Shown piece by piece: positions 1 to 56,815 of a DNA stretch of 56,815 nucleotides. Both the position numbers and the translations under genes were made by a program. Origin of the DNA: a virus (taxonomy: Duplodnaviria > Caudoviricetes); IMG/VR virus record IMGVR_UViG_3300009678_000009, positions 1 through 56,815 of that record. The stretch is one strand, 5' to 3'. The stretch's first letter is position 1. The number at the start of each line of letters is the position of its first letter. The notes beneath the pieces were generated by a model that had not been told where the DNA came from, made no database searches, and saw only the letters and a program-made list of their open reading frames with translations.

Positions 1-123
1 CCTGAAAGTAAGGAACTAGACGCTTACCCCACCACAAAAAGAAATTACTTGCTACACAGAGCCCACACTAACTTTCAAGCCTACATAAAAGATGGGGGTG
101 GCGCTGAGAAGCTGGCAAGAGAA
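1..123. repeat. Terminal direct repeat (assembly circularisation overlap), identical to 56693-56815
   Basis: CCTGAAAGTAAGG...GGCAAGAGAA is identical at both ends, and the reading frame is continuous across the join. Confidence 0.95.
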
Positions 124-1032
124 AATATGGCTAAGCAAGGCAAAAAAATACCTCCAGACGGCAAGGTTTCTTTGAGAAATATAATAGATTATGTTTTTCC
201 TCTCGGCGAAGTTAAACCTGGCTCCATCGTCTCCAACACTCTCTTCCAACAAGATTTATCAGGAGACAGAGTCTACAGAGACGATTCGGCAAAACCAGAT
301 GCTAGAGCTGCCGATTATCTCGCATTTACCAATGGAGCAAGCAGTAAAGCGATTGATCAATATGAAGCGATGAGTAGTGATCCACATGCAGGCTTGATAA
401 TTTACAACAGCGATCCTAAATCTTCATCGAAGCTTTTCAACATTGGCGCAGAACAAAACAATAATGTGTCTGATGTTGTAAAGGTTATTGCAAGCGCAGT
501 AGATAAAGGTGAAATTACTAAAGAACACGCCGAAGTTTTGTACAAAGTTAACGATGCGTATTCTAGCAAAGGCAAGACTTATATTGATCCCAATCAAATA
601 AAAGAGTATATTAATGATAATACTTTAAAATATGGCAATCTTAACTATTCAACTTTTAACATTACCCCTAAAAAACACGAAAAAAAAACAAGAGACTACT
701 TGCATGCTAAGCTTGGCGGCACGGTGGCGGACAGTGATGCTAAGTTTCTTGATAGGGGTGTTAAGGATATGATTGCAAATTCATCGCAAGAAGACCAAGT
801 TAAATTCAAAGCCATAACAGAGAATAGACCCTATACTATTTATCATAAGCTCGTTGGTGATTATGGGTATTTGCCACATATGCGGTTTGAAGGCGCAGAT
901 GGCTTACAACAAGAAGTATTACTAACAATGGAAAGAAAGGGCAACGAATTTAAAATAAGTTACCACGAAACCCCCACCAACTTCTTGAAACGGCAAAGTC
1001 AACAAACTGACAAAGAAATACTCAAACGCTAA
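1..1032 (+). CDS. C-terminal part of a probable internal virion (ejection) protein; begins at ATG 55898 and wraps, ~608 aa total
   Basis: Frame from ATG 55898 is open through the terminal overlap into the listed 49..1032 ORF; follows a small gp14-like gene; function from position only. Confidence 0.6.
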   Translation, partial: PESKELDAYPTTKRNYLLHRAHTNFQAYIKDGGGAEKLARENMAKQGKKIPPDGKVSLRNIIDYVFPLGEVKPGSIVSNTLFQQDLSGDRVYRDDSAKPDARAADYLAFTNGASSKAIDQYEAMSSDPHAGLIIYNSDPKSSSKLFNIGAEQNNNVSDVVKVIASAVDKGEITKEHAEVLYKVNDAYSSKGKTYIDPNQIKEYINDNTLKYGNLNYSTFNITPKKHEKKTRDYLHAKLGGTVADSDAKFLDRGVKDMIANSSQEDQVKFKAITENRPYTIYHKLVGDYGYLPHMRFEGADGLQQEVLLTMERKGNEFKISYHETPTNFLKRQSQQTDKEILKR

Positions 1033-1099
1033 CAATGGTTGACTTTAACTTAATTAACAATGTAGCCTTTGAAGTAATTGCAAAATAAATTATTACTAT

Positions 1100-1549
1100 A
1101 TGGAAGATAAGTTTACAGAGAGAGGTGTGCATTTCTTTGTTGATTATAATTCTGCCACGCCAGCAGACATAGTTGAACCAAACTTTGATAAAAGTATGTG
1201 GTTCAGCAATACTGGTTTGCACGCTACAAATGCCGCACAGTCGTTGCTTAATTTCACTGTAACACTGCAAGCAGAAAAATTAGAAGTTGGCGATGTTTTT
1301 GTAATGCGTAAGACGCCACCAAGGTCTAAGCAAGAGAATCCGCTTCTGCGTCCTTGGACAATGCAGGCAAAGATGACTTTGTTTAACAGTCCTAATGGCG
1401 TTGAAGCTAGCTTGCCATTTATTGTAGCAATGGATGGCTCACATTATAAAGTGGTATTATTATATCTTGAGGAAGCTGTGAACCTAAATATTTTTGCTGA
1501 TACTGGCGATACTCGCTATATTACAACGCACGCGAATGAGTTAGAATAG
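1100..1549 (+). CDS. Hypothetical protein in virion module
   Basis: 149 aa ORF ending 1 bp before the nozzle gene. Confidence 0.6.
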   Translation: MEDKFTERGVHFFVDYNSATPADIVEPNFDKSMWFSNTGLHATNAAQSLLNFTVTLQAEKLEVGDVFVMRKTPPRSKQENPLLRPWTMQAKMTLFNSPNGVEASLPFIVAMDGSHYKVVLLYLEEAVNLNIFADTGDTRYITTHANELE

Positions 1550-1550
1550 T

Positions 1551-4500
1551 ATGGCTGACAGAGACGACCAGTTCATTAGACAAGATGCTTTCTCTGGTGA
1601 AGTCTCGTCTGGTTTTGCTGTTGGTGGCGCTACCAATGGCTCAAATAAATGTATCAATATGGCTGTAAGCCAGCAAGGCACGCTACAGAGGGTTAACGGA
1701 ACATTGTTTGAGGGGTATTTCCGCCTTATTGGCGATGAAGATTTGCAGCCAATTAGGTTTTTTTATCCATTTGTAGTTAAAGGCTCTAGCTATTATTTAG
1801 TTTTTACAGACCACGCTACAAACCTAGACCGCTACGAAGTACACGTTTTAAGAAGCACCGCAAGGTCTCCCAACGCAGGCGGCGGGACAAGCTTTAATAG
1901 TGAGCTTTTATTCGATAAAGTACTCCTTGCTACTTTGTCAATCCCAAAGCTAACACAGGCGCAAATGGAGAGAGTACACATCTCTGTAGCTAGCGACACG
2001 AATAAAGTTTTTGTCGTCATCCCAGATATGCCTAAATACGCAGTTAGTTGGAAATTTGACAACCCAACCTTCCCCGCACAAGATGATACCAAGTTTAGGC
2101 AGAAATGTGTTAGAAGAGCTTACTACTTTGACGATGGCTGGGGCGGTCAAGTGTCTGGTGGCGGAGTGGACAATGGAAAGATTTTCTCAGCACATTACGA
2201 GGATGGCATCCAAGTAATTACTGAAGGCTTTTATGGTATTGATTACGTTAATGCTTTTGTGCCAAAGAACTCCAGAAGCTTACTTAGTTTAAAATATAAT
2301 GGGCCGCAAGAGCCACTCACTGGCAACAACAACAATACTTTTAGCGCTAATTATATGGACGCAATCACTTGCATTGCCGTTCCTCCCAGAAGCTGGCTCA
2401 CCCCAGCCGCCTCGTGGGGAAGCAAGCCACCTAAAATGCCTTGGGCAACTCCATTAATGATTTTTGAAAAAGCAGATAAGCAACAAAACTTTGTAAACCG
2501 CAACTGGATTATCAGTAGAATATGGGATGGTAATAGCTTTGAAGCTGTAGATCCAAATATTTTAGAGTACGAAAGAACAATACAATGTGCAGATTTTAAC
2601 GGCGAAGCTCTTCCAACACCAGTTGTGTTTGGCGAGACAAATATGTTCACTTTGGATTTTTACAAAAAAGCAGAGCTAGTTAGTTCTCCTTATACGCAGG
2701 CGCAAACATTTGATTTCACAGCTGACAATGAACTTGTTTTTATCGCGAACAATTTACCATTTGATCTGCGAGCAGCACCTTCGCAAACCGAAAGGAACTG
2801 CCTTCGCCAAACAAATTCACAACTTGACAGGGAGAAGGCTGGCAGTTTATCTACTGACTTAAGCTTTTATTACCATCCACTGACTGCAAACCAAGCAGAG
2901 CCAATGGTGCATCCGATCTTGACGATGCAAGCAATTAAAACCAAGATAACCAGAGACTCCGATGATAACTTGATTGTTGATAGAAAATTCCCACTGCATC
3001 CCTCAGAGAACAACTGCAATTTTCCGCCTGACTATTATCAGTTTAAGATACTCCAATGTAATATAACAGAAGAGGGGAAACCTGAGGAGAATGTAAACGA
3101 AGAATCACAGGTAGTTCCAAATATTGCCACGTTATGGGCTGGCGTTGTGTTCGATGGTGGTAAGCAAATGGGCTATCCTGCCTCAAACCAAGAAAACAAT
3201 TATGGCACTGTGGTTGGGGAGAGCGATGATTTTGCGCTAGCAGGGCTTTCGCTTACAACAATTGGCAGGATAGAATCTGGTGCTTATAATTATTCAGTGT
3301 ATACAGGCGTTGGATACCAGACTATTTATCCACGCACACAAGTTATTAGCATTGCCAATGGGCCGCGAAATGCAGCCTTACTTCACAACGGCTTTCGTGT
3401 TGACGAAACTGTGCGCGGATTGACGGAAGTAAACTTTTCAAGAGGCGGAACGCAAAGCTATTTTAGCACCAGTACTGAGTCAGTTGGAAGCGCAAATGCC
3501 CCATTCTCACAAGGCTTTGGAGTTGCCAGAGAAGCGCAGCCACACTCCGTTGCACCTTTAGTAAATGGCTTCTTATTTCTTAGCGACACAAGTTCTTTTG
3601 CTATAGTTTCGGAGCAAAACTTTTCTGCACAAGCTGCCCAGATGAGTGCTGTAAGCGGTTTTGGCGGCGCAAGGGTCCAGCCTGTCGTGGTTGGCAACAT
3701 AGTGGCTTTTCTCGGGACAAACCGAAACCAGCTGTGCGTTGTGGAGTATAATTTTCAAACGAACAATCCAGTTTTTGTAACGGATGTTGCAATACACAAT
3801 CCGGGCTTTTTAAAAAGCTTACAACAGCAAAGCCTCACGGCAGAAGCGCAGGCAAACAGAATGGTAGCTGTGCAAGCGCCAGTTCCAACTATATACATAT
3901 TGGACGATGAAGATCTTTCCTGTGTAAGCTTTGTCAATGGCACAAACCAACTTCCTGCTTTCTACCGTATAAGCCGTCCGCAGTCTAGGATTCTAGGCTT
4001 AGGTACGGAGTGCCGCCTTGGCGAAGATTATGCCGCACTTACCGAAGCAGAGCAAGGCAACGCAGGCTTAACCAAAGGCTCTTTGTCATTGCGCGCAGCG
4101 AGAGGCACTTGCGTAACTTTGGCAGTTGAAACAAAAAAAGGTAGCGCCCCTGCCCAAGGTACTGGTCAATGGCTTGAAAGCTACGTTGAGAATTTTGGCA
4201 CATTGCAGATTGCCGACGTCGGCAACGAGAACCTTATTGGCGGATTGCCATACAAAGACGGATATCTTGGTGTCTACACACAAGAAGCGTTCGTCCCACG
4301 CGCTAGCGCTTTAGCAAAAATTGGTGTAAACGGACTTAAATTTTATATGGCTCCAGTAAGAGATTACAGCCTGTCTAATATTAATGCTGTTCCTGCTGGC
4401 TGCCTTGTAAGCCCTTGGAGATATATTTACATATGCAAGGGAGAGCCTTTTAGTACTCCAACTTTTTATCCAGACGGAGAAAAGCCACCGCTGATAATTC

Positions 4501-5057
4501 CAAACGATAGCAGTTGGGAATTAGTGGAGTGCTATGAGGACACTATTACAGGGCTAGGATACTTCTTTGATATTTATGGACATTACGGAATAATCCCCTC
4601 CAACGCTTTCTACACAAACGTTTTCTTTGGAGAGCCAATCCACGCTATGTATTCACCTTTTGTGCCAGATATAACTCCAACAGGGCCGCGACTTAACAAC
4701 ATTGAACAAACGAGGCTTATTGCTGGCTTAACACGGTATACACCAAATACCCTATGCACTTCCACTATCACAGGCGATGATTATGTTATTACAAAAGGTG
4801 GCAGAATACCACTCGCTGAGTTTCAAGAAGCTGTTTTAAATCAGTCAATTAAACTAGGAGACCCTTTTACGGCACTTGCAAATCTTACAGAGAGTGACAA
4901 AGGAGGAAGTTTTAAGATAGTGCAAGCACAAGCAAACTATACACAAAATGTGCATCAAAAGTGTGTACCAAAGTTTCCGTTAATTAACACAATACATCCA
5001 TCTCCTGTTGGGATTAGAAGCTTAGTGTTTGCGATGTCTCCAAGAGATACAGAATAA
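1551..5057 (+). CDS. Tail tubular protein B / nozzle (T7 gp12-like)
   Basis: N-terminal FSGEVS...CINMAVSQQGTLQRVNGT matches the GE.S...N......G...R.GT start of podoviral nozzle proteins; beta-rich; PVVVGNIVAFL segment; 1168 aa. Confidence 0.7.
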   Translation: MADRDDQFIRQDAFSGEVSSGFAVGGATNGSNKCINMAVSQQGTLQRVNGTLFEGYFRLIGDEDLQPIRFFYPFVVKGSSYYLVFTDHATNLDRYEVHVLRSTARSPNAGGGTSFNSELLFDKVLLATLSIPKLTQAQMERVHISVASDTNKVFVVIPDMPKYAVSWKFDNPTFPAQDDTKFRQKCVRRAYYFDDGWGGQVSGGGVDNGKIFSAHYEDGIQVITEGFYGIDYVNAFVPKNSRSLLSLKYNGPQEPLTGNNNNTFSANYMDAITCIAVPPRSWLTPAASWGSKPPKMPWATPLMIFEKADKQQNFVNRNWIISRIWDGNSFEAVDPNILEYERTIQCADFNGEALPTPVVFGETNMFTLDFYKKAELVSSPYTQAQTFDFTADNELVFIANNLPFDLRAAPSQTERNCLRQTNSQLDREKAGSLSTDLSFYYHPLTANQAEPMVHPILTMQAIKTKITRDSDDNLIVDRKFPLHPSENNCNFPPDYYQFKILQCNITEEGKPEENVNEESQVVPNIATLWAGVVFDGGKQMGYPASNQENNYGTVVGESDDFALAGLSLTTIGRIESGAYNYSVYTGVGYQTIYPRTQVISIANGPRNAALLHNGFRVDETVRGLTEVNFSRGGTQSYFSTSTESVGSANAPFSQGFGVAREAQPHSVAPLVNGFLFLSDTSSFAIVSEQNFSAQAAQMSAVSGFGGARVQPVVVGNIVAFLGTNRNQLCVVEYNFQTNNPVFVTDVAIHNPGFLKSLQQQSLTAEAQANRMVAVQAPVPTIYILDDEDLSCVSFVNGTNQLPAFYRISRPQSRILGLGTECRLGEDYAALTEAEQGNAGLTKGSLSLRAARGTCVTLAVETKKGSAPAQGTGQWLESYVENFGTLQIADVGNENLIGGLPYKDGYLGVYTQEAFVPRASALAKIGVNGLKFYMAPVRDYSLSNINAVPAGCLVSPWRYIYICKGEPFSTPTFYPDGEKPPLIIPNDSSWELVECYEDTITGLGYFFDIYGHYGIIPSNAFYTNVFFGEPIHAMYSPFVPDITPTGPRLNNIEQTRLIAGLTRYTPNTLCTSTITGDDYVITKGGRIPLAEFQEAVLNQSIKLGDPFTALANLTESDKGGSFKIVQAQANYTQNVHQKCVPKFPLINTIHPSPVGIRSLVFAMSPRDTE

Positions 5058-5118
5058 TTGACTTTTAAGTTATTTGTTAATACTTTCAAACCTAAGAAGA
5101 TAATTAAATTAATTAACA

Positions 5119-8100
5119 GTGTCTGGTTTTTTTTCAAGTGGCTTCCCGGGTGGAAGTAGTGGTGGCGAAGAAATAATTGCAGAAAATCTTCAGCGAATGG
5201 AGATTGTATATCAGGCTGTAAAAACTGCAGACAACTATGCAATAACAGATGTATTCCTTCCAGCATTAGCGCAACCAATGCGCGACTGGGAGGAAGGGCA
5301 ACATTTTAAGATAGCAGTAGGTGCGGCTGATTCTTCTGGAGCAACTCCGTCAACATTTTCTGTTGATGATTTCCTTCCTATACCGATACACTTTAACTCT
5401 CTTGGCACACCTTGCAAGCAAGAGGATATAGTTGGAGGTCGTGAGGTGACATTAAGAATTTCTAAGCTTTCTGGTAACTTTGTTGCAATTTTAGAAAACG
5501 CTACTTCTACATCAAAAACTACAGACATTAAAGAGGCTAATGTGTTGCCAGCTTTAAGGACGCAAGCTTTTGACTTACAAGAGAAAGTAAATGATGCTAC
5601 AACAAGGTTTGTTTCAACTGCAATAGTTTTTGATGCTACTTATAATGAAGTGGCAAAGCAATACACAATTACTGTTACTGACTGGAAGTTTCCACAAGTA
5701 TACGATGGTTTTTCTGTAAAGTTTACAGCACCAGTTATCAACCTTGGTGGCGATACTTTAAAGATAATAGATGGTGCTACTGAGACGGTATTAACTCTAC
5801 AAAATCAAGAAGGATTCCCAGTACAGCAAGGAGACATCACGCCAGATAAAGTAACAACAGTCTCGCTTTTAACTGGGAATATCGCAAGGCAAAGCGTTAG
5901 AGTCACTGGGCGCAGAACAGCAGAGACATCAGGCGTTTGGCATTCATCGGATAGCCCAATCAATTCTGGTGATTTGGTTTTTACACTTGGAGCGACACCT
6001 AATATTATTAACTATTCGCGTTTTTCTGCTTACGCTAAAATTTCTGGCAAGACGCTTGAAGTTATCGCAGGAAGCATTGATATTTCAACATTTGTTGCCT
6101 TGCCTGCAAGTGGCACACAAACTGTGTTTATTTATCTACAGACAGCTACACAACCATTTTTATTGTCAGTTTCAACGACCCCAGCCTTGCCAACAGCAAC
6201 GCAATGTATGGTCGGCAAGGCGACTGTAAATAACCTTGGTGTTGTTACTGCAGGTGGAATTGCGTTGCTGTTTACACAGCCATTTCTCTGTACTTCAACA
6301 AGAGAGGAGTCTTCAAGTTTTACAATTCTTGGCGGTAGGATAGGTACTGAGTTTAGCCAAACAACTCTTGAAATTAGACTTGGAGTAGGAATAATAAAAG
6401 GTGTCGGTGTTAATATGGCTAACTCCGAAGCAACGAATGGCATTATCATTCCTGCTTCTACAGCGCCTGCACAAATTTATGAAAGACACCAGTTTGGCTC
6501 AACAACAATTCAATCTGGAGTAGCTATAACACAGCCACAAAAGGTTTATAATGACGCTGTGGCTGGGACTCTTGTCCCAATTCCGTCTGGGATGTTTGGT
6601 ATCGCAAGGCTTTATGCACTTGAATACGATGCCCTTACTGGCGCGGTTGGTAGTGCTGTTATAGTATATGGCAATACTACATTTGCCAATGCAACCGCTG
6701 CGAATGCAGCAGAACAGGTAGAAGCGTTTTATTCAGTTCCAACTCCAGTTGGCTCGCCAGCAACTTTAGTTTCTGTTATGACGCTAGACGGCAGAGCAGC
6801 GCAGACTAATTGGCGGACGGCTGGTGCAAATAGAATTGTGCCAGTTAATGTTGGCTTTGGTGGTGCGGTAGGAGTGGCAGGGCATACAATGCAAACAGCC
6901 GATGGCGGTGGCAATATAGTGCCAGATACTTTTTCACAGATACATTCAACTAGTGCGACTAATGTTCTTAAGACAACTGTCGTTCCTTTGGCTGGTGGTA
7001 CAGCTGAAATACAACAGGATTTTAAAAATATTACTGACCAAGAAAAAGGCACAGCATTGTTTTTTCCAAGGGCAGAGACAACTCCGTCTTGGTTGCCAAT
7101 AAATGGTATCCAACTTTTAGATTTAGATAACGTACTTGAATTTCGCGCAGGGATAGTATATTGGTTTGACAACGCAACTGTTTTAAATCCAATCCCAAAC
7201 GCAGTAGGTGTTTTTTCATTAGCAATCAGTGGATGTTCGGTAACTAATCCAACAGATGGGACGCTCGATGGGTATCTTATGGTAGCGACTGCAGTTGATG
7301 GTTCTGGGACTTACAGTAGAAAGAAAATAGTTGGGACTGCCTTGACAAGCAATCCTTGGGTTTTGCCTGTGACAGACACCAAAAAGGTAACAGCAGCCGC
7401 AAACCTTACAGAGGGGTGGTATCAAGTGGCTACAATTAATGGAAATGGAGAGTATATCATTTCTCTAGGTAGCACTAATGGTGATATGCTACAGTTTTGC
7501 GAGATTAAGGTCTCAGGTTCTAACGGATGGCAAGTATTGAATAGCGCAGTCATCTATGATAGGGATATAGCTGTTGGCGCAGTAAGTGATAATATAAAGT
7601 GCGTTGGGATAACCAGAGCAACCCTTTCACACACCAACGCTATCGTGTGGGCTTATATCACAGCAGGGGCTGCAAACGATATGACGTTTTCAATAACTAA
7701 AGTGCATTATAGTAAAACGTACAACAATTATGATGTGTGGGATGTTATTGCTCCGACTACACCTTCGGCAGAGCCTGCATTCCAATATAAAACTGTAAAT
7801 CCAATGTTGGTCGGTGTAGATTACACAGAACTTGGCACAGATATACCAGACGCCTCCCCTACTGTAAGAGGTTTAGTAAACACAGTAGCACAAACATTCG
7901 CTGGTGACAAGACGCTCCAAGGCACTTTGAACTTAACCGCTGGGAAGCAATTGCTTTTCGCTAATACCACAGAAAAAAAGATAGGTTTATGGAATGGCTC
8001 CTCAGAAGGAGATTATTTTGGATTGGGTATAGATAGCGGAACGCTTGAGGTTCGTGTTTGCGCAGATTCTAATATGGTGAAGAATATAAGTACTTCAGGA

Positions 8101-8727
8101 GCTTATGTTTCTGTATATGGCAAGACAGAAACACCGACTACTAACGACAATCGCTACGCTACTACAGCATATGTGCAGGACGCGTCAGAAAGCTCTAAGC
8201 TATATACAGATTCTGCCATATCGGCTATACCTGACGCTACCGTATCAGTTAGAGGGCATATTAACACTTTGGCACAGACAATAGCTGGTCGGAAGACTTT
8301 TGACAATGGTATAGATAACGGCTCTAACGTACTTCCCGGCGTGCTTATTCCAACTGCTAACGACCACGCCGCAAATAAGGAATATGCTGACTTAATGAGC
8401 ATGACATTTATTGCGACTATAACTCCAACTGTCAGCGGCATAGGCTCTCCGACAATAAGGTTCTCAAAATATGGAAGAATGGTATGTGTTGTTGGCAGTG
8501 GCCAAGGTATAAACGCAAACTCAACTATCACTATAACAGATACACGCTTTTTTCCTAGTGCTGAATTACCACGAGGTGACATTTACTGGGGACACGATGA
8601 GGGCGATGCAGGTAGAATTTTCCAGATAGTCACCCGCACTGCCACACAAGTAACATGGCGTTCAAACCTTGGTACTGCAAATATAGGTGTCCGAGAAGCT
8701 ATTGCAACGTATTTTACAGATAATTAA
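5119..8727 (+). CDS. Tail fibre / receptor-binding protein
   Basis: 1202 aa, T/G/A/S-rich; repeated fibre motifs DASPTVRGLVNTVAQTFAGDKT and DATVSVRGHINTLAQTIAGRKTF; ATTAYV and ANKEYAD motifs; follows nozzle. Confidence 0.8.
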   Translation: MSGFFSSGFPGGSSGGEEIIAENLQRMEIVYQAVKTADNYAITDVFLPALAQPMRDWEEGQHFKIAVGAADSSGATPSTFSVDDFLPIPIHFNSLGTPCKQEDIVGGREVTLRISKLSGNFVAILENATSTSKTTDIKEANVLPALRTQAFDLQEKVNDATTRFVSTAIVFDATYNEVAKQYTITVTDWKFPQVYDGFSVKFTAPVINLGGDTLKIIDGATETVLTLQNQEGFPVQQGDITPDKVTTVSLLTGNIARQSVRVTGRRTAETSGVWHSSDSPINSGDLVFTLGATPNIINYSRFSAYAKISGKTLEVIAGSIDISTFVALPASGTQTVFIYLQTATQPFLLSVSTTPALPTATQCMVGKATVNNLGVVTAGGIALLFTQPFLCTSTREESSSFTILGGRIGTEFSQTTLEIRLGVGIIKGVGVNMANSEATNGIIIPASTAPAQIYERHQFGSTTIQSGVAITQPQKVYNDAVAGTLVPIPSGMFGIARLYALEYDALTGAVGSAVIVYGNTTFANATAANAAEQVEAFYSVPTPVGSPATLVSVMTLDGRAAQTNWRTAGANRIVPVNVGFGGAVGVAGHTMQTADGGGNIVPDTFSQIHSTSATNVLKTTVVPLAGGTAEIQQDFKNITDQEKGTALFFPRAETTPSWLPINGIQLLDLDNVLEFRAGIVYWFDNATVLNPIPNAVGVFSLAISGCSVTNPTDGTLDGYLMVATAVDGSGTYSRKKIVGTALTSNPWVLPVTDTKKVTAAANLTEGWYQVATINGNGEYIISLGSTNGDMLQFCEIKVSGSNGWQVLNSAVIYDRDIAVGAVSDNIKCVGITRATLSHTNAIVWAYITAGAANDMTFSITKVHYSKTYNNYDVWDVIAPTTPSAEPAFQYKTVNPMLVGVDYTELGTDIPDASPTVRGLVNTVAQTFAGDKTLQGTLNLTAGKQLLFANTTEKKIGLWNGSSEGDYFGLGIDSGTLEVRVCADSNMVKNISTSGAYVSVYGKTETPTTNDNRYATTAYVQDASESSKLYTDSAISAIPDATVSVRGHINTLAQTIAGRKTFDNGIDNGSNVLPGVLIPTANDHAANKEYADLMSMTFIATITPTVSGIGSPTIRFSKYGRMVCVVGSGQGINANSTITITDTRFFPSAELPRGDIYWGHDEGDAGRIFQIVTRTATQVTWRSNLGTANIGVREAIATYFTDN

Positions 8728-8741
8728 TTCTTTTTAATTTT

Positions 8742-9314
8742 ATGACAGAAATATCTATATCTATAGTTGAAAAATCTCATCAGTTCACAGTCTGCTCTAC
8801 GTTGACTAAAGAAGAGCTTACAGCTAAAGTAGAAAGTGCAGTTAGCAAGCTTGCCAAAAATATTTATACGCACGTAGATTATAGGGGTGATGGTGTTTTT
8901 ATAATCAGCTGCAAGTATATTGGGGAGGAGGACGCCGTCAATGAAGTCCAATATCTCAAAGACATATTGCTTACAGGAATTCACCCGCTCGAAAGGCTTA
9001 CATCCACATACGTTACTTTCACAAAAAATGTCAATGCGCTTCCAAAAAATAAGTCAGTAAATGAATTGGCGGTAAAGCTATTTTCCGCATTTGAGGCTGC
9101 AGTAAAGGAAAAAATATACCATACAAAAGACCGACCAAGCCAGTTCAAGGCTGATTACGCTTACACGTATAAAATGAATGGCACCAATACTATTGGTGAA
9201 CAATGGTTTGAGGTTTGTATAGAGATTAAACACAAAGCCAGATACTTACCATTTATAGAGGAAAAGCTATTAGCATTTATTACCCAGCCGATAGATGGGT
9301 TTAGATGCGGATAG
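8742..9314 (+). CDS. Hypothetical protein
   Basis: 190 aa ORF with AT-rich TTT-ATG start. Confidence 0.6.
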   Translation: MTEISISIVEKSHQFTVCSTLTKEELTAKVESAVSKLAKNIYTHVDYRGDGVFIISCKYIGEEDAVNEVQYLKDILLTGIHPLERLTSTYVTFTKNVNALPKNKSVNELAVKLFSAFEAAVKEKIYHTKDRPSQFKADYAYTYKMNGTNTIGEQWFEVCIEIKHKARYLPFIEEKLLAFITQPIDGFRCG

Positions 9315-9495
9315 CTTATAAGTTTTATAAGCTATTATACATGTTCACATATCCAAAGCCAAATCCAAAGAAACTCCAGCTTCTTTGTAAACGTGGGATA
9401 ACAATAAATACGCTATTTATCACAAGAAACACTTGAACTTTATTAGCGAATCTTCTATAGGTTTATAGGTGTGGACAAAATAATATTTATACTAT

Positions 9496-9783
9496 ATGGA
9501 TCTAGCAGATTACACAAAAAAAATTAGCGAGTTGAAGGAAGAGCTAGCTAAGGAGAAGGCTGCCACAGAAATACGGAAGCTAGAACAAGAGATTGAATTT
9601 GAGAGGTCTAAGTATCGTGAGCCAAAATACAGTCCAGTAAGCCTCACGATCCCATACTCTAATCATCTCACAGACAAACTTCCTGAATACAGTCCAGTAA
9701 GCCTCACGATCCCATACTCTAATCATCTCACAGACGAACCTCCTGAATTTGTCTACCCACCTTTTGGAGTATGTAAACCTTAG
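9496..9783 (+). CDS. Hypothetical protein, coiled-coil N-terminus with 20-aa tandem duplication
   Basis: YSPVSLTIPYSNHLTD.. occurs twice. Confidence 0.55.
   Translation: MDLADYTKKISELKEELAKEKAATEIRKLEQEIEFERSKYREPKYSPVSLTIPYSNHLTDKLPEYSPVSLTIPYSNHLTDEPPEFVYPPFGVCKP
9626..9748 (+). repeat. 60-bp tandem duplication (2 copies)
   Basis: AATACAGTCCAGTAAGCCTCACGATCCCATACTCTAATCATCTCACAGAC repeated with period 60. Confidence 0.9.
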
Positions 9784-9796
9784 TTCGATAGTACAT

Positions 9797-10168
9797 ATGA
9801 AAGGAGACTACACCCCTTTGGTGAAAGCCAACACTAGGACGGTTGAAACTCACAACCCAAAGCGTAAACGGTGTGTAGAAAAGCTGAGCGATGAAAGGTT
9901 TGTGTTATGGGAGTTTTACGATAACGGCGTAATGCGCTGCAGGGAGGAAATGCTAGGGTCTTGCGAAGGCGATAACTGGAAGTGTGGCGTTAGAGATGGT
10001 TTATACACAGACCAAACATCAAGCGGTGTTTGGGTGCTAAAAGCTAACTATAAGAACGGCGTGCTAGACGGCGACCACTTTACGCGTAACTACAAAAGCG
10101 GATTAATAGCTCACACATTCCATAGCTCCGAAGGCGTGAAGCTGATTAAAGGGTTAGCTATAATCTAA
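9797..10168 (+). CDS. Small MORN-variant (YwqK-like) repeat protein
   Basis: EFYDNG, RDGLY and NYKNGVLDG motifs; in-frame ATG 9797 preferred over the listed 9749 start. Confidence 0.5.
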   Translation: MKGDYTPLVKANTRTVETHNPKRKRCVEKLSDERFVLWEFYDNGVMRCREEMLGSCEGDNWKCGVRDGLYTDQTSSGVWVLKANYKNGVLDGDHFTRNYKSGLIAHTFHSSEGVKLIKGLAII

Positions 10169-10245
10169 CAGCTTTAAACATACAGACACTTCTGTTTATT
10201 AATTGCTTGTGCGATTTTGCACGAACGATTAATTATGTTAATGAT

Positions 10246-11082
10246 ATGGACAAAAGTGCGGAATACTCCCCTGTAACTATAGAAGGTGGTGGACGTGGCT
10301 ATTACCCAACTGGAGGTACATCAAACTTTGCTATGATGGAAGGCTTGCTACTTGGCTTGCTATTCGGTAGAGGGTTTGGGGGCTTTGGAAACTCTGATTG
10401 TTCTCGCCGCGGTGACGAGGTTACAAGGGGTGACCTTTTTGGCGTTCAAGCAACTCTAAATGAGGGGACGAAAGACGCTTTCCGCGATTGGAACTTAAAC
10501 TCTAACGTTAAGGATGTAGGTAACAGATTGGACATTCTCGCAGCTTCTCAAAGGTCTAGTGCAGAGAGGTCTAACGATATGATGTGTGCAGGCTTTGAGA
10601 GAACAAGAGACGGTCAGTTTGCTTTGCTCGCCAAGATGGGTGACGGTTTTTGCGATACCAAAGATGCGATTTGTGCTTCTACTCAACGCATAGTTGACGT
10701 CGTTAAGGATGATGGCGAAAGAACAAGAGCCTTGATTTCTGCTAACATTCTTGAAGAAAAGAACGATGAAATACAAAGACTTCGTCTAGCTGCTATTGCA
10801 GATAAAGCGGACAGAGAATCGGAGAAGAACTTTGTATTTCTTAACAACAAGCTTGATAGCCAGATTGGGGGGCTTCAAACTAATGTTGTAGCAATTGGCA
10901 ACAGTGTGAACACTGCTATCAACAGCTTTAACAACCGTTTAGACGGCTTTGAAAGGCGCGGTAGTGATGTTCAAATCAATGCCAACACTACTTTAGCTAA
11001 CCAAAATTTGCAACAAGTAGGCGCTAACTCTGCAGAGCAAACGCAGCTTTTGAGACAGCTTTTGGCTGCCCTACAAAAATAG
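10246..11082 (+). CDS. Hypothetical protein with Gly-rich hydrophobic N-terminus and helical/coiled-coil C-terminus
   Basis: GLLLGLLFGRGFGGFG followed by DGERTRALI...EIQRLR; downstream hairpin; ATG 10246 likely start. Confidence 0.65.
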   Translation: MDKSAEYSPVTIEGGGRGYYPTGGTSNFAMMEGLLLGLLFGRGFGGFGNSDCSRRGDEVTRGDLFGVQATLNEGTKDAFRDWNLNSNVKDVGNRLDILAASQRSSAERSNDMMCAGFERTRDGQFALLAKMGDGFCDTKDAICASTQRIVDVVKDDGERTRALISANILEEKNDEIQRLRLAAIADKADRESEKNFVFLNNKLDSQIGGLQTNVVAIGNSVNTAINSFNNRLDGFERRGSDVQINANTTLANQNLQQVGANSAEQTQLLRQLLAALQK

Positions 11083-11090
11083 TGGAATAG

Positions 11091-11118
11091 CACCAGTCTG
11101 CCTTATGGTAGACTGGTG
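11091..11118 (+). terminator. Stem-loop, probable intrinsic terminator
   Basis: CACCAGTCTGCC-TTAT-GGTAGACTGGTG (12-bp stem with one G:U) just after the stop at 11082. Confidence 0.6.
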
Positions 11119-11136
11119 TACTATTTGTGATTTATT

Positions 11137-11373
11137 ATGGTAACCATTCTATTTATGGAACAGCACTACAGTGAGCATCAAGCTCAGCACCACGAAGATA
11201 AAGACTATCACAACAAGCTATTTGAATTGGAAGAAGACCTCACTGGCATCCACAGAGAGATGGAAGAACACTATGATGATAAAGACTTGGTTAAATACCT
11301 AGAGAAAGCGAAACACGCAGTATACGCAGAGATGCGAGAGTGTATCAGGGCTATGAGAAAGGCTAAGGCTTAA
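11137..11373 (+). CDS. Small His/Glu-rich hypothetical protein
   Basis: 78 aa ORF. Confidence 0.55.
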   Translation: MVTILFMEQHYSEHQAQHHEDKDYHNKLFELEEDLTGIHREMEEHYDDKDLVKYLEKAKHAVYAEMRECIRAMRKAKA

Positions 11374-11626
11374 AATGCTTTTCAAGCCAAGCTTCCCATT
11401 CACTAAGGGTTTTATACACACCGTGAGTGTTAGCGTACTTCATCGCCCCCGACCCAGACTGGAATAGCGGTAGTGCCTCCATTTCAGGTGTGAGTGTTTT
11501 GAAGCGTTCAAAATCTGCTTCGGTCTTTACAAAGCGTTTGTACAGGCTTGTGAAGCCCTTCTCGAAATCTTCATTGTATTCTGGTGACTTGCGACACTCT
11601 TCATATGCTTCTTTGCCATCTTTCAT
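11363..11626 (-). CDS. Hypothetical protein
   Basis: 87 aa ORF downstream of the symmetric promoter at 11653-11698. Confidence 0.5.
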   Translation of the reverse strand: MKDGKEAYEECRKSPEYNEDFEKGFTSLYKRFVKTEADFERFKTLTPEMEALPLFQSGSGAMKYANTHGVYKTLSEWEAWLEKHFKP

Positions 11627-11652
11627 AGAAAATTCTGCTAATTTTATATACC

Positions 11653-11698
11653 GTCACTCTTGACACTACACAACGCCTGCTATAGTGTCAAGAGTGAC
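11653..11698. promoter_or_regulatory. Symmetric bidirectional sigma70-like promoter / inverted repeat
   Basis: 16-bp perfect arms GTCACTCTTGACACTA ... TAGTGTCAAGAGTGAC give TTGACA-N17-TAGTGT on both strands, between divergent ORFs. Confidence 0.6.
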
Positions 11699-11728
11699 AT
11701 AACCTGTTCATCTTTATTTTACTAGTAT

Positions 11729-11926
11729 ATGAAATACCACCTATTTATTACGCTACTTACGTTACTCACAGTTACTGGCTGCGCAATGTCTGGCAAGGGC
11801 GGAATGACAAGATACAAAACTGTTGTGTCCTGTATGGAGCATAACACAGACAGTCGCCACAAAGGCACTTGCGAAGAGCTGTTGAGAGCTGGGGTTAAAA
11901 TAGACACTGCAAAAAACAGAACATAA
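11729..11926 (+). CDS. Small lipoprotein (o-spanin or exclusion lipoprotein candidate)
   Basis: MKY plus hydrophobic stretch plus lipobox VTGC; two further Cys. Confidence 0.6.
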   Translation: MKYHLFITLLTLLTVTGCAMSGKGGMTRYKTVVSCMEHNTDSRHKGTCEELLRAGVKIDTAKNRT

Positions 11927-11942
11927 CCTTGAGACAGGCTCG

Positions 11943-11976
11943 GTGGTAGGTGGGTGTCTCTCCCTATACCTACCAC
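11943..11976. terminator. Stem-loop between convergent genes
   Basis: GTGGTAGGT ... ACCTACCAC arms. Confidence 0.45.
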
Positions 11977-11992
11977 TCATCTTTACTTACGG

Positions 11993-12562
11993 CTATTCTT
12001 CCTTAGGGAGAGGAGACATAGTGAACTTCCCATTTTTATCAATCCTTCCCTTCCACTCACATTCAACGTGCTCCTCTAGGCATTTCCTCCCTACCTCAGA
12101 GGAGTAAAATCTATATAGCACATCGTAGTTAATGGCATCGATAAAGCTGTCGCTTTGCATTATCACAGATGATACAGCGGAAGCGTGCGTGCCTGCTAAT
12201 TCATTGCTTAGCCTAGAAAATTTCATAGCCATCATAGAATCAATGAATGTCGTTAAGGCTTCAGCCTTAAAGTCGGCATGACCAATTATGTCGGAGTGGT
12301 TTAGTATTTGTGTGAATACATTATCTGCATCAAACACGCTACCGTGGGACGCAGACCTAGCAGATAAAATCTCCATACATTTACCTTTAATGGTGGTACG
12401 ATTGGTTAAAAGCTGACCTCTACCCACATCCGTGATGAAGTTGCAAGCCTTGAGAAAAGCCACAGTCTTATCAAACGACTCTTGGAAATACAGTTCAAGT
12501 AACTCTGTTTTCTCCTTAGGAGTTCTAGGAACATCAACACCTATCTTGTATCCAGCATCCAT
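11993..12562 (-). CDS. Hypothetical protein
   Basis: 189 aa ORF with TTT-ATG start and upstream TTGAC motifs. Confidence 0.6.
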   Translation of the reverse strand: MDAGYKIGVDVPRTPKEKTELLELYFQESFDKTVAFLKACNFITDVGRGQLLTNRTTIKGKCMEILSARSASHGSVFDADNVFTQILNHSDIIGHADFKAEALTTFIDSMMAMKFSRLSNELAGTHASAVSSVIMQSDSFIDAINYDVLYRFYSSEVGRKCLEEHVECEWKGRIDKNGKFTMSPLPKEE

Positions 12563-12723
12563 AAATCTTTCTTATTAACTTTAACACATTGTCAAAAAAC
12601 AATTACTAATTGTCGGCGTATGTAATGTTAATAGTCAAATAATATTATGCTTAATCTTGACAATTGTGTATATCGTCAAGACAATGATTATGCATAGAAT
12701 GTAAAGTTTAAAATTTTGTTAAG

Positions 12724-15700
12724 ATGCCAGAGCAACAAGAACAAGGAGCTTCGCCTAATAGCAATGCCAGTGAAAGGAGTTTATCGCCATCCGCACCAGC
12801 TTTTGGGGTTGGCGACGGTTATGATTTTAATAGCTACAACGGAGTTGTTCAAACTCCTGATGGGACGGTGAAAGGTATGACAATCAAATCTAACCAAACG
12901 CCTCTTCAAAACAGAACGAAACAAATTGATTCTGCCCTGCACACTGCGCGATATAATTTATATAATAAGCCTTTAGACATAAAAGAACAAGAACAACAAA
13001 CAATAAAAAAAACTAATGAAAGGAATTTATCGCCATATACAAGATCTTTTGGGATTGGTGAAGTCTCAAAAGAAATGCAATACGGTGAAGTTGATACTAG
13101 GCAAACAGCAAAGAAGAGAGCGTATTCCGCTGGCGGTCTCGATCCCCTTAGAACTTTCTTTGACAAAGATAGGGAGAGAGATGTTGCAAAAAGGTATTCT
13201 ACTATATTTTCTGGCAAGAACAAGAAAGCCGCAGAATTCTTTGCACAAGTACCAGAAAAAGGCAAAGAAAGGAAATGGGGTGCTAATGAAAAGAAGATGT
13301 TTGATAACTACCGAAAGATGCACGGAACTAGCGAGAAGGAGCAAGAGGAGTTTTATAAGGAAACCAAGGAAATACTACGCAAAAAAAGTGGCGGCGTGAG
13401 TGAGAACCAAGTTTATGATGCAATGTACCACAAAGCATTGCAGGCTGAGATGCAAGAGGAGTATAATTACCACGCAAGCAACCAAGGCTTTATAGACAGT
13501 ATTGTAAGCGGCGCAACTGAACAGTTGTACACCACTGAGGGCTTGTTTGGGCTTGGCGTTGGCGTTGCGGTAGGAGCGAGTACGCTCGTTCCCTCTTTAG
13601 CTATAATGGCAATAAGAGCTACAGTTGGACGAAGTGTGTTTGTAAATACAGCATATAGAATTGCTGGCGTTGTTGCCAGAAACGCTGGGATTGGCGCGGC
13701 GGAAGGTTATATTATTGGACTAGGTAGTGGAATGTACCGTGAGTCTCAAGAACAGCAACTTGATTTATTAACTGGCGAAAGAGAAGGCACACCCTTAACT
13801 AGAATAGGGCAACACGCTGGTTATTCTGCAGGAGTCGGTGGGGTGATAGGAGGTAGCATTGCGGCTGGCTCAATTGCGTTCGTTGGGACAAGGCGGTGGC
13901 TTAACAAGGGGAAGCTCCCAGAAGGAGTAGTAAAAGGTAGAACACTATCAGATATCGTGGATAGTGGAGGTTACGAAATGCATAATTCTAAGCAGATTGG
14001 TTATGGCGAGCCAGCTGACACAGCTACCTCTCTCATCACTAGCCCTCTAGAACCAAAAGGCGGTGCAACCCCAAAATTTGAGGATAAAAGTCTAAGCGTT
14101 GAGGCACTTAGACGTGCATCAAAAGAAGCTGTGCAACGGCAGGCAAAAATTAACGCTGGTTCTTTAGAAACAGGTGGGTTCGCTGATACCGTCTTGCCAC
14201 GCGTGAGAGAGGCAACTTCAACCGAGATTGCTATTAGCGTTGATAACTTTATTGACAATAGAGCATCCATAGCGTACAGGCAGGGCGAAATTAAGCCAGA
14301 CCACATTGTTGCTAACAACACTACCGCAAGGACTTTGATTGTTCAAATGCCAGAAGCTGGGCTTGTGCAAGAATGGCGAGGTGTTTCTGCGCAGCAAATT
14401 AATACAGATGCCGTCCCTGCGCTTACAAAGCAATATCTTTCTCAATATGCAGAAGCCAAAACTCCAGACGCAAAGATAGCAGCCCTAGATAATCTTGCGA
14501 CTATAGATGAAGTAAGCGGATATATGAGTGAAGTTATGCAACCGATATTTAAGAGTGTATTGACAAAGGAAGAGTATACCGCATTAGAGGAAGGAGAGTT
14601 TGGCTGGTTTGATAATCCACTGCGAGACGACCACTTACGCGAACTCTTGGTAAATAGGATTCAGTCTGGCGATAACCTCGGAGAGCTTGATTTTACTTCT
14701 ATTGCTAATGAAGAAAAGCTAGCTGAGATTGCCAGCGTCGCAAAGGAAGCCGCGAAGTCTCAGCTTGACAGCACGCCACAAGCCTTAAAGGTACAAGCCT
14801 TTTCTCCAGTTACTGATAGCTCTGGTAGATTGTTATATGGCACAGAGCTTCTTTACCAAGACGTAAACTCTACACATTGGCTGGATTACGAACAAAACGC
14901 GAAGCTACAGACACAGCTAGGAGAGAGGATGGAAGGACAGCTTTACATTGGCTCTAGGAGACACAACAAAACACCAAACTCAGGTCTAGTTGATTTTGAG
15001 ACATCAAATGAAAGGTTGCTAGCTTTGTCTCCAGACATTCCGCTTCAGTATTTGCTCCACCCAAGCACACCAAACAGAATTAAGAAGGCGTGGCTAATTG
15101 GGAAGCAACACGCAGCCGTGACAATCGCAACCGCAAATAGCACGCTTGTTCAAGGTCTTGCCTCTAGTGAGGCTTTTCACAAGACACTTGCGACAAGGAC
15201 TGAGCAGGCAGCCGAACTAGAAAAAAAGTTTGCAGAAAAACTAGCTACAAAATCAGCAATAAGCGGTGAATTAGCAAAGCAGATTAGTTCTATTGAGGAA
15301 GCTCGCAATGTCAAGTTCAACAAATTAGGACTTGCAGAAAAACAAAGAGACGATTTGGCATCAAAGCTACACTTTGTTGAAGGCGATATTGAGCAACTAA
15401 CAAATGATATTGGTTCTGCTAGAGTTGCAAGGGCTGACTTGCCGCGCGGTGAAAAATTTGAAATAAATGAAGAGATAAGACGCTCTAGTGAATACTTAGC
15501 CAAAAAAAGGCAACAAAGAAGCGAGCTTAAAAAAGAACTAGCAGTGGCAAACCAAACAGTGAATGCACACCAACGAGAGATAGATGTCAGCAACAAAGAG
15601 ATAGAGAAAACTAAAAGACGAGCAAGCAAAGTATCGAGCGAGGAGTTTGGGCTTAAGCAACAGATTGCCAAAACTAAAGAACAGCAAACTTACGATGAAA

Positions 15701-18700
15701 TGATTGCAAGCGAGCGCATATGGCAGGTTAATAAACTAGGCGAAGGAGGTGAGCCACTAACGGTTTTACTTTCTGATGTGGTTTCGCGTTATGAAATAGA
15801 AACTATAACAACGCAAACAATAAAAAACAGTCCAGACTTATTACTAGAAGACAAGGCAATTATGCAAATGATTACCACGAGAGAGATTAAAGATGGGATT
15901 GCTTTGTCGCGGAACAGAGTGACTGTATTAGAGAGCGACTTAAGCGTTGGCGATTTAGGCGAAATTTCAAAAGAATACTCTGCGCAGCGAGTTAAGGCAG
16001 GGGAGGTTAAAGAGAAAGCAAAAGAAGGAGAGGTTAAAGAGAAAGCAGTCCCATCTACCCCTGTAGAATTTATTGAAGTAAAAGATTGTTTTAACAGAAA
16101 GGTTCTTAGTGATGTTTTGCAAAGGGTATCTGAGGTTATGCGTGGCAATGCTACTAAACTTAAAGCCGCAACAGTCTTGGATAAAGATATGAGTAGAACA
16201 TTGCAAGACTTCCGTGAGTATAGGGCAGAAGCGAAAAATGCTACTTTCTTTAAAACCAAAAAGAAAGATGGCTTGCCGTATACAGCCGATGATATACAAG
16301 GAAAGGAGCTAGCTAGATTGAAGGAACAGGTATGGCAGTATAAGTTTAAAGACTTAAAGCAAGAAACTAAAGCGGCAAAGTACGTAGTATCCCAAGACGT
16401 CCTTGGGATAATGCAAGATGCTCTGCTTGTGCAAAACAAGCAGAATGTTCAACCAATTTTTAAAGAAAACAACATTGACAGTGCTGCTACTTTATATCAA
16501 AACAAGCGTTTAATGACGCGCATAGGTGAGCTAACCACGATGATTGATAATGGCGATTTAACTGTAAATAGTAAAGAGGTATCAACATACGAACAACCAC
16601 TCGCTATGATTGCGCATAACCTTGTTAAGATGGTTGAAGGGCACAATGAAAACTTAGCTAAATACAGTGGCTCTCCTGTTGTAAAAACAAAAAACTTTGT
16701 CGCAAACTTTCACTTACTAGACCCTTTTAAGTTAGATAAAATGCATCCTGCGGACTTTGTTGCAAAGTTATATGGCAAAGTCCACGATGGTTCAGGTGTT
16801 TTAATCCCACAAGGAAAGTTGGATGCCCTATTTAGGAAGATGGTTGCAAAGAGCGATAGCGCCGCCGCGACAACTGAGGACAACATCCGTGCTGTTAATT
16901 TTTTCACAATGGGTGATTATCACGAATTCTGCAATGAGCATCTTGCTCAAACGCCGATTCCGCAGATTGATTTATGGTTAAACCATATATTAAACACTGG
17001 CGCTGAGTCTATGACGGCAAGCCGATACGGAAGTTATAAGGCTGGATTAATGCCGTTTCTTGCTGATTGGGGCATCAGGAATGGTATTATTGTAACCGAT
17101 ACCGCAACAAGAAATGCGTTGAACAGCAAGATAGGAGATTATTTTACTGGCGAGATGTCTGGCTATAGTGCTGCATTGCGTGCTTTGGGTGAGTTGCCTG
17201 CAGACCAAGACTCCAAATACGCAAGAGTGAAGTTGTTGCTAAATCCGCATACTAATGTTTTTGAAATGAGTCCTGTTGCAGGGAAAGGCAAAAAACTCTC
17301 ATCGTTCACAGATTCAAGGCTATCACTGCGTGTTAGTTATGATGCGGCTATGATTGAGGCGTGGAACAGTGAAATGGCAGCTGGCAATCCGTTAGTTAGC
17401 CGCAACTTTAAAGATAGTTCAGGGAAGAGAGCTTTAGATATTACTCTTGCCACAACAGCGCAATTGATATTGACTAATGTTTGGTTGCGTGATCTTACTG
17501 CATCTCCTTTTAACCAAGTTGGCGGCGCAATACTTGCAAACGCTTCTGGTGCAACAGCCGCAAAGCACGTAATTAATACGGTTAGAAAAACTGTACTAAA
17601 CTCTGTTGTTCATTATGCAGGCGACCTTACAGGTGGTCGCGTAGGCGGCGACCCATTTATAGGAAATGAATACGCCTTAAATTATGCTGCATCGCAAGCA
17701 AGGATGAACTCATCTTTTAACGTTGGTAGCATAGAACACGAGGAGCAGGGGGTTGCGATAAAGAGAGGATTGCTTAGTGCTTTAAAAGGAAAACCAAGCG
17801 GCAAGAATCTTCAACAGTTCCAAGAATTATCTGCCGCGATGAAAGGTATTTCAGCTGTGTCAAATTCTCAACTAGTTGTTGAATACGAATCCACGGCTGC
17901 TACTTTTGGCGATTATGTGCGACAATCGGCAAAAGGATTACAAAAATCTACAGACACAACAAAAACGCCTTATGATGTTTTGCCACGAGAGACTAAGGTT
18001 TGGCTTGGCAGACATATGACGCCTGACCAGTACGACAAGATTTATAACATTGTGCAAGACAATTTACCAGAATTTAAGACTTCACTTGGTTCGATGTATG
18101 TATATCCAGAGGCTTTTAAAGATAAAGACACCGAACTCTATGTGACTATGGTGAAGTGGGCTATGATGCAAACTGGCTCAAGTGCTGGTACAATGGAAAT
18201 GTATACATACCAACGTGGCTCAGCCGCCGCGAGTGAATATGGAAGGTCTGCTTACTTTATGTCTGGCTGGGGTTTGCGTAATCTGTATAGAAAAGTATAT
18301 GATAGGGTATGGAGCAACCCAGCCCTTACCGTTGGACAAAAGATAATGCGGCATTCTGCTGTAATTGCGCAGGAAGTACTTGGAAACTTTACATATAACT
18401 ATCTTATGGCGCACTTGAAAGCCTTAAAGTCTGGGCGCGAGGCTGATGCGAGTACTACAAAAGAAGCGTTTATTGGCGGATTGATAGACGGATTTCTCTG
18501 GCCGCTGTTTCAAACGCACATTAACCTAGATAAAGACTGGACTGATAACTTGTCTGACAACGCTAAAAAAAATATTAATGTGATTAGGCTTCTGGGGCCG
18601 CTTACAGGGTTGCAAAAGAAAGGAGAAAATTTCTATTATCATCTTGAAAATATGTTAGCAGGCGATAAAGGGAGTATTCTAAGGGGTGGAACTGCCGCTA

Positions 18701-18975
18701 TGCGCACATTTGCTCCAGCGGCAATAGACCTTGGCATTGTTATAGCGGTCGAAACAAGCCGTATGCTTGGCGCTACTGGGGTTGAAAAGGCGATACAGGA
18801 GGCGAGCAAGCCGCCAAACAAAAAGAGGAAAAGCGGTAGCAGTAGGCAGAAAGCTAATACTGGCGGCGATAGCAGTAGGGCTAATACTGGCGGTGGTAGT
18901 AGTAGGCAGAAAGCTAAGACTGGCGGTGGTAGTAGTAGGCAGAAAGCTAAGACTGGCGGTGGTAGCAACGCCTAA
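12724..18975 (+). CDS. Large internal virion / DNA-ejection protein (T7 gp16-like role)
   Basis: 2083 aa; Gly/Ala-rich hydrophobic stretches near aa 270-390; long coiled coil; last + strand gene of a podoviral structural arm; role inferred. Confidence 0.6.
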   Translation: MPEQQEQGASPNSNASERSLSPSAPAFGVGDGYDFNSYNGVVQTPDGTVKGMTIKSNQTPLQNRTKQIDSALHTARYNLYNKPLDIKEQEQQTIKKTNERNLSPYTRSFGIGEVSKEMQYGEVDTRQTAKKRAYSAGGLDPLRTFFDKDRERDVAKRYSTIFSGKNKKAAEFFAQVPEKGKERKWGANEKKMFDNYRKMHGTSEKEQEEFYKETKEILRKKSGGVSENQVYDAMYHKALQAEMQEEYNYHASNQGFIDSIVSGATEQLYTTEGLFGLGVGVAVGASTLVPSLAIMAIRATVGRSVFVNTAYRIAGVVARNAGIGAAEGYIIGLGSGMYRESQEQQLDLLTGEREGTPLTRIGQHAGYSAGVGGVIGGSIAAGSIAFVGTRRWLNKGKLPEGVVKGRTLSDIVDSGGYEMHNSKQIGYGEPADTATSLITSPLEPKGGATPKFEDKSLSVEALRRASKEAVQRQAKINAGSLETGGFADTVLPRVREATSTEIAISVDNFIDNRASIAYRQGEIKPDHIVANNTTARTLIVQMPEAGLVQEWRGVSAQQINTDAVPALTKQYLSQYAEAKTPDAKIAALDNLATIDEVSGYMSEVMQPIFKSVLTKEEYTALEEGEFGWFDNPLRDDHLRELLVNRIQSGDNLGELDFTSIANEEKLAEIASVAKEAAKSQLDSTPQALKVQAFSPVTDSSGRLLYGTELLYQDVNSTHWLDYEQNAKLQTQLGERMEGQLYIGSRRHNKTPNSGLVDFETSNERLLALSPDIPLQYLLHPSTPNRIKKAWLIGKQHAAVTIATANSTLVQGLASSEAFHKTLATRTEQAAELEKKFAEKLATKSAISGELAKQISSIEEARNVKFNKLGLAEKQRDDLASKLHFVEGDIEQLTNDIGSARVARADLPRGEKFEINEEIRRSSEYLAKKRQQRSELKKELAVANQTVNAHQREIDVSNKEIEKTKRRASKVSSEEFGLKQQIAKTKEQQTYDEMIASERIWQVNKLGEGGEPLTVLLSDVVSRYEIETITTQTIKNSPDLLLEDKAIMQMITTREIKDGIALSRNRVTVLESDLSVGDLGEISKEYSAQRVKAGEVKEKAKEGEVKEKAVPSTPVEFIEVKDCFNRKVLSDVLQRVSEVMRGNATKLKAATVLDKDMSRTLQDFREYRAEAKNATFFKTKKKDGLPYTADDIQGKELARLKEQVWQYKFKDLKQETKAAKYVVSQDVLGIMQDALLVQNKQNVQPIFKENNIDSAATLYQNKRLMTRIGELTTMIDNGDLTVNSKEVSTYEQPLAMIAHNLVKMVEGHNENLAKYSGSPVVKTKNFVANFHLLDPFKLDKMHPADFVAKLYGKVHDGSGVLIPQGKLDALFRKMVAKSDSAAATTEDNIRAVNFFTMGDYHEFCNEHLAQTPIPQIDLWLNHILNTGAESMTASRYGSYKAGLMPFLADWGIRNGIIVTDTATRNALNSKIGDYFTGEMSGYSAALRALGELPADQDSKYARVKLLLNPHTNVFEMSPVAGKGKKLSSFTDSRLSLRVSYDAAMIEAWNSEMAAGNPLVSRNFKDSSGKRALDITLATTAQLILTNVWLRDLTASPFNQVGGAILANASGATAAKHVINTVRKTVLNSVVHYAGDLTGGRVGGDPFIGNEYALNYAASQARMNSSFNVGSIEHEEQGVAIKRGLLSALKGKPSGKNLQQFQELSAAMKGISAVSNSQLVVEYESTAATFGDYVRQSAKGLQKSTDTTKTPYDVLPRETKVWLGRHMTPDQYDKIYNIVQDNLPEFKTSLGSMYVYPEAFKDKDTELYVTMVKWAMMQTGSSAGTMEMYTYQRGSAAASEYGRSAYFMSGWGLRNLYRKVYDRVWSNPALTVGQKIMRHSAVIAQEVLGNFTYNYLMAHLKALKSGREADASTTKEAFIGGLIDGFLWPLFQTHINLDKDWTDNLSDNAKKNINVIRLLGPLTGLQKKGENFYYHLENMLAGDKGSILRGGTAAMRTFAPAAIDLGIVIAVETSRMLGATGVEKAIQEASKPPNKKRKSGSSRQKANTGGDSSRANTGGGSSRQKAKTGGGSSRQKAKTGGGSNA
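18835..18966 (+). repeat. Low-complexity tandem repeat encoding GSSRQKA(N/K)TGG
   Basis: About 4 units of GGTAGTAGTAGGCAGAAAGCTAA(T/G)ACTGGC, one of them shortened. Confidence 0.85.
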
Positions 18976-21746
18976 GAGTTGTCTCCAGTATTAACTAACC
19001 CAGCTTCTGCAAGTGCGACTTGTAAGATTCCCGCACTCCTGATTTGTTCTAAGTAGCCAAATTTCACACATTCTTCCATTGGGGTTTTTTCGTACTCCTC
19101 AGGGTCATAGTATGTTTGTGTGGTTTCTGCTAATCTTGCACATTGTTGCTCGTTGTCGCAAGAAAAAATTTCTAAATCATATGGTCTGCCTGAGTGCCAC
19201 TCACCCTCATAAAATGATCTCTCTTGCGGTAGTAGCTTATCAATATGCAAAACCGACTGTCTTGTTAGTTGCACATCCTCCCCTGCAAGAGTAATACATC
19301 TTTGTCGCGGAGGTTGGACAAGTGTTGTACCTGCCACATCTGTGCCAAAACCAAAGCTAACTTCTTCTACAGTATATTTTCTATCAGTTAGTTGCAAGTT
19401 AGCAAGTTTTAACATTTGCCCAGATGCGCGCGTTTTAAGTTTTTGATGGCAAGTTATCTCGGTGAGATAGTTTATAGTTGATGCCGTCACGGCTTGTATA
19501 TCGCCACCAAGCTCTTTTTGTTTCCTTAAAAAGTACTCAATGCTGTAATACACAGACGCATCTGGGGAGCTATATAGTTTTTGGCTTACAATAGACGCAT
19601 TATCAATCCCTCCAAACCTTGCCCACGCTGATTCAGTCTGTGACACGTCTAATTTAAGCAAATAATTTACAAACGACTGTAATAACACTTTTCTTGCCTT
19701 AGGGTCTTCTAGCCGTATTTGTATTGACCGCGAAAGTTGCTCTAGTCTTGATTTTCGTTCAGCCTTGATGTCAATAACAAGAAACCTGCGACTATTGTTG
19801 TCTTCAATTCTTAAACACTGCTTATCATTAGTTGAGACGATAAAATTGATTACAGATGGCTTGTAGCACTTATCTTGAAATTTCTTGTGAAGTGAAAAAA
19901 CAGGGTTTGTGATAATATTTTTAAAAGCATCCATTGACACCTTGCTTCTTTTAGTTTCTTCAAGTCCTCCGATGAACTTATTATCAAGCTCATCATTAAA
20001 CCCATCTAGGCTATTAAGCGTGACGACGCCCTTGTCGTTGCCATCAAGGATAAAAGATAAGACTTGTCTTACCGTGCTTTTACCGACACCTCCGTGAATA
20101 CAGGAAGTAAAAACAGGAACAGTTTGATTTCTTTTGTAGTTTTTGTTCGCAAGTCCGTGTACGAGATTTCTCATCCATATAGTTAAAAAAGCTAGTTCTT
20201 GCTTGGTATTACAGAGATTGATTAATAAGTCTCTAATGATTTTTGAATGCTCAAGCGACACTAAAGGGTCTACACGCGGTCTACTTTCTTCGTTATATGT
20301 GTTGATGTAGTCTGCTTCTGATAGTCCGTTGCCCTCAATGTAGTCTGGGATTTGCAATGGAGAAGGAGCGAAGATTAAACCGCCCCTTTTTCTTTCAATG
20401 TGCTGTATGATAAAATCAAATAAGCTAATAGTTGGGTAAGGGTTTATCACAAGACCGCTTTTTGTCTCTTTTGTTGTGTGAAAAATCTTCTCCGCAAAAT
20501 GAGCACTCGCCTTGCAGTCAGTAATTTTATAAAGCGCCTTCGTCTTGTTGCTATACCACATAGTCGAACATTGACCCACGCCGTACATAGTGGTTTCTGC
20601 CCATTCTGTTAAAGCCCTATAAACAGTTTTTCTTTTTTCTTGCACATAGTCATCGTCTATAGTCGCACTCCACTTATATCCGTATCTGGAAATCCACTCT
20701 TCAACTAGCTTTTCAATTGGGTCTTGCTCTACCAAGACTTGTAACGTTGGCAAGTATGCTGGCAAAAGAGTTGTTAATTGTTTGATGTAGTCCGCGGCAT
20801 TCATTCTGTTTAGGACTGGCGGTAACGCACCGTGCGACATAAGATAGTCGTTGTAATCATACCCCTTCTTAAAGCCGCCGTCTTCTCCTATTGGCTTCCC
20901 AGCCATCTCCAAGAAAAGAGTTGTGGGTTCAAGTTTATAGATGTTGCGGACGCAGTCAATTGTGGGCGAACTCCAGTTGCCAGTTTTTACAGAGGTGCAA
21001 ATATCTATATCCATTGCGACAAGTTTAGTTGCTTCACCATTACGGCGTGGCGCTAAGACATTTGCCAATAGCGATGATTGGCTTGCACAAGATACGACAT
21101 TTACCTTTCTTTTATGTGCAAGCCACAATGTAATTGCGGTAGCAATTCCCTCGCAATAAACATAGACGCTTGAATCTGAGACGGCGTCGAGAACTAAAGC
21201 AACACCGCCTGAAATTCTACTCCCAGTTTTCCATTTTTTACTGCTTCCTACTCGGTTGTCGTGAGTGATAATAGTTTGTTCGACTGTTTTATTTGTTACG
21301 ATGTTTGTGTATGTGCAAATTAGCATTTGAGTGCCTTGCTTTTTTATCAACTTAATTCCTTTAATTTCACTGGTAGTATTACTTAGAAATTGTGCAAGTT
21401 TCTTGCTTTTAAAGTAGCTTGATTCTAGTATGCACAACTCCTCCCACTGGTTTGATTTGCCCTTGAGGTCTACTTTGTCTATATATTTAAAAAAACTGAA
21501 AGTTTTGTTTTCCTCGCCTCTCGAGGTGTGAAAATTCTTTACAGTTATTGTGCCGTATTTTCTTTTGTCATCGCCTTGGTTGATAAACCAATGTATAGTG
21601 ACACCCTCATCAACAAGGTGTGGGCTGCTACCACTACTCGCTCTATTGATAAACAAAAAACTACTTATCCTTTTCTTGGTAATGGTGCTTAAATATTCGT
21701 TAATATCACTAAGCAGACGTTGAATATCTACATTCTGTGGAATCAT
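18972..21746 (-). CDS. Primase-helicase (TOPRIM primase fused to an SF3/DUF5906-type helicase)
   Basis: TOPRIM motifs YCEGIATA, AMDID, GYDYND; Walker A GGVGKST; FNDEL; NFIVSTND; SRRFLVI. Confidence 0.85.
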   Translation of the reverse strand: MIPQNVDIQRLLSDINEYLSTITKKRISSFLFINRASSGSSPHLVDEGVTIHWFINQGDDKRKYGTITVKNFHTSRGEENKTFSFFKYIDKVDLKGKSNQWEELCILESSYFKSKKLAQFLSNTTSEIKGIKLIKKQGTQMLICTYTNIVTNKTVEQTIITHDNRVGSSKKWKTGSRISGGVALVLDAVSDSSVYVYCEGIATAITLWLAHKRKVNVVSCASQSSLLANVLAPRRNGEATKLVAMDIDICTSVKTGNWSSPTIDCVRNIYKLEPTTLFLEMAGKPIGEDGGFKKGYDYNDYLMSHGALPPVLNRMNAADYIKQLTTLLPAYLPTLQVLVEQDPIEKLVEEWISRYGYKWSATIDDDYVQEKRKTVYRALTEWAETTMYGVGQCSTMWYSNKTKALYKITDCKASAHFAEKIFHTTKETKSGLVINPYPTISLFDFIIQHIERKRGGLIFAPSPLQIPDYIEGNGLSEADYINTYNEESRPRVDPLVSLEHSKIIRDLLINLCNTKQELAFLTIWMRNLVHGLANKNYKRNQTVPVFTSCIHGGVGKSTVRQVLSFILDGNDKGVVTLNSLDGFNDELDNKFIGGLEETKRSKVSMDAFKNIITNPVFSLHKKFQDKCYKPSVINFIVSTNDKQCLRIEDNNSRRFLVIDIKAERKSRLEQLSRSIQIRLEDPKARKVLLQSFVNYLLKLDVSQTESAWARFGGIDNASIVSQKLYSSPDASVYYSIEYFLRKQKELGGDIQAVTASTINYLTEITCHQKLKTRASGQMLKLANLQLTDRKYTVEEVSFGFGTDVAGTTLVQPPRQRCITLAGEDVQLTRQSVLHIDKLLPQERSFYEGEWHSGRPYDLEIFSCDNEQQCARLAETTQTYYDPEEYEKTPMEECVKFGYLEQIRSAGILQVALAEAGLVNTGDNS

Positions 21747-21792
21747 AAAGCACCTTATTTAAACAAAAACATTAATACAGCTTAAGCCAACA

Positions 21793-23433
21793 TCAGTGTA
21801 AAGCAAGTAGTCTTTCAACAGCATCAAACAATTCCTTCTTTCCTGTTGTGGCTTGCTTAAGCACACTGGAATGGGCTTTAAATAAACTTATTGGCTCATA
21901 AAATTTAGCTATCCTGTCCTCTTGTTTATAGCTAAGACGCTTTGAAAATTCAAAGCGTCTTAGCTTTTTTGAATCACGAAGTAGCATATTAATAGTTGGC
22001 TTTTTATCAAAACTAACTGTGTGTTGCACATTTTGACCGTTCTCCACTCCACGAACAACAAAAGTTAGTTTTGAAACAATGTTAGCAATCAAGCCTTTTG
22101 CAATGTCAATCTTTTCTTCGGCTGTTTCAGGGCTAAAAATAGCAACACTACCTTCCTTATACCGTGTGGCAATCGCATCTGGTTTAGAAACGCGACAGGC
22201 AGATGTGTCATTCTTTATCTTTGCTGAGTGATCGGCAGATTTAAACACAAAAGAGCCGTCAGCAAAATATATATTGTCCTTAATCCGCACGGCAGGCAAC
22301 CGTTGCACTTTCTGCAACCTGAGTTCAATTAACTTTTTTCTCCTATCCTGCTTGAGCTGTAAGATTTTTTGTCTCTCTTCTGCCTTCAACTTTGCAACTG
22401 ACTGCGTTAGCCTTTTCCAGTCACGCTCTTCGCTTGGGTGTCTATGTGCTAACATATTGCCTACTGCATCAAGTATCACGACTTGCTTGTCAAGTGACGG
22501 TTGCAGAGGACGAAAAACTTGTTGCAGATACATTGATAAACTCTTTGTTGGGCGGAACATAATTATGTTGTCAACAAAAGGGAAGTTAAGACCCTCGTTT
22601 AACATATTACAAGAAACAATATACTTACAATCGTTATGCTCAAATCGCGACATTATACTAGCGACCTCGTGCGGATTCATCATTGAGTGGGCAGTCCCAT
22701 AAAGGATACCTAATTCTTCTAGTACAGCTGTGCAAGTTTCAACGTGCTTAATGTCTGCACAGAATATTAAGCCCTTGCCACAACCATCCAAGCATTCATC
22801 TTTTAAGGCAAGTGCCATCTTTTCTGCGTCAACATATTTATGCACTACAGTCGCAGAGTAGTCAGTTGATGACAAGCCTCCATCCTCGTCAAGTTGTTTC
22901 CTGTCAATGTAGCAATTGTTATAGTAAGTAAAATCACTAATATGACCTTCTTTGATAAGTTCTGCAACAGATGGGCCGCAGATGGTGCGACTAAATGGTG
23001 CTTTGTTTTTCTGTAAGCCACCAAGATCGGAGCTAATAGAAAGCTTATCTACCCTTATTGGCGTGCCAGTAAAGCCGATCCTTCTTAGCGACTGTAGCCG
23101 TTCAAATATTTGCAAATAGCTAGCCCCACAACTTCTATGTGCTTCATCTACAATGAGTATGTATTTATCCTTATTTGGCTTCCAGCTTGACAGTATAAAT
23201 GACTGCCAAGTAAAAACGTATGTGCCAGCTGGCAAATTCTTCTTTAACTGTTCTACAAGTAGAATACTATGCGCTAAAATGATACTTTCTACGCCAAGAG
23301 CTTTGTAATGGCGAACAACGGCATCAATAATAACTGTTTTGCCAGCTCTTGGAAAGAGTTGAACTAGCACATTATCGCTACTGCACAGCAATTCATCAAC
23401 TAACACCTGTTGATAGTCTCGTAAAACAAACAT
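21793..23433 (-). CDS. Superfamily 2 (DExH) helicase
   Basis: LRDYQ, PRAGKT, IVDEAH, GFTGTP, LNEGLN, RPTKSLSMYLQQ; ATG 23433 likely start. Confidence 0.9.
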   Translation of the reverse strand: MFVLRDYQQVLVDELLCSSDNVLVQLFPRAGKTVIIDAVVRHYKALGVESIILAHSILLVEQLKKNLPAGTYVFTWQSFILSSWKPNKDKYILIVDEAHRSCGASYLQIFERLQSLRRIGFTGTPIRVDKLSISSDLGGLQKNKAPFSRTICGPSVAELIKEGHISDFTYYNNCYIDRKQLDEDGGLSSTDYSATVVHKYVDAEKMALALKDECLDGCGKGLIFCADIKHVETCTAVLEELGILYGTAHSMMNPHEVASIMSRFEHNDCKYIVSCNMLNEGLNFPFVDNIIMFRPTKSLSMYLQQVFRPLQPSLDKQVVILDAVGNMLAHRHPSEERDWKRLTQSVAKLKAEERQKILQLKQDRRKKLIELRLQKVQRLPAVRIKDNIYFADGSFVFKSADHSAKIKNDTSACRVSKPDAIATRYKEGSVAIFSPETAEEKIDIAKGLIANIVSKLTFVVRGVENGQNVQHTVSFDKKPTINMLLRDSKKLRRFEFSKRLSYKQEDRIAKFYEPISLFKAHSSVLKQATTGKKELFDAVERLLALH

Positions 23434-23461
23434 ATTTTTAAAAAAAGGCAATAAAATACAC

Positions 23462-23487
23462 AGTGGGATACTTTGTAGTATCCCACT
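23462..23487 (-). terminator. Stem-loop, possible terminator/attenuator
   Basis: AGTGGGATACT-TTGT-AGTATCCCACT, perfect 11-bp stem. Confidence 0.55.
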
Positions 23488-23515
23488 AAGCCACTATTTT
23501 ATCAGTATGGGGACT

Positions 23516-24382
23516 TTATCTAAAAGCCTCAAGCACTTCACCAGTCACTCCATCTATAGAAGGAAGATCTCCATTTTCTTTGCCTTCAATCAATGTAAAA
23601 TCGCCTGTATTTGCTGAAATGCAAGCTGGTGGATAAATCTTAAACCCAGTTGACACCTTGTTATAAAACCCCGTACCGCTCTCAAAGCGGACTTTAGAGA
23701 AGTCGCTTAAGCGGTATACTACTGGGCATCCTGTTTGTTCATCTAGCACCGATATCATTTCTTCGTCTTCAACTAGAAACTTCTGCCCTTGAAGCCTCCT
23801 CACAACCGCATAGTTGGCATTCGTTTCATTGAAGCAAGGAGCGTATTTTTTATGAAATTTAAAAAAACCCTCAGTAGAGTCACTAATCTTAATTACCAAA
23901 TGTCCGTCCAAATCCTCGTCCGTAAGAGCAGTGTTCGTTTCAACGCCATAAATCGCTTCTGCATATTTTTTAGAACGCCAAGCAGAGCCCTCTTTCGCAT
24001 CATTAATAGAACGTCTAAATGTCCTAGTTGGTTTTTGTGTAGCTTCAAAATAAACGTCAAAGAAATTTTTGCGAAAATACGTAGCCTTTAGTGCTACGTC
24101 CTCGATCTTGTCGTAGGCATCTAGCTTTTTCTTTACCTCTGGAATGCCAGTTGCCGTGCCTCTTGCTACTTCAAGCAATGTTTCAGTTAATGCATTCATA
24201 TTAGCATCCGTCATTTTTACCAAAACATAAAATGAAATGGCTAGTCCTCCCTTTTTGTGAGGATGTATTGGGCAGATAGAGTGGTCTGCTAAGATCGTAG
24301 CGTCCATAAACCTTAAGTAAGCCTTCTTTTTGCCAGACGATAAGGTTGTTATCCTGCTAACCAATTTTGTCTCAATTGCCAT
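23516..24382 (-). CDS. Hypothetical replication protein, possibly ssDNA-binding (DUF2815/gp2.5-like by position)
   Basis: 288 aa between VRR-NUC and helicase; acidic tail; function is positional inference only. Confidence 0.4.
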   Translation of the reverse strand: MAIETKLVSRITTLSSGKKKAYLRFMDATILADHSICPIHPHKKGGLAISFYVLVKMTDANMNALTETLLEVARGTATGIPEVKKKLDAYDKIEDVALKATYFRKNFFDVYFEATQKPTRTFRRSINDAKEGSAWRSKKYAEAIYGVETNTALTDEDLDGHLVIKISDSTEGFFKFHKKYAPCFNETNANYAVVRRLQGQKFLVEDEEMISVLDEQTGCPVVYRLSDFSKVRFESGTGFYNKVSTGFKIYPPACISANTGDFTLIEGKENGDLPSIDGVTGEVLEAFR

Positions 24383-24463
24383 ATAAAAGAATATTAATTG
24401 TTATAAATGTAAAATACTTACGAGCAATAATATTGCACACAAATATTATTAGTCAAATACTTT

Positions 24464-24904
24464 TTAAATAATGTTTAAGTATTCCATTGTCTCCAAAACG
24501 ATTGGCAGGACTGCCTTTTCAATTTCTACTCTTGATGTCCTCTTAAGGTTGCTTGGCTCTTCTAAGACTAAGACACTATGTCCAAGCTTGGCTAAGTCAC
24601 GATGGCAAGCTTTTTGTGCGGATGATAAGCCAGAGACAGACAAGCCAGTAGCTTTCATCTCAATAAAAGCTACTCTTCCCTCATAAACAACGACAAGGTC
24701 TGGTATGCCAGCCAAGCAACCCATCGCCTTGTTAATCGCACCGCGAACTAAACCTTTTGCATTGTTGTTCACAGAAAAAATCAATGGCTCTGGCTTAAGT
24801 TTCTTTGCCTCGCGGCGGAAGAGGACAACAAAGTCGGCTTGGAACGCCGCCTCGTTACGCTTTCTTCTTGGTGGTTTTTTTACTACCGATTTTTTTAAGC
24901 GCAT
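24464..24904 (-). CDS. VRR-NUC domain nuclease
   Basis: NEAAFQ...GCLAGIPDL...FIEMK...LSSAQ motif set. Confidence 0.85.
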   Translation of the reverse strand: MRLKKSVVKKPPRRKRNEAAFQADFVVLFRREAKKLKPEPLIFSVNNNAKGLVRGAINKAMGCLAGIPDLVVVYEGRVAFIEMKATGLSVSGLSSAQKACHRDLAKLGHSVLVLEEPSNLKRTSRVEIEKAVLPIVLETMEYLNII

Positions 24905-25184
24905 ATGTCATAGTATCTTTAGTAAACATAGCAATAATATCAGGCGAAGTTTTTAAGGCTTCCATTTTAGCTTTAGAGATAATAGACTCTTCCCATAAAA
25001 TATCCCTGCTTATGCCTTTTGCTACTAGGTCATCATATACACACGGTGACATAACTTGTACATTGCATTCCTTGTAAATACGAGTCAAGCCTTCTATCTC
25101 AGGCAACGCTCTGATATCGGCAATAAACTTCTTTAAAGCTGCGTGGTTAGAAATAACTTCAACCAGTAATTCATTATCTATCAT
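24855..25184 (-). CDS. Hypothetical protein, weakly resembling the C-terminal part of the upstream nuclease
   Basis: VISNHAALKKFI..IEGL compared with IVLNSTRLTNLV..VEGL. Confidence 0.5.
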   Translation of the reverse strand: MIDNELLVEVISNHAALKKFIADIRALPEIEGLTRIYKECNVQVMSPCVYDDLVAKGISRDILWEESIISKAKMEALKTSPDIIAMFTKDTMTYALKKIGSKKTTKKKA

Positions 25185-25200
25185 AACAGAAAAATATTAA

Positions 25201-26307
25201 TTAACAATTATCCTCTTGCTCTTCGCACTCTTCAAAATCCTCATCCTCAAGCCAGTGATTTTTATTACTTGGTTTTGAAACTACATCAATGTATTGTCCA
25301 ATTAGTTGTCTGCCAAAGCGCGAAATAAGACCTGTCATACTGAGTGGTTTTGTGCTAGTGAGACCAAGAAGCTTGGCTTTTGCAATATTGTCTTCAGTTT
25401 GGTCGATAGTATTTCTTGTGCTTTCTATAAGCTCAAGTCCTTCAACCACACTCTTGCCCGCTAAGATGCTTTCTTGTTTCTTAATCGCTTCAATTGTTTT
25501 AACAAGATTAGTAAGTCTTGTACTGTTTAATACGATCCAAGCTAAGTCTGATTGCTTTGCGTTGCCAGCTTTGTATTCTTCCATAATTGTTAGTAATCTT
25601 TGTAAGTCGCTTTGCGTGGCAGAACACTCGAGTTTAAATGGGCAATACTGGCAGTGATTGCCTCGCGTTGGTGTTTTGCTGATTTGACGAACTAAAGCCG
25701 TCTTGAGGTTTTGTATTGCATTGTCAAGATCGTAGAACCAAGAGATCCTGCCTTTCTGCAAAACAGCAACCTTACTGCCTTCAATTTTAAAACCTTGGAC
25801 TGTTGACGCACACAGAAGGGCGTAAGCGATTAGCTGCGTTGCGTTTGGCTCTACTTGCACGTGTCCAGTCTTTAAGTCAACAATGTGGCAAGAGCCATCA
25901 GGAAGCCTGAACATTATGTCAATATGTCCTTCCAGTAAAGTACCATCTTCAAGAACAGTTGCGTATTTTTCCTCAATGTAATACTCCGTCCCTTCTGGTA
26001 GAATTTTAGCGTAAGCCTCTAACGCGAATAAATCTTCCGCATCTTTTATTGAGAGTTCGATGCTTCCGTCGTTTACTTCTTTAAGTCTTCTTGCCTCTTT
26101 TTGCAATTCGTCACACGCGCTTTTAACAATCTTACCCTCAGGTAGGCGACTAATGAAATAAGAAAAAAGAGAAAAGTGTGATGCAGTCCCTTTCTCGGCA
26201 AAGCTTGTCTCTAACTTTGCTAATTTAGTTCCACATCTCGTGAGATGCAGAGCAAGATCGCAGTTTACTAAATTGCTTGTAGCCGAAGCACGGATTGATA
26301 TAGCCAT
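25201..26307 (-). CDS. PD-(D/E)xK exonuclease, DUF2800/Cas4-like
   Basis: RASA..C, KGTASH, IEEK, GHID, IVDLKTG, QLIAYA, HCQYCPFKLEC (Fe-S type Cys). Confidence 0.85.
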   Translation of the reverse strand: MAISIRASATSNLVNCDLALHLTRCGTKLAKLETSFAEKGTASHFSLFSYFISRLPEGKIVKSACDELQKEARRLKEVNDGSIELSIKDAEDLFALEAYAKILPEGTEYYIEEKYATVLEDGTLLEGHIDIMFRLPDGSCHIVDLKTGHVQVEPNATQLIAYALLCASTVQGFKIEGSKVAVLQKGRISWFYDLDNAIQNLKTALVRQISKTPTRGNHCQYCPFKLECSATQSDLQRLLTIMEEYKAGNAKQSDLAWIVLNSTRLTNLVKTIEAIKKQESILAGKSVVEGLELIESTRNTIDQTEDNIAKAKLLGLTSTKPLSMTGLISRFGRQLIGQYIDVVSKPSNKNHWLEDEDFEECEEQEDNC

Positions 26308-26459
26308 ATGTTATAAATATAAATAAACACACAACCAGTATTTATTTATATTTATATTAGTCAAATGATTTTTAAATGATTTGTCAAATCAAAGATGCGG
26401 TTGATAGGAATGATGCTTCCTCTTTTTTGGCTGGGCAAACTCGCTTTGGTTCTGTCGCT

Positions 26460-26633
26460 TTATTGCTCATCTTTTTCCGCTTTTTTATTTGCTTTTATTC
26501 TATGGTATGATGCTATGGAAATAGATCTTCTTCTCGCCATAAACAATGGATCGTGTTTCATTTTATTGTAAAAGCGTTTTGCATTTTCTGCTAATCTCGT
26601 TTTTCTATCAACAGTGCTTTTTCGTCTAGCCAT
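26460..26633 (-). CDS. Small basic protein (possible nucleic-acid binder)
   Basis: MARRKSTVDRK..., K/R-rich; upstream TTGACT-N16-TATAGT at 26750-26723. Confidence 0.5.
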   Translation of the reverse strand: MARRKSTVDRKTRLAENAKRFYNKMKHDPLFMARRRSISIASYHRIKANKKAEKDEQ

Positions 26634-27215
26634 TGTAACTAAGATTACAGTAAAAACCACTCGATGTTGGCGACAGTTAGTTTTTCTGTGCGTCCACTTA
26701 CTTTGAACTCGCCAACTCCCTTACTATATAAAAGTTTACTGTATAGTCAAGTAAAATCATCTCCCCCCAGCACCTTAGTAATGCTGTGTTTATCATCAAC
26801 TGTTTCTGTCATAAATAGATTGTATCGCTAGAATTAAGTCGCGGTAAGGAGTATTAAATCCCACAAGCTGGAGGTCTTCTATTAATTAGATTAAACGAGA
26901 GTTCAGACCGCGACAAGGATTGTACTACATACTTCTATTTGTAATGTCAAGCAAAAGTGGAAGCTACTCAACCATTTCCAAAATGGAAACAGTTCATTCA
27001 AAATCCCCAGCTAAGAGACTTTCAGGAAAAACCGAAAAGTCTTTGTCAGCTAGCAAAATCTCTTGACAATTAACACAGCACAATGCGATACTATATTCGC
27101 ATTGTTGCGGGAAGTTAAAGACTTTCTTGTAGGTGTTATGAATAGAGGTTTGACCCTGTTCACAGCACCTACAACGTTTGCTATGGCGTAATATAGCGAG
27201 GTTTGCCAGCGCCTG

Positions 27216-27512
27216 TCAACGTAAGCTGGCAAGGTTTCGTTGACGTTTCTGCTGCTTATATGTTTTTAAAAGTATCACTTCTTTTGGGTTTACTTCTGCC
27301 AACTCACATAAACATAAAAATTCTTGGCTGTCTAAGCTAATCCAATCTTCCGCATCCTTCTTAAGCTTCATTGCATCGCATCTTTTGCTTTTAGACACAC
27401 AGTCTGCTATTGCTTGGTCTATAACGCATCTAAGCAGTGTTTGTGCAGGGTTTCTAGCATTGCCTTGAGAAAAGCGCAAATTGTTTTTAATAATTTTACA
27501 CTTTTTAGCCAT
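27216..27512 (-). CDS. Conserved-looking hypothetical protein (LLxxVIxQAxxD...AxxW...FxxLCxLA..P pattern)
   Basis: Pattern recalled from small phage/alphaproteobacterial hypothetical proteins; ATG 27512 likely start. Confidence 0.55.
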   Translation of the reverse strand: MAKKCKIIKNNLRFSQGNARNPAQTLLRCVIDQAIADCVSKSKRCDAMKLKKDAEDWISLDSQEFLCLCELAEVNPKEVILLKTYKQQKRQRNLASLR

Positions 27513-27566
27513 AAACAACAATGTTAATTCAAACACAAGACTGCTTTTGAATTTTTACTAATCAAG

Positions 27567-28475
27567 TTAAAACAACATCTGCTGTGCAATTTTGTAGTTC
27601 GTTATAAGGTATTCGTTTCTTGGATTAGTGCTACTTCCTGCATCGCCTGTTGTATCAATCTGTATTTTGTTGAGATTGTGCTTTTCTATTAACGTATCAA
27701 TGATCGGATGCTTACAGCACTCACTTATAGCAAAGCGCACGCCATAGTCTACTAGCGTTGCGAACAGCTCTTCTGCGTCTTGAGGCTTCCAATGTTTGCC
27801 GTATAACTTTGCTTCTGTGTTCAAATAAGGTGGATCGCAATAGATAAAGGCCTGTTCTTTTGTTTTGCATAGCTTTTCTCCGTTTTTAACCTGCTTATTC
27901 TTGCTAGCGTTAGCAAATACAATTGCGTCCAAAAACTCTTTGTATCCAAGGTTGTAAAATACTGGAACTTTGATGTATTCATTTGCTAGGAAGGCTTTGA
28001 CTTTTGCAACATCTGTGAGGTTGCTTGTGTGGGTACTAGGGCTGTTGCAGAAATTGCTACCGCGACGCATAAGCGACCAGTTAAGCTTTATCCAAAAGCC
28101 AACAGCGCGCTTTACTAGCTCGGCGTCATCTTCACCAGCGCCGCGTGTATCGTCAAAAAAGAAATCATCTTTTGTATACTGCACATAATAGTCGTACAGC
28201 GTTTGGCATCTTGGTATCGTTTCAATGATGTCTTCAAACTCCATAGACAACCTTGGGTCTTGGCAAACCATAAACAGGTTAATAACGTTGCTGTTTATAT
28301 CGTTTAGCACGTTCACCTTTGCCAGTGGCTTGTTCAAATACAGTCCAAGACCGCCTGCGAATGGCTCAATGTAGGTATGATGCTTTGGGAAGTGCTTGAT
28401 TAATTCTTTGGCAATATACCGCTTAGAACCCTCGTATGGTATTATTGATGACTTCTCTTGTTGTCTAATGCTCAT
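27567..28475 (-). CDS. DNA adenine methyltransferase, Dam/D12 class
   Basis: PYEGSKR, YIEPFAGG, LNDIN, YCDPPY, EYLITNY; ATG 28475 likely start. Confidence 0.9.
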   Translation of the reverse strand: MSIRQQEKSSIIPYEGSKRYIAKELIKHFPKHHTYIEPFAGGLGLYLNKPLAKVNVLNDINSNVINLFMVCQDPRLSMEFEDIIETIPRCQTLYDYYVQYTKDDFFFDDTRGAGEDDAELVKRAVGFWIKLNWSLMRRGSNFCNSPSTHTSNLTDVAKVKAFLANEYIKVPVFYNLGYKEFLDAIVFANASKNKQVKNGEKLCKTKEQAFIYCDPPYLNTEAKLYGKHWKPQDAEELFATLVDYGVRFAISECCKHPIIDTLIEKHNLNKIQIDTTGDAGSSTNPRNEYLITNYKIAQQMLF

Positions 28476-28479
28476 AAAC

Positions 28480-28863
28480 TCAAGACTCTGATAATAACAC
28501 AAACGCAATACCTTTGTCATCTCCCTCAACTATTGCATATTTTTTTACTTTCTTGCTACCATCTGCGTTTGTAATATTGATGCAAAACTCATTTCCTATA
28601 CGCACCTCGCAACACACAGAGCCATCAGCGAGATACAGTCTAGTGAAAATGAGGTTTTTGTCCTTATCATAAAAGTGTGAGACGGCGACGCCTTTGTCTT
28701 TTAATAGCTTTTTTTCGCGCCACGAGTTTATTGTTTCCATAACAAGTAAAGTGCAAACAATGCCTATTACGTACTTGCCAACGTACTTGCTAGAACAGCA
28801 AAGCCACACAAGAAAAAAAATCACTGCTAATTCGCCGCACAGAACGACAATTTTGTTCACCAT
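28480..28863 (-). CDS. Membrane protein (2 N-terminal TM segments)
   Basis: Two hydrophobic stretches at the N-terminus; ATTATTT-ATG start. Confidence 0.6.
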   Translation of the reverse strand: MVNKIVVLCGELAVIFFLVWLCCSSKYVGKYVIGIVCTLLVMETINSWREKKLLKDKGVAVSHFYDKDKNLIFTRLYLADGSVCCEVRIGNEFCINITNADGSKKVKKYAIVEGDDKGIAFVLLSES

Positions 28864-29393
28864 AAATAATAATTTTTAAAAAATTGTACACACCTTGCAA
28901 GCCAAGTAGGTTTTGCTGGAGGTTTTGCTGGAGGGTATTTTGGCTCAATAAGCACTGATTCAAGCATACTAACTCCTTTTGGCGAGAACTCATCGTACAT
29001 ACCGTAGAAAATTATGATTATCTTGCAAGGTTGGTATTCCTCTCTAAAATATGTAGTGAAGTGTGTAGTAAACATAGGCAACAATGTCTCATAATGCCTT
29101 TTGTCCCAAACTTTCACCTTTATGAGGAACTCCCCACAAGTCACCACCTCTGTCCAGTCGTCTGGGTGTGCTGGTCTGAGTTGTAGTACAGGCATACGGC
29201 TTGCGTAGAGTCGCTCTCTTACTTCTCTGGCACTGTCAACGTCAACAATCCAATCAAACACTCCATCACGCCAAGACTTCGTTCGCTCGTCCATAAAATC
29301 AGTCATAACGTCGTTGTATATGTCGGTTATATGCCCGTAAGTTCCGCCAAATACACCATCTGCTTTAAACAACTTAGCATAAGCCCTTACCAT
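28857..29393 (-). CDS. Hypothetical protein
   Basis: 178 aa; linker-type start ATAGATTATTT-ATG. Confidence 0.65.
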   Translation of the reverse strand: MVRAYAKLFKADGVFGGTYGHITDIYNDVMTDFMDERTKSWRDGVFDWIVDVDSAREVRERLYASRMPVLQLRPAHPDDWTEVVTCGEFLIKVKVWDKRHYETLLPMFTTHFTTYFREEYQPCKIIIIFYGMYDEFSPKGVSMLESVLIEPKYPPAKPPAKPTWLARCVQFFKNYYLW

Positions 29394-29400
29394 AAATAAT

Positions 29401-29685
29401 CTATCTTATTTTCTTTGTCCCTTTGCAACTATTGCATTGGCAGGCTTTGGTTGTTACAAGCACTAGAAACTTGCCACCGCCTCCATTACTTTTTTTGTGT
29501 AGCACATTTACCAGCTCCGCCCCATCGTCTTCTAGTATCTGGATAAACATTCCTTTTGATATGCCAGACGCGGGAGAAAAACTCTCATTTGGTAGCCCAA
29601 AAAGTATACAATATATCTTATAGCGATACAAATACACTACACAGGTGCTAAACGCCAAGCCAATTAAAAATCCGATTGTTATCAT
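29401..29685 (-). CDS. Small membrane protein
   Basis: N-terminal TM segment; C-terminal CQCNSC; linker start. Confidence 0.6.
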   Translation of the reverse strand: MITIGFLIGLAFSTCVVYLYRYKIYCILFGLPNESFSPASGISKGMFIQILEDDGAELVNVLHKKSNGGGGKFLVLVTTKACQCNSCKGTKKIR

Positions 29686-29697
29686 AAAATCTCTATC

Positions 29698-30021
29698 TTA
29701 TTTGGTTAATGCGTTGTAAACTGCGTTGTAAACATCCATAGCCTTGCCACGAGCCTTACCAGCCTTCAACAAAGCCTTCCGTTTAGCCTTCCGTTTAGCC
29801 TTATCAGCCCTAACACAAGCCTTAACATAATCGTCATAAGCCTTATCACTAACCTGCTTTGCGTTGTAAACATCCATAGCCTTCAAGTATTCGTCCCACG
29901 CCCTAACACAAGCCCCACCAGCCCAAACACAAGCCTCACCAGCCCTAACACAAGCCTTAACATAAGCCTTATCAGCCTTATCACTGGCTTGCTTTGCCTT
30001 GTCAATTTCACTGTTATCCAT
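29698..30021 (-). CDS. Lys/Ala-rich helical protein, MDNSxI paralog family
   Basis: AAGGCT-rich internal repeats; ends LTK* inside the linker. Confidence 0.6.
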   Translation of the reverse strand: MDNSEIDKAKQASDKADKAYVKACVRAGEACVWAGGACVRAWDEYLKAMDVYNAKQVSDKAYDDYVKACVRADKAKRKAKRKALLKAGKARGKAMDVYNAVYNALTK

Positions 30022-30125
30022 AAATAATCTATACGCTTAGTTAATACATCAGCAACTAGTTTTGCCAGTTGCACCTTTGCGTCTTCAACTGCCTTTTCGT
30101 GCAATTCTTTTTCTTTGTCGTTCAT
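29883..30125 (-). CDS. Small hypothetical protein reading through a degenerate linker
   Basis: The linker near 30037 lacks 4 bp, so the LTK frame runs on (LTKRIDYLW) and overlaps the next gene. Confidence 0.4.
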   Translation of the reverse strand: MNDKEKELHEKAVEDAKVQLAKLVADVLTKRIDYLWITVKLTRQSKPVIRLIRLMLRLVLGLVRLVFGLVGLVLGRGTNT

Positions 30126-30129
30126 GTAA

Positions 30130-30483
30130 TCACTCTATTACATCTAAATCAGTTGCTCGTTTTGCTAGCCACTCCTTCTCTTCTTTTGCCATCTCGCGAA
30201 CTCTGTAGTGAGTATCCATCGCCAGAGCGTTAAGCTGCTCCAGTGAGAGCTTTTGGTTTCTTATCGTAGTCACGCGAACATACCAGTACTGACTTGCCAA
30301 CAAAGCGTCTATATGAGCAGGAGATAGCCCTTGCTTCGTTGCTAAGGCAACGAGACGAACAAAATCACCTTCCTTAATCACGTTATCAAACCCTTCTGGC
30401 GATGGATTTTTATTTTTCGGTGCGGCGGGAAGCGGTGTCGTTGCGCAACCTGAAAACAAGCCACATTGTTTAGTCATACTCAT
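30130..30483 (-). CDS. Protein with LRV/HEAT-like repeats
   Basis: DFVR, WYVR and LAMDTHYRVR spaced about 24 aa apart. Confidence 0.55.
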   Translation of the reverse strand: MSMTKQCGLFSGCATTPLPAAPKNKNPSPEGFDNVIKEGDFVRLVALATKQGLSPAHIDALLASQYWYVRVTTIRNQKLSLEQLNALAMDTHYRVREMAKEEKEWLAKRATDLDVIE

Positions 30484-30492
30484 AAAATCAAG

Positions 30493-30873
30493 TTAAATTA
30501 AGTTTTGGGTATTGACACAAAGAACTAGGTTTTTAAGCTGTCTGCTATTGACAATCTGCTCGTATCGTTTACGTGTTCTTATTCTGCCTTCTGTAACCAA
30601 CGTTGTTAGAAGACTTGAGACTACCAAAGATAGTTTTAAGTTTGCCAATTTGGCAACCTGCACACCTAAATCATACACATTTTTTGAAGTCCAATATAAC
30701 CTCCTGGTTGCGAAATTGTGAAAGCAAAATGCACAATCATTTGTACAGTATGGTGTCCTATACTCAAAGTACCCTAAATATTTGTGTCCTATGATGCATC
30801 TTACTGTAGCATATTTGTTTGTGCCTTCTACACTCAAAAGGCTCGATAGCTCGGTACGCATTTTCTGTTTCAT
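30493..30873 (-). CDS. Hypothetical protein
   Basis: 126 aa ORF in the array. Confidence 0.55.
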   Translation of the reverse strand: MKQKMRTELSSLLSVEGTNKYATVRCIIGHKYLGYFEYRTPYCTNDCAFCFHNFATRRLYWTSKNVYDLGVQVAKLANLKLSLVVSSLLTTLVTEGRIRTRKRYEQIVNSRQLKNLVLCVNTQNLI

Positions 30874-30894
30874 ATATAAAAATTACTATATTAT

Positions 30895-31458
30895 TTAAAC
30901 CGCTTGAACGTTTGTCGTCTGTATCCATTCGTGCCTCTCTACGCTGTTGAAAGTTGTATGGGCATAAGAGCCGTCAGGTTGAATTGTAATGTGGTCAAAG
31001 CCATTGCCAACATCACCGCTAACCTTTGAGGCGTACAGCATTGTTTGCGGAATTGTCTGCCCCATATCAAGGCAGGTCAAGCCAACGCGCGCCGCTGAGC
31101 CAATGGCAAACCGAGTGTTTACATCTGCTATTTCACAAACACTACAGAGGCGAAATAATCTACCCTGCTGGGCTATTAGAAAAGAGCCGTATTCCGAGGC
31201 GGTAGAAAGAGGGATGCTAAGGCTTTTATAAAACATCATCCCAAAATCAACGACATCGATTACGTCCTTAAATTTGGGGCTATGTTCCTGCACGGCAGAA
31301 AGGAAATACTGTGCAAAATCAGCATTTCCAGAACCAACAACAAACGTGCCTTCGTGAATAAAAAACTTGCTAAACGGATCGCCGTGCGAATTAGTAAGCA
31401 ACCTATCGGAAGCCAGCTCTATTGTGTCTCCATTCTTGATGCCTATACACAATGTCAT
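30895..31458 (-). CDS. Ntn-hydrolase, proteasome-beta/HslV-like peptidase
   Basis: N-terminal MT (Thr1 nucleophile) LCIG..LASD, K near residue 30, VGSG, FAIGS. Confidence 0.7.
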   Translation of the reverse strand: MTLCIGIKNGDTIELASDRLLTNSHGDPFSKFFIHEGTFVVGSGNADFAQYFLSAVQEHSPKFKDVIDVVDFGMMFYKSLSIPLSTASEYGSFLIAQQGRLFRLCSVCEIADVNTRFAIGSAARVGLTCLDMGQTIPQTMLYASKVSGDVGNGFDHITIQPDGSYAHTTFNSVERHEWIQTTNVQAV

Positions 31459-31481
31459 AAAATCTCTATCCGCTTAGTTGG

Positions 31482-32147
31482 TTAATACATCATCTCAACA
31501 TCTCTTTCGGCTGCAAGTTTAACACAAGCTAATATTGTGCTCGGCAATGTTTTAAAACTGCCACTCGACAGAGAATTAATTATTTCCAAAACGATCCTCT
31601 TGAGCGCACGAACCCTTATCTTGCTACGTTTCCAATCCACCGCAACATCCCAAAAGTCACGTTCATTTTCTGCCTTGTGTGCCTGTAGTGCTTTAATCAA
31701 GTAATTCACCTCGTAAACCAAAGCTTCCTTGTGATATTGCTTCCAAGGCTCCCAAGGCTCGTAAGGACGTAAGACATTCTTCTTCCAAAACTCAAACGCC
31801 TCATCGTTTTTAAACTCGGCAATCAGAGATGATAAAACACTTTGATACTCAATTTTAAAAGCTGCCGAGACCTCGTTAAGTCCTCTAATTTTTTTGTTGT
31901 TATATTTCTCATAACGCTCATCAAACATCCTGCGAAATTTCTTATTCAAAGCCGTTTCTACTTTTCTAGCACTCGCAAGCCTACGCTCAAGAGCTTCTAG
32001 CTCAAGCTCGTCATTAAAAAACAACAAAAAATCCTCTTCATGGTTAAGACGCATTGCGTTTTTAAGTTTGGTTGTGCAATCTTCCAGCTCACTCTCAGCC
32101 CATAACAGCCTCCGCTTGAATCTGGCTAGCTCAATGTTGAAATTCAT
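31482..32147 (-). CDS. Helical hypothetical protein
   Basis: 221 aa; first gene after palindromic promoter A1. Confidence 0.65.
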   Translation of the reverse strand: MNFNIELARFKRRLLWAESELEDCTTKLKNAMRLNHEEDFLLFFNDELELEALERRLASARKVETALNKKFRRMFDERYEKYNNKKIRGLNEVSAAFKIEYQSVLSSLIAEFKNDEAFEFWKKNVLRPYEPWEPWKQYHKEALVYEVNYLIKALQAHKAENERDFWDVAVDWKRSKIRVRALKRIVLEIINSLSSGSFKTLPSTILACVKLAAERDVEMMY

Positions 32148-32186
32148 AAATAATCTATCCGCTTAGTTGGTTAATACACAGACAAG

Positions 32187-32222
32187 CTACTATATCAGTA
32201 TAGCACTATACTGATATAGTAG
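32187..32222 (-). promoter_or_regulatory. 36-bp perfect palindrome overlapping a sigma70-like promoter (copy A1)
   Basis: CTACTATATCAGTATAG-CA-CTATACTGATATAGTAG; minus strand reads TTGACT-N18-TATACT with TGn. Confidence 0.8.
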
Positions 32223-32603
32223 TCAAGTGATTTTTTGCAGTTTTTTAATATCTGCGCACAGAAAATATACCATACTATCGCCAAGTGGCTTGTAAGTGGT
32301 GGCTTTAAGCTTGCGTGGGTCTATATTGTGTTCTCTTTTAACATCACGTTGGCGAAGCCAACTGCTGGCGTTGTTCATCATACCTGCACTAATAGAACTC
32401 CTTCCGTGCAATTTGATACACTTTTTTTTGTACTGCACGGCGTCCGCCTTGTTCCAGTATTTAATTCCAAAGCGACGCCACTCAACTGTGCATGTCCTTA
32501 TTGACGATAGATGCATATGTTCTTGTTTACGGATGACTGATTGCTTCAGCAACAAGAACGCAGCTAACTCTGCTGTGTTAAAATATTCTTCTTTATTTAT
32601 CAT
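32223..32603 (-). CDS. Putative HTH (excisionase/MerR-like) DNA-binding protein
   Basis: YFNTAELAAFL..K...YWNKADA pattern; ATG 32603; stop lies inside the -35 of element A1. Confidence 0.45.
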   Translation of the reverse strand: MINKEEYFNTAELAAFLLLKQSVIRKQEHMHLSSIRTCTVEWRRFGIKYWNKADAVQYKKKCIKLHGRSSISAGMMNNASSWLRQRDVKREHNIDPRKLKATTYKPLGDSMVYFLCADIKKLQKIT

Positions 32604-32620
32604 AAACGCGTCTGTATTAG

Positions 32621-32932
32621 TTAACTGTGCCAAAATTCCGCCACGCCAAGACCATAGCTCTCGTACACTTGCCTTATTATCCTTTTTGAATACCAAGCGT
32701 ATATTTCGCCACCTAATTTTTGGCACAAAGCCGCAAATATGTTATCCATTTCTGCGTATAGCTCCTTTATGATGCTTTCATCTACTACCTCCTTATGACC
32801 TGTGGCTGTGTTATATGATACTTCACAGCCTTCTTCGGCACTATACCTCAACAGTATTTCTACACCGCAAATTTCTATCAGTATGTGTATGTCCGCTATG
32901 TTGCAATCTAGTATCTTAAGCTTCTTTTTCAT
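32621..32932 (-). CDS. Hypothetical protein (N-terminus shared with 39992..40336)
   Basis: MKKKLKILD compared with MKKTKIKILD. Confidence 0.55.
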   Translation of the reverse strand: MKKKLKILDCNIADIHILIEICGVEILLRYSAEEGCEVSYNTATGHKEVVDESIIKELYAEMDNIFAALCQKLGGEIYAWYSKRIIRQVYESYGLGVAEFWHS

Positions 32933-33018
32933 AAACGCGTCTCTATAATCTCTGTAATGTTGCAGTATTCGCAGTTGCAGTCGGTGTAGTATTCGCAGGT
33001 GCAGTAAGTTGTTGCCAT
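32929..33018 (-). CDS. 29-aa Cys-rich micro-peptide (MATTYCTCEYYTDCNCEYCNITEIIETRL)
   Basis: Hand-translated; preceded by a linker-type start; stop overlaps the next ATG (ATGA). Confidence 0.55.
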   Translation of the reverse strand: MATTYCTCEYYTDCNCEYCNITEIIETRL

Positions 33019-33040
33019 AAAATTACTATATTATTTATTG

Positions 33041-33283
33041 TTAATCCACTGCAGGTATATCCTTCATCATAGCCTCCTCAAAAGCCATCCTATATTCAGC
33101 CCAAGCCTCCTCATAGACATCTATAACCTTCTCATAAGCATCTCTTGCCTCTATAAACGGTCGAAAATTCTCGCCTGTTTGCCCTACCGCTTTAACCTTC
33201 TCATAAGCAACCTTAGCCTCAAAAGCCCTCTCGCCAAGCTGCTTTACCTTGTCTAAAGCTCTTTCAATTTTACTGTTATCCAT
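33041..33283 (-). CDS. MDNSKI paralog family helical protein
   Basis: Shared N-terminus and upstream linker. Confidence 0.65.
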   Translation of the reverse strand: MDNSKIERALDKVKQLGERAFEAKVAYEKVKAVGQTGENFRPFIEARDAYEKVIDVYEEAWAEYRMAFEEAMMKDIPAVD

Positions 33284-33295
33284 AAATAATCTATA

Positions 33296-34366
33296 TTAGT
33301 TATTGTTAATCCACTTCAAATATTCACACTTCGTATTGCACTCCATTGAAATCGCCCTGCCTTCTTTAATACACTGCTGCAGGTCTTCACACCCTTTTTC
33401 CAGTAGCAAGGAAGCCGTCTTATATCTAAGTCTCCTCCTGTATTTCCCATCAGCCCTCAAGCCAAGGCTGGGTGTTAGGAGTAGGTCTTTCGTTTCGCAT
33501 CTATACAACCACATATAGTCATTCGCATACTTTACCACTGCATCTATAGGCAGATTTTCGTATCTGCTGCTTAATTTTATTCTAGTTATGCAACGACTAG
33601 ACGGTTTAACCAACTCCTTAGCTACCTCCTCACCACGGCAGAACCTGATAGAAAGCTCTTTACTGTTGTCTAATGCGTACAATCCGATTTCTCCCTCAGG
33701 GTGGTTGAACTCGTGTCCAAAATCAAAGGGACATCCTAAGTTGTCATAGTAATGTCTCATTAGCTCAAGATGACTTAGACGCATAAGCATCACATCGCCA
33801 TCGTAAATCTCAGCCCCTTTCTCATTGCACTCCCTTGTAGGCACAAACAACGCTAAGCAGACTGGGTGTTCCGTGTCGCTAAACATCTTAGTGCTAAGCA
33901 GAATGTAAGCATACAACCTATCTCTAAACAGCCCAGAGTTTAAAAAGGACGCTGGAAGTATCGCTGCTACATACTTGCAGTTCTTCAAGCAGAGAGACAA
34001 CGACAATTTCCACAGGTCGTCATATTTTGTGTTTGGAAATGGCAAGCCACGGCTTGTAGCAGAAGATTTTGACAAGTAAGGAGGATTTGTAATGCAAACA
34101 TCAAACCCAGCTGGGAAGTCTGCTATGGTGTCTCTGGTAGTGACGTGTGTATACGCATCGGCAGGCGGATTTATATCATACCCAACCCAGCCCCCTGTAC
34201 AACCTTCTAGAAGAGCTGGAAGGTTGCCAGCCCCTGCGAACGGTTCTAGCACGGTAGCGCTTTGCAAGTCGCACTCTTTCGCCCAAAGCTCAAACTCCTC
34301 ATGGTTGAAGGGGTTGCCAGTGGTGTAAAACTCGCCGTTAGCCCGCTTTTGGTTTGCTTTTTTCAT
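33296..34366 (-). CDS. N6-adenine/N4-cytosine DNA methyltransferase (gamma-like motif order)
   Basis: GEFYT, VLEPFAGAG, GYDI, ITNPPY. Confidence 0.85.
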   Translation of the reverse strand: MKKANQKRANGEFYTTGNPFNHEEFELWAKECDLQSATVLEPFAGAGNLPALLEGCTGGWVGYDINPPADAYTHVTTRDTIADFPAGFDVCITNPPYLSKSSATSRGLPFPNTKYDDLWKLSLSLCLKNCKYVAAILPASFLNSGLFRDRLYAYILLSTKMFSDTEHPVCLALFVPTRECNEKGAEIYDGDVMLMRLSHLELMRHYYDNLGCPFDFGHEFNHPEGEIGLYALDNSKELSIRFCRGEEVAKELVKPSSRCITRIKLSSRYENLPIDAVVKYANDYMWLYRCETKDLLLTPSLGLRADGKYRRRLRYKTASLLLEKGCEDLQQCIKEGRAISMECNTKCEYLKWINNN

Positions 34367-34378
34367 AACGTCTTTATA

Positions 34379-34861
34379 TTATTTGACTTGTTTAGTAAAC
34401 TTCACTTGATGCTTTAAACTGCCATCAAGCATTAAAGCACACATCCATACGTATCTGCTCGTCTGCACCAAAAGGCTTATGAGCATCCCATTAACTACCA
34501 CAGAGGCTAGCGCTGGCGCTTCTGTAAAATCATACATACGAATACCTGCAAGCACTAAGGCAAGACGTGTAGGGTTTAGAGAAAAACATGAAAATCTAGT
34601 CAGCAGCCTGCGGTGTTCCTCCGTTTCAAGCAATCTATTGATTATAAAGTGCTTGCTATCCGTAGTTAGGATTACGACGCGACTTACGCTAATTGAAACA
34701 AAAACGTACATAGAAAAACTGTAGATATGTTCTGGGTCAAGACACTCTAAGCCTTTAAACATAAGCTGGAGTGCGATGGCTATTATGAAACTTACTCCGC
34801 CTGCATAATCCTGTAGATAACGCACACTTTTGGTCTTTAAGCTTGATTTTTTGGTCTTCAT
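34379..34861 (-). CDS. Multi-pass membrane protein
   Basis: 3-4 hydrophobic segments. Confidence 0.55.
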   Translation of the reverse strand: MKTKKSSLKTKSVRYLQDYAGGVSFIIAIALQLMFKGLECLDPEHIYSFSMYVFVSISVSRVVILTTDSKHFIINRLLETEEHRRLLTRFSCFSLNPTRLALVLAGIRMYDFTEAPALASVVVNGMLISLLVQTSRYVWMCALMLDGSLKHQVKFTKQVK

Positions 34862-34873
34862 AAAATTACTGTA

Positions 34874-35227
34874 TTATTTACTGAATAATTTAACCAAATC
34901 AATTTCAATATGTTTCCCACTCTTCCTAAGGCTAGGGTTGTCTATCTGCCTCTGCACTTCCTCCCCTACTATTCTCAAGGCTTCTAAAGACAGTGGCTCT
35001 ATGTTAGTTGGTTTAATCAAACCACCAAACGTAATGTCTAGTGGCTCTGTCCATATCTTGCCTGTTATGGTGTAATATGCCGCCATCAAATCTGCTTCAA
35101 CCTTCCTAATTAATTTATTCTCACTATCGTCCGCATAAGCACTTTTGTAGCAGTCAATAGTATTTATCAGTGCTTGCATCTCGCACACCAAAGCCAACAG
35201 CCTTTTTTCTATCGTATCCTTAATCAT
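34874..35227 (-). CDS. Hypothetical protein
   Basis: 117 aa ORF in the array. Confidence 0.6.
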   Translation of the reverse strand: MIKDTIEKRLLALVCEMQALINTIDCYKSAYADDSENKLIRKVEADLMAAYYTITGKIWTEPLDITFGGLIKPTNIEPLSLEALRIVGEEVQRQIDNPSLRKSGKHIEIDLVKLFSK

Positions 35228-35258
35228 ATATTACATCCATCTTATCTTATTTGCCAAA

Positions 35259-36263
35259 CTACCCTATTGCACCGTACACCTTCATCACCATTGCAGGCAT
35301 CACTGCATTCCCAAGCTGTTTATAGCCTGAAGCCCCTTCTGATATAATGTGAGTGTCAGGAAAGGTCATAAGCCTCTTGCACTCCGTATGCGATAGCGTT
35401 CTTACTACCGGCTTTTTGCCACTCACGTCATAATAAAGCCCTGTCTTCGCGCCCCAGCCACCACCTTGAGACAGTAGAGTCACTGCAGATTGCGCCATAC
35501 TGTAAATCCTCATTCCTTGGCTTGTGCTACCGCCTATGCCGCCCAGACGTTCAGGTTTCGTAAGATAGCCGTCCCACTCTCTCGGTACTTCAAACTTGCG
35601 TTTCACCTGTTCCAAGTCTTCCGCGGACATTTTGCTGGTCAAGTCCTTTTCTGTTCCATCGGGGCAACGTATGTCAAACACGCTTTTTTGATTGCGATTG
35701 CTCCTTCCGCCAAGCTTGCCCCAGTTTACTGATAACGTCTCCTTTTCGCCAAGCTTTGCATCATTACGAATACACACAACATAAAGACGCTTCCTACACT
35801 GCGTTAATCCATAGTCAAGAGAGTTAAGAACTTTATAATATACACTATAGCCTTCAGGCGCAATGCTGCATTTTAAATCTGTCTCTATGTCGTGGAATAT
35901 CCTACCGCCTGCAATCTTTAGCAAGTTTGGCACATTCTCTAGTAGTATAATCTTTGGCTTATGGTATTTAGCTATGCGTATCACCTCATACCATAGCGCC
36001 CCCCTAGGATCATCCAAACCGCCTCGCTTGCCACAAACGCTAAAAGACTGACACGGAAAGCCTGCGCATAGAACGTCGTGTGGAGGTATGCGAGAGGATT
36101 CTATTTGCGTGATGTCCCCAGCTGGGGTGATGCCAAAGTTTGCCCTATACACATCTCTCGCCTTTTCGTCAATGTCGCACGCAAACACACACTCCATACC
36201 TTGCCTTGCCATCGCAATGTGAAAGCCTCCTATTCCGCAGAAAAGGTCTACAAAAGTTGCCAT
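35259..36263 (-). CDS. DNA (cytosine-5)-methyltransferase
   Basis: DLFCGIGG, GDI, AGFPCQSFS, ENV, QCRKR, RLMTFPD, QLGNAV. Confidence 0.95.
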   Translation of the reverse strand: MATFVDLFCGIGGFHIAMARQGMECVFACDIDEKARDVYRANFGITPAGDITQIESSRIPPHDVLCAGFPCQSFSVCGKRGGLDDPRGALWYEVIRIAKYHKPKIILLENVPNLLKIAGGRIFHDIETDLKCSIAPEGYSVYYKVLNSLDYGLTQCRKRLYVVCIRNDAKLGEKETLSVNWGKLGGRSNRNQKSVFDIRCPDGTEKDLTSKMSAEDLEQVKRKFEVPREWDGYLTKPERLGGIGGSTSQGMRIYSMAQSAVTLLSQGGGWGAKTGLYYDVSGKKPVVRTLSHTECKRLMTFPDTHIISEGASGYKQLGNAVMPAMVMKVYGAIG

Positions 36264-36283
36264 AAAATTACTATCTTATTTGG

Positions 36284-36502
36284 TTAATACGTGAGAGCCT
36301 TATCAGCATCGTCCAATTCATCGTAAGCCTCGTCCAAAGCCCTGCTAGCCTTATTGTAAGCATTGCTTGCGTTCTCAAAATCCCCCCTAGCCTTCGCACA
36401 AGCCTCTACACAAGTGTTCACAGCCTGCTTTGCTTTCTCAAGTCTTGTAGCTTCCAAACCTTGCTTTGCCTTCTCAAAGCTTATAATTTTACTGCTATCC
36501 AT
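36284..36502 (-). CDS. MDSSKI paralog family helical protein
   Basis: Shared N-terminus; linkers on both sides. Confidence 0.6.
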   Translation of the reverse strand: MDSSKIISFEKAKQGLEATRLEKAKQAVNTCVEACAKARGDFENASNAYNKASRALDEAYDELDDADKALTY

Positions 36503-36509
36503 AAATAAT

Positions 36510-36824
36510 CTATCCGCTTAGTTGGTTAATAAATGCTGTACTCTTGTATATTTCAGTCATACACACCTCGCAAGCTCTGGAGTTAAGCCTACTCTCGGAC
36601 TGATTGCACATATTAATGCACGCGTCAAACGCTCGCTTTTTCTGTTTAAAAGCTAGTTCCATAGTCAGCATCTCCTCGCTTTTTGTACTCTGCACGGCGT
36701 CAAAGTGCCTTGTGAGCAGTAGCGTCAAACATAAAATAGATGTTGCCAAAGACAAAAGTGCTATTGTCGTATAAGTCCAAAAACCGATTTTCATATACTT
36801 TTGACATACGTACATACTACTCAT
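36510..36824 (-). CDS. Membrane-anchored Cys-rich protein (paralog of 39662..39928)
   Basis: MYVCQKYMKIGFWTYT, TM segment, CxxxC..CxxC; ends NQLSG* inside the linker. Confidence 0.65.
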   Translation of the reverse strand: MSSMYVCQKYMKIGFWTYTTIALLSLATSILCLTLLLTRHFDAVQSTKSEEMLTMELAFKQKKRAFDACINMCNQSESRLNSRACEVCMTEIYKSTAFINQLSG

Positions 36825-36836
36825 AAAATCTCTATA

Positions 36837-36965
36837 TTATTTGGTTAATATATCATCCTTGTCCTTCTCTTCAGCCAGCAAAGCGTCTCTAGCTTTTACA
36901 GCATCATAAGCCTTTAGCCAAGCCCTAAAAGTCATACCTGCGCTTTCAATTTTACTGCTATCCAT
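36837..36965 (-). CDS. 42-aa MDSSKI paralog
   Basis: Hand-translated MDSSKIESAGMTFRAWLKAYDAVKARDALLAEEKDKDDILTK*; bounded by two linkers. Confidence 0.6.
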   Translation of the reverse strand: MDSSKIESAGMTFRAWLKAYDAVKARDALLAEEKDKDDILTK

Positions 36966-36977
36966 AAATAATCTATA

Positions 36978-37382
36978 TTATTTGGTTAATTGTTGCGGTT
37001 TAAGAACTTTATCCTCCTCTTGGTTGCGGCGCTGAACGTTCCCATCACTATCTAGTAAGCAAGCTTCAATAGTAAACCTCACTTCCAGCTCCTCGTCTGC
37101 AAAAAATTTCGCGTTATCTTTCAACAGAAAGTCTATAGCGCTAAACACTTCTTCTAACATCTTGTCCGCCTGTTCCGCGTAATCCCAACGAGAGTTGCCA
37201 GTGTGGCATCTCGTTGACATACCAACAAAAGCTAAGCTTATCGCCACATTAGGTTCGTGTGCAAAGCTTGCTACAGAGGCTCGCATATTCTTGCTACTCC
37301 ATACGCCGTTGTTCAATACGTCTAGTTCCCTAGAGACTACACCAAGTAGACGCGTTAGTGTCTGTAGTTTTGTAGTTGTCAT
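36978..37382 (-). CDS. Hypothetical protein
   Basis: 134 aa; ends LTK* in the linker; first gene after element A2. Confidence 0.6.
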   Translation of the reverse strand: MTTTKLQTLTRLLGVVSRELDVLNNGVWSSKNMRASVASFAHEPNVAISLAFVGMSTRCHTGNSRWDYAEQADKMLEEVFSAIDFLLKDNAKFFADEELEVRFTIEACLLDSDGNVQRRNQEEDKVLKPQQLTK

Positions 37383-37409
37383 ATATAAAATTAGATTAAG
37401 TTGTTAGGT

Positions 37410-37445
37410 CTACTATATCAGTATAGCACTATACTGATATAGTAG
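37410..37445 (-). promoter_or_regulatory. 36-bp palindromic promoter element, copy A2
   Basis: Identical to A1. Confidence 0.8.
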
Positions 37446-37485
37446 TCAAGTGATTTTTTATTTTTATTTGGTTAATACATCCTCC

Positions 37486-38214
37486 TTAGCCGTTCTGCAA
37501 TGGCTCGCCCAAAAACGCCTCTATAATCATCCTAAGCCTTCTCACAATCTGCTCTGCATTCATCCCCTCTACGGACTTCTCTGTCGCAAACTTCTTTGCT
37601 GCAATTCGCAGAATATCATCATCATCCTCGTTAGTCAACAACCTTTCAATTTGCTCTGCATTCATTACGTTTGCGAACTTCTCCACTGCAATTTGCAGAA
37701 CACCACTATCCTCATCAGTCAACGACCTTTCAATTTGCTCTGCATTCATTACGTTTGCGAACGTCTCTATTGCAATTCGCCGAACACCACTCTCCTCATC
37801 AGTCAACGACCTTTCAATCTGCTCTGCATTCATTACGCTTGCGAGCCCCATTATTGCAATTCGCCGATGAGCCCAATAATCGGCAGTCAACAACCTTTCA
37901 ATTTGCTCTGCATTCATTACGTTTGCGAACTTCTCCACTGCAATTTGCAGAACACCACTATCCTCATCAGTCAACGACCTTTCAATCTGCTTTTTGTTCA
38001 TTACTTCTGCGAACTTCTCCACTGCAATTTGCCGAGTGCTCCAAGCCTCATCAGTCAATGCCCTTTCAATCTGCTCTGCATTCATTACTTCTGCGAACTT
38101 CTCCACTGCATCTTGCCGATGACCCCAACAATTGGCAGTCAATGCCCTTTCAATCTGCTTTTTGTCAACTGACTCTATTTTTGGTGGCTCTTCACCATCG
38201 CATCTTGAACACAT
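37486..38214 (-). CDS. HEAT-like repeat protein (7 x 28 aa)
   Basis: QIER.LT........IAVEKFA.VMN units; 84-bp DNA period. Confidence 0.8.
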   Translation of the reverse strand: MCSRCDGEEPPKIESVDKKQIERALTANCWGHRQDAVEKFAEVMNAEQIERALTDEAWSTRQIAVEKFAEVMNKKQIERSLTDEDSGVLQIAVEKFANVMNAEQIERLLTADYWAHRRIAIMGLASVMNAEQIERSLTDEESGVRRIAIETFANVMNAEQIERSLTDEDSGVLQIAVEKFANVMNAEQIERLLTNEDDDDILRIAAKKFATEKSVEGMNAEQIVRRLRMIIEAFLGEPLQNG

Positions 38215-38317
38215 ATATAATCTATATTAGTTGGTTAATCAATCTCTCTACACCACAAGCAAAGCCGACAACAGCTTGCTTAACCGCTTATTTGATTATT
38301 ACGCCTGCACAGACAAG

Positions 38318-38353
38318 CTACTATATCAGTATAGTGCTATACTGATATAGTAG
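38318..38353 (-). promoter_or_regulatory. 36-bp palindromic promoter element, copy A3 (centre TG instead of CA)
   Basis: CTACTATATCAGTATAG-TG-CTATACTGATATAGTAG. Confidence 0.8.
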
Positions 38354-38368
38354 TCAAGTGATTTTTTA

Positions 38369-38929
38369 TTAAAACGGACTAGTCTCGACTAAACAGTTCG
38401 CTACGAGCCTTTGGATTACGTCTATCTCCAGCTTGCAACCAGCAACGTTCCATCCATAGCATAGCCTTTCTGCGATGGCTTGCACAAGCTCGGGCGTAAA
38501 GACCGCTTTATCGTTTATTTTGTTTTTAGCCTCACGCACCACAAGGTTGTTGTTATATAGCTCGAGATACACCTCCAAGACAACGTCGTCTTCCATTTCC
38601 ACATAACTTCCTGCCGCTATTTGCGTGAAAGGGTCTGCTTCCGCCTTAGTGTTCCTTTCTGTAATGCGGTTATCGTATATGCTTACATGGCTACTCGTAG
38701 AACAGCTATCGTGCGTTATTTCAACCATACCACAAGCAACTACTTTGTAATGCTTGTTCACAATCGCTGGTTGTTGCAGTGCAAGATTTGCCTTATCGCA
38801 AGCATCCTTAGCATCCAAAGCCTTCTCTAAATCATCTAAAGCCTTCTTACAAACTCTCCTAGCATTCTGATAAGCCTCTCTAGCCTTATCTAAAGCCTGC
38901 TTTGCCTTGTCAATTTTACTGTTATTCAT
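38369..38929 (-). CDS. MNNSKI paralog fused to an unrelated C-terminal domain
   Basis: First ~50 aa are KA-rich family sequence, the remainder is different. Confidence 0.65.
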   Translation of the reverse strand: MNNSKIDKAKQALDKAREAYQNARRVCKKALDDLEKALDAKDACDKANLALQQPAIVNKHYKVVACGMVEITHDSCSTSSHVSIYDNRITERNTKAEADPFTQIAAGSYVEMEDDVVLEVYLELYNNNLVVREAKNKINDKAVFTPELVQAIAERLCYGWNVAGCKLEIDVIQRLVANCLVETSPF

Positions 38930-38944
38930 AAATAATCTATACGC

Positions 38945-39310
38945 TTAGTTGGTTAATACATTTTCGCCATCGATAAGCTTCACAACTTCGATAAGCTTCA
39001 CAATTGCGCACAAATCCATAGTCGCTCCGCGCCTTAATCTTCTGTTGGCTTCCTGCCTGTCTTGCCAATGTCCAGTCCTTATTTCATACTCTGAGACGGG
39101 GCGAGAGCCAGCTAACATTAACAGTTCGCAACAGTCGGTTAGATTTTCTATAGTGTCAGCAATGTCAGTCTCTGCACTCGCCTTCTTCAGCGCTTCCCTA
39201 ACGCCTGCAGTCGCTAATCCCAGTACGCCCTTAAGCTCTTCATCCTCCAACAATCCGTGTAAAATGGCTTTAGCATCTTCTATAAGCCTTTGTGATTTTT
39301 CGTTTATCAT
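38945..39310 (-). CDS. Hypothetical protein
   Basis: 121 aa; ends LTN* in the linker. Confidence 0.6.
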   Translation of the reverse strand: MINEKSQRLIEDAKAILHGLLEDEELKGVLGLATAGVREALKKASAETDIADTIENLTDCCELLMLAGSRPVSEYEIRTGHWQDRQEANRRLRRGATMDLCAIVKLIEVVKLIDGENVLTN

Positions 39311-39346
39311 AAATAATCTATCTTATTTGGTTAATACAATTTACTC

Positions 39347-39649
39347 TTACTCATCTACCGTATCAGCATCAAAAGATATGCTTACACTCTCTACGCCACT
39401 GTTCTGCAGCATTGCTCTTTGCACAGTGGCAAGAAACTCCTCTATGCTGCTTGTTTTAAAATTCCAATCTCTAGCTAGGCTGTCGAGAGATTCACCAATG
39501 CGCCACATTTCTTTACTTTCCATCTCCGAGCCGTACCCCATGAAGTCCGCTCCCTTAAAGCAAAAACCTCTTGTGTCGCCAAATTCCAAAATACACTCTG
39601 TCCCGTATAGGAGAAAGTCTATTCTCATATGTTTTATTGCGATGCACAT
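39347..39649 (-). CDS. Hypothetical protein
   Basis: 100 aa; linker-type start. Confidence 0.55.
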   Translation of the reverse strand: MCIAIKHMRIDFLLYGTECILEFGDTRGFCFKGADFMGYGSEMESKEMWRIGESLDSLARDWNFKTSSIEEFLATVQRAMLQNSGVESVSISFDADTVDE

Positions 39650-39661
39650 AAAATCTCTATA

Positions 39662-39928
39662 TTACTTAACAAATTCAGTTACGCAAATCTTGCAAAACTC
39701 TGTGTCAAGCCTTGCCGCCGTGGCGGCTGAGCATATGTCCATACACCTTTTAAGACGTTGCTTTCTATGCTGCAATTCTGCGCTTTCCACGCTTAGCGGA
39801 CACTCAAAGTGCCTTGTGTGCAGTAGCGTTAAGCAACAAACGGCACTTGTCAGGGACAAGATTGCTATCGCTGTGTAAGTCCAAAAACCGATTTTCATAT
39901 ACTTTTGACATACGTACATATTTGCCAT
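39662..39928 (-). CDS. Membrane-anchored Cys-rich protein (paralog of 36510..36824)
   Basis: Near-identical N-terminal DNA and protein sequence. Confidence 0.65.
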   Translation of the reverse strand: MANMYVCQKYMKIGFWTYTAIAILSLTSAVCCLTLLHTRHFECPLSVESAELQHRKQRLKRCMDICSAATAARLDTEFCKICVTEFVK

Positions 39929-39948
39929 AAAATCTCTATCTTATTTGG

Positions 39949-39984
39949 TTAAAAAATTGCATACACCTTGCGAGCAAATATCAT
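39949..39984 (-). pseudogene. 11-codon mini-cassette (MIFARKVYAIF) between two linkers
   Basis: 24/27 nt match to the 3' part of gene 28857..29393 (28876-28902), read in another frame. Confidence 0.45.
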
Positions 39985-39991
39985 AAATAAT

Positions 39992-40336
39992 CTATCTTAT
40001 TTGGTTAAAATGTTCCACGTGGAACATTCGGTGAAAGTCCTCGCTGCGTTGGTTCGCTTCTAAGAACCGTTGATACTCCGCGTCTCTGCACTTTTGGTAC
40101 AAAGCCACCACATCTTTATCATACCCTACGTTGCGTTTGCGTAATACATCTATAACCTCAACCACTGTGGTCGTGCCAAACATCAGACGTTGACCGTTAA
40201 TTTCGCAGTAAGCCTCGCTGGTGCAGAAGCACAGGTCGGCTCTTTCACCATCCCTTGTGAAATCTACCAGCATTATTAAATCTTTGCCATCTACACGTGG
40301 ATAGCTATCTAGTATCTTTATTTTTGTCTTTTTCAT
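39992..40336 (-). CDS. Hypothetical protein; 3' end contains a parS site
   Basis: Ends MFHVEH-FNQIR*, i.e. parS followed by the linker. Confidence 0.6.
   Translation of the reverse strand: MKKTKIKILDSYPRVDGKDLIMLVDFTRDGERADLCFCTSEAYCEINGQRLMFGTTTVVEVIDVLRKRNVGYDKDVVALYQKCRDAEYQRFLEANQRSEDFHRMFHVEHFNQIR
40011..40026. promoter_or_regulatory. parS: parS (ParB-binding centromere) site
   Basis: TGTTCCACGTGGAACA perfect palindrome; fits the bacterial chromosomal parS consensus. Confidence 0.8.
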
Positions 40337-40356
40337 AAAATCACTATCTTATTTGG

Positions 40357-40986
40357 TTAATACATTCTTGCCATTTGTGCATCCCTCCACAGTGTGTCGC
40401 TTTCTATTACTGCACGGTTGAAAGCGCCTTTTCTGTTCTTGCCATTTGGTACTCGCACCCATTCCATACACAAATCCGATATCGCCGCGTTCCGCTCAAT
40501 CATAAACCACAGAACTTGCCTTTTCAATCTTGCACGCCCAGAGTTGTAGACTCTAGATAGCAAAGGCGCAATAAGCTCTGGTCTCTCCTCCAGCACAATT
40601 CTTGCGCTTTCTTGTGATAGAAGCCAAGCTAAGTCATCATATACCCTATTCATAACTTCCATCACTGCGTCGTCTTTCGTAATACGCATAGTTAAAGCTT
40701 TCGTGCCATACCCTATACTCACCCTGCAATCGGCTTCGCTGGCTTCTGTGCCTTTGCAGTCTGCGTAAGCTTGCGGCTTAAACCCTTCCACTTTCATAAT
40801 AAGCAAAACCGCGTCAGCAAATCTGTGTTCAAGGTTTGGAATCTCCGCCGCCCTTGCTGGTCTTGCAGAGGCTAGCAATATCACACCTAATATCACTCCA
40901 GTGAAGCTAAAACCGCATGACTTGCGTAAAAATGCAAAGCCTACACCCAGCAACAACATTGCTGGCAAAATTAAAGAAAAAAACAT
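40357..40986 (-). CDS. Lysozyme (GH24/T4-like) with N-terminal hydrophobic/signal segments
   Basis: EGFKPQAYAD (E-x8-D), SIGYG, YNSG, C-terminal NRA.E; two hydrophobic helices then ARA|A. Confidence 0.75.
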   Translation of the reverse strand: MFFSLILPAMLLLGVGFAFLRKSCGFSFTGVILGVILLASARPARAAEIPNLEHRFADAVLLIMKVEGFKPQAYADCKGTEASEADCRVSIGYGTKALTMRITKDDAVMEVMNRVYDDLAWLLSQESARIVLEERPELIAPLLSRVYNSGRARLKRQVLWFMIERNAAISDLCMEWVRVPNGKNRKGAFNRAVIESDTLWRDAQMARMY

Positions 40987-41018
40987 AAATAATCTATCTT
41001 AAAAGTTAATCGTCAAAA

Positions 41019-41063
41019 GCTTACACAGCGTCCAAAGGGGTGCGTAATGGACGCTGTGTAAGC
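41019..41063 (-). terminator. Stem-loop with U tail upstream of lysozyme
   Basis: 16-bp perfect arms GCTTACACAGCGTCCA / TGGACGCTGTGTAAGC; TTTT follows on the minus strand. Confidence 0.65.
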
Positions 41064-41071
41064 GTTCAATG

Positions 41072-41269
41072 TTAAACGTCTGTTTCGTCGCAAAGAGAAA
41101 CAAGCTGTTCTTCAAGTATGCTCGCTTCGTATTTCAATAGCTTTATTTGGCTTTTGAAGGTTTTTATGTTAGGTCTTGGACTGCCGCTAAAATCCGACTC
41201 AGCCAAAAGACCACGCAATTTTTCTAAGGTTTGCTCAATCCTGTTAAGAAGTTTGGTATTTTCAATCAT
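41072..41269 (-). CDS. Small coiled-coil hypothetical protein
   Basis: 65 aa; TATTT-ATG start. Confidence 0.55.
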   Translation of the reverse strand: MIENTKLLNRIEQTLEKLRGLLAESDFSGSPRPNIKTFKSQIKLLKYEASILEEQLVSLCDETDV

Positions 41270-41303
41270 AAATAAATAGTAATCTAAATTGTTATCAACA
41301 AGT

Positions 41304-41357
41304 CTGCACAGACAAGCTACTATATCTATACTGACACAGTTATTCTATTAGTCAAAT
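41304..41357 (-). promoter_or_regulatory. Degenerate/chimeric promoter element (A-type left part, B-type -35 part)
   Basis: CTGCACAGACAAGCTACTATATC|TATACTGA (10-bp central deletion), then TCTATTAGTCAAAT. Confidence 0.55.
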
Positions 41358-41694
41358 GTTTTTTGTTTTTTCTAATTAATCTACGCCGCTCCTTGTCATT
41401 CATCTTTGCCAAGCGCCTGTTTTTTGCCTTGCGGTTGCGAATTGCTTTAGCTGGTAAAATATATACCCTTGAGCGTTTTTCGATTTCCTCCAAAGAAAAG
41501 CTATAACACTCTGTTAAATTACTTGTAGCAGGCGAAAAATGCGATAGCGAATCAGCGCTATCGTGGCTTGCAGAAAAAATCGCATCATATAAAGCGCCTT
41601 TGGTGCCAAGTAAAGTTGAGCAAGACCAGACGCGCTCTCTTCGTAAAATTTTACCGCTTTTTGCCGAAACCCTGTTAAAGTAAAAAATTGCCAT
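41326..41694 (-). CDS. Basic hypothetical protein
   Basis: 122 aa with K/R-rich C-terminus; linker start. Confidence 0.55.
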   Translation of the reverse strand: MAIFYFNRVSAKSGKILRRERVWSCSTLLGTKGALYDAIFSASHDSADSLSHFSPATSNLTECYSFSLEEIEKRSRVYILPAKAIRNRKAKNRRLAKMNDKERRRLIRKNKKHLTNRITVSV

Positions 41695-41718
41695 AAAATC
41701 TGCGTCTTATTTGGTTAA

Positions 41719-41745
41719 TAAGGGGCGCGTGGCACGCACCCCTTA
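41719..41745 (-). terminator. GC-rich hairpin in the leader after promoter A4
   Basis: Minus strand TAAGGGGTGCGT-GCC-ACGCGCCCCTTA with one U:G pair. Confidence 0.5.
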
Positions 41746-41788
41746 GCATTTTTTACATCCTTCTGGGCATCATTACTGCACAGACAAG

Positions 41789-41824
41789 CTACTATATCAG
41801 TATAGCACTATACTGATATAGTAG
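41789..41824 (-). promoter_or_regulatory. 36-bp palindromic promoter element, copy A4
   Basis: Identical to A1; flanks identical to A3 over about 75 bp. Confidence 0.8.
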
Positions 41825-41839
41825 TCAAGTGATTTTTTA

Positions 41840-43462
41840 TTAAAACGGACATTTTATTTTGTGTCCACGTAACAGCCTTTGGCAGTCGCACACAGACAAG
41901 CCGATGCTGTGTAGGTTGAGAGTTTTAAACACAGCACTATACCCTGCTTGCCATAATATCCTTGCTAATATTATTCTTGTTTGCTTTACATCTGTGTCTT
42001 TGAGTGCAACGGCAGCCTTACAAAGATCGCGGTATTTCATTGTGGCTTGAGTCTTGTTGTGCTGGTAATTTGCTACTGGACGCTTGCGATTAAAGACATA
42101 GTCAAATTTTTCAATCCACTTTACTGCGAAATTGAAGTATGTTGCTGTGATGCTATCGCGTTGTGCATCGCTTTTGCCAAGTAAGCCAAGCTCGCTGTAA
42201 GCATCGTTAATAGAAAAAGGTATGCGTGGCGCGCTGTTTTCTCGGTGTGCCAACCGTGCGGCTTGCTTGGGCATGGGTTGCTTGGTGCAGTCTTTTTTAA
42301 AAACTGCTTCTGCTTTTACTTGTATGTCCAGTGGTAGTAAAGATAGTTCGTGTGCAAGAAAGTCGATGCCAACTGTGTGTTTGGATCTGTGTAGAAAGGT
42401 AAAACCACCTTCTGCGTTAGGGTATTTAATAGCTACACAGTCGCTGTTGCTTAATTGCGCACGCAAACGGCGTTTTATTGCGTTTTGTTCTTTGGTAGCT
42501 ATGTAGCTTTCAAAAACTGTGCCATCGGCGTTGTAACGCTCTTGCAAGCCGACTACAGCGCCTTGGTCATAGGTGATTAGTTGCTTTAAACAATTCGCAC
42601 CGCCACCGATGGCGCGATCGTAGTAGTAGCGTGCGACGCCGTGTCTGTTTGAGTTTTCGCCGTAAGGCCCATAGGTATTGTCGCAACGCGAAGCGTCAAA
42701 GGGTATCTGCTGTTCAATGTCACCGTTTTCATAATAGCGCGTATGGACGCCGTCCTCTTTGCCATTTAACCAAAGCCCCTCCGCCTGCGTGTTGCCATCG
42801 CGTTCGTAATAGGTAGCGCACCTGCCGTTGAATTTGCCATCTTTGTAGTTTAATTCGCTGCGCGTGTTGCCGCCGTGTTCGTAAAATGCTATGGTGAGAC
42901 CGTCTTGGATGCGTGCTGCAATTGAGTTAGGGTGTCTAGCAGGAACGAATTTGTAGTTTTCAATACGGTCGGCTTGCCCATTGCTTTTGTAGAAGGTTTC
43001 AATTACTAGTTCTTGGTTTTGTTTGTATAGCACGCGGCGCAAAAGGCACGCTCCATCGTTTGAGTAGTCGCTACATATGCCATCGCGTAAACCGTTTACA
43101 TAGTAGTGGCGGCGGGTTAATGCACCTTCTGTGTTGTATTGTGTAGATACGCCGATGGGCTTTCCATTCGAGAATACACACTCGGATTGTGTCTCGCCGT
43201 TAGGATGGAAGGTTTTTACCAAGCCGTTTGCTAGACCTTTGTGTTTTGGCACAACGGAAGCAAGGTTGCCTTCGTCCTTGTAGAAAGTGTATTGTAAGCC
43301 TTCCTCCTCGCCATCGGCGTTGGTGAGGGTAATTTTGGCTGGCTTGCCATTCTTGTGAAAGGTTGTAAGGCTTTTGATCATACCGTTTGCGTGGTATGTG
43401 CTTACAGGCTCGGTAGACGGTCTCAGCCGTGGTTTGCGTCGTGCTGGTAGTGGATTTGCCAT
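41840..43462 (-). CDS. MORN-variant (YwqK antitoxin-like) repeat protein with unrelated C-terminal domain
   Basis: Many Y/F-H/Y-x-NG and YKDGKFNG-type units over about 320 aa. Confidence 0.8.
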   Translation of the reverse strand: MANPLPARRKPRLRPSTEPVSTYHANGMIKSLTTFHKNGKPAKITLTNADGEEEGLQYTFYKDEGNLASVVPKHKGLANGLVKTFHPNGETQSECVFSNGKPIGVSTQYNTEGALTRRHYYVNGLRDGICSDYSNDGACLLRRVLYKQNQELVIETFYKSNGQADRIENYKFVPARHPNSIAARIQDGLTIAFYEHGGNTRSELNYKDGKFNGRCATYYERDGNTQAEGLWLNGKEDGVHTRYYENGDIEQQIPFDASRCDNTYGPYGENSNRHGVARYYYDRAIGGGANCLKQLITYDQGAVVGLQERYNADGTVFESYIATKEQNAIKRRLRAQLSNSDCVAIKYPNAEGGFTFLHRSKHTVGIDFLAHELSLLPLDIQVKAEAVFKKDCTKQPMPKQAARLAHRENSAPRIPFSINDAYSELGLLGKSDAQRDSITATYFNFAVKWIEKFDYVFNRKRPVANYQHNKTQATMKYRDLCKAAVALKDTDVKQTRIILARILWQAGYSAVFKTLNLHSIGLSVCDCQRLLRGHKIKCPF

Positions 43463-43472
43463 AAAGAATGAA

Positions 43473-43541
43473 TATAAGTTGTTATATGTAGCTACAACAA
43501 TATAGTAGCTTGTTATTTCTATTAGTCAAATACTATTTTAA
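43473..43541 (-). promoter_or_regulatory. Repeated early-promoter element, copy B1
   Basis: 69-bp TATAAGTTGTTATATGTAGCTACAACAATATAGTAGCTTGTTATTTCTATTAGTCAAATACTATTTTAA; minus strand TTGACT-N16-TACTAT. Confidence 0.75.
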
Positions 43542-43579
43542 GATTTATTAATTTGTTTGGCTTCAACACCTGCACTGCA

Positions 43580-44016
43580 CCTGACCGTAATAACCTGACC
43601 ATAATAAATTGTAGAAAAGTGTAGTGTTTCTCTACTCTTTTGCAAGGTATTGACCACAAGCTGACCACAATCAGACCGTAATAAGACCGTAATAAATTGA
43701 AGAAAAGCTAGGGTTTCTCTACAGTGACCGTAAAGACCATAATAAAGTTCAAGTCATTATGTGTATGTGTGTGCGTGTGCGTGTATGTATGTGTGTGTGC
43801 GTGTATGTGTGTGTGCGTACGTATAGTATATATATATTATTATGGTCTTTACGGTCACCGTAGAGAAACACTGAACTTTCTGCCAATTTATTACGGTCTT
43901 ATTACGGTCTGATTGTGGTCACTGGGCGATTGTGGTCAGCGTAGAAGGGGGTAGAAAAAGCGGAAAAAGAGGGCAAAAGAGTAGAGAAACACTAGCTTTT
44001 CTACTCTTTTGCAAGG
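43580..44016. other. Putative replication origin: iterons in an ~84-bp inverted repeat around an alternating purine-pyrimidine tract
   Basis: Arms 43662-43745 and 43837-43921; GACC(G/A)(T/C)AA iterons; non-coding; near the switch between the two gene arms. Confidence 0.6.
43758..43837. repeat. (GT/AT/GC)n alternating microsatellite
   Basis: 68 bp of perfect RY alternation (43758-43825) followed by (TA)n. Confidence 0.95.
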
Positions 44017-44104
44017 GTGTTGTCGCCGTTAAGCCCTCGAGAAGGAGGCGAGGTGGTTGGCTTCTATGTAAGTGAAGATTAGGTAGGTAAGTAAAGATAA
44101 GAAA

Positions 44105-44120
44105 TGATCCACGTGGAACT
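44105..44120. promoter_or_regulatory. parS: Degenerate parS site
   Basis: TGATCCACGTGGAACT, 14/16 match to the perfect copies. Confidence 0.5.
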
Positions 44121-44517
44121 AACCAAGCTTGCTTTCAACAACTTGTGCCGAATAGTAGTTCCCTCTGTATCTTTGTTCTATTGCGTGTGCTGCTTTGCAT
44201 TTAAGCTCAAGGGCGTTAGCGTCTACAGCTTGTTGCAAGTGGGCGATTGAGAAGCAAGCGTACTTTTCTGCAAGGCGTGTAAGTGCGCAACGGTCAACCT
44301 CTGTGTAAAGATTTGGATTTTTGTTGAAAGTAGCAAGTGTAGTAAGGCTTCCGTCAGCCTTGGTAAAGAACACCTCGTCTTCATTCCTCAGGCAAACCTC
44401 AATTTCTAGTAAGTTTGCAGACCAAAGGCTTTTGTCAACAAAGCCAAAGCGGTGTGTTCTTGTGTCAAGTAAGTCGTCAAGAAAATCACAAACAGTTTTC
44501 TTGTAGCTTTCGCGCAT
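44119..44517 (-). CDS. Hypothetical protein
   Basis: 132 aa downstream of B2; the conserved ATG at 44527 is out of frame. Confidence 0.55.
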   Translation of the reverse strand: MRESYKKTVCDFLDDLLDTRTHRFGFVDKSLWSANLLEIEVCLRNEDEVFFTKADGSLTTLATFNKNPNLYTEVDRCALTRLAEKYACFSIAHLQQAVDANALELKCKAAHAIEQRYRGNYYSAQVVESKLG

Positions 44518-44537
44518 AGTTTGCCATAAAAAATGAA

Positions 44538-44606
44538 TATAAGTTGTTATATGTAGCTACAACAATATAGTAGCTTGTTATTTCTATTAGTCAAATACTA
44601 TTTTAA
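44538..44606 (-). promoter_or_regulatory. Repeated early-promoter element, copy B2
   Basis: Identical to B1. Confidence 0.75.
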
Positions 44607-44609
44607 TAT

Positions 44610-44810
44610 TTATTTCTGTAGAAGCTTTTTGCACCCGCCGTCTAAGACCCACTCTAAGTTGTCTATAGTCACACTGTTTATACACTGCTCGTACGCGTGT
44701 TTGCGCACTTGTTCGTGTTTTGCATCTATAACGTGAAAGGCAATAGTAACAGGATAAAAAAGTACTAGCATCAACTCGAATGTGAAATATTTTGTAAAAT
44801 TCTTAATCAT
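44610..44810 (-). CDS. Small membrane protein
   Basis: N-terminal TM segment, two Cys; first gene of the minus arm. Confidence 0.55.
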   Translation of the reverse strand: MIKNFTKYFTFELMLVLFYPVTIAFHVIDAKHEQVRKHAYEQCINSVTIDNLEWVLDGGCKKLLQK

Positions 44811-44819
44811 ATAAAATTG

Positions 44820-44897
44820 TATAAGTTGTTATATGTAGCTACAACAGCTACAACAATATAGTAGCTTGTTATTTCTATTAGTCAAATACTATTTTAA
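44820..44897 (-). promoter_or_regulatory. Repeated early-promoter element, copy B3 (9-bp internal duplication GCTACAACA)
   Basis: Otherwise identical to B1/B2. Confidence 0.75.
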
Positions 44898-44918
44898 GAT
44901 TTATGCATTTAACGCTTG

Positions 44919-44934
44919 TGTTCCACGTGGAACA
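44919..44934. promoter_or_regulatory. parS: parS site
   Basis: TGTTCCACGTGGAACA, intergenic between the divergent arms. Confidence 0.8.
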
Positions 44935-45004
44935 TTGTATGCACTGCACCTGCACTACTACTGCACTGCACACAAAAAACATATGATTTATTTTATAAAA
45001 TCAC

Positions 45005-45032
45005 TTGACTCTTATGTGAACTGTTGCATACT
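45005..45032 (+). promoter_or_regulatory. Rightward sigma70-like promoter
   Basis: AAAATCAC-TTGACT-N16-CATACT; same upstream context as the A elements. Confidence 0.5.
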
Positions 45033-45318
45033 CGTGAGTAGCAATTGAGCTTGCCCATCTGTGCGTGTCCCCATTCAGTTGAATTTTTGTGGTATCCCAT
45101 TGACTTATTCTTGAAAGGAGAAGTGGTTTATATATTTTCGGAAAATATAATTTATCTATTGTTAGTATAGGACTTATATTGAAAGAGGGGGGTGTCTCAA
45201 ATTCAGCTTATATGCACTTTAAATCTCCCTCTGCCTCTTTCTCCATCAATAAACACTTGACTATTATTAATAACGTTGTTATGTAGACAAAGTTATTAAT
45301 AATTAAGATTTATACACA

Positions 45319-46743
45319 ATGTCCGACATTCCTAAAGAACTTACACCGTTCAGTGATTTGTTTTCTTTTGTAGAAAAACGAAACCTAGCAGTCCAGCTAG
45401 GTTTTAGAGTTCACAAAATGGTTTACTACAGCAACATCAACCAAGAAGAAACACAAAAAATGATTGGGCAGTTCCCAAGAAGAAAAGAGAACAATATGAC
45501 GATTGATGTTACAGAAAGCAATAAATTAATCTTATCTGCTCTTGCACAACGCGATAAAACTATGCTTGCAGGAAGAAAACAGATTCTTAATCAAATAATA
45601 GATAACACTTTTAACAAAGCAATAGAATGCTCAAAAAATACTGCGTTTGACGCTCTAGAACACGGAAAAGATTTCCATACACAAATAGAAAAAATCTACA
45701 CCACGGAATTTAAACCTAACGGATGCTCTACAATTATTACTGTTGCCTTAGAAGCTTTCGATAAAGATATAGATGAGCAATTAAGCTCGTATTATGCAAA
45801 TCAAGATGTATGCACAAACTTGTCTTGCGCAACAGAACTTATGGCTCTATCAAAAAATATTATAACATTAATCAATGTCTACTTGGAATTAGAAAAAGAG
45901 ACTTGGCTTGATAAAATTATGCATACATTTTACAGCGACTTGCCAAACTTGCTTTCTTTTCATAATTGCGATAACTTACTACCACAAGATAATGCTCGTT
46001 GTTACGATGAATATAAAGCCGTAGAGGAGTGCTTCGCAAATATACAGGGCGAGGATTTCATCCTTTCTAAGCAAACCACAAAGTCAGGTATTGGATACGC
46101 TAGCTACCCTGACAAACGCAAAGATGGTATTGTTACTGAAGATACAATGAAGTACAGTAGTGGCTTAACAGTATTTAGGACAAAGCCTACTGAGTTCCAC
46201 GAATTATTTGACCAAGAACCTGTTACTTTGCCTTCTCTGCTATATGACCCGCGTCTTAATGCAGAAGTGCCAAAACACTTACTTACTGACAAAGGAACAA
46301 TAAACGTTACAGGGCAGGTCTTCTTTGACCGCAAGCAGGAAGAAAAATTGCGTAAGGCAACTTACACCGAGGCTACTGGCGGTGCAAAGAACGCGATGTT
46401 TATTACATTGCTGTTGCCATTTAAATACCACGCCCCTTCTGCTGACACTGACGGTAAGATTGATTTAGTGTTGCCACATAAAAACAGCCTCGAATTTAAC
46501 GTACTGTATAAAAATCTACAAAACTTACTGCTAGGTTTAGCTACTTCAAAATCTGGCAAAACGATTAGTGGGGTTACTTATTTTTGTAATTGGGGCGATG
46601 CCGATGGCGTACTCGCTAATGGAAAGTTGGACTTTGCATTAAATCCTTCTAACGATTATAGTTATGCTTCAATTGAGATTGAATGCAGCCACGATATCCC
46701 TTTACAGGATGCGGTTGAAGGATTTATAGCAGCTTTCGAGTGA
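45319..46743 (+). CDS. Hypothetical protein (first gene of the + arm)
   Basis: 474 aa ORF, no recognised motif. Confidence 0.7.
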   Translation: MSDIPKELTPFSDLFSFVEKRNLAVQLGFRVHKMVYYSNINQEETQKMIGQFPRRKENNMTIDVTESNKLILSALAQRDKTMLAGRKQILNQIIDNTFNKAIECSKNTAFDALEHGKDFHTQIEKIYTTEFKPNGCSTIITVALEAFDKDIDEQLSSYYANQDVCTNLSCATELMALSKNIITLINVYLELEKETWLDKIMHTFYSDLPNLLSFHNCDNLLPQDNARCYDEYKAVEECFANIQGEDFILSKQTTKSGIGYASYPDKRKDGIVTEDTMKYSSGLTVFRTKPTEFHELFDQEPVTLPSLLYDPRLNAEVPKHLLTDKGTINVTGQVFFDRKQEEKLRKATYTEATGGAKNAMFITLLLPFKYHAPSADTDGKIDLVLPHKNSLEFNVLYKNLQNLLLGLATSKSGKTISGVTYFCNWGDADGVLANGKLDFALNPSNDYSYASIEIECSHDIPLQDAVEGFIAAFE

Positions 46744-47246
46744 CGAAAAAAAAATCTTTCACTAAGAAGGACAAAGCGTTGCCAGTCCTTCTTAGTGAAA
46801 ATATTATTGAAGCTTCTAATGATTTACAAAACCAAATTAATCTACTTTTTGGTAGCTTGCAAATCGAGCGCGCACAGTTTTTTGCAACAGCTGTTGAAGT
46901 TGGTGTGCTAATACCAGCAAGTAATGGTGGCTTAGAATGGAATCTGCGCTGGGCTTTGCAAAACAAAATCAAACCTTGGATAGACCAGTATATTTCTCTA
47001 ATGGAGAGAAGCAAAGACAGCCAACGCTTGGGGTTACAGCTGGTTGGTTATGATAAGATGCTTAGACCGCTCTATCCGCAAAAATCCGCTATTGACGTTG
47101 ACACAAGACCATTAGATAGCCTTGTCGGACAAATGAACAATGAAGCTAAGCAACTTGGCGTTAAAACCACGGAGATGCAGAAAACTTTAGACGAAATACG
47201 GCAGGAGTTAGTTAATAAAGTTTTGAAAGAAAATGAGAGTCAGTAA
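46740..47246 (+). CDS. Probable terminase small subunit
   Basis: 168 aa, overlaps the large-subunit start; positional inference. Confidence 0.45.
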   Translation: MTKKKSFTKKDKALPVLLSENIIEASNDLQNQINLLFGSLQIERAQFFATAVEVGVLIPASNGGLEWNLRWALQNKIKPWIDQYISLMERSKDSQRLGLQLVGYDKMLRPLYPQKSAIDVDTRPLDSLVGQMNNEAKQLGVKTTEMQKTLDEIRQELVNKVLKENESQ

Positions 47247-49170
47247 AAAGACATTTGCTGTACGCCCTTTAGACGGCGAAATGCGCAAGTGGACAGGGGT
47301 TTTTGATATAGCACGCCACAAAGAGGCAATGGCGGAATATCTCGATCTCGATGTTCAAAGCACAGAATATTTACTTTATATGCTAAATGAAGATGAATTA
47401 TTTAGCAGAGAAAGCTTCCCAGCTGTTTGCCATCTTCTGTACGACATTCAACAAAAAGATGGTGGCGGTATGGATTATTTTGTAATGCACCCTCACCAAA
47501 GAGCCGTATGTGATGAAATAATAAAACAATTTAAAAAAACAGGGAATACCCACATAGTACTTCCAAAAGGTCGGCAGACTGGTGCTTCAACACTATGCGC
47601 TATTCTTGAATGTCATATTGGCTTGCATACAAAAGTTCGTAATGGCGAAAGAAGCGGTTTACGAAATTGTGGTACTGTAGTGCATATCGATAAAGCAAGA
47701 GAGATATTATTGAAGTGTAAAAAGAAGTGCTATAGCCTTCGCCTTCTGCGATTACTCTACACAAGAGATACAGGAATGATATGCGAAGAGCCTTATGCTC
47801 GGTTGCACGATTGGCTCTTTGCACCAGCAAAAAGGCAATATATGGTTTCTACTATCTATGGACACAATATGGAAACTAGTGTACACAGTGACAGAGAAGG
47901 AAAAATGCAACCTTTTGTCAGTTCCCAGCTACACTCATTGCATTGCTCGGAGGCTTATGCTTACTCAAAGTATAATATGGCAAAGATGCTTAGTACGCTT
48001 TCAGGTCAAAGCGATAAGTATGTAGTAGTTGAAAGTTCACTTGATGGTAGGAGGGGCTGTATTTACGAATTGATGGATGAATGTGGTTTTATTGATTATG
48101 AAGCAGCAAACAAAGGTGCGAGCTTTTATCAGTCAAGAACTCACGCATATATGTTTATCTTCCTTAAGTGGATTGATGATGTATCTGCGAGGTCGTCAAC
48201 AGAGTCGATCCCAGATGAATGGGAGCCATATCCGCACATTTTAGAACATCTTGAAGCGAATAACATACCGCCAGAGTCGCTTGACCGAGAGCAATTGCAC
48301 TGGATTAACGACAAGGTCGGCAGAGGCACTGAGCTACAACAAAGGCAACTATGGGGTGAGTATCCTTGCTGCCTTGACGATGCTGTGGCATCTGCAGAAG
48401 CATCAACTTTCTTTCAAGAAGAGGCTTGTCGTAAAGCTTTAAAGCGCGCGCCTTTAGATATTGCAATGCTTGCCTCGCGCTACAACAAAATGCCAAGTCT
48501 TGTTATGGGTATTGACCTTGGTTATACTACAGACAAAATTGCTATCGCTTGTTTGTGTGGTTTTTACGATGAAGACGAGGAGCTTGTTAGTGGTAATGTA
48601 TTTCACCTAGAGACTCTGCGACACTCAAGAGCGGTGGGAAGGGAGTACTACCAAATTATTTTTAATCGTGTAGTTGAATTAAGTAAACAATGCAGGCTTA
48701 AACCTGCTGTTGTTAATGTTGACTTATCGGAGGCAGGGGGGAGTGTTAATGTTGGACATTTTCACGAATTGGCAAAGGAATATAAGTATTTTATTGACAC
48801 TGAACAAGTATCACTTGAGGATGTGTTTGTTCAAGCAACATTTGGAAGAAGCAGTAATGAAAAGATGGATGCGAATGATTACACCAATCACCGCGGCAGA
48901 ATGTACAGCCTTTTGAGAAAATCAATTGACGCTGGCTCAATTAAGTTGCCAGATGACACTAACCTTGAAGCAGAGCTTACTTCTATTCTTGCAACCGAGA
49001 AGAGTGGAAAGTTTACTCTGGAAGAGAAAGCAGCACTGAAGAAACGCTTACGCCATTCGCCTGACCGAATGGACGCCTGTGCATTACTTTACTATTCGCT
49101 TCCTTTCGGTTTAAAGAAACAGTTTGACTTTTTTACAGTTGAAGGCGAATGGTTAAAGAGCATAGCATAA
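47233..49170 (+). CDS. terL: Terminase large subunit
   Basis: MHPHQ, KGRQTGAST (Walker A), LHCSE (Walker B), VESS, MGIDLG (nuclease), KKRLRHSPDRMDA. Confidence 0.9.
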   Translation: MRVSKKTFAVRPLDGEMRKWTGVFDIARHKEAMAEYLDLDVQSTEYLLYMLNEDELFSRESFPAVCHLLYDIQQKDGGGMDYFVMHPHQRAVCDEIIKQFKKTGNTHIVLPKGRQTGASTLCAILECHIGLHTKVRNGERSGLRNCGTVVHIDKAREILLKCKKKCYSLRLLRLLYTRDTGMICEEPYARLHDWLFAPAKRQYMVSTIYGHNMETSVHSDREGKMQPFVSSQLHSLHCSEAYAYSKYNMAKMLSTLSGQSDKYVVVESSLDGRRGCIYELMDECGFIDYEAANKGASFYQSRTHAYMFIFLKWIDDVSARSSTESIPDEWEPYPHILEHLEANNIPPESLDREQLHWINDKVGRGTELQQRQLWGEYPCCLDDAVASAEASTFFQEEACRKALKRAPLDIAMLASRYNKMPSLVMGIDLGYTTDKIAIACLCGFYDEDEELVSGNVFHLETLRHSRAVGREYYQIIFNRVVELSKQCRLKPAVVNVDLSEAGGSVNVGHFHELAKEYKYFIDTEQVSLEDVFVQATFGRSSNEKMDANDYTNHRGRMYSLLRKSIDAGSIKLPDDTNLEAELTSILATEKSGKFTLEEKAALKKRLRHSPDRMDACALLYYSLPFGLKKQFDFFTVEGEWLKSIA

Positions 49171-49182
49171 AAATATTATAGT

Positions 49183-51048
49183 ATGAATATTAAAGATTTA
49201 ACCGAAAAGGAGAGCGAGGAGCTAGCACGCAAAATCCGTGCATCAGAGATGCGTCTTAGATCTGATTGGATAATTCACGTCTCCTCAAGCGCTGGCGGTA
49301 GTAAACTTTTACAGGTTGTGCCATATATTTACGACCGTTACGATTTATTGGCAATGCAAATCGGGCCATATGTGTTAGGTGGTGTATACACTAATATTAG
49401 CTCTGGCACAATCCGCCAAAATGATAAGCAGTACAGGACAAGCGGATTACTTTCGCCTTTGATTAAAAACATTGTCGTTAAAGCGATTAATGACCTCGCC
49501 ACAGCAGAGATTAAAGTTTTGCCGCCAATACCAGAAAAGTTCAACGATGCACAGAAAAAAGAGTATAGTGCGTTTTTTGACAAAATCAGTCTATACGCCA
49601 GTGGTATGCTTGTTGGCGGACTACTTGATATTTCATCAGGATCTTTGCAGGATATGCTAGAATCTTTACTATGCTTTGGTATAACAGGATACAATGTTAC
49701 TTTACGCGATTACGCAGCGAAGCCAGTTGTAAAGTTTGTTCCGCCCGGCTCAATCTTTGCTGAGTTGGATAACCAAACTAGAGAATACACTAGGTATTTT
49801 TACAAGCAAGTCCATACCTTGCACGAGTTTAATACTTGGTTTGTGACGAGAGATAAGGAAGGAAAAGAGGTTGATGTCAAAACACAAATACCAAAAGTAG
49901 AGGAGCTAGATAGAGGCGTGACAGTTATTTACTGCTTAACTCGTGTAATTAAAGACAATATTATCACATGGGAGCAGACCGCCGTAGTTGATAATGGAAC
50001 ATACCCAATTACAAACGTCACTGATGGCAACGGCGTCAATGTCGCTCTTAGCGTTGAAGAATTAAAGTATTCAAAGTCTCTTTGTGGCGTGTTGGAGTTT
50101 AGAGACAAAGATAGGGAGGTTTTGTCGTATCCGCCGTTTGGCTTGATAGCTATTAATACTAGAGATACCGATTCGTATGGCTATCCACCCTTAGCCGCAG
50201 TACTACATCGCCTTTCTGCTTTAAACAAATTAGAAGCAACTCTTAATGGGGCGGTTGAAAAGATGCTACAACCTGACTTGGCAGTGGATAAAGGGTTGGC
50301 AAATAATACTAGCAACCAGCTTAACGCAAGACTGGCAGATCCTTACGCAGCTGCGTCTAGGGTTTTTAAATACGATGCTGCGGCTGGCGTTATACCTGTA
50401 CAACAAATACTCCTAACAACACCAATAGAAAACGTCCTGCAAGTGGAAAAGGAGCTTTTGCTTTGGTTTCAAGACTTTTTTGGCAGCGTTGGAGAGGGCT
50501 ATCTTGAACAGCCTGTTGATAGAATGACTGCACAAGAGCTTAGTTCACGGCAACAAGCCGCTGGGATTGGCTTAAAAGCTTACACCGAAGAAGCAGTCAC
50601 AAAAATAAGAAAGTTGCTAGCGAATATTATCGTACCGTTAGTTTCAACTCTTGTCTATTCTACTTTTGAGGGGGAGTTAGATAAAGATGTTAAAAAAAGC
50701 ATTGAAGAGTTGTTTGTTGATGGTGAACTTGATACTAGCCTTGTCGGTATTGTATGCACGCCTAATACATCTGCGACACAAAGGCAAATGGAGCTCGAGT
50801 CTTTAATGGCTTTAACAAACTATGCAATGCAAGTTGGACAAGTTAGTGTGGAGGCGGCCATGGGCATTAATTACTTTAAGCTTCAAGAAAGATTTGCAGA
50901 ATTACATAACATCGCAGAGTTTGTTAAGCCAATCGAGGAAGTCCAAAGAGATATAAAAAAAGCAGAGAAGCTGAAGAAAGAAGAGCAAGAGCAACAAATG
51001 GCACAGCAACAGGCGCAACAGGCTGGAGGACAACAGCAACAACAATAA
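49183..51048 (+). CDS. Portal / head-tail connector (T7 gp8-like family)
   Basis: YGYPP..L..LN.L....L.P, RMTAQE motif, Q-rich tail; follows terL. Confidence 0.85.
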   Translation: MNIKDLTEKESEELARKIRASEMRLRSDWIIHVSSSAGGSKLLQVVPYIYDRYDLLAMQIGPYVLGGVYTNISSGTIRQNDKQYRTSGLLSPLIKNIVVKAINDLATAEIKVLPPIPEKFNDAQKKEYSAFFDKISLYASGMLVGGLLDISSGSLQDMLESLLCFGITGYNVTLRDYAAKPVVKFVPPGSIFAELDNQTREYTRYFYKQVHTLHEFNTWFVTRDKEGKEVDVKTQIPKVEELDRGVTVIYCLTRVIKDNIITWEQTAVVDNGTYPITNVTDGNGVNVALSVEELKYSKSLCGVLEFRDKDREVLSYPPFGLIAINTRDTDSYGYPPLAAVLHRLSALNKLEATLNGAVEKMLQPDLAVDKGLANNTSNQLNARLADPYAAASRVFKYDAAAGVIPVQQILLTTPIENVLQVEKELLLWFQDFFGSVGEGYLEQPVDRMTAQELSSRQQAAGIGLKAYTEEAVTKIRKLLANIIVPLVSTLVYSTFEGELDKDVKKSIEELFVDGELDTSLVGIVCTPNTSATQRQMELESLMALTNYAMQVGQVSVEAAMGINYFKLQERFAELHNIAEFVKPIEEVQRDIKKAEKLKKEEQEQQMAQQQAQQAGGQQQQQ

Positions 51049-51114
51049 TGCTTTTTTTTAATTTTTTTATCTTTATAGTGCTGGATGTGTGTTATATAAT
51101 AACAAAAATTTTTT

Positions 51115-53211
51115 ATGATCCCTGAAACAAGCGTTGGCGGCTCCTTACCTCCTTTTAATGAATTTCCGTATAAGGTTGAAAGCACTGCAACGTATGCTGA
51201 GAAGATGGAAGCTGAGGCTAAAAATTCCAGATGGCAGGCTGATAAAGTGATTTACAATCCTGATGCAGTTTATAAAAGTGCATTCGGAGTTGAAAACTCT
51301 GCTTCACCACGGTTTGCATTGGATGCGAAAAACGCGCCACCAATGACTGGTGGAAGTGATTATAAGTTTCCAGCCACAAATGACGGCTCACCGTATAGAG
51401 TAAACCAGCTTGGCAACGCTTCTATATTGCAAGGTGGTTACTCTTATGTTGGCTTTATAATGAATGTGTTGCCTTGGGGCGGCCCTTCCTTGTCGCCAAT
51501 GGAATCTACAATGGACGCGAACTTGTTAGATCCGTTCAATGTTAATAAGTATGTCAAGCCAGTTATGATGCTTGGCGGTCAGCGTGGGATTGCGTTTGGC
51601 TTACCAAGTACAACAGGTATGCCTCCAGTAGGTAGAATACCTGACTTTGTTTATGTGGAGACAAATGTTGTATCAGCTATAATTGAATCAACGGCAATCG
51701 AACCTGACTCTAATATGATGCGCGCAGGTTATGGCATAAGCCCAATATTCGTTGCTTTGAAAGACCAACAATATCACAGAACGCAAGCCGAGTTGCCACT
51801 TTGGATGTCAGCTATTAGTGGATTGTACCGCATTGATGATAGAAAAACCGATGGAGAGCTTATTGCAAGAATGGGCGGAACATATACAGATATGTTCTTT
51901 GGTCAACCAAATGAGCCAATTTATATTTCTCAGGCAGGCGGTGCAAAATTTTATCCTTCTATCGGCGCGGCTAACGATGCAAATGCCCTTGGTACAGCAT
52001 CATCGGTCTTGACACATAGAACATATTTACTCGCTGTTAAGCAGCAGCAAGAGCAGCAAGCAACAATAGTTTTTAGTGCTGGGGCTGCTATGAGCGGAGA
52101 CAGGGTTATGGTTATTCCTGCTTCACAATTTTTTGAATTACAAAGAGACCCAGTTTTCTTGTATAAAGACACTGGTATTGCACCAACAAGTGCAGGCGTT
52201 GGTCAACAGCCAATTCCAGTGTCTTTTGGACAAGGCGGAATGTTGCCACAGCTTGGTGGCGGCCCAATGTATTACAAGTCAGATCCTTTTTGGGGCAGTG
52301 GCGGTGTGTACTTCTTGGTATTGCCAGATGTGCATTTCGCACAAGCTGGCTGGATTCTTCCAAAGCAAGGCTCGTCGACTGGCGAAATTTGTATGAACAT
52401 CAAGATGTTTAGCACAGCCGTATTTGAGCTTGAAGCTACTAATATGTTTGGCGAACACGATGGAAGGAGAAAAGTGTTTGAAAATAAGAGGACTGACAAT
52501 AATGCCTTCCCAATTTTTACAGAAGTTGAAAGGAGTAAGTATCATTCTACAGTTCAAGTTACGCCTGTTCCAAATGGTAGTTTTGGAACATTGCCAGGTA
52601 GTATCTTAACTTATATTAACTTTGCAATTTCAAAGAAAACTGACCTTGGTATTATTAATATTGAAGTTCTCGCTTCTGATAGCTATAACAACCAAGAATT
52701 TGTTAAGTGGATAACCTTAGGTAATGTGACTACTGGAAGTCCAACATCTGGGGCTTATAACGTTGTCTCGACTACAGATTTACAGCAACAAGCTATGGCA
52801 GCTGGAAGAAATGCGTTGACAACGCTTGGATCTGATCCTGCAACTAAGCATATGCAAAGAGAGTTCCACACAATGTTTGGCTCTAATATGAAAGAGCAGG
52901 CTGATATGGTTAAAGGCAGAAACTGGAATCGTGAAGCACGCAAGAGTGGAAATTACGGCGAAGTTGTTGTACATCGCAACAGTATGGAAGCTGTTGAGGA
53001 GGTCAACAAGAAGGCTCACTCTAACGCAGAGGCAAGCGTTGACGCACAGCTAGGAGCTATCGAGGCAGAGAAGCAAAACAAAGAAAATGTCGAGCGTTCT
53101 GCAATTAGGGCAAACATTGCACTTGAAGACGCAGCGAAAGCGTTGAAAAAGAACAATGAGGGTACTACTGATGCACAACCTGCTAGTGCGGCACAACCTA
53201 AAAATAAATAA
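51115..53211 (+). CDS. Probable major capsid protein with C-terminal extension
   Basis: DRVMVIPASQFFELQRDPVF resembles the A-domain motif of podoviral capsids; follows portal; 698 aa is unusually long. Confidence 0.55.
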   Translation: MIPETSVGGSLPPFNEFPYKVESTATYAEKMEAEAKNSRWQADKVIYNPDAVYKSAFGVENSASPRFALDAKNAPPMTGGSDYKFPATNDGSPYRVNQLGNASILQGGYSYVGFIMNVLPWGGPSLSPMESTMDANLLDPFNVNKYVKPVMMLGGQRGIAFGLPSTTGMPPVGRIPDFVYVETNVVSAIIESTAIEPDSNMMRAGYGISPIFVALKDQQYHRTQAELPLWMSAISGLYRIDDRKTDGELIARMGGTYTDMFFGQPNEPIYISQAGGAKFYPSIGAANDANALGTASSVLTHRTYLLAVKQQQEQQATIVFSAGAAMSGDRVMVIPASQFFELQRDPVFLYKDTGIAPTSAGVGQQPIPVSFGQGGMLPQLGGGPMYYKSDPFWGSGGVYFLVLPDVHFAQAGWILPKQGSSTGEICMNIKMFSTAVFELEATNMFGEHDGRRKVFENKRTDNNAFPIFTEVERSKYHSTVQVTPVPNGSFGTLPGSILTYINFAISKKTDLGIINIEVLASDSYNNQEFVKWITLGNVTTGSPTSGAYNVVSTTDLQQQAMAAGRNALTTLGSDPATKHMQREFHTMFGSNMKEQADMVKGRNWNREARKSGNYGEVVVHRNSMEAVEEVNKKAHSNAEASVDAQLGAIEAEKQNKENVERSAIRANIALEDAAKALKKNNEGTTDAQPASAAQPKNK

Positions 53212-53241
53212 TTGATTGTTAATTTTAAGTTAAAGTTATAT

Positions 53242-53958
53242 ATGGCTGGAGAAGGAACTGTTTTACCTACAGTTAGAAAAGGTATGAAGTCTCTTGAGCG
53301 CAGAAATGTGCTTGAGACCAAGATCGATGGTGGCTTTGCATTGACGCTTGCGGCAGGAACGGAGTATGGTAATCCATCTTTGCAACCAATTCTACCATTG
53401 CCAGCTGGCGATGCTTTGCTTTTGTGTGGCTTGGCTGGGGCAGGCGTTGCGGATGCGACTTTTTCGTATTACTCGCAATTTTCTTCTTTCAACGCAAGTA
53501 TTACTGATTTCACTGGCGCGCCAGCAATTGGTTTGGCTATAGTTGATATGGTGTTTGACGGAAACACAGCAGGCTATCCTACAGATGCAGACATTGAATT
53601 TAAAAGTTTGGATACAGTACTTGGCTTTTCTGGAAGGGCATTAAAAATTCATTTCACTGATGCTCTTACAGATACTGCCACAGCCGCACCTTCAATTGTA
53701 ACTATTCTACCCAACTCGCCAACAGCTTGCTGGGGCTTTGAAGACATTTTATATGAGATGGCACAATCAGGTATTAGCTTCGATCCTAGGTCACAACAAT
53801 TGGTTATGGCTCTTGTCAATACAAGTGCAACAAATCCAATGACTTTTTCTCGTTTGGTTGTCAATGCAGTGCCAACAACTAAAAAGATGAAACCGATCAG
53901 GCAAAGTGATAAACCAGCATCTTTTAACCAAAAAGCAGTTAATGGAATTTACTACTAA
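53242..53958 (+). CDS. Virion structural protein (decoration/cement candidate)
   Basis: A/G/T-rich, beta-type composition, follows capsid; ATG 53242. Confidence 0.5.
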   Translation: MAGEGTVLPTVRKGMKSLERRNVLETKIDGGFALTLAAGTEYGNPSLQPILPLPAGDALLLCGLAGAGVADATFSYYSQFSSFNASITDFTGAPAIGLAIVDMVFDGNTAGYPTDADIEFKSLDTVLGFSGRALKIHFTDALTDTATAAPSIVTILPNSPTACWGFEDILYEMAQSGISFDPRSQQLVMALVNTSATNPMTFSRLVVNAVPTTKKMKPIRQSDKPASFNQKAVNGIYY

Positions 53959-53966
53959 AATTACTT

Positions 53967-54644
53967 GTGGCAAAAACTATAACTGTAAGAGAGGCGATTG
54001 ACAATGCGTTCTTTCGCCTTTCTTACACTGAAGACGATGCAAAAACTGGCGGCTTTGACAATGCGAGGCAATTAATTCTAAGAACACTTACTGTTAATGC
54101 GATGAGCAGTGATGGCTGTTTATTCTTTTCGTATTTTGATAATCTTAGCGCGGTTGGCGCTCTTAGTGACACTGCCCCAATAAGCATATATACTGGTCAG
54201 GCATTTAATATATTCCCTTACCCTGCTGGAGCTGTGTACATTGAGGGCATTGTCAATAAGCTAGCCTATAATAGTATGCCACCCACTGGTCGCACTGCTG
54301 GAGAAGACCTTGACAACGCATACATAAGACAGGCATTCTTTTCTTTGGAAGAAAATTCTTTATACGTTGATAGTAGCGTTGGTGAAGTTTTGACCGTACG
54401 TTATATTAAGGACGTGACTGAGGATACTCTGATTACCTTGCCTTTCTGGTCTTATGTTAATTCAATTGCAGGCGAGATAATTTGCAGGGTTGTGAATAAT
54501 GATAAGCGTGCCGCAGAGATGCACGATGAATACAGAAACTCGTTTGAGCAACTTAGGGACTTGACGCAGACGGAGAAAACCAAACTTGTTCCACGTGGAA
54601 CAAATCTAATAAAATTTACGCCAGTTCCAACTGTATATACTTAA
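53967..54644 (+). CDS. Tail tubular protein A / adaptor (T7 gp11-like)
   Basis: AIDNAFFRL N-terminal helix; LTVRYIKDV...PF...A.EI...N...A..M..EY pattern. Confidence 0.65.
   Translation: MAKTITVREAIDNAFFRLSYTEDDAKTGGFDNARQLILRTLTVNAMSSDGCLFFSYFDNLSAVGALSDTAPISIYTGQAFNIFPYPAGAVYIEGIVNKLAYNSMPPTGRTAGEDLDNAYIRQAFFSLEENSLYVDSSVGEVLTVRYIKDVTEDTLITLPFWSYVNSIAGEIICRVVNNDKRAAEMHDEYRNSFEQLRDLTQTEKTKLVPRGTNLIKFTPVPTVYT
54587..54602. promoter_or_regulatory. parS: parS site inside the adaptor gene
   Basis: TGTTCCACGTGGAACA (within codons for LVPRGT). Confidence 0.75.
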
Positions 54645-54710
54645 CAAATGTTTTTGACTTGACTTTTTAGATAATGTAGTTAAGTTGCTTGCAATAAGCA
54701 CTAACCCTTG

Positions 54711-54738
54711 TAAGAAGGGCGATTTTTCGCCCTTCTTA
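54711..54738 (+). terminator. Perfect 12-bp hairpin (terminator or leader structure)
   Basis: TAAGAAGGGCGA-TTTT-TCGCCCTTCTTA; no clear U tail. Confidence 0.5.
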
Positions 54739-54768
54739 TGAGCTAATAGATAATTTAAACTATATTGT

Positions 54769-55470
54769 ATGAACCAAGAATTTGACGATGATGTAGTTAC
54801 TACTGGCACAGACCCATCACAAACTACATCTGCGACTGATGTAGTTACTACTGGTGCAGACCCATCACAAACCACATCATCCGCTGATGACGGAAAGGAC
54901 GTTTTTACAGAATTAAGAGAGAAGCAAAAGAAAGAGCAAGACCTAACAGCCATCGCAACGGCAAAGAACCGCATACTTTCTTTTGCGCAGTATCTTGATA
55001 ATGATGCTATCGATAAGATTAACTTAGCAACAAGCAAGCTTTACGATGTTAAAAGTGCCGCAGGTTTGGCTTACGCCTCTGCATTATTTGAAGCAGCTGT
55101 TGAACAAAAGAAAAGTGATGATTTAGCAAAACAAGCTTTAGCAAAAGCGAGCCAAGTTGCGCCTAGCAATTACCAAGCAGCCGCCCAGCCTTTATCCGAT
55201 AAAGCACCAACAAACGTTGGCGACAAGGGTGTCGGCATTTCTGCATTAACTACAACAGAGCAGGAGATGGTTGCGTTGCATAAAAAGGCTGTGGAGGTTG
55301 ACAGAAAGACTGCCATTGCTCGCAACGCTGGAGACCAAAGACTTGTTGCTACATTGTTGCAAGTAAAGTTTAATTGCGATGTTGAAATGAGTAAGTTGCA
55401 AAAAAAGTTTAATAAAGAACAAGAGTTGCAACGTGATGCTATGCTTGATGAGTTTAGGAGACAAATATAG
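54769..55470 (+). CDS. Scaffolding-like helical protein
   Basis: Acidic low-complexity N-terminus with a 16-aa duplication DVVTTG(T/A)DPSQTTS, then helical; function inferred. Confidence 0.45.
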   Translation: MNQEFDDDVVTTGTDPSQTTSATDVVTTGADPSQTTSSADDGKDVFTELREKQKKEQDLTAIATAKNRILSFAQYLDNDAIDKINLATSKLYDVKSAAGLAYASALFEAAVEQKKSDDLAKQALAKASQVAPSNYQAAAQPLSDKAPTNVGDKGVGISALTTTEQEMVALHKKAVEVDRKTAIARNAGDQRLVATLLQVKFNCDVEMSKLQKKFNKEQELQRDAMLDEFRRQI

Positions 55471-55472
55471 CT

Positions 55473-55886
55473 ATGTCGCGTGGAGAAGCTCTTGGGGTTA
55501 TATCAAAAGGGGTCGGCTTTGGTTTAAGCATGGGTGCGAGCCGAAAGGCACTTGATTCTGTGCTTGCTATGACCGAACAGATGAAAAAAACCGCCTCTAT
55601 TGGCGCACAAGTTGAATACGCCAACCTTGAACAGCAAAAAATACAAGCAGGCGCGCAGATTGGACAGCAACAAGCCAGTTATGCAGCTTCTGGTGCGGTT
55701 GGTGGCTCAGCCTCACAAGGGACTAATATTGCGGTTGCTGGCGCACAAACAAAGTATCAGTTGACAGAGCAGCAAGTTGCCGCAGACTATCAAAGTCGCA
55801 TACTGTCAGCTGATGCTATGGCGACTTCGGCACAGCAGCAAGCGTTTGGCGGATTCCTTAGTGGTTTGGGCAATATATTTAGTTAG
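55473..55886 (+). CDS. Small internal virion protein (gp14-like)
   Basis: G/A/Q/S-rich; QQQASYAASGA..GS motif; amphipathic ends. Confidence 0.65.
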   Translation: MSRGEALGVISKGVGFGLSMGASRKALDSVLAMTEQMKKTASIGAQVEYANLEQQKIQAGAQIGQQQASYAASGAVGGSASQGTNIAVAGAQTKYQLTEQQVAADYQSRILSADAMATSAQQQAFGGFLSGLGNIFS

Positions 55887-55897
55887 CATATTTTTTT

Positions 55898-56815
55898 ATG
55901 GCACAGCCAACCTTTATTACTGAAGACAAGACTGGTAGCATTATTGGCAACTTAAAAGATGCCTCACACTCAACGATGGCTGGTTCGGAGGCGTTGCAAT
56001 CAGGTATAACTTCTTTAGCTGGAAGTACTGGCGAGTTTGCACAAGGGATAGCAGAACACGTTAGGGGAGGACAATTACAAAAAATTCAACAAGAAGCAAA
56101 GGGAATTATAGACAATCCAAATATGGATTGGAAGGAGAAGCACGAAGCGTTGCAAGGAATGGAAGAGCAGGTTGGCTCAAGCCATCTTGATGGCTTCCTT
56201 GGCACGCGCGCAGAAGCTGATTCGGTACGCCAGAACATAGCAGAAGGTATGTCTAAAAATTATACCGAAGGCTTGAGCAAATCTGTAGTAGATGAACACT
56301 CAGAGAGTCTCAAGCAAATTCCGCCTGACCGTTTTGCAGAGCGCGATAAGATTACTAAAGAAAAGAAAGAGTTTGTTGAGAAAGATGGGTTTTTGAGCGC
56401 TGGCAAGAAAAAAGAAGTCATCGCAAAACTTGATAGGGCGACTGATAAGCAAAGTCTGCAAGATATTGCTTATGCGTATGAAAATACGGCGAGTGACGAA
56501 GAGAAGGAAGCCTTTCGCAACCGCATCCACGAACTTGACGAGGATGGTAAGTTTGCAAACTATAAATCCACAACTCCACAGGAGAGGGCAAATGTTTTGC
56601 GTGCGATGGATAAACACGATTATTCACAAGAGATAGGCGCGACAAAAATTAGCAGTGAGCAGCTAGAAGCGGCTGGCAGGGCTGTGCTTGACCCTGAAAG
56701 TAAGGAACTAGACGCTTACCCCACCACAAAAAGAAATTACTTGCTACACAGAGCCCACACTAACTTTCAAGCCTACATAAAAGATGGGGGTGGCGCTGAG
56801 AAGCTGGCAAGAGAA
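55898..56815 (+). CDS. N-terminal part of probable internal virion protein (continues at 1..1032)
   Basis: MAQPTFITEDK... open to the window end; absent from the ORF track because it wraps. Confidence 0.7.
   Translation, partial: MAQPTFITEDKTGSIIGNLKDASHSTMAGSEALQSGITSLAGSTGEFAQGIAEHVRGGQLQKIQQEAKGIIDNPNMDWKEKHEALQGMEEQVGSSHLDGFLGTRAEADSVRQNIAEGMSKNYTEGLSKSVVDEHSESLKQIPPDRFAERDKITKEKKEFVEKDGFLSAGKKKEVIAKLDRATDKQSLQDIAYAYENTASDEEKEAFRNRIHELDEDGKFANYKSTTPQERANVLRAMDKHDYSQEIGATKISSEQLEAAGRAVLDPESKELDAYPTTKRNYLLHRAHTNFQAYIKDGGGAEKLARE
56693..56815. repeat. Terminal direct repeat copy
   Basis: Identical to 1-123. Confidence 0.95.

Follow-up and report, generated by a model that had tools for sequence, protein, structure and literature searches.

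A repeated stop/start linker at the early gene junctions of an isolated podovirus-like phage coincides with breakpoints of gene gain, loss and replacement

The early accessory genes of an uncultivated podovirus-like phage are joined by a short repeated linker that is probably a common stop/start junction of the array, acting as a leader in mRNA and as a short-homology exchange site on DNA. The element is repeated in fixed register to the ATG, its stop codons are used in three frames, it occupies an intra-operon position, it lacks structure, and breakpoints of natural variants fall in it; its role in translation, termination-reinitiation, and homologous recombination as the mechanism of exchange, are what we infer. 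The window, i.e., the whole stretch of DNA that was analysed, is the complete 56.8-kb genome of this lytic-type phage, which is almost without relatives: a search of the collections with the portal protein returned a match to itself alone, and TerL found a single other cluster in the collections searched, with 25% identity. The array is a leftward block of early accessory genes of this very isolated phage, and includes a lysozyme-like gene, a HEAT-repeat gene and a C5 DNA methyltransferase gene.

The core of the linker, TTAACCAAMTAA, is found in 15 exact copies between 29698 and 41718, every one of them on the minus strand, whereas 100 dinucleotide shuffles gave a mean of 0.07 and a largest count of 2. 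This confirms the sequence-only reading of this DNA, which had reported 15 exact cores at gene junctions of one strand. In a position-weight scan of the whole genome on both strands, the 15 cores stand apart with 18.5-29.8 bits versus 8-14 bits for the next best sites, no strong sites were found beyond the 15, and these are confined to the leftward early block at 29.7-41.7 kb, with none in structural or replication genes. In 14 of the 15 copies the core is followed by an optional GCG, the start module (G/T)ATAGA(T/G)(T/A)ATTTT and ATG, the start codon being at +24 in ten copies and at +27 in four; in the remaining one, at 37475, a hairpin promoter element takes the place of the start module. 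The full element of 27-30 nt also includes an optional ATGTA directly 5' of the core. The core is not palindromic, and each of the two core types occurs with each of the two start-module types, which makes four combinations. The canonical linkers, together with the one core that has no start module, are the following:

41692..41718, minus strand: canonical linker with an A-type core and the ATG at +24, before a 122-aa gene, with a hairpin promoter and a GC-rich hairpin upstream of the linker
40334..40360, minus strand: canonical linker; the upstream lysozyme-like gene ends in ..MY at the +1 TAA
39982..40008, minus strand: canonical linker; the upstream 114-aa gene ends in ..NQIR at the +14 TAG; its own ATG starts nothing but an 11-codon relic ORF
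39926..39952, minus strand: canonical linker before an 88-aa membrane-protein paralogue; the relic mini-ORF stops at its +1 TAA
39308..39334, minus strand: canonical linker, with a C-to-T change in the core of L111
38927..38956, minus strand: canonical linker with a C-type core plus GCG and the ATG at +27; the upstream gene ends in ..LTN at the +9 TAA
38212..38238, minus strand: canonical linker before the HEAT-repeat gene
37464..37475, minus strand: core without a start module, with a hairpin promoter next to it in the window
36963..36989, minus strand: canonical linker; the upstream 134-aa gene ends in ..LTK and a stop
36822..36848, minus strand: canonical linker whose ATG is the left breakpoint of replacement C
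36500..36529, minus strand: canonical linker in which GCG follows a C-type core; the first base of that core is the right breakpoint of C
36261..36287, minus strand: canonical linker before the C5 DNA methyltransferase gene; the upstream gene ends in ..TY and a stop
32145..32174, minus strand: canonical linker directly downstream of a hairpin promoter
31456..31485, minus strand: canonical linker; the upstream 221-aa gene ends in ..MY and a stop
29683..29709, minus strand: canonical linker; in X5, X7 and X8 the 5' edge of its core is the right breakpoint of event H

In 9 of 15 cases the ORF lying upstream stops inside the element, and all three frames are used: TAA at +1 gives ..Y (ORF ends 40357, 36284 and 31482), TAA at +9 gives ..LTK or ..LTN (38945, 36978, 36837 and 29698), and TAG at +14 or +17 gives ..NQIR or ..NQLSG (39992 and 36510), in exact agreement with the ends listed earlier; the 11-codon mini-ORF between linkers 40008 and 39952 likewise stops at +1. 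Genes first seen in natural variants also carry linker-encoded tails (..LLTN, ..VITK, ..LINQLI and ..KLTK, each before its stop), among them an extra HisRS-like gene of L111 that ends in ..LINQLI at the TAG of linker 38212..38238. The linker is a nucleotide-level unit, since ATGTA is preserved in two reading frames (..MY and ..NVLTN, each followed by the stop) and C-terminal tails are encoded by the linker in three. The three-frame stop is used as had been proposed; nevertheless, it is not a special feature, since 13% of random 27-mers of the same composition have a stop in all three frames. Three-frame stops are also found upstream of 7 of 43 non-linker gene starts.

Four sigma70-like hairpin elements (TTGACT-18-TATACT, 10 of 12 consensus positions) divide the array and precede runs of linker-joined genes; they fold at -22.2 kcal/mol, with z = -5.7:

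41776..41850, minus strand: PeSL-like element, copy 1 of 4, with TTGACT, 18 nt and TATACT, and a hairpin across them with 17-nt arms
38305..38379, minus strand: PeSL-like hairpin promoter, copy 2
37410..37462, minus strand: PeSL-like hairpin promoter, copy 3; L112 and X8 have a linker-bounded gene instead
32171..32236, minus strand: PeSL-like hairpin promoter, copy 4

These four elements, absent from the sequence-only reading, recast the linkers as intra-operon junctions, and we read them as shared intercistronic stop/start leaders inside the operons of these predicted promoters; linkers 32174 and 41718, downstream of two of the hairpins, would sit in 5' leaders. No usable pair of -35 and -10 hexamers was found in the 15 linkers, two of which have a weak TTAACC-17-TATGAT overlapping the ATG. 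Two linkers folded in their context gave z values of 0.08 and -0.11, i.e., they are unstructured. A Shine-Dalgarno sequence (GGAG, GAGG or AGGA) precedes only 1 of 56 starts in the genome, and none of the three motifs occurs inside the linker element. The start regions are open: 13 linker starts gave 7.1 kcal/mol and 19 other starts 6.1, versus 11.6 for 150 random sites.

Promoters of single-subunit RNA polymerases (RNAP) are highly conserved asymmetric elements upstream of genes, and the linker is a conserved asymmetric element of approx. 20 nt, on one strand and just upstream of many early genes; it could be imagined as a phage-specific promoter with a very short leader, read by a putative phage RNAP or sigma-like factor, and given that most ORFs belong to no known family, an unrecognised polymerase is conceivable. 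Nevertheless, we regard this as very improbable. Scans of 50 ORFs against Pfam and 20 against PHROGs yielded no RNAP or sigma family, and the three giant virion-side ORFs lack the D.D.D motif, the catalytic motif type that the available part of bioRxiv 10.1101/2020.03.07.982082 gives for crAss-like virion RNAPs. In addition, separate sigma70-like promoters already punctuate the array, linkers lie in the predicted leader right after two of them, and the fixed register to the ATG, with a 3-nt variant only, is typical of a start region.

Degenerate copies, which had also been claimed, were found: at seven further gene starts of the array, identity to the consensus is 67-83%, versus a mean of 43% and a maximum of 62% for 30 gene starts elsewhere. 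Graded together, 26 array starts comprise 13 with at least 88% identity, 7 with 67-83% and 6 at background. The degenerate linkers are:

40984..41010, minus strand: degenerate linker, 75%, before the lysozyme-like gene
39647..39673, minus strand: degenerate linker, 75%, with an exact start module and the core lost
34859..34885, minus strand: degenerate linker, 71%, within the two-gene insert of event D
34364..34390, minus strand: degenerate linker, 67%, where event D ends on the right; a canonical core occupies this position in L112 and L113
33281..33310, minus strand: degenerate linker, 71%, before an 80-aa MDNSKI-family gene
30019..30048, minus strand: degenerate linker, 81%, core minus 3 nt, before a 107-aa MDNSEI gene that is missing from X5, X7 and X8
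29391..29417, minus strand: degenerate linker, 83%, before a 178-aa gene at the lower edge of the array

A plain start region needs no exact 12-mer, so a trans-acting factor could be involved. The core might be the binding or cleavage site of a phage or host factor that switches the early accessory class jointly, such as an RNA-binding translational regulator, an endoribonuclease or a small RNA, and recombination would then be a side effect of site identity. Fifteen exact copies of a 12-mer exceed the need of a start region devoid of a Shine-Dalgarno sequence, and the motif is limited to one block of the leftward unit and absent from replication and structural genes; the same question is raised for the start-associated sequences (SAS) of mycobacteriophages in the accessible text of PMC3203893. 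On the other hand, identity has dropped to 67-83% at seven junctions and to background at six, with the genes still intact, and one core in L111 carries a point change; both suggest that purifying selection on each single copy is weak. The analysis identified no RNA-binding protein or nuclease as a candidate for this factor, and no sequence complementary to the core was found elsewhere in the genome. On balance, a joint switch of this kind appears unlikely.

The gene content of natural variants bears on the second function of the proposed stop/start junction, i.e., exchange on DNA. The window was compared with four metagenome contigs, 94-99.8% identical to it, and with contigs of four sequencing runs; all these relatives come from a few related habitats, and the collections searched held no distant ones. 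Six whole-gene gain, loss or replacement events (A, B, C, D, G and H) were chosen by the analyst for the breakpoint count, and 10 of their 12 breakpoints fall in linkers, both in events B, C, D and G and one each in A and H. This bears out the claim that linkers are sites of gene-content change between near-identical genomes. The cassettes present in the window at events C, G and D are:

36510..36824, minus strand: 104-aa cassette, replaced by a HAD hydrolase gene and a 203-aa gene in L112 and X5
34378..35258, minus strand: two-gene cassette (117 aa and 160 aa), event D

Event B adds a start module, a 108-aa gene and a second linker after core 37475 in L112 and X8, and this linker-bounded gene takes the place of copy 3 of the hairpin promoter. 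Event C was observed in L112, X4, X5 and X8, and contig L114 terminates at its left linker, 36822..36848. X8, by comparison, has a linker immediately in front of the 203-aa gene (events C and G); for event G, the stretch of the X8 contig that was fitted may cover only ~30 nt, so the neighbour upstream of this gene is provisional. In event D, a single canonical linker replaces the two-gene cassette in L112, L113, X5 and X8, and event H was observed in X5, X7 and X8. Cassette replacement, insertion and loss at linkers on both sides, as previously proposed, are thus seen in B, C, D and G.

Breakpoint enrichment in linkers, calculated with hand-set coordinates for the degenerate ones, gave P = 3e-11 under uniform placement but P = 0.04 when only noncoding or linker positions were allowed; linkers make up 55% of the noncoding-plus-linker sequence, so that selection for intact genes alone predicts many breakpoints there. 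It could thus be argued that illegitimate indels arise anywhere, that those at junctions survive, and that linkers are kept solely for expression. Events A and H, event E (located outside the array) and the relic mini-ORF, which are indels with one end in coding sequence and without homology, fit this explanation. The expectation that indel breakpoints of aligned relatives would fall in linkers holds in 10 of 12 cases and fails for A-right and H-left, which are in coding sequence, and for gene 31482-32147, where at least four breakpoints are internal and the patch variation is unrelated to linkers. Event I starts 19 nt upstream of a core, at a palindrome. Nevertheless, survival of junction indels as the sole explanation seems quite unlikely, given that B, C, D and G join seamlessly through canonical linkers, free of scars and duplications, and that the breakpoints lie inside the element (at the core-to-spacer boundary, the first base of the core or the ATG) and are not merely intergenic. 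Exchange within linkers is also pointed to by the four combinations of core and start module and by the block replacement of an orthologous linker, 32174, whose spacer is different in L113 though the genomes are 99% identical. SNP density between L111 and the window rises from linker 39334 onward; SNP patches are also present inside genes, so recombination is not confined to linkers.

The common stop/start junction would work as follows. In mRNA, the linker would be an unstructured AU-rich leader that delivers ribosomes to the ATG, and any upstream ORF would run into it and terminate there because it has stops in all frames. On DNA, the copies would be the sole homology between otherwise unrelated neighbouring genes, so that short-homology recombination between copies, in one genome or between co-infecting variants, would exchange genes. 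Promoterless genes could thus be deleted, inserted or replaced, an intact junction being recreated each time; new junctions would come in canonical form and later decay to a generic AT-rich start region. Shuffling without an integrase agrees with the scans, which found no integrase or other recombinase family in 50 ORFs compared with Pfam and 20 with PHROGs, a set that takes in all but several small ORFs. The DUF2800-like nuclease named earlier proved to be a family match and is a candidate recombination nuclease:

25201..26307, minus strand: DUF2800 / PD-(D/E)XK exonuclease

The 288-aa protein proposed as its partner gave no family and no Atlas match, and its predicted model was unusable (pLDDT 31.5). 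More tentatively, and with doubt prevailing, the linker could be a self-propagating universal junction, in which a portable three-frame stop and a start independent of Shine-Dalgarno sequences allow bare ORFs to be moved by short-homology recombination. If so, the phage would capture, duplicate, discard and reorder bare ORFs by such recombination alone, in effect a recombinase-free counterpart of the integron; exchange would keep making canonical junctions while older ones decay, and upkeep of the sequence would come mainly from recombination dynamics and less from the need for expression. Overall, the observation behind the sequence-only reading is real, and its interpretation is upheld only in part.

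Integrons depend on the tyrosine recombinase IntI, attC sites that are imperfect palindromes folding as single strands, and promoterless cassettes served by a common promoter. The array resembles them in its one-strand arrangement of mostly promoterless, unrelated genes with a recurrent junction element, and in whole-gene gain and loss at junctions. The likeness proposed earlier does not go beyond analogy, since IntI or another tyrosine recombinase was not found in the ORFs scanned and linkers, unlike attC, are not imperfect palindromes and do not fold; moreover, the linker junction includes the start codon of the next gene and belongs to a lytic-type phage genome. In the modular-evolution model of lambdoid phages, short conserved boundary or linker sequences are the proposed sites of homologous exchange between unrelated modules, as suggested here. 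However, those are sporadic and junction-specific, whereas here a single sequence, present at least 15 times within 12 kb, supplies the stop as well as the start signals.

The SAS of Cluster K mycobacteriophages are thought, without proof, to function in translation initiation (PMC3203893). From the part of that report available, SAS and linkers are both short asymmetric repeats a few bases upstream of starts, mostly ATG, in one orientation (SAS almost always, linkers in 15 of 15), limited to non-structural genes, sometimes containing upstream stops and followed by unrelated gene families. They differ in that SAS are 13 bp with an AGGAG Shine-Dalgarno core, able to pair with the 16S 3' end, which the linker lacks, whereas in linkers conservation covers 24-30 nt and reaches the ATG; nothing in the linker corresponds to ESAS, the inverted-repeat extension, and linkers coincide with natural breakpoints while that part of the report does not tie SAS to indel breakpoints (PMC3203893). 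With the PeSL of T4-type phages, as described in the accessible portions of PMC2839356 and PMC4122927, the linkers share their setting, repeated regulatory sequences in a hyperplastic region of small ORFan genes, a span that begins with one gene's stop codon and ends with the start codon of the next, and ends within repeats for indels or replacements that separate close relatives, which are proposed to result from recombination between copies. The four hairpin elements fit PeSL directly, being sigma70-like promoters whose -35 and -10 hexamers have a stem-loop between or across them, whereas the linkers themselves have neither promoter nor stem-loop and measure ~27-30 nt where PeSL measure ~100 bp; they thus link promoterless genes within operons. 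For PeSL, bench work demonstrated the promoter, the terminator and excised mini-circles that bear one chimeric repeat, whereas linkers are known here from sequence (PMC2839356; PMC4122927). The linkers therefore combine start motifs of the SAS kind with modular shuffling of the PeSL kind.

The core of the linker, TTAACCAAMTAA, occurs 15 times in the window, every copy on the minus strand and between 29698 and 41718, against an average of 0.07 in shuffled sequences. A weight-matrix scan of the genome gave no further strong linker site, in agreement with the sequence-only reading, which had described a one-strand repeat at gene junctions. Conservation extends beyond the core: ATGTA is often found on its 5' side, and [GCG](G/T)ATAGA(T/G)(T/A)ATTTT-ATG on its 3' side. 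The ATG is located at +24 from the core in 10 copies and at +27 in four; in core copy 37475 a promoter element follows instead of the start module and ATG. Five cores are C-type, four of them with the GCG insertion, and ten are A-type, none of which carries GCG in the window; all four pairings of a core type with a start module (TTATTT or GATTTT) are present. Nine upstream ORFs stop inside a linker, at TAA +1 (three), TAA +9 (four), and TAG +14 or +17 (two), and these are exactly the cases listed earlier as ending in three frames. The ATGTA preceding the core is kept in two reading frames (..MY* and ..NVLTN*); therefore, it is the nucleotide sequence that is conserved, and the linker supplies the codons of the C-terminal tails. 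The three-frame stop is thus used, but it is statistically ordinary, and there is no need to regard it as designed: a stop in all frames is found in 13% of random 27-mers of local composition, in 13% of shuffles of the consensus, and upstream of 7 of 43 non-linker gene starts. Keyword searches of open-access text gave no description of a three-frame-stop/start junction; the systems that came up were the promoter-early stem-loop (PeSL) cassettes of T4-type phages and the start-associated sequences (SAS) of Cluster K mycobacteriophages.

The gene starts of this genome depart from the Shine-Dalgarno pattern, since GGAG, GAGG or AGGA at -20 to -4 was detected at just 1 of 56; AT-rich, T-rich tracts are found ahead of the starts. 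A lack of Shine-Dalgarno sequences has been reported for Bacteroidota, in which initiation is governed by low mRNA structure and by the upstream bases (PMC6847099). The opening energy of linker starts is 7.1 kcal/mol, compared with 6.1 for other starts and 11.6 for random positions of the array, and folding assigns the linkers no structure of their own. Such open, unstructured starts would fit a leader or translation-initiation role, though they are not proof of it, and this role leaves the retention of an exact 12-mer unaccounted for. Termination-reinitiation at the linkers is plausible because their stops are 10-26 nt ahead of the ATG, and the non-linker junctions of the block show stop-to-start gaps of 8-13 nt as read from ORF coordinates. 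Given the lack of Shine-Dalgarno sites in the genome, the same linker would also have to solve the initiation of internal cistrons.

Four copies of a different element, with the form AAAAAATCAC-TTGACT-(18 nt)-TATACT, are interspersed with the linkers:

41776-41850, minus strand: PeSL-like hairpin promoter
38305-38379, minus strand: PeSL-like hairpin promoter
37410-37462, minus strand: PeSL-like hairpin promoter
32171-32236, minus strand: PeSL-like hairpin promoter

Each consists of an A-tract and then a promoter spanned by a hairpin with 17-nt arms (-22.2 kcal/mol, z = -5.7). As predicted elements, the four match the published description of PeSLs, in which a stem-loop is placed between or over the boxes of a sigma70-like early promoter (PMC2839356); a sigma70-like consensus is also functional in middle promoters of a Bacteroidota-host phage (bioRxiv 10.1101/2020.03.07.982082). 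The linkers are located between the hairpin elements, and linkers 32174 and 41718 are downstream of one; therefore, the linkers are taken to be 5' leaders and junctions within operons rather than promoters. Inspection by eye showed no Bacteroidota-type promoter motif in the linker. A virion RNA polymerase, or a promoter role for the linker, is a rival reading of low probability: the D.D.D motif is absent from the giant ORFs of 1168, 1202 and 2083 aa, and no RNA polymerase or sigma factor family was found with Pfam on 50 ORFs or PHROGs on 20. Between the first hairpin promoter and the first linker there is a GC-rich hairpin followed by TTATT (41719-41745, minus strand; -20.5 kcal/mol, z = -2.9) that may serve as a terminator or attenuator. 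In front of the first three leftward genes (43455-43554, 44520-44614 and 44808-44910, minus strand) there is a third repeat family of approx. 95 nt, TTGACT..GCTACATATAACAACTTATA..ATG; its ATG follows a -10-like TATATT by just 8-9 nt, which would make for a very short leader.

A metagenome scan with the full motif returned four contigs, L111 to L114, which are 94-99.8% identical to the window over shared blocks. The phage occurs in sediment and groundwater samples. The region is present in 19 DNA sequencing runs, and the contigs of four of these (X4, X5, X7 and X8) were compared; only junction contigs were used as evidence, leaving out the zero depth of X8 in one bin (34424-35007). Six whole-gene events were obtained, with left and right following the direction of transcription:

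Event A: 331-aa HisRS-core gene (PF13393, 5e-27) in L111, X4 and X8, deleted in the window; left end in a degenerate linker, right end in coding sequence 45 nt before core 38238
Event B: hairpin promoter 37410-37462 replaced by start module, 108-aa gene and linker in L112 and X8; left end directly past the core, right end at the ATG
Event C: 104-aa gene 36510-36824 replaced by a HAD hydrolase and a 203-aa gene in L112 and X5, the right end also in X4 and X8; left end at the ATG, right end at the first base of the core
Event D: two genes at 34378-35258 in the window, one clean canonical linker in L112, L113, X5 and X8; both ends in a degenerate linker half
Event G: HAD gene lacking in X8, and the 203-aa gene immediately preceded by a canonical linker; both ends in linkers, though as little as ~30 nt of the contig may be fitted
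Event H: 107-aa gene absent in X5, X7 and X8, the 117-aa gene ending ..KLTK* in linker 29709; left end in coding sequence, right end at the 5' edge of the core

Linkers account for 5.8% of the array and for 55% of its noncoding-plus-linker sequence, and 10 of the 12 breakpoints fall in them; with the coordinates of degenerate linkers set by hand, P is 3e-11 if placement is uniform and 0.04 if the null is restricted to junction sequence. Alignment of relatives thus bears out the proposal that gene content changes at linkers for these ten ends; the right end of event A and the left end of event H, both in coding sequence, go against the linker model. Further results point the same way. Contigs of X4, X5 and X8 diverge upstream of 40027, and homology begins not within the linker but at a palindrome 19 nt ahead of core 40008; patches within gene 31482-32147 are replaced in X8 and X4; gene 44119-44517, which lies outside the array between two third-family repeats, is lacking from L111 and from contigs of all four runs, and one of the breakpoints is in the 3' end of its coding sequence; and SNPs are grouped in patches within genes. 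Therefore, recombination also takes place outside linkers, and some deletions leave the 3' stub of a gene behind, an example being an 11-codon relic ORF between linkers 40008 and 39952. This ORF (39953-39984) resembles the 3' end of the 178-aa gene (28874-28901), sharing GC(T/A)..GCAAGGTGT.T.CAATTTTTTAA, and looks like the stub of a deleted paralogue.

Several other features of the region were observed. The palindrome, AATGTTCCACGTGGAACATT, is a perfect one of 20 nt (40009-40028, minus strand) directly 5' of linker 40008, with a hairpin of about -10 kcal/mol. In the 178-aa gene (28857-29393), contigs of all four runs show joints between opposite strands, at 28891-29031 and 28978-29352, where 7-10 nt fit both sides and where the palindromic CTTGCAAG is present at two of the sites; the segment could truly be invertible, or inverted repeats could have misled the assembly. 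The HEAT-repeat gene 37486-38214 (minus strand) consists of tandem units of 84 nt (28 aa); here L111, L112 and L114 differ from the window, with ~93-96% identity, and several contigs end inside, which suggests variation in repeat number or register. Within the 203-aa cassette gene, 102 nt of L112 (3521-3622) are 99% identical to window 51491-51592 in the 698-aa structural gene 51115-53211; the two genes are on opposite genome strands, and the segment reads in the same direction within both. A shared coding segment, a duplicated one or a chimeric assembly could account for it. The HisRS-core cassette (L111 228-1223, minus strand), at 331 aa, is too short for an anticodon-binding domain; its best matches in species genomes (L115-L126) are Rickettsiales and other alphaproteobacterial MAGs at 11 of 12 loci, with 35-47% identity, a weak hint at the host or the donor of the gene that sits uneasily beside the Bacteroidota-like absence of Shine-Dalgarno sites. 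The array also holds two paralogue families: five small lysine/alanine-rich, probably helical proteins starting MD(N/S)SKI or MNNSKI (38369-38929, 36837-36965, 36284-36502, 33041-33283 and 29698-30021), and two membrane proteins starting M..MYVCQKYMK (39662-39928 and 36510-36824); in both, DNA homology continues from the linker for 50-150 nt of the genes, beyond which it is lost.

Compared with the linker consensus, 13 of the 26 array starts show at least 88% identity, seven show 67-83% and six are at background, while the mean for 30 starts elsewhere is 43% and the highest value 62%. Orthologous linkers are identical or differ as a block: the spacer of linker 32174 differs between the window and L113, linker 36529 differs together with its cassette, and a single point change in one linker was detected, in 39334 of L111. 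At this same linker the SNP density between L111 and the window jumps, from three SNPs in 41023-39380 to dense variation beyond. From these comparisons, it looks as if canonical junctions are continually made by exchange and then decay slowly, a pattern that argues for weak selection on any single core.

The best reading is that the linker would be a common stop/start leader that doubles as homology for short-homology recombination. The absence of an integrase, part of the initial proposal, agrees with the Pfam scan of 50 ORFs and the PHROGs scan of 20, in which no integrase or recombinase family was found; the linker is not an integron, the likeness to one being an analogy. The enzymes suggested for the shuffling were a DUF2800-like nuclease and a 288-aa protein, a pair that is neither supported nor excluded. 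The 288-aa protein, a neighbour of the nuclease, has no Pfam or PHROG family and no Atlas match, and its single-sequence AlphaFold model (pLDDT 31.5) is unusable, so it was set aside as an annealing or recombination partner.

The assembly of the 56,815-bp record is complete, since its first 123 nt recur exactly at its end (1-123 and 56693-56815), either as a circular-assembly artefact or as a terminal repeat. A T7-type portal or adaptor, a TerL-like protein and a tail protein are encoded on the plus strand, where the structural block ends in three giant ORFs (12724-18975, 1551-5057 and 5119-8727, of 2083, 1168 and 1202 aa); the sole family match among the three is a weak one of the 1168-aa ORF to a tail protein (phrog_376, 4.4e-08), and one guess is that they are ejected internal proteins. 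The minus-strand block, from ~44.9 kb down to 19 kb, includes a MORN-repeat protein, the ~26 small genes of the array, three DNA methyltransferases, a DUF2800/PD-(D/E)XK exonuclease, a VRR-NUC nuclease, a SNF2-type helicase and a VapE/DUF5906 primase. The genome has no tRNA genes, and a search of its whole length gave no Rfam family at gathering score; most of its ORFs lack any known family in the Pfam (50 ORFs) and PHROGs (20 ORFs) scans. The portal found only itself among 5.8 billion clusters, and TerL, against 1.84 billion representatives, found one other cluster at 25% identity, all remaining matches covering the C-terminal nuclease part only. With tblastn, TerL matched only Vibrio phages (23-24% identity across 57% of the query; 28-30% for the helicase); megablast of 29000-42000 against phage records gave no match, and a helicase scan of viral_contigs no relative. 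The strict linker motif is absent from viral_contigs and genome_contigs, and a looser 17-base pattern had at least 110 matches in viral_contigs, those among the 80 listed being single and apparently random. Judged by these searches, the phage lineage is extremely isolated.

An old question is by what route small accessory genes enter and leave phage genomes without harm to their neighbours; homologous exchange at linkers is set against illegitimate recombination followed by selection. The array is a compact natural test case, with one junction of 27-30 nt in at least 15 copies and coexisting variants that differ by whole genes there. For an uncultivated phage, such evidence from populations is unusually direct; the concept itself has precedents, and the functional roles are inferred. 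If confirmed, the array would extend modular shuffling of the PeSL type from promoter-terminator cassettes to promoterless intercistronic leaders, and would suggest a testable evolutionary role for SAS-like start motifs; as a design, the linker could also offer a minimal junction with which to assemble or exchange genes in hosts that do not depend on Shine-Dalgarno sequences. Both systems had been named at the outset as loose precedents, and features are shared with each. As SAS are described in PMC3203893, the linker resembles them in position, orientation, gene class and the upstream stops inside the element; as PeSLs are described in PMC2839356 and PMC4122927, it would resemble them as a recombination hot spot bounding ORFan cassettes. 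On the other hand, it has no Shine-Dalgarno core, unlike SAS, and neither promoter nor stem-loop, unlike PeSLs. The linker would work like a hybrid of SAS and PeSL, being a member of neither.

Follow-up and report, generated by a model that had tools for sequence, protein, structure and literature searches.

Orphan chromosomal-type parS sites in a phage genome without a recognisable ParB may enlist the ParB of the host

The IMG/VR phage record analysed here, a complete genome of 57 kb whose source metagenomes are groundwater and sediment, contains a 16-bp palindrome three times in exact form and once as a near copy, and this palindrome is identical to a chromosomal parS site of Pseudomonas aeruginosa. 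The window, that is, the whole stretch of DNA analysed, covers this record at its full length of 56,815 nucleotides. We give roughly even odds (a probability of about 0.5) to the reading that the palindromes serve as host-type parS sites, orphan in this phage, at which the host ParB loads and through which the phage DNA may be positioned or segregated, or adjacent early promoters silenced; the phage, though unrelated to phi29, would then follow a similar strategy. As parS copies are present and a partition protein is not recognisable, the phage probably borrows ParB from its host.

The palindromes are non-random. Four matches were found against a mean of 0.02 expected, and none of 100 dinucleotide-preserving shuffles reached four. 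The 16-mer, TGTTCCACGTGGAACA, is the sole palindrome of 12–20 nt found more than once in the genome, and four of the six CACGTG strings in the genome belong to these sites. The near copy, TGATCCACGTGGAACT, agrees at 14 of 16 positions (two mismatches) and keeps the G-TCCAC core intact in both half-sites. No further site within two mismatches of the general parS consensus, TGTTNCACGTGNAACA, was found in the genome, the next best having three mismatches (5610 and 19323). The sites differ from LexA-type operators, a candidate that was ruled out by half-site spacing, which is N6 here and N4 in the LexA-type motifs GAAC-N4-GTTC and TGTTC-N4-GAACA.

All 14 fixed positions of TGTTNCACGTGNAACA are matched by the 16-mer (three exact fits, one with two mismatches); by arithmetic, a random 16-nt palindrome fits these positions with a chance of 4^-7, or ~6e-5. 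Letter for letter, TGTTCCACGTGGAACA is P. aeruginosa parS2/parS3 (PMC4368675 Table 1), and it also fits the consensus TGTTTCACGTGAAACA, which is used with two mismatches in genome searches for parS according to the available text of PMC10197239. In the portions of the literature available, the same 16-mer appears in work on ParB/parS of Pseudomonas, Burkholderiales and Bdellovibrio. In sequence terms, the 16-mer is a genuine parS variant of the chromosomal kind. The original prediction, made from the letters of the DNA, of three identical palindromes and one 14/16 copy fitting the bacterial chromosomal consensus was thus borne out by the scan and by the identity with parS2/parS3. No cognate parB or parAB was found on the same replicon, and we therefore refer to the sites as orphan parS.

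Table 1. Coordinates of the parS-type sites and neighbouring features in the window.
Feature	Coordinates	Strand	Remarks
parS-type site A	40011..40026		exact 16-mer; 20-nt palindrome when extended (40009-40028)
ORF	39992..40336	-	114 aa; no family match; 3' end holds site A
Putative replication origin	43579..43994		11-nt iterons and a large inverted repeat
parS-type site B	44105..44120		degenerate copy, TGATCCACGTGGAACT; overlaps the TAG stop of ORF 44119-44517 (-)
parS-type site C	44919..44934		exact; intergenic, between divergent sigma70-like promoters
Short repeats TGCAC(TGCACC)	44940..44971		directly right of site C
95-nt repeat, three copies	43455-43549, 44520-44614, 44811-44905	-	each with a TTGACT-N16-TACTAT sigma70-like leftward promoter
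parS-type site D	54587..54602		exact; 18-nt palindrome when extended
ORF	53967..54644	+	225 aa; structural module; weak PHROG tail-protein match (E 0.005); 3' end holds site D

The copies are placed where coding constraint is lowest. Each of the four is either non-coding or inside the final 60 nt of an ORF, a location that applies to 13% of the 16-mer positions in the genome; four out of four then has p ~3e-4, with a 60-nt cut that was picked after looking. Site A falls inside the last 12 codons of its minus-strand ORF (peptide ending ...MFHVEHFNQIR) and adjoins one copy of a conserved gene-leader motif (39982-40009). Site D falls inside the last 20 codons of its plus-strand ORF (peptide ...KLVPRGTNLIKF...), and a terminator-like hairpin (54705-54740) follows ~110 nt past it. 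These two sites had been described as lying within the 3' ends of coding sequences and in frames that differ, which is correct; because the codon phase of A differs from that of D, the conserved unit is the DNA and not the peptide. Furthermore, the flanks of A, C, and D are unrelated and the copies are alike over the 16-mer only, 16 nt being the length of the ParB footprint. That these 16 nt alone are retained amid unrelated flanks points to selection acting on the site and speaks against a larger segment having been duplicated.

Sites B and C lie close to an origin-like block, in which iterons (GACCGTAATAA / GACCACAATCA) occupy both arms of a ~400-nt imperfect inverted repeat with a (TG/CG)n core (43760-43815). 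Site B is located ~110 nt to the right of this repeat, and a string similar to the short repeats beside site C, CACCTGCACTGCACC, is found at the left edge of the block (~43566-43582). DnaA boxes formed no cluster at the block; 20 one-mismatch matches were scattered genome-wide. The original prediction placed three sites within 4 kb of a putative origin; the distances hold, and the origin itself is one that we infer from the iterons and the inverted repeat. Three of the four sites lie inside 4.9 kb around the block, a clustering that is not significant alone (simulation p = 0.08). Site C lies upstream of two -35 elements: that of a leftward promoter (44885-44858), 33 nt away, and that of a rightward promoter (45005-45032), 70 nt away. 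The promoters of the 95-nt repeats are predicted to drive ORFs 41840-43462 (the MORN_2 protein), 44119-44517, and 44610-44810.

The gene content of the phage was analysed using Pfam and PHROGs. About 47 of the 62 ORFs were without any family match. The recognisable set includes a T7-type portal signal and a primase-helicase, together with a TerL candidate, a lysozyme, an SF2 helicase, a C5-methyltransferase, and the MORN_2 protein. No ParA, ParB, integrase, HTH family, or repressor was detected by Pfam (60 ORFs) or PHROGs (50 ORFs), and a six-frame scan of the genome found no ParB_N at E <= 10, so that the earlier statement that ParA, ParB, and integrase are not recognisable stands as far as the reach of these HMMs goes. 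Plasmid-type replication control, integrase, and repressor, which would be independent signs of a carrier or episomal state, were not found in the genome. The missing integrase and ParB are weak evidence because ~47 of 62 ORFs match no family, and a cryptic phage-encoded binder could hide among these ORFs. Searches for Rfam families and tRNAs in the genome returned none, and a Shine-Dalgarno-like motif was present upstream of one of the 62 ORFs.

In the explanation that we prefer, the four palindromes would be nucleation sites for the host chromosomal ParB (Spo0J family). In an infected cell, dimers of this ParB would be loaded at each of the three perfect sites, with weaker loading at site B, the degenerate one, and would then slide outward as CTP clamps over the origin-like and early-promoter regions, thereby marking the phage DNA as 'self' and origin-proximal. 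The likeliest consequence would be that the host ParABS/SMC system positions and segregates the phage genome while the infection is non-productive (carrier-type) or delayed; the divergent early promoters nearby might be damped as well. ParB binding and all the steps downstream of it are what we infer from the sequence.

Several other explanations were weighed. The palindrome might serve as operator for a dimeric DNA-binding protein that the phage itself encodes and that went unrecognised, be it a regulator of early or middle transcription or a cryptic ParB/KorB-like protein; its identity with parS would then be coincidence or convergence. We consider this unlikely, though it deserves serious weight: site C sits between divergent early promoters, site A adjoins a copy of the leader motif, the unmatched ORFs leave room for a hidden binder, and a chance match at the 6e-5 level is possible when very many windows are scanned. 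However, all 14 fixed consensus positions fit and the sequence is identical to validated parS. The phage also has evident regulatory repeats of its own of another kind (a 36-nt palindrome in four copies, which are strong hairpin elements; the 95-nt promoter repeat in three; and the ~26-nt leader motif), all with shared flanks, and the parS-type palindrome is present at just one of ~19 leader-motif copies. Neither ParB_N in the six-frame scan nor an HTH family in Pfam was found, and AF2 models of the two early proteins beside sites B and C revealed no DNA-binding fold, one model being unusable (mean pLDDT 48.8) and the other consisting of one long helix whose N-terminus is hydrophobic. A 474-aa early protein had no match among PDB sequences.

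Somewhat less probable, in our judgement, is that host ParB does bind and that selection acted on an effect on transcription, with segregation not being the purpose. By spreading or sliding, ParB would damp the early promoters flanking B and C, in the manner of KorB or of P1 ParB silencing, and would couple lytic development to the cell-cycle or growth state of the host. The spacing of site C from the two divergent -35 elements is consistent with such a role, and site B closes the same cassette region. There is also a precedent in P. aeruginosa, where, in the available text of PMC5521831, a raised ParB level lowers the expression of genes near parS1-4. The same text, however, reports chromosomal ParB silencing as limited, with no significant expression changes in a B. 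subtilis spo0J null (PMC5521831), and sites A and D are distant from recognisable sigma70-like early promoters.

It is improbable that the sites serve as a sink that titrates host ParB off the chromosome during phage replication and so disturbs host segregation or division. Three perfect sites multiplied by phage copy number would exceed the chromosomal sites (0-7 per genome in the genomes examined), but a slow segregation defect would be of little gain to a lytic phage, and a sink would not account for sites that lie at gene ends and close to the origin-like region. Still less credit is given to RNA hairpins acting as terminators or processing sites at gene ends, a role suggested by the position of three of the four sites at ORF 3' ends and by a T-run after site A on the coding strand. 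Folding was weak (-8.9 to -12.2 kcal/mol in 46-nt windows, z -0.3 to -2.3) and site B failed to form a hairpin (-3 kcal/mol, z +1.0). The T-run occurs at A only, the terminator scan does not list the sites, no Rfam family matched, and the phage has proper hairpins elsewhere, namely the one 110 nt past D and its strong 36-nt elements. Identity as intrinsic terminators was ruled out by the weak hairpins, the unfolded site B, and the U-run at A alone. Functionless passenger or chance sequence, such as scraps of host DNA, is a negligible prospect given three exact copies with unrelated flanks where 0.02 matches are expected.

In the collections searched, the phage appears to be almost without relatives. 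Megablast of 39000-47000 and tblastn of the primase, portal, and lysozyme gave no match among 50,697 phage records, of which 1290 were matched by the SF2 helicase, all at <60% identity and over many scattered hosts, a spread that carries no information on kinship. The TerL candidate had no related loci in viral contigs, and a word-index protein search with TerL and lysozyme returned the window's own clusters only. HMMER comparison of the portal with 1.84 billion representatives found the portal itself and one protein at 27% identity, the only relative found, whose contig was absent from the viral and metagenome contigs searched (partly with low-complexity patterns). An 18-nt leader motif was found in four viral contigs, with one match each; one of these contigs (L005) has only the helicase and a VRR-NUC protein in common with the phage and contains no parS-like site in its 10 kb. 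Relatives of the C5-methyltransferase in genome contigs were scattered over many phyla with no synteny. For the MORN_2 protein and the lysozyme, neighbours in the Atlas were most commonly Bacteroidota, with scores of 0.79 and 0.89 (<0.9); these neighbours, the rarity of Shine-Dalgarno-like motifs, and the MORN_2 domain are weak leads toward a host among the Bacteroidota.

Population variants were obtained by comparing the contigs of four runs with 39000-55000. This showed 76 variant places in 16 kb, a divergence of ~0.5% that gives no power for the 64 nt of the sites; among the 40 of the 76 places listed, none was inside a site, with site coverage patchy in three of the four runs. Site B was kept in variants from two runs that are without 44153-44625, the neighbouring gene. 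None of the 23 runs listed was an RNA run with this phage.

The exact 16-mer was also surveyed across IMG/VR. It was present in at least 120 stretches, compared with three for the reversed palindrome and 66 for a centre-swapped palindrome, and at least 91 independent flank clusters were counted among the first 120 loci listed versus 44/62 for the control palindrome. Among 31 records of at least 30 kb with the exact 16-mer, one encoded ParB_N and four had two or more exact copies, with unrelated flanks in the three of those four that were checked; the centre-swapped control had two or more exact copies in none of 21 records. Two complete, terminally repeated genomes (G083 and G093) and one 12%-complete record of 21% G+C (G066) each contain the exact 16-mer twice, in flanks that are unrelated, and encode no ParB_N. 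A broader reading, which we offer tentatively and think rather more likely wrong than right, is that ParB-less phages of many lineages have repeatedly and independently acquired orphan host-type parS. With such sites, phages that look virulent would enrol host ParABS/SMC and live on as episomes that are positioned and segregated in hosts that grow slowly and do not sporulate, for example in groundwater and sediment. If it were true, the device would not be peculiar to phi29, and no other record examined would make as strong a case as the present genome, with its three exact copies and a near one. Little is understood of how integrase-less phages maintain themselves (carrier state, pseudolysogeny) in natural populations that grow slowly. 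The parS consensus is common to many phyla, so the claim can be tested cheaply with ParB of model bacteria, and multi-copy parS without ParB offers a simple genome-wide screen for how common the device is.

Among known systems, P. aeruginosa parS2/parS3 has the identical 16-mer, and the sites of the phage may also share with it a location of several copies near a replication origin (a presumptive one in the phage); here, however, the replicon is a phage with no cognate parAB operon on it. The phage-plasmids P1 (ParAB-parS) and N15 (SopAB) also have centromere sites on a phage genome, and those of N15 are dispersed, as here, with some near promoters. P1 and N15 encode their own ParA/ParB and use their own site sequences, whereas ParA/SopA and ParB/SopB were not detectable here by Pfam, PHROGs, or the six-frame scan. 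The KorB-OB system of RK2, in which a plasmid-encoded ParB-family regulator acts on multiple dispersed palindromic operators, is similar in that some palindromes lie upstream of promoters, but the operator sequence differs and no korB-type gene was found in the phage. SGI1 is reported to stabilise itself by hijacking the parABS of an IncC plasmid, in a paper that also uses the term 'parS-like' (PMC10954446); it is likewise a mobile element using the parABS of another replicon, as is presumed here, but it is an integrative island with a helper plasmid as donor, whereas the presumed donor for this phage is the host chromosome.

The phage precedent is phi29. According to the available text of PMC2731898, phi29 has parS at five places, and entry of its genome into the prespore involves Spo0J, which upholds the precedent originally cited for host-type parS in a phage. 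Like the present genome, phi29/Nf are lytic-looking (no integrase), ParB-less phages with several host-type parS sites (PMC2731898), and their sites enrol host Spo0J, as the sites of the present phage are predicted to do with the host ParB. In the literature that we found, phi29 in sporulating Bacillus was the only worked-out phage use of a host centromere system, and most of the other work on phages and parS, as far as the available texts go, concerned other uses of ParB/parS. The present phage differs from phi29 in being unrelated, at 57 kb and with another gene set in which no protein-primed polymerase was found among the ORFs (Pfam/PHROGs). Three of its copies are perfect and identical. 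It also lacks the Spo0A boxes that accompany the early and late promoters of phi29, TGTCGAA being absent from both strands although a random 7-mer should occur ~7 times. The Shine-Dalgarno motif at one of 62 ORFs argues against a Bacillus-like host, and the lack of Spo0A boxes together with few such motifs makes spore entrapment unlikely as the purpose of the sites. That an uncultivated groundwater and sediment phage with no kinship to phi29 has a host parS in three perfect copies suggests that the strategy known from phi29 is wider and is not tied to spores.

The phage genome carries the 16-nt palindrome TGTTCCACGTGGAACA exactly at sites A, C and D and a degenerate copy matching it at 14/16 positions, TGATCCACGTGGAACT, at site B, as the original prediction had stated. 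The observation is solid: 0.02 matches were expected, at least four occurred in 0/100 shuffles, and the 16-mer was the sole palindrome of 12–20 nt present more than once in the genome. No additional sites within two mismatches of the parS consensus were found in the genome. The 16-mer is letter for letter parS2/parS3 of Pseudomonas aeruginosa (PMC4368675, Table 1) and conforms to the consensus given in a report of genome-wide parS detection (PMC10197239); the chance that a random 16-nt palindrome matches the 14 fixed consensus positions is ~6e-5. The predicted fit to chromosomal parS was thus upheld, and the sequence makes a strong case for a parS-type site.

Similarity among the copies stopped at 16 nt, with one or two extra palindromic bases at A and D only. 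Because the copies have nothing else in common, an origin as pieces of a duplicated segment was ruled out. Sites A and D lie in the tails of two unrelated ORFs and, as predicted, are read in different codon phases; therefore, the conserved unit is DNA. All four sites were non-coding or inside the final 60 nt of an ORF, positions that make up 13% of 16-mer positions (p ~3e-4, with the 60-nt cut set after seeing the data). The claim that three sites lie within 4 kb of the putative origin also holds for the ori-like block, with its (TG/CG)n core at 43760-43815, which we infer to be a probable replication origin. Contigs from public runs broke within this block at 43753-43826. Site C is located 33 nt upstream of the -35 of a leftward promoter (44885-44858) and 70 nt upstream of that of a rightward promoter (45005-45032); these early promoters are sigma70-like (TTGACT-N16/18-TAnnnT).

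Features of the phage genome, and 16-mer copies in three other IMG/VR records (C1, contig within the record)
Feature	Position	Strand	Remarks
Direct terminal repeat	1-123 = 56693-56815		123 nt
Structural block	45.3 kb across ends to 19 kb	+
TerL candidate	47233-49170	+	phrog_2, E 6e-6
Portal	49183-51048	+	weak Pfam Head-tail_con; phrog_332, E 2e-11
Tail protein	1551-5057	+
Giant ORF, 1202 aa	5119-8727	+	no Pfam or PHROG match
Giant ORF, 2083 aa	12724-18975	+	no Pfam or PHROG match
Minus-strand block	44.8 kb down to 19 kb	-	MORN_2-repeat protein, lysozyme, PD-(D/E)XK exonuclease, VRR-NUC nuclease, SF2 helicase, 924-aa primase-helicase
DNA methyltransferase	27567-28529	-	Dam-type N6-A
Second DNA methyltransferase	33296-34366	-	N6-type; phrog_18657, E 1e-51
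C5-cytosine DNA methyltransferase	35259-36263	-	Pfam, E 2e-71
ORF among small middle genes	30895-31458		PHROG 'peptidase HslV family', E 1e-12
HEAT-repeat protein	37486-38214		six tandem 84-nt (28-aa) repeats, 37544-38215
Leader, ~26 nt	28857-41721	-	TTAACCAAATAAGATAGAnnnTTT-ATG; ~19 copies, before most small minus-strand genes
36-nt perfect palindrome, x4	32187-32222, 37410-37445, 38318-38353, 41789-41824		CTACTATATCAGTATAG(C/T)(A/G)CTATACTGATATAGTAG
95-nt early-promoter repeat			x3
Ori-like block	43579-43994		11-nt iterons (GACCGTAATAA, GACCACAATCA) on both arms of ~400-nt inverted repeat
Site A	40011		adjoins one leader copy, the sole one with the palindrome
Site B	44105		overlaps stop codon of ORF 44119-44517; ~110 nt from ori-like block
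Site C	44919		intergenic, between divergent sigma70-like promoters; adjoins TGCAC repeats
Site D	54587		110 nt before terminator-like hairpin closing a structural operon
Copies in G066 (loci L224, L225)	C1:41085, C1:70873		no ParB_N
Copies in G083 (loci L221, L222)	C1:27707, C1:40578		no ParB_N
Copies in G093 (locus L223)	C1:22148, C1:22650		no ParB_N

The phage's own regulatory repeats (leader, 36-nt palindrome and 95-nt repeat) all have long common flanks, unlike the four isolated 16-mers. At least 18 minus-strand ORFs, and an 11-codon mini-ORF running down from 39984, have the leader immediately 5' of their ATG, where it overlaps the preceding gene's stop codon in varying frame. It resembles a promoter specific to the phage or a leaderless-mRNA/translation signal. 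Each 36-nt palindrome contains a minus-strand promoter-like TTGACT-N18-TATACT and an A-rich upstream tract; these elements are probably regulated middle promoters or promoter–terminator units. Joints linking 95-nt repeats (43546/44914, 44845/43490) may reflect recombination or be artefacts of assembly. Variants from two public sequencing runs (X9 and X11) showed a 12-nt insertion behind 44775 and a 473-nt deletion (44153-44625) that took out one promoter repeat and the greater part of ORF 44119-44517; site B was kept. Population variants were only ~0.5% divergent from the window, too close to gauge site conservation.

The window, an IMG/VR virus record, is a complete genome: it is 56,815 nt long, carries direct repeats at its termini, has a CheckV completeness of 100% and includes a 608-aa ORF spanning the joined ends. 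Gene order tracks strand, the structural block being on plus and the other large block on minus. The giant ORFs, the longer with G/S-rich 33-nt repeats at its end (18835-18972), may encode ejected or virion-associated proteins, and three DNA methyltransferases in one phage suggest heavy anti-restriction investment. Apart from the four sites, just two CACGTG are present in the genome. Family matches were absent for ~47 of 62 ORFs, and neither tRNAs nor Rfam families were found in the window. DNA near-identical to 39000-47000 was present in 23 runs from 23 studies (groundwater, freshwater sediment and soil metagenomes), nine containing at least half of the sampled words and two possibly being the source of the window DNA. 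A comparison of the 8-kb region, primase, portal and lysozyme with 50,697 deposited phage records gave no similarity in DNA or protein, and the sole relative of the portal among 1.84 billion representative proteins was 27% identical. By these sequence comparisons, the phage is an orphan without close kin in the collections searched. A 10-kb viral contig retrieved via an 18-nt leader motif (L005, IMGVR_UViG_3300007539_006866) may be a very distant relative: its 4485-6148 region encodes an SF2 helicase with 23% identity to that of the window (E 2e-16), adjacent to a VRR-NUC protein with 33% identity. The same 18-mer occurred once each in three further loci (L004, L006 and L007).

The phage had been said to have no recognisable ParA, ParB or integrase, and our searches agreed. 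No ParB_N domain was found in any of six frames, even at E <= 10. Pfam searches of 60 ORFs and PHROGs searches of 50 likewise returned none of the families for ParA, ParB, integrases, recombinases, repressors or HTH proteins. Nor was a DNA-binding fold apparent in the two small early proteins next to sites B and C: one predicted model was unusable, and the other was a single long helix whose N-terminus is hydrophobic. As for the host, Atlas neighbours of the lysozyme and MORN_2 protein (scores < 0.9), together with Shine-Dalgarno-like motifs upstream of only 1/62 ORFs, point weakly to Bacteroidota. However, the early promoters look sigma70-like, which is not known to be the type used by Bacteroidota, and so count against such a host. 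On other organisms' contigs in the same metagenomes, the same 16-mer occurred in close tandem, 12–24 nt apart, evidence only that the communities concerned make use of this parS variant. A 'Bacilli bacterium' genome of ~1.2 Mb (G005:C8:32441-32899, via locus L130) carried an unusually dense array of seven exact TGTTTCACGTGAAACA in tandem at ~63-nt spacing.

The exact 16-mer was found in at least 120 IMG/VR stretches, and plain enrichment is not claimed because the reversed and centre-swapped control palindromes gave 3 and 66, respectively. Independent flank contexts numbered at least 91, versus 44 for the control palindrome. Among 31 parS-bearing records of at least 30 kb, picked from 80 of the matches listed, four (G066, G074, G083 and G093) had two or more exact copies, versus 0/21 for the centre-swapped control; among the records compared, multi-copy carriage appeared with the parS 16-mer alone. 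Only one of the 31 encoded ParB_N. Flanks were unrelated in the three multi-copy records compared (G066, G083 and G093), and in G074 the two copies lie near opposite ends. G083 and G093 are complete genomes with terminal repeats, one of 47 kb and the other of 81 kb; G066 (84 kb, 21% G+C, CheckV completeness 12%) has the 50% G+C palindromes in AT-rich intergenic DNA. The window had the highest copy number among the records examined. These data are suggestive, though not proof, of a recurring type of phage that carries host parS but lacks ParB.

The most economical reading, to which we assign a probability of about 0.5, is that the four sites are orphan host-type parS recognised by host chromosomal ParB, which is probably, but not certainly, their binder. 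In this reading, the three perfect sites would nucleate host ParB, with site B doing so less strongly, and the protein would then extend across the ori-like and early-promoter region. On the established behaviour of chromosomal ParABS, three non-exclusive consequences would follow: ParA-driven positioning and segregation of phage DNA with host origins, so that a carrier state is inherited; SMC recruitment; and some damping of nearby promoters. Positioning and segregation rank first by analogy, since this is the shown function of the only known precedent, phi29. Damping of promoters by host ParB as the selected function is a serious second: in P. aeruginosa, raised ParB was reported to lower expression of genes adjoining parS1-4 (PMC5521831), yet sites A and D are dispersed and far from promoters, which favours a centromere over an operator. 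Titration of ParB by the phage sites is a weaker third. A terminator reading was rejected, because as RNA the element forms a weak hairpin, no fold was obtained for the degenerate copy and a U-run occurs at one copy only.

The closest known case to orphan parS bound by host ParB is, by mechanism, the parS of phages phi29 and Nf and, by sequence, chromosomal parS. The phi29 precedent invoked by the original prediction stands, as five parS sites and a role of Spo0J in moving the genome into the prespore are described (PMC2731898). The window phage is unrelated to phi29 and comes from groundwater and sediment, without signs of a Bacillus-type host or Spo0A boxes (0 TGTCGAA in the window); spore entrapment is therefore an unlikely purpose of its sites. 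P1/N15-type phage-plasmids and the RK2 KorB system encode a ParB-family protein, whereas no such gene was detectable here. In logic, the phage resembles SGI1, reported to hijack the parABS of its helper plasmid (PMC10954446), in borrowing a partition system from another replicon. In the literature searched, no natural phage outside the phi29 group was described with host chromosomal parS. Host-type parS in a ParB-less phage is thus already known from phi29; what appears new, judged by sequence, is the same pattern in an unrelated phage.
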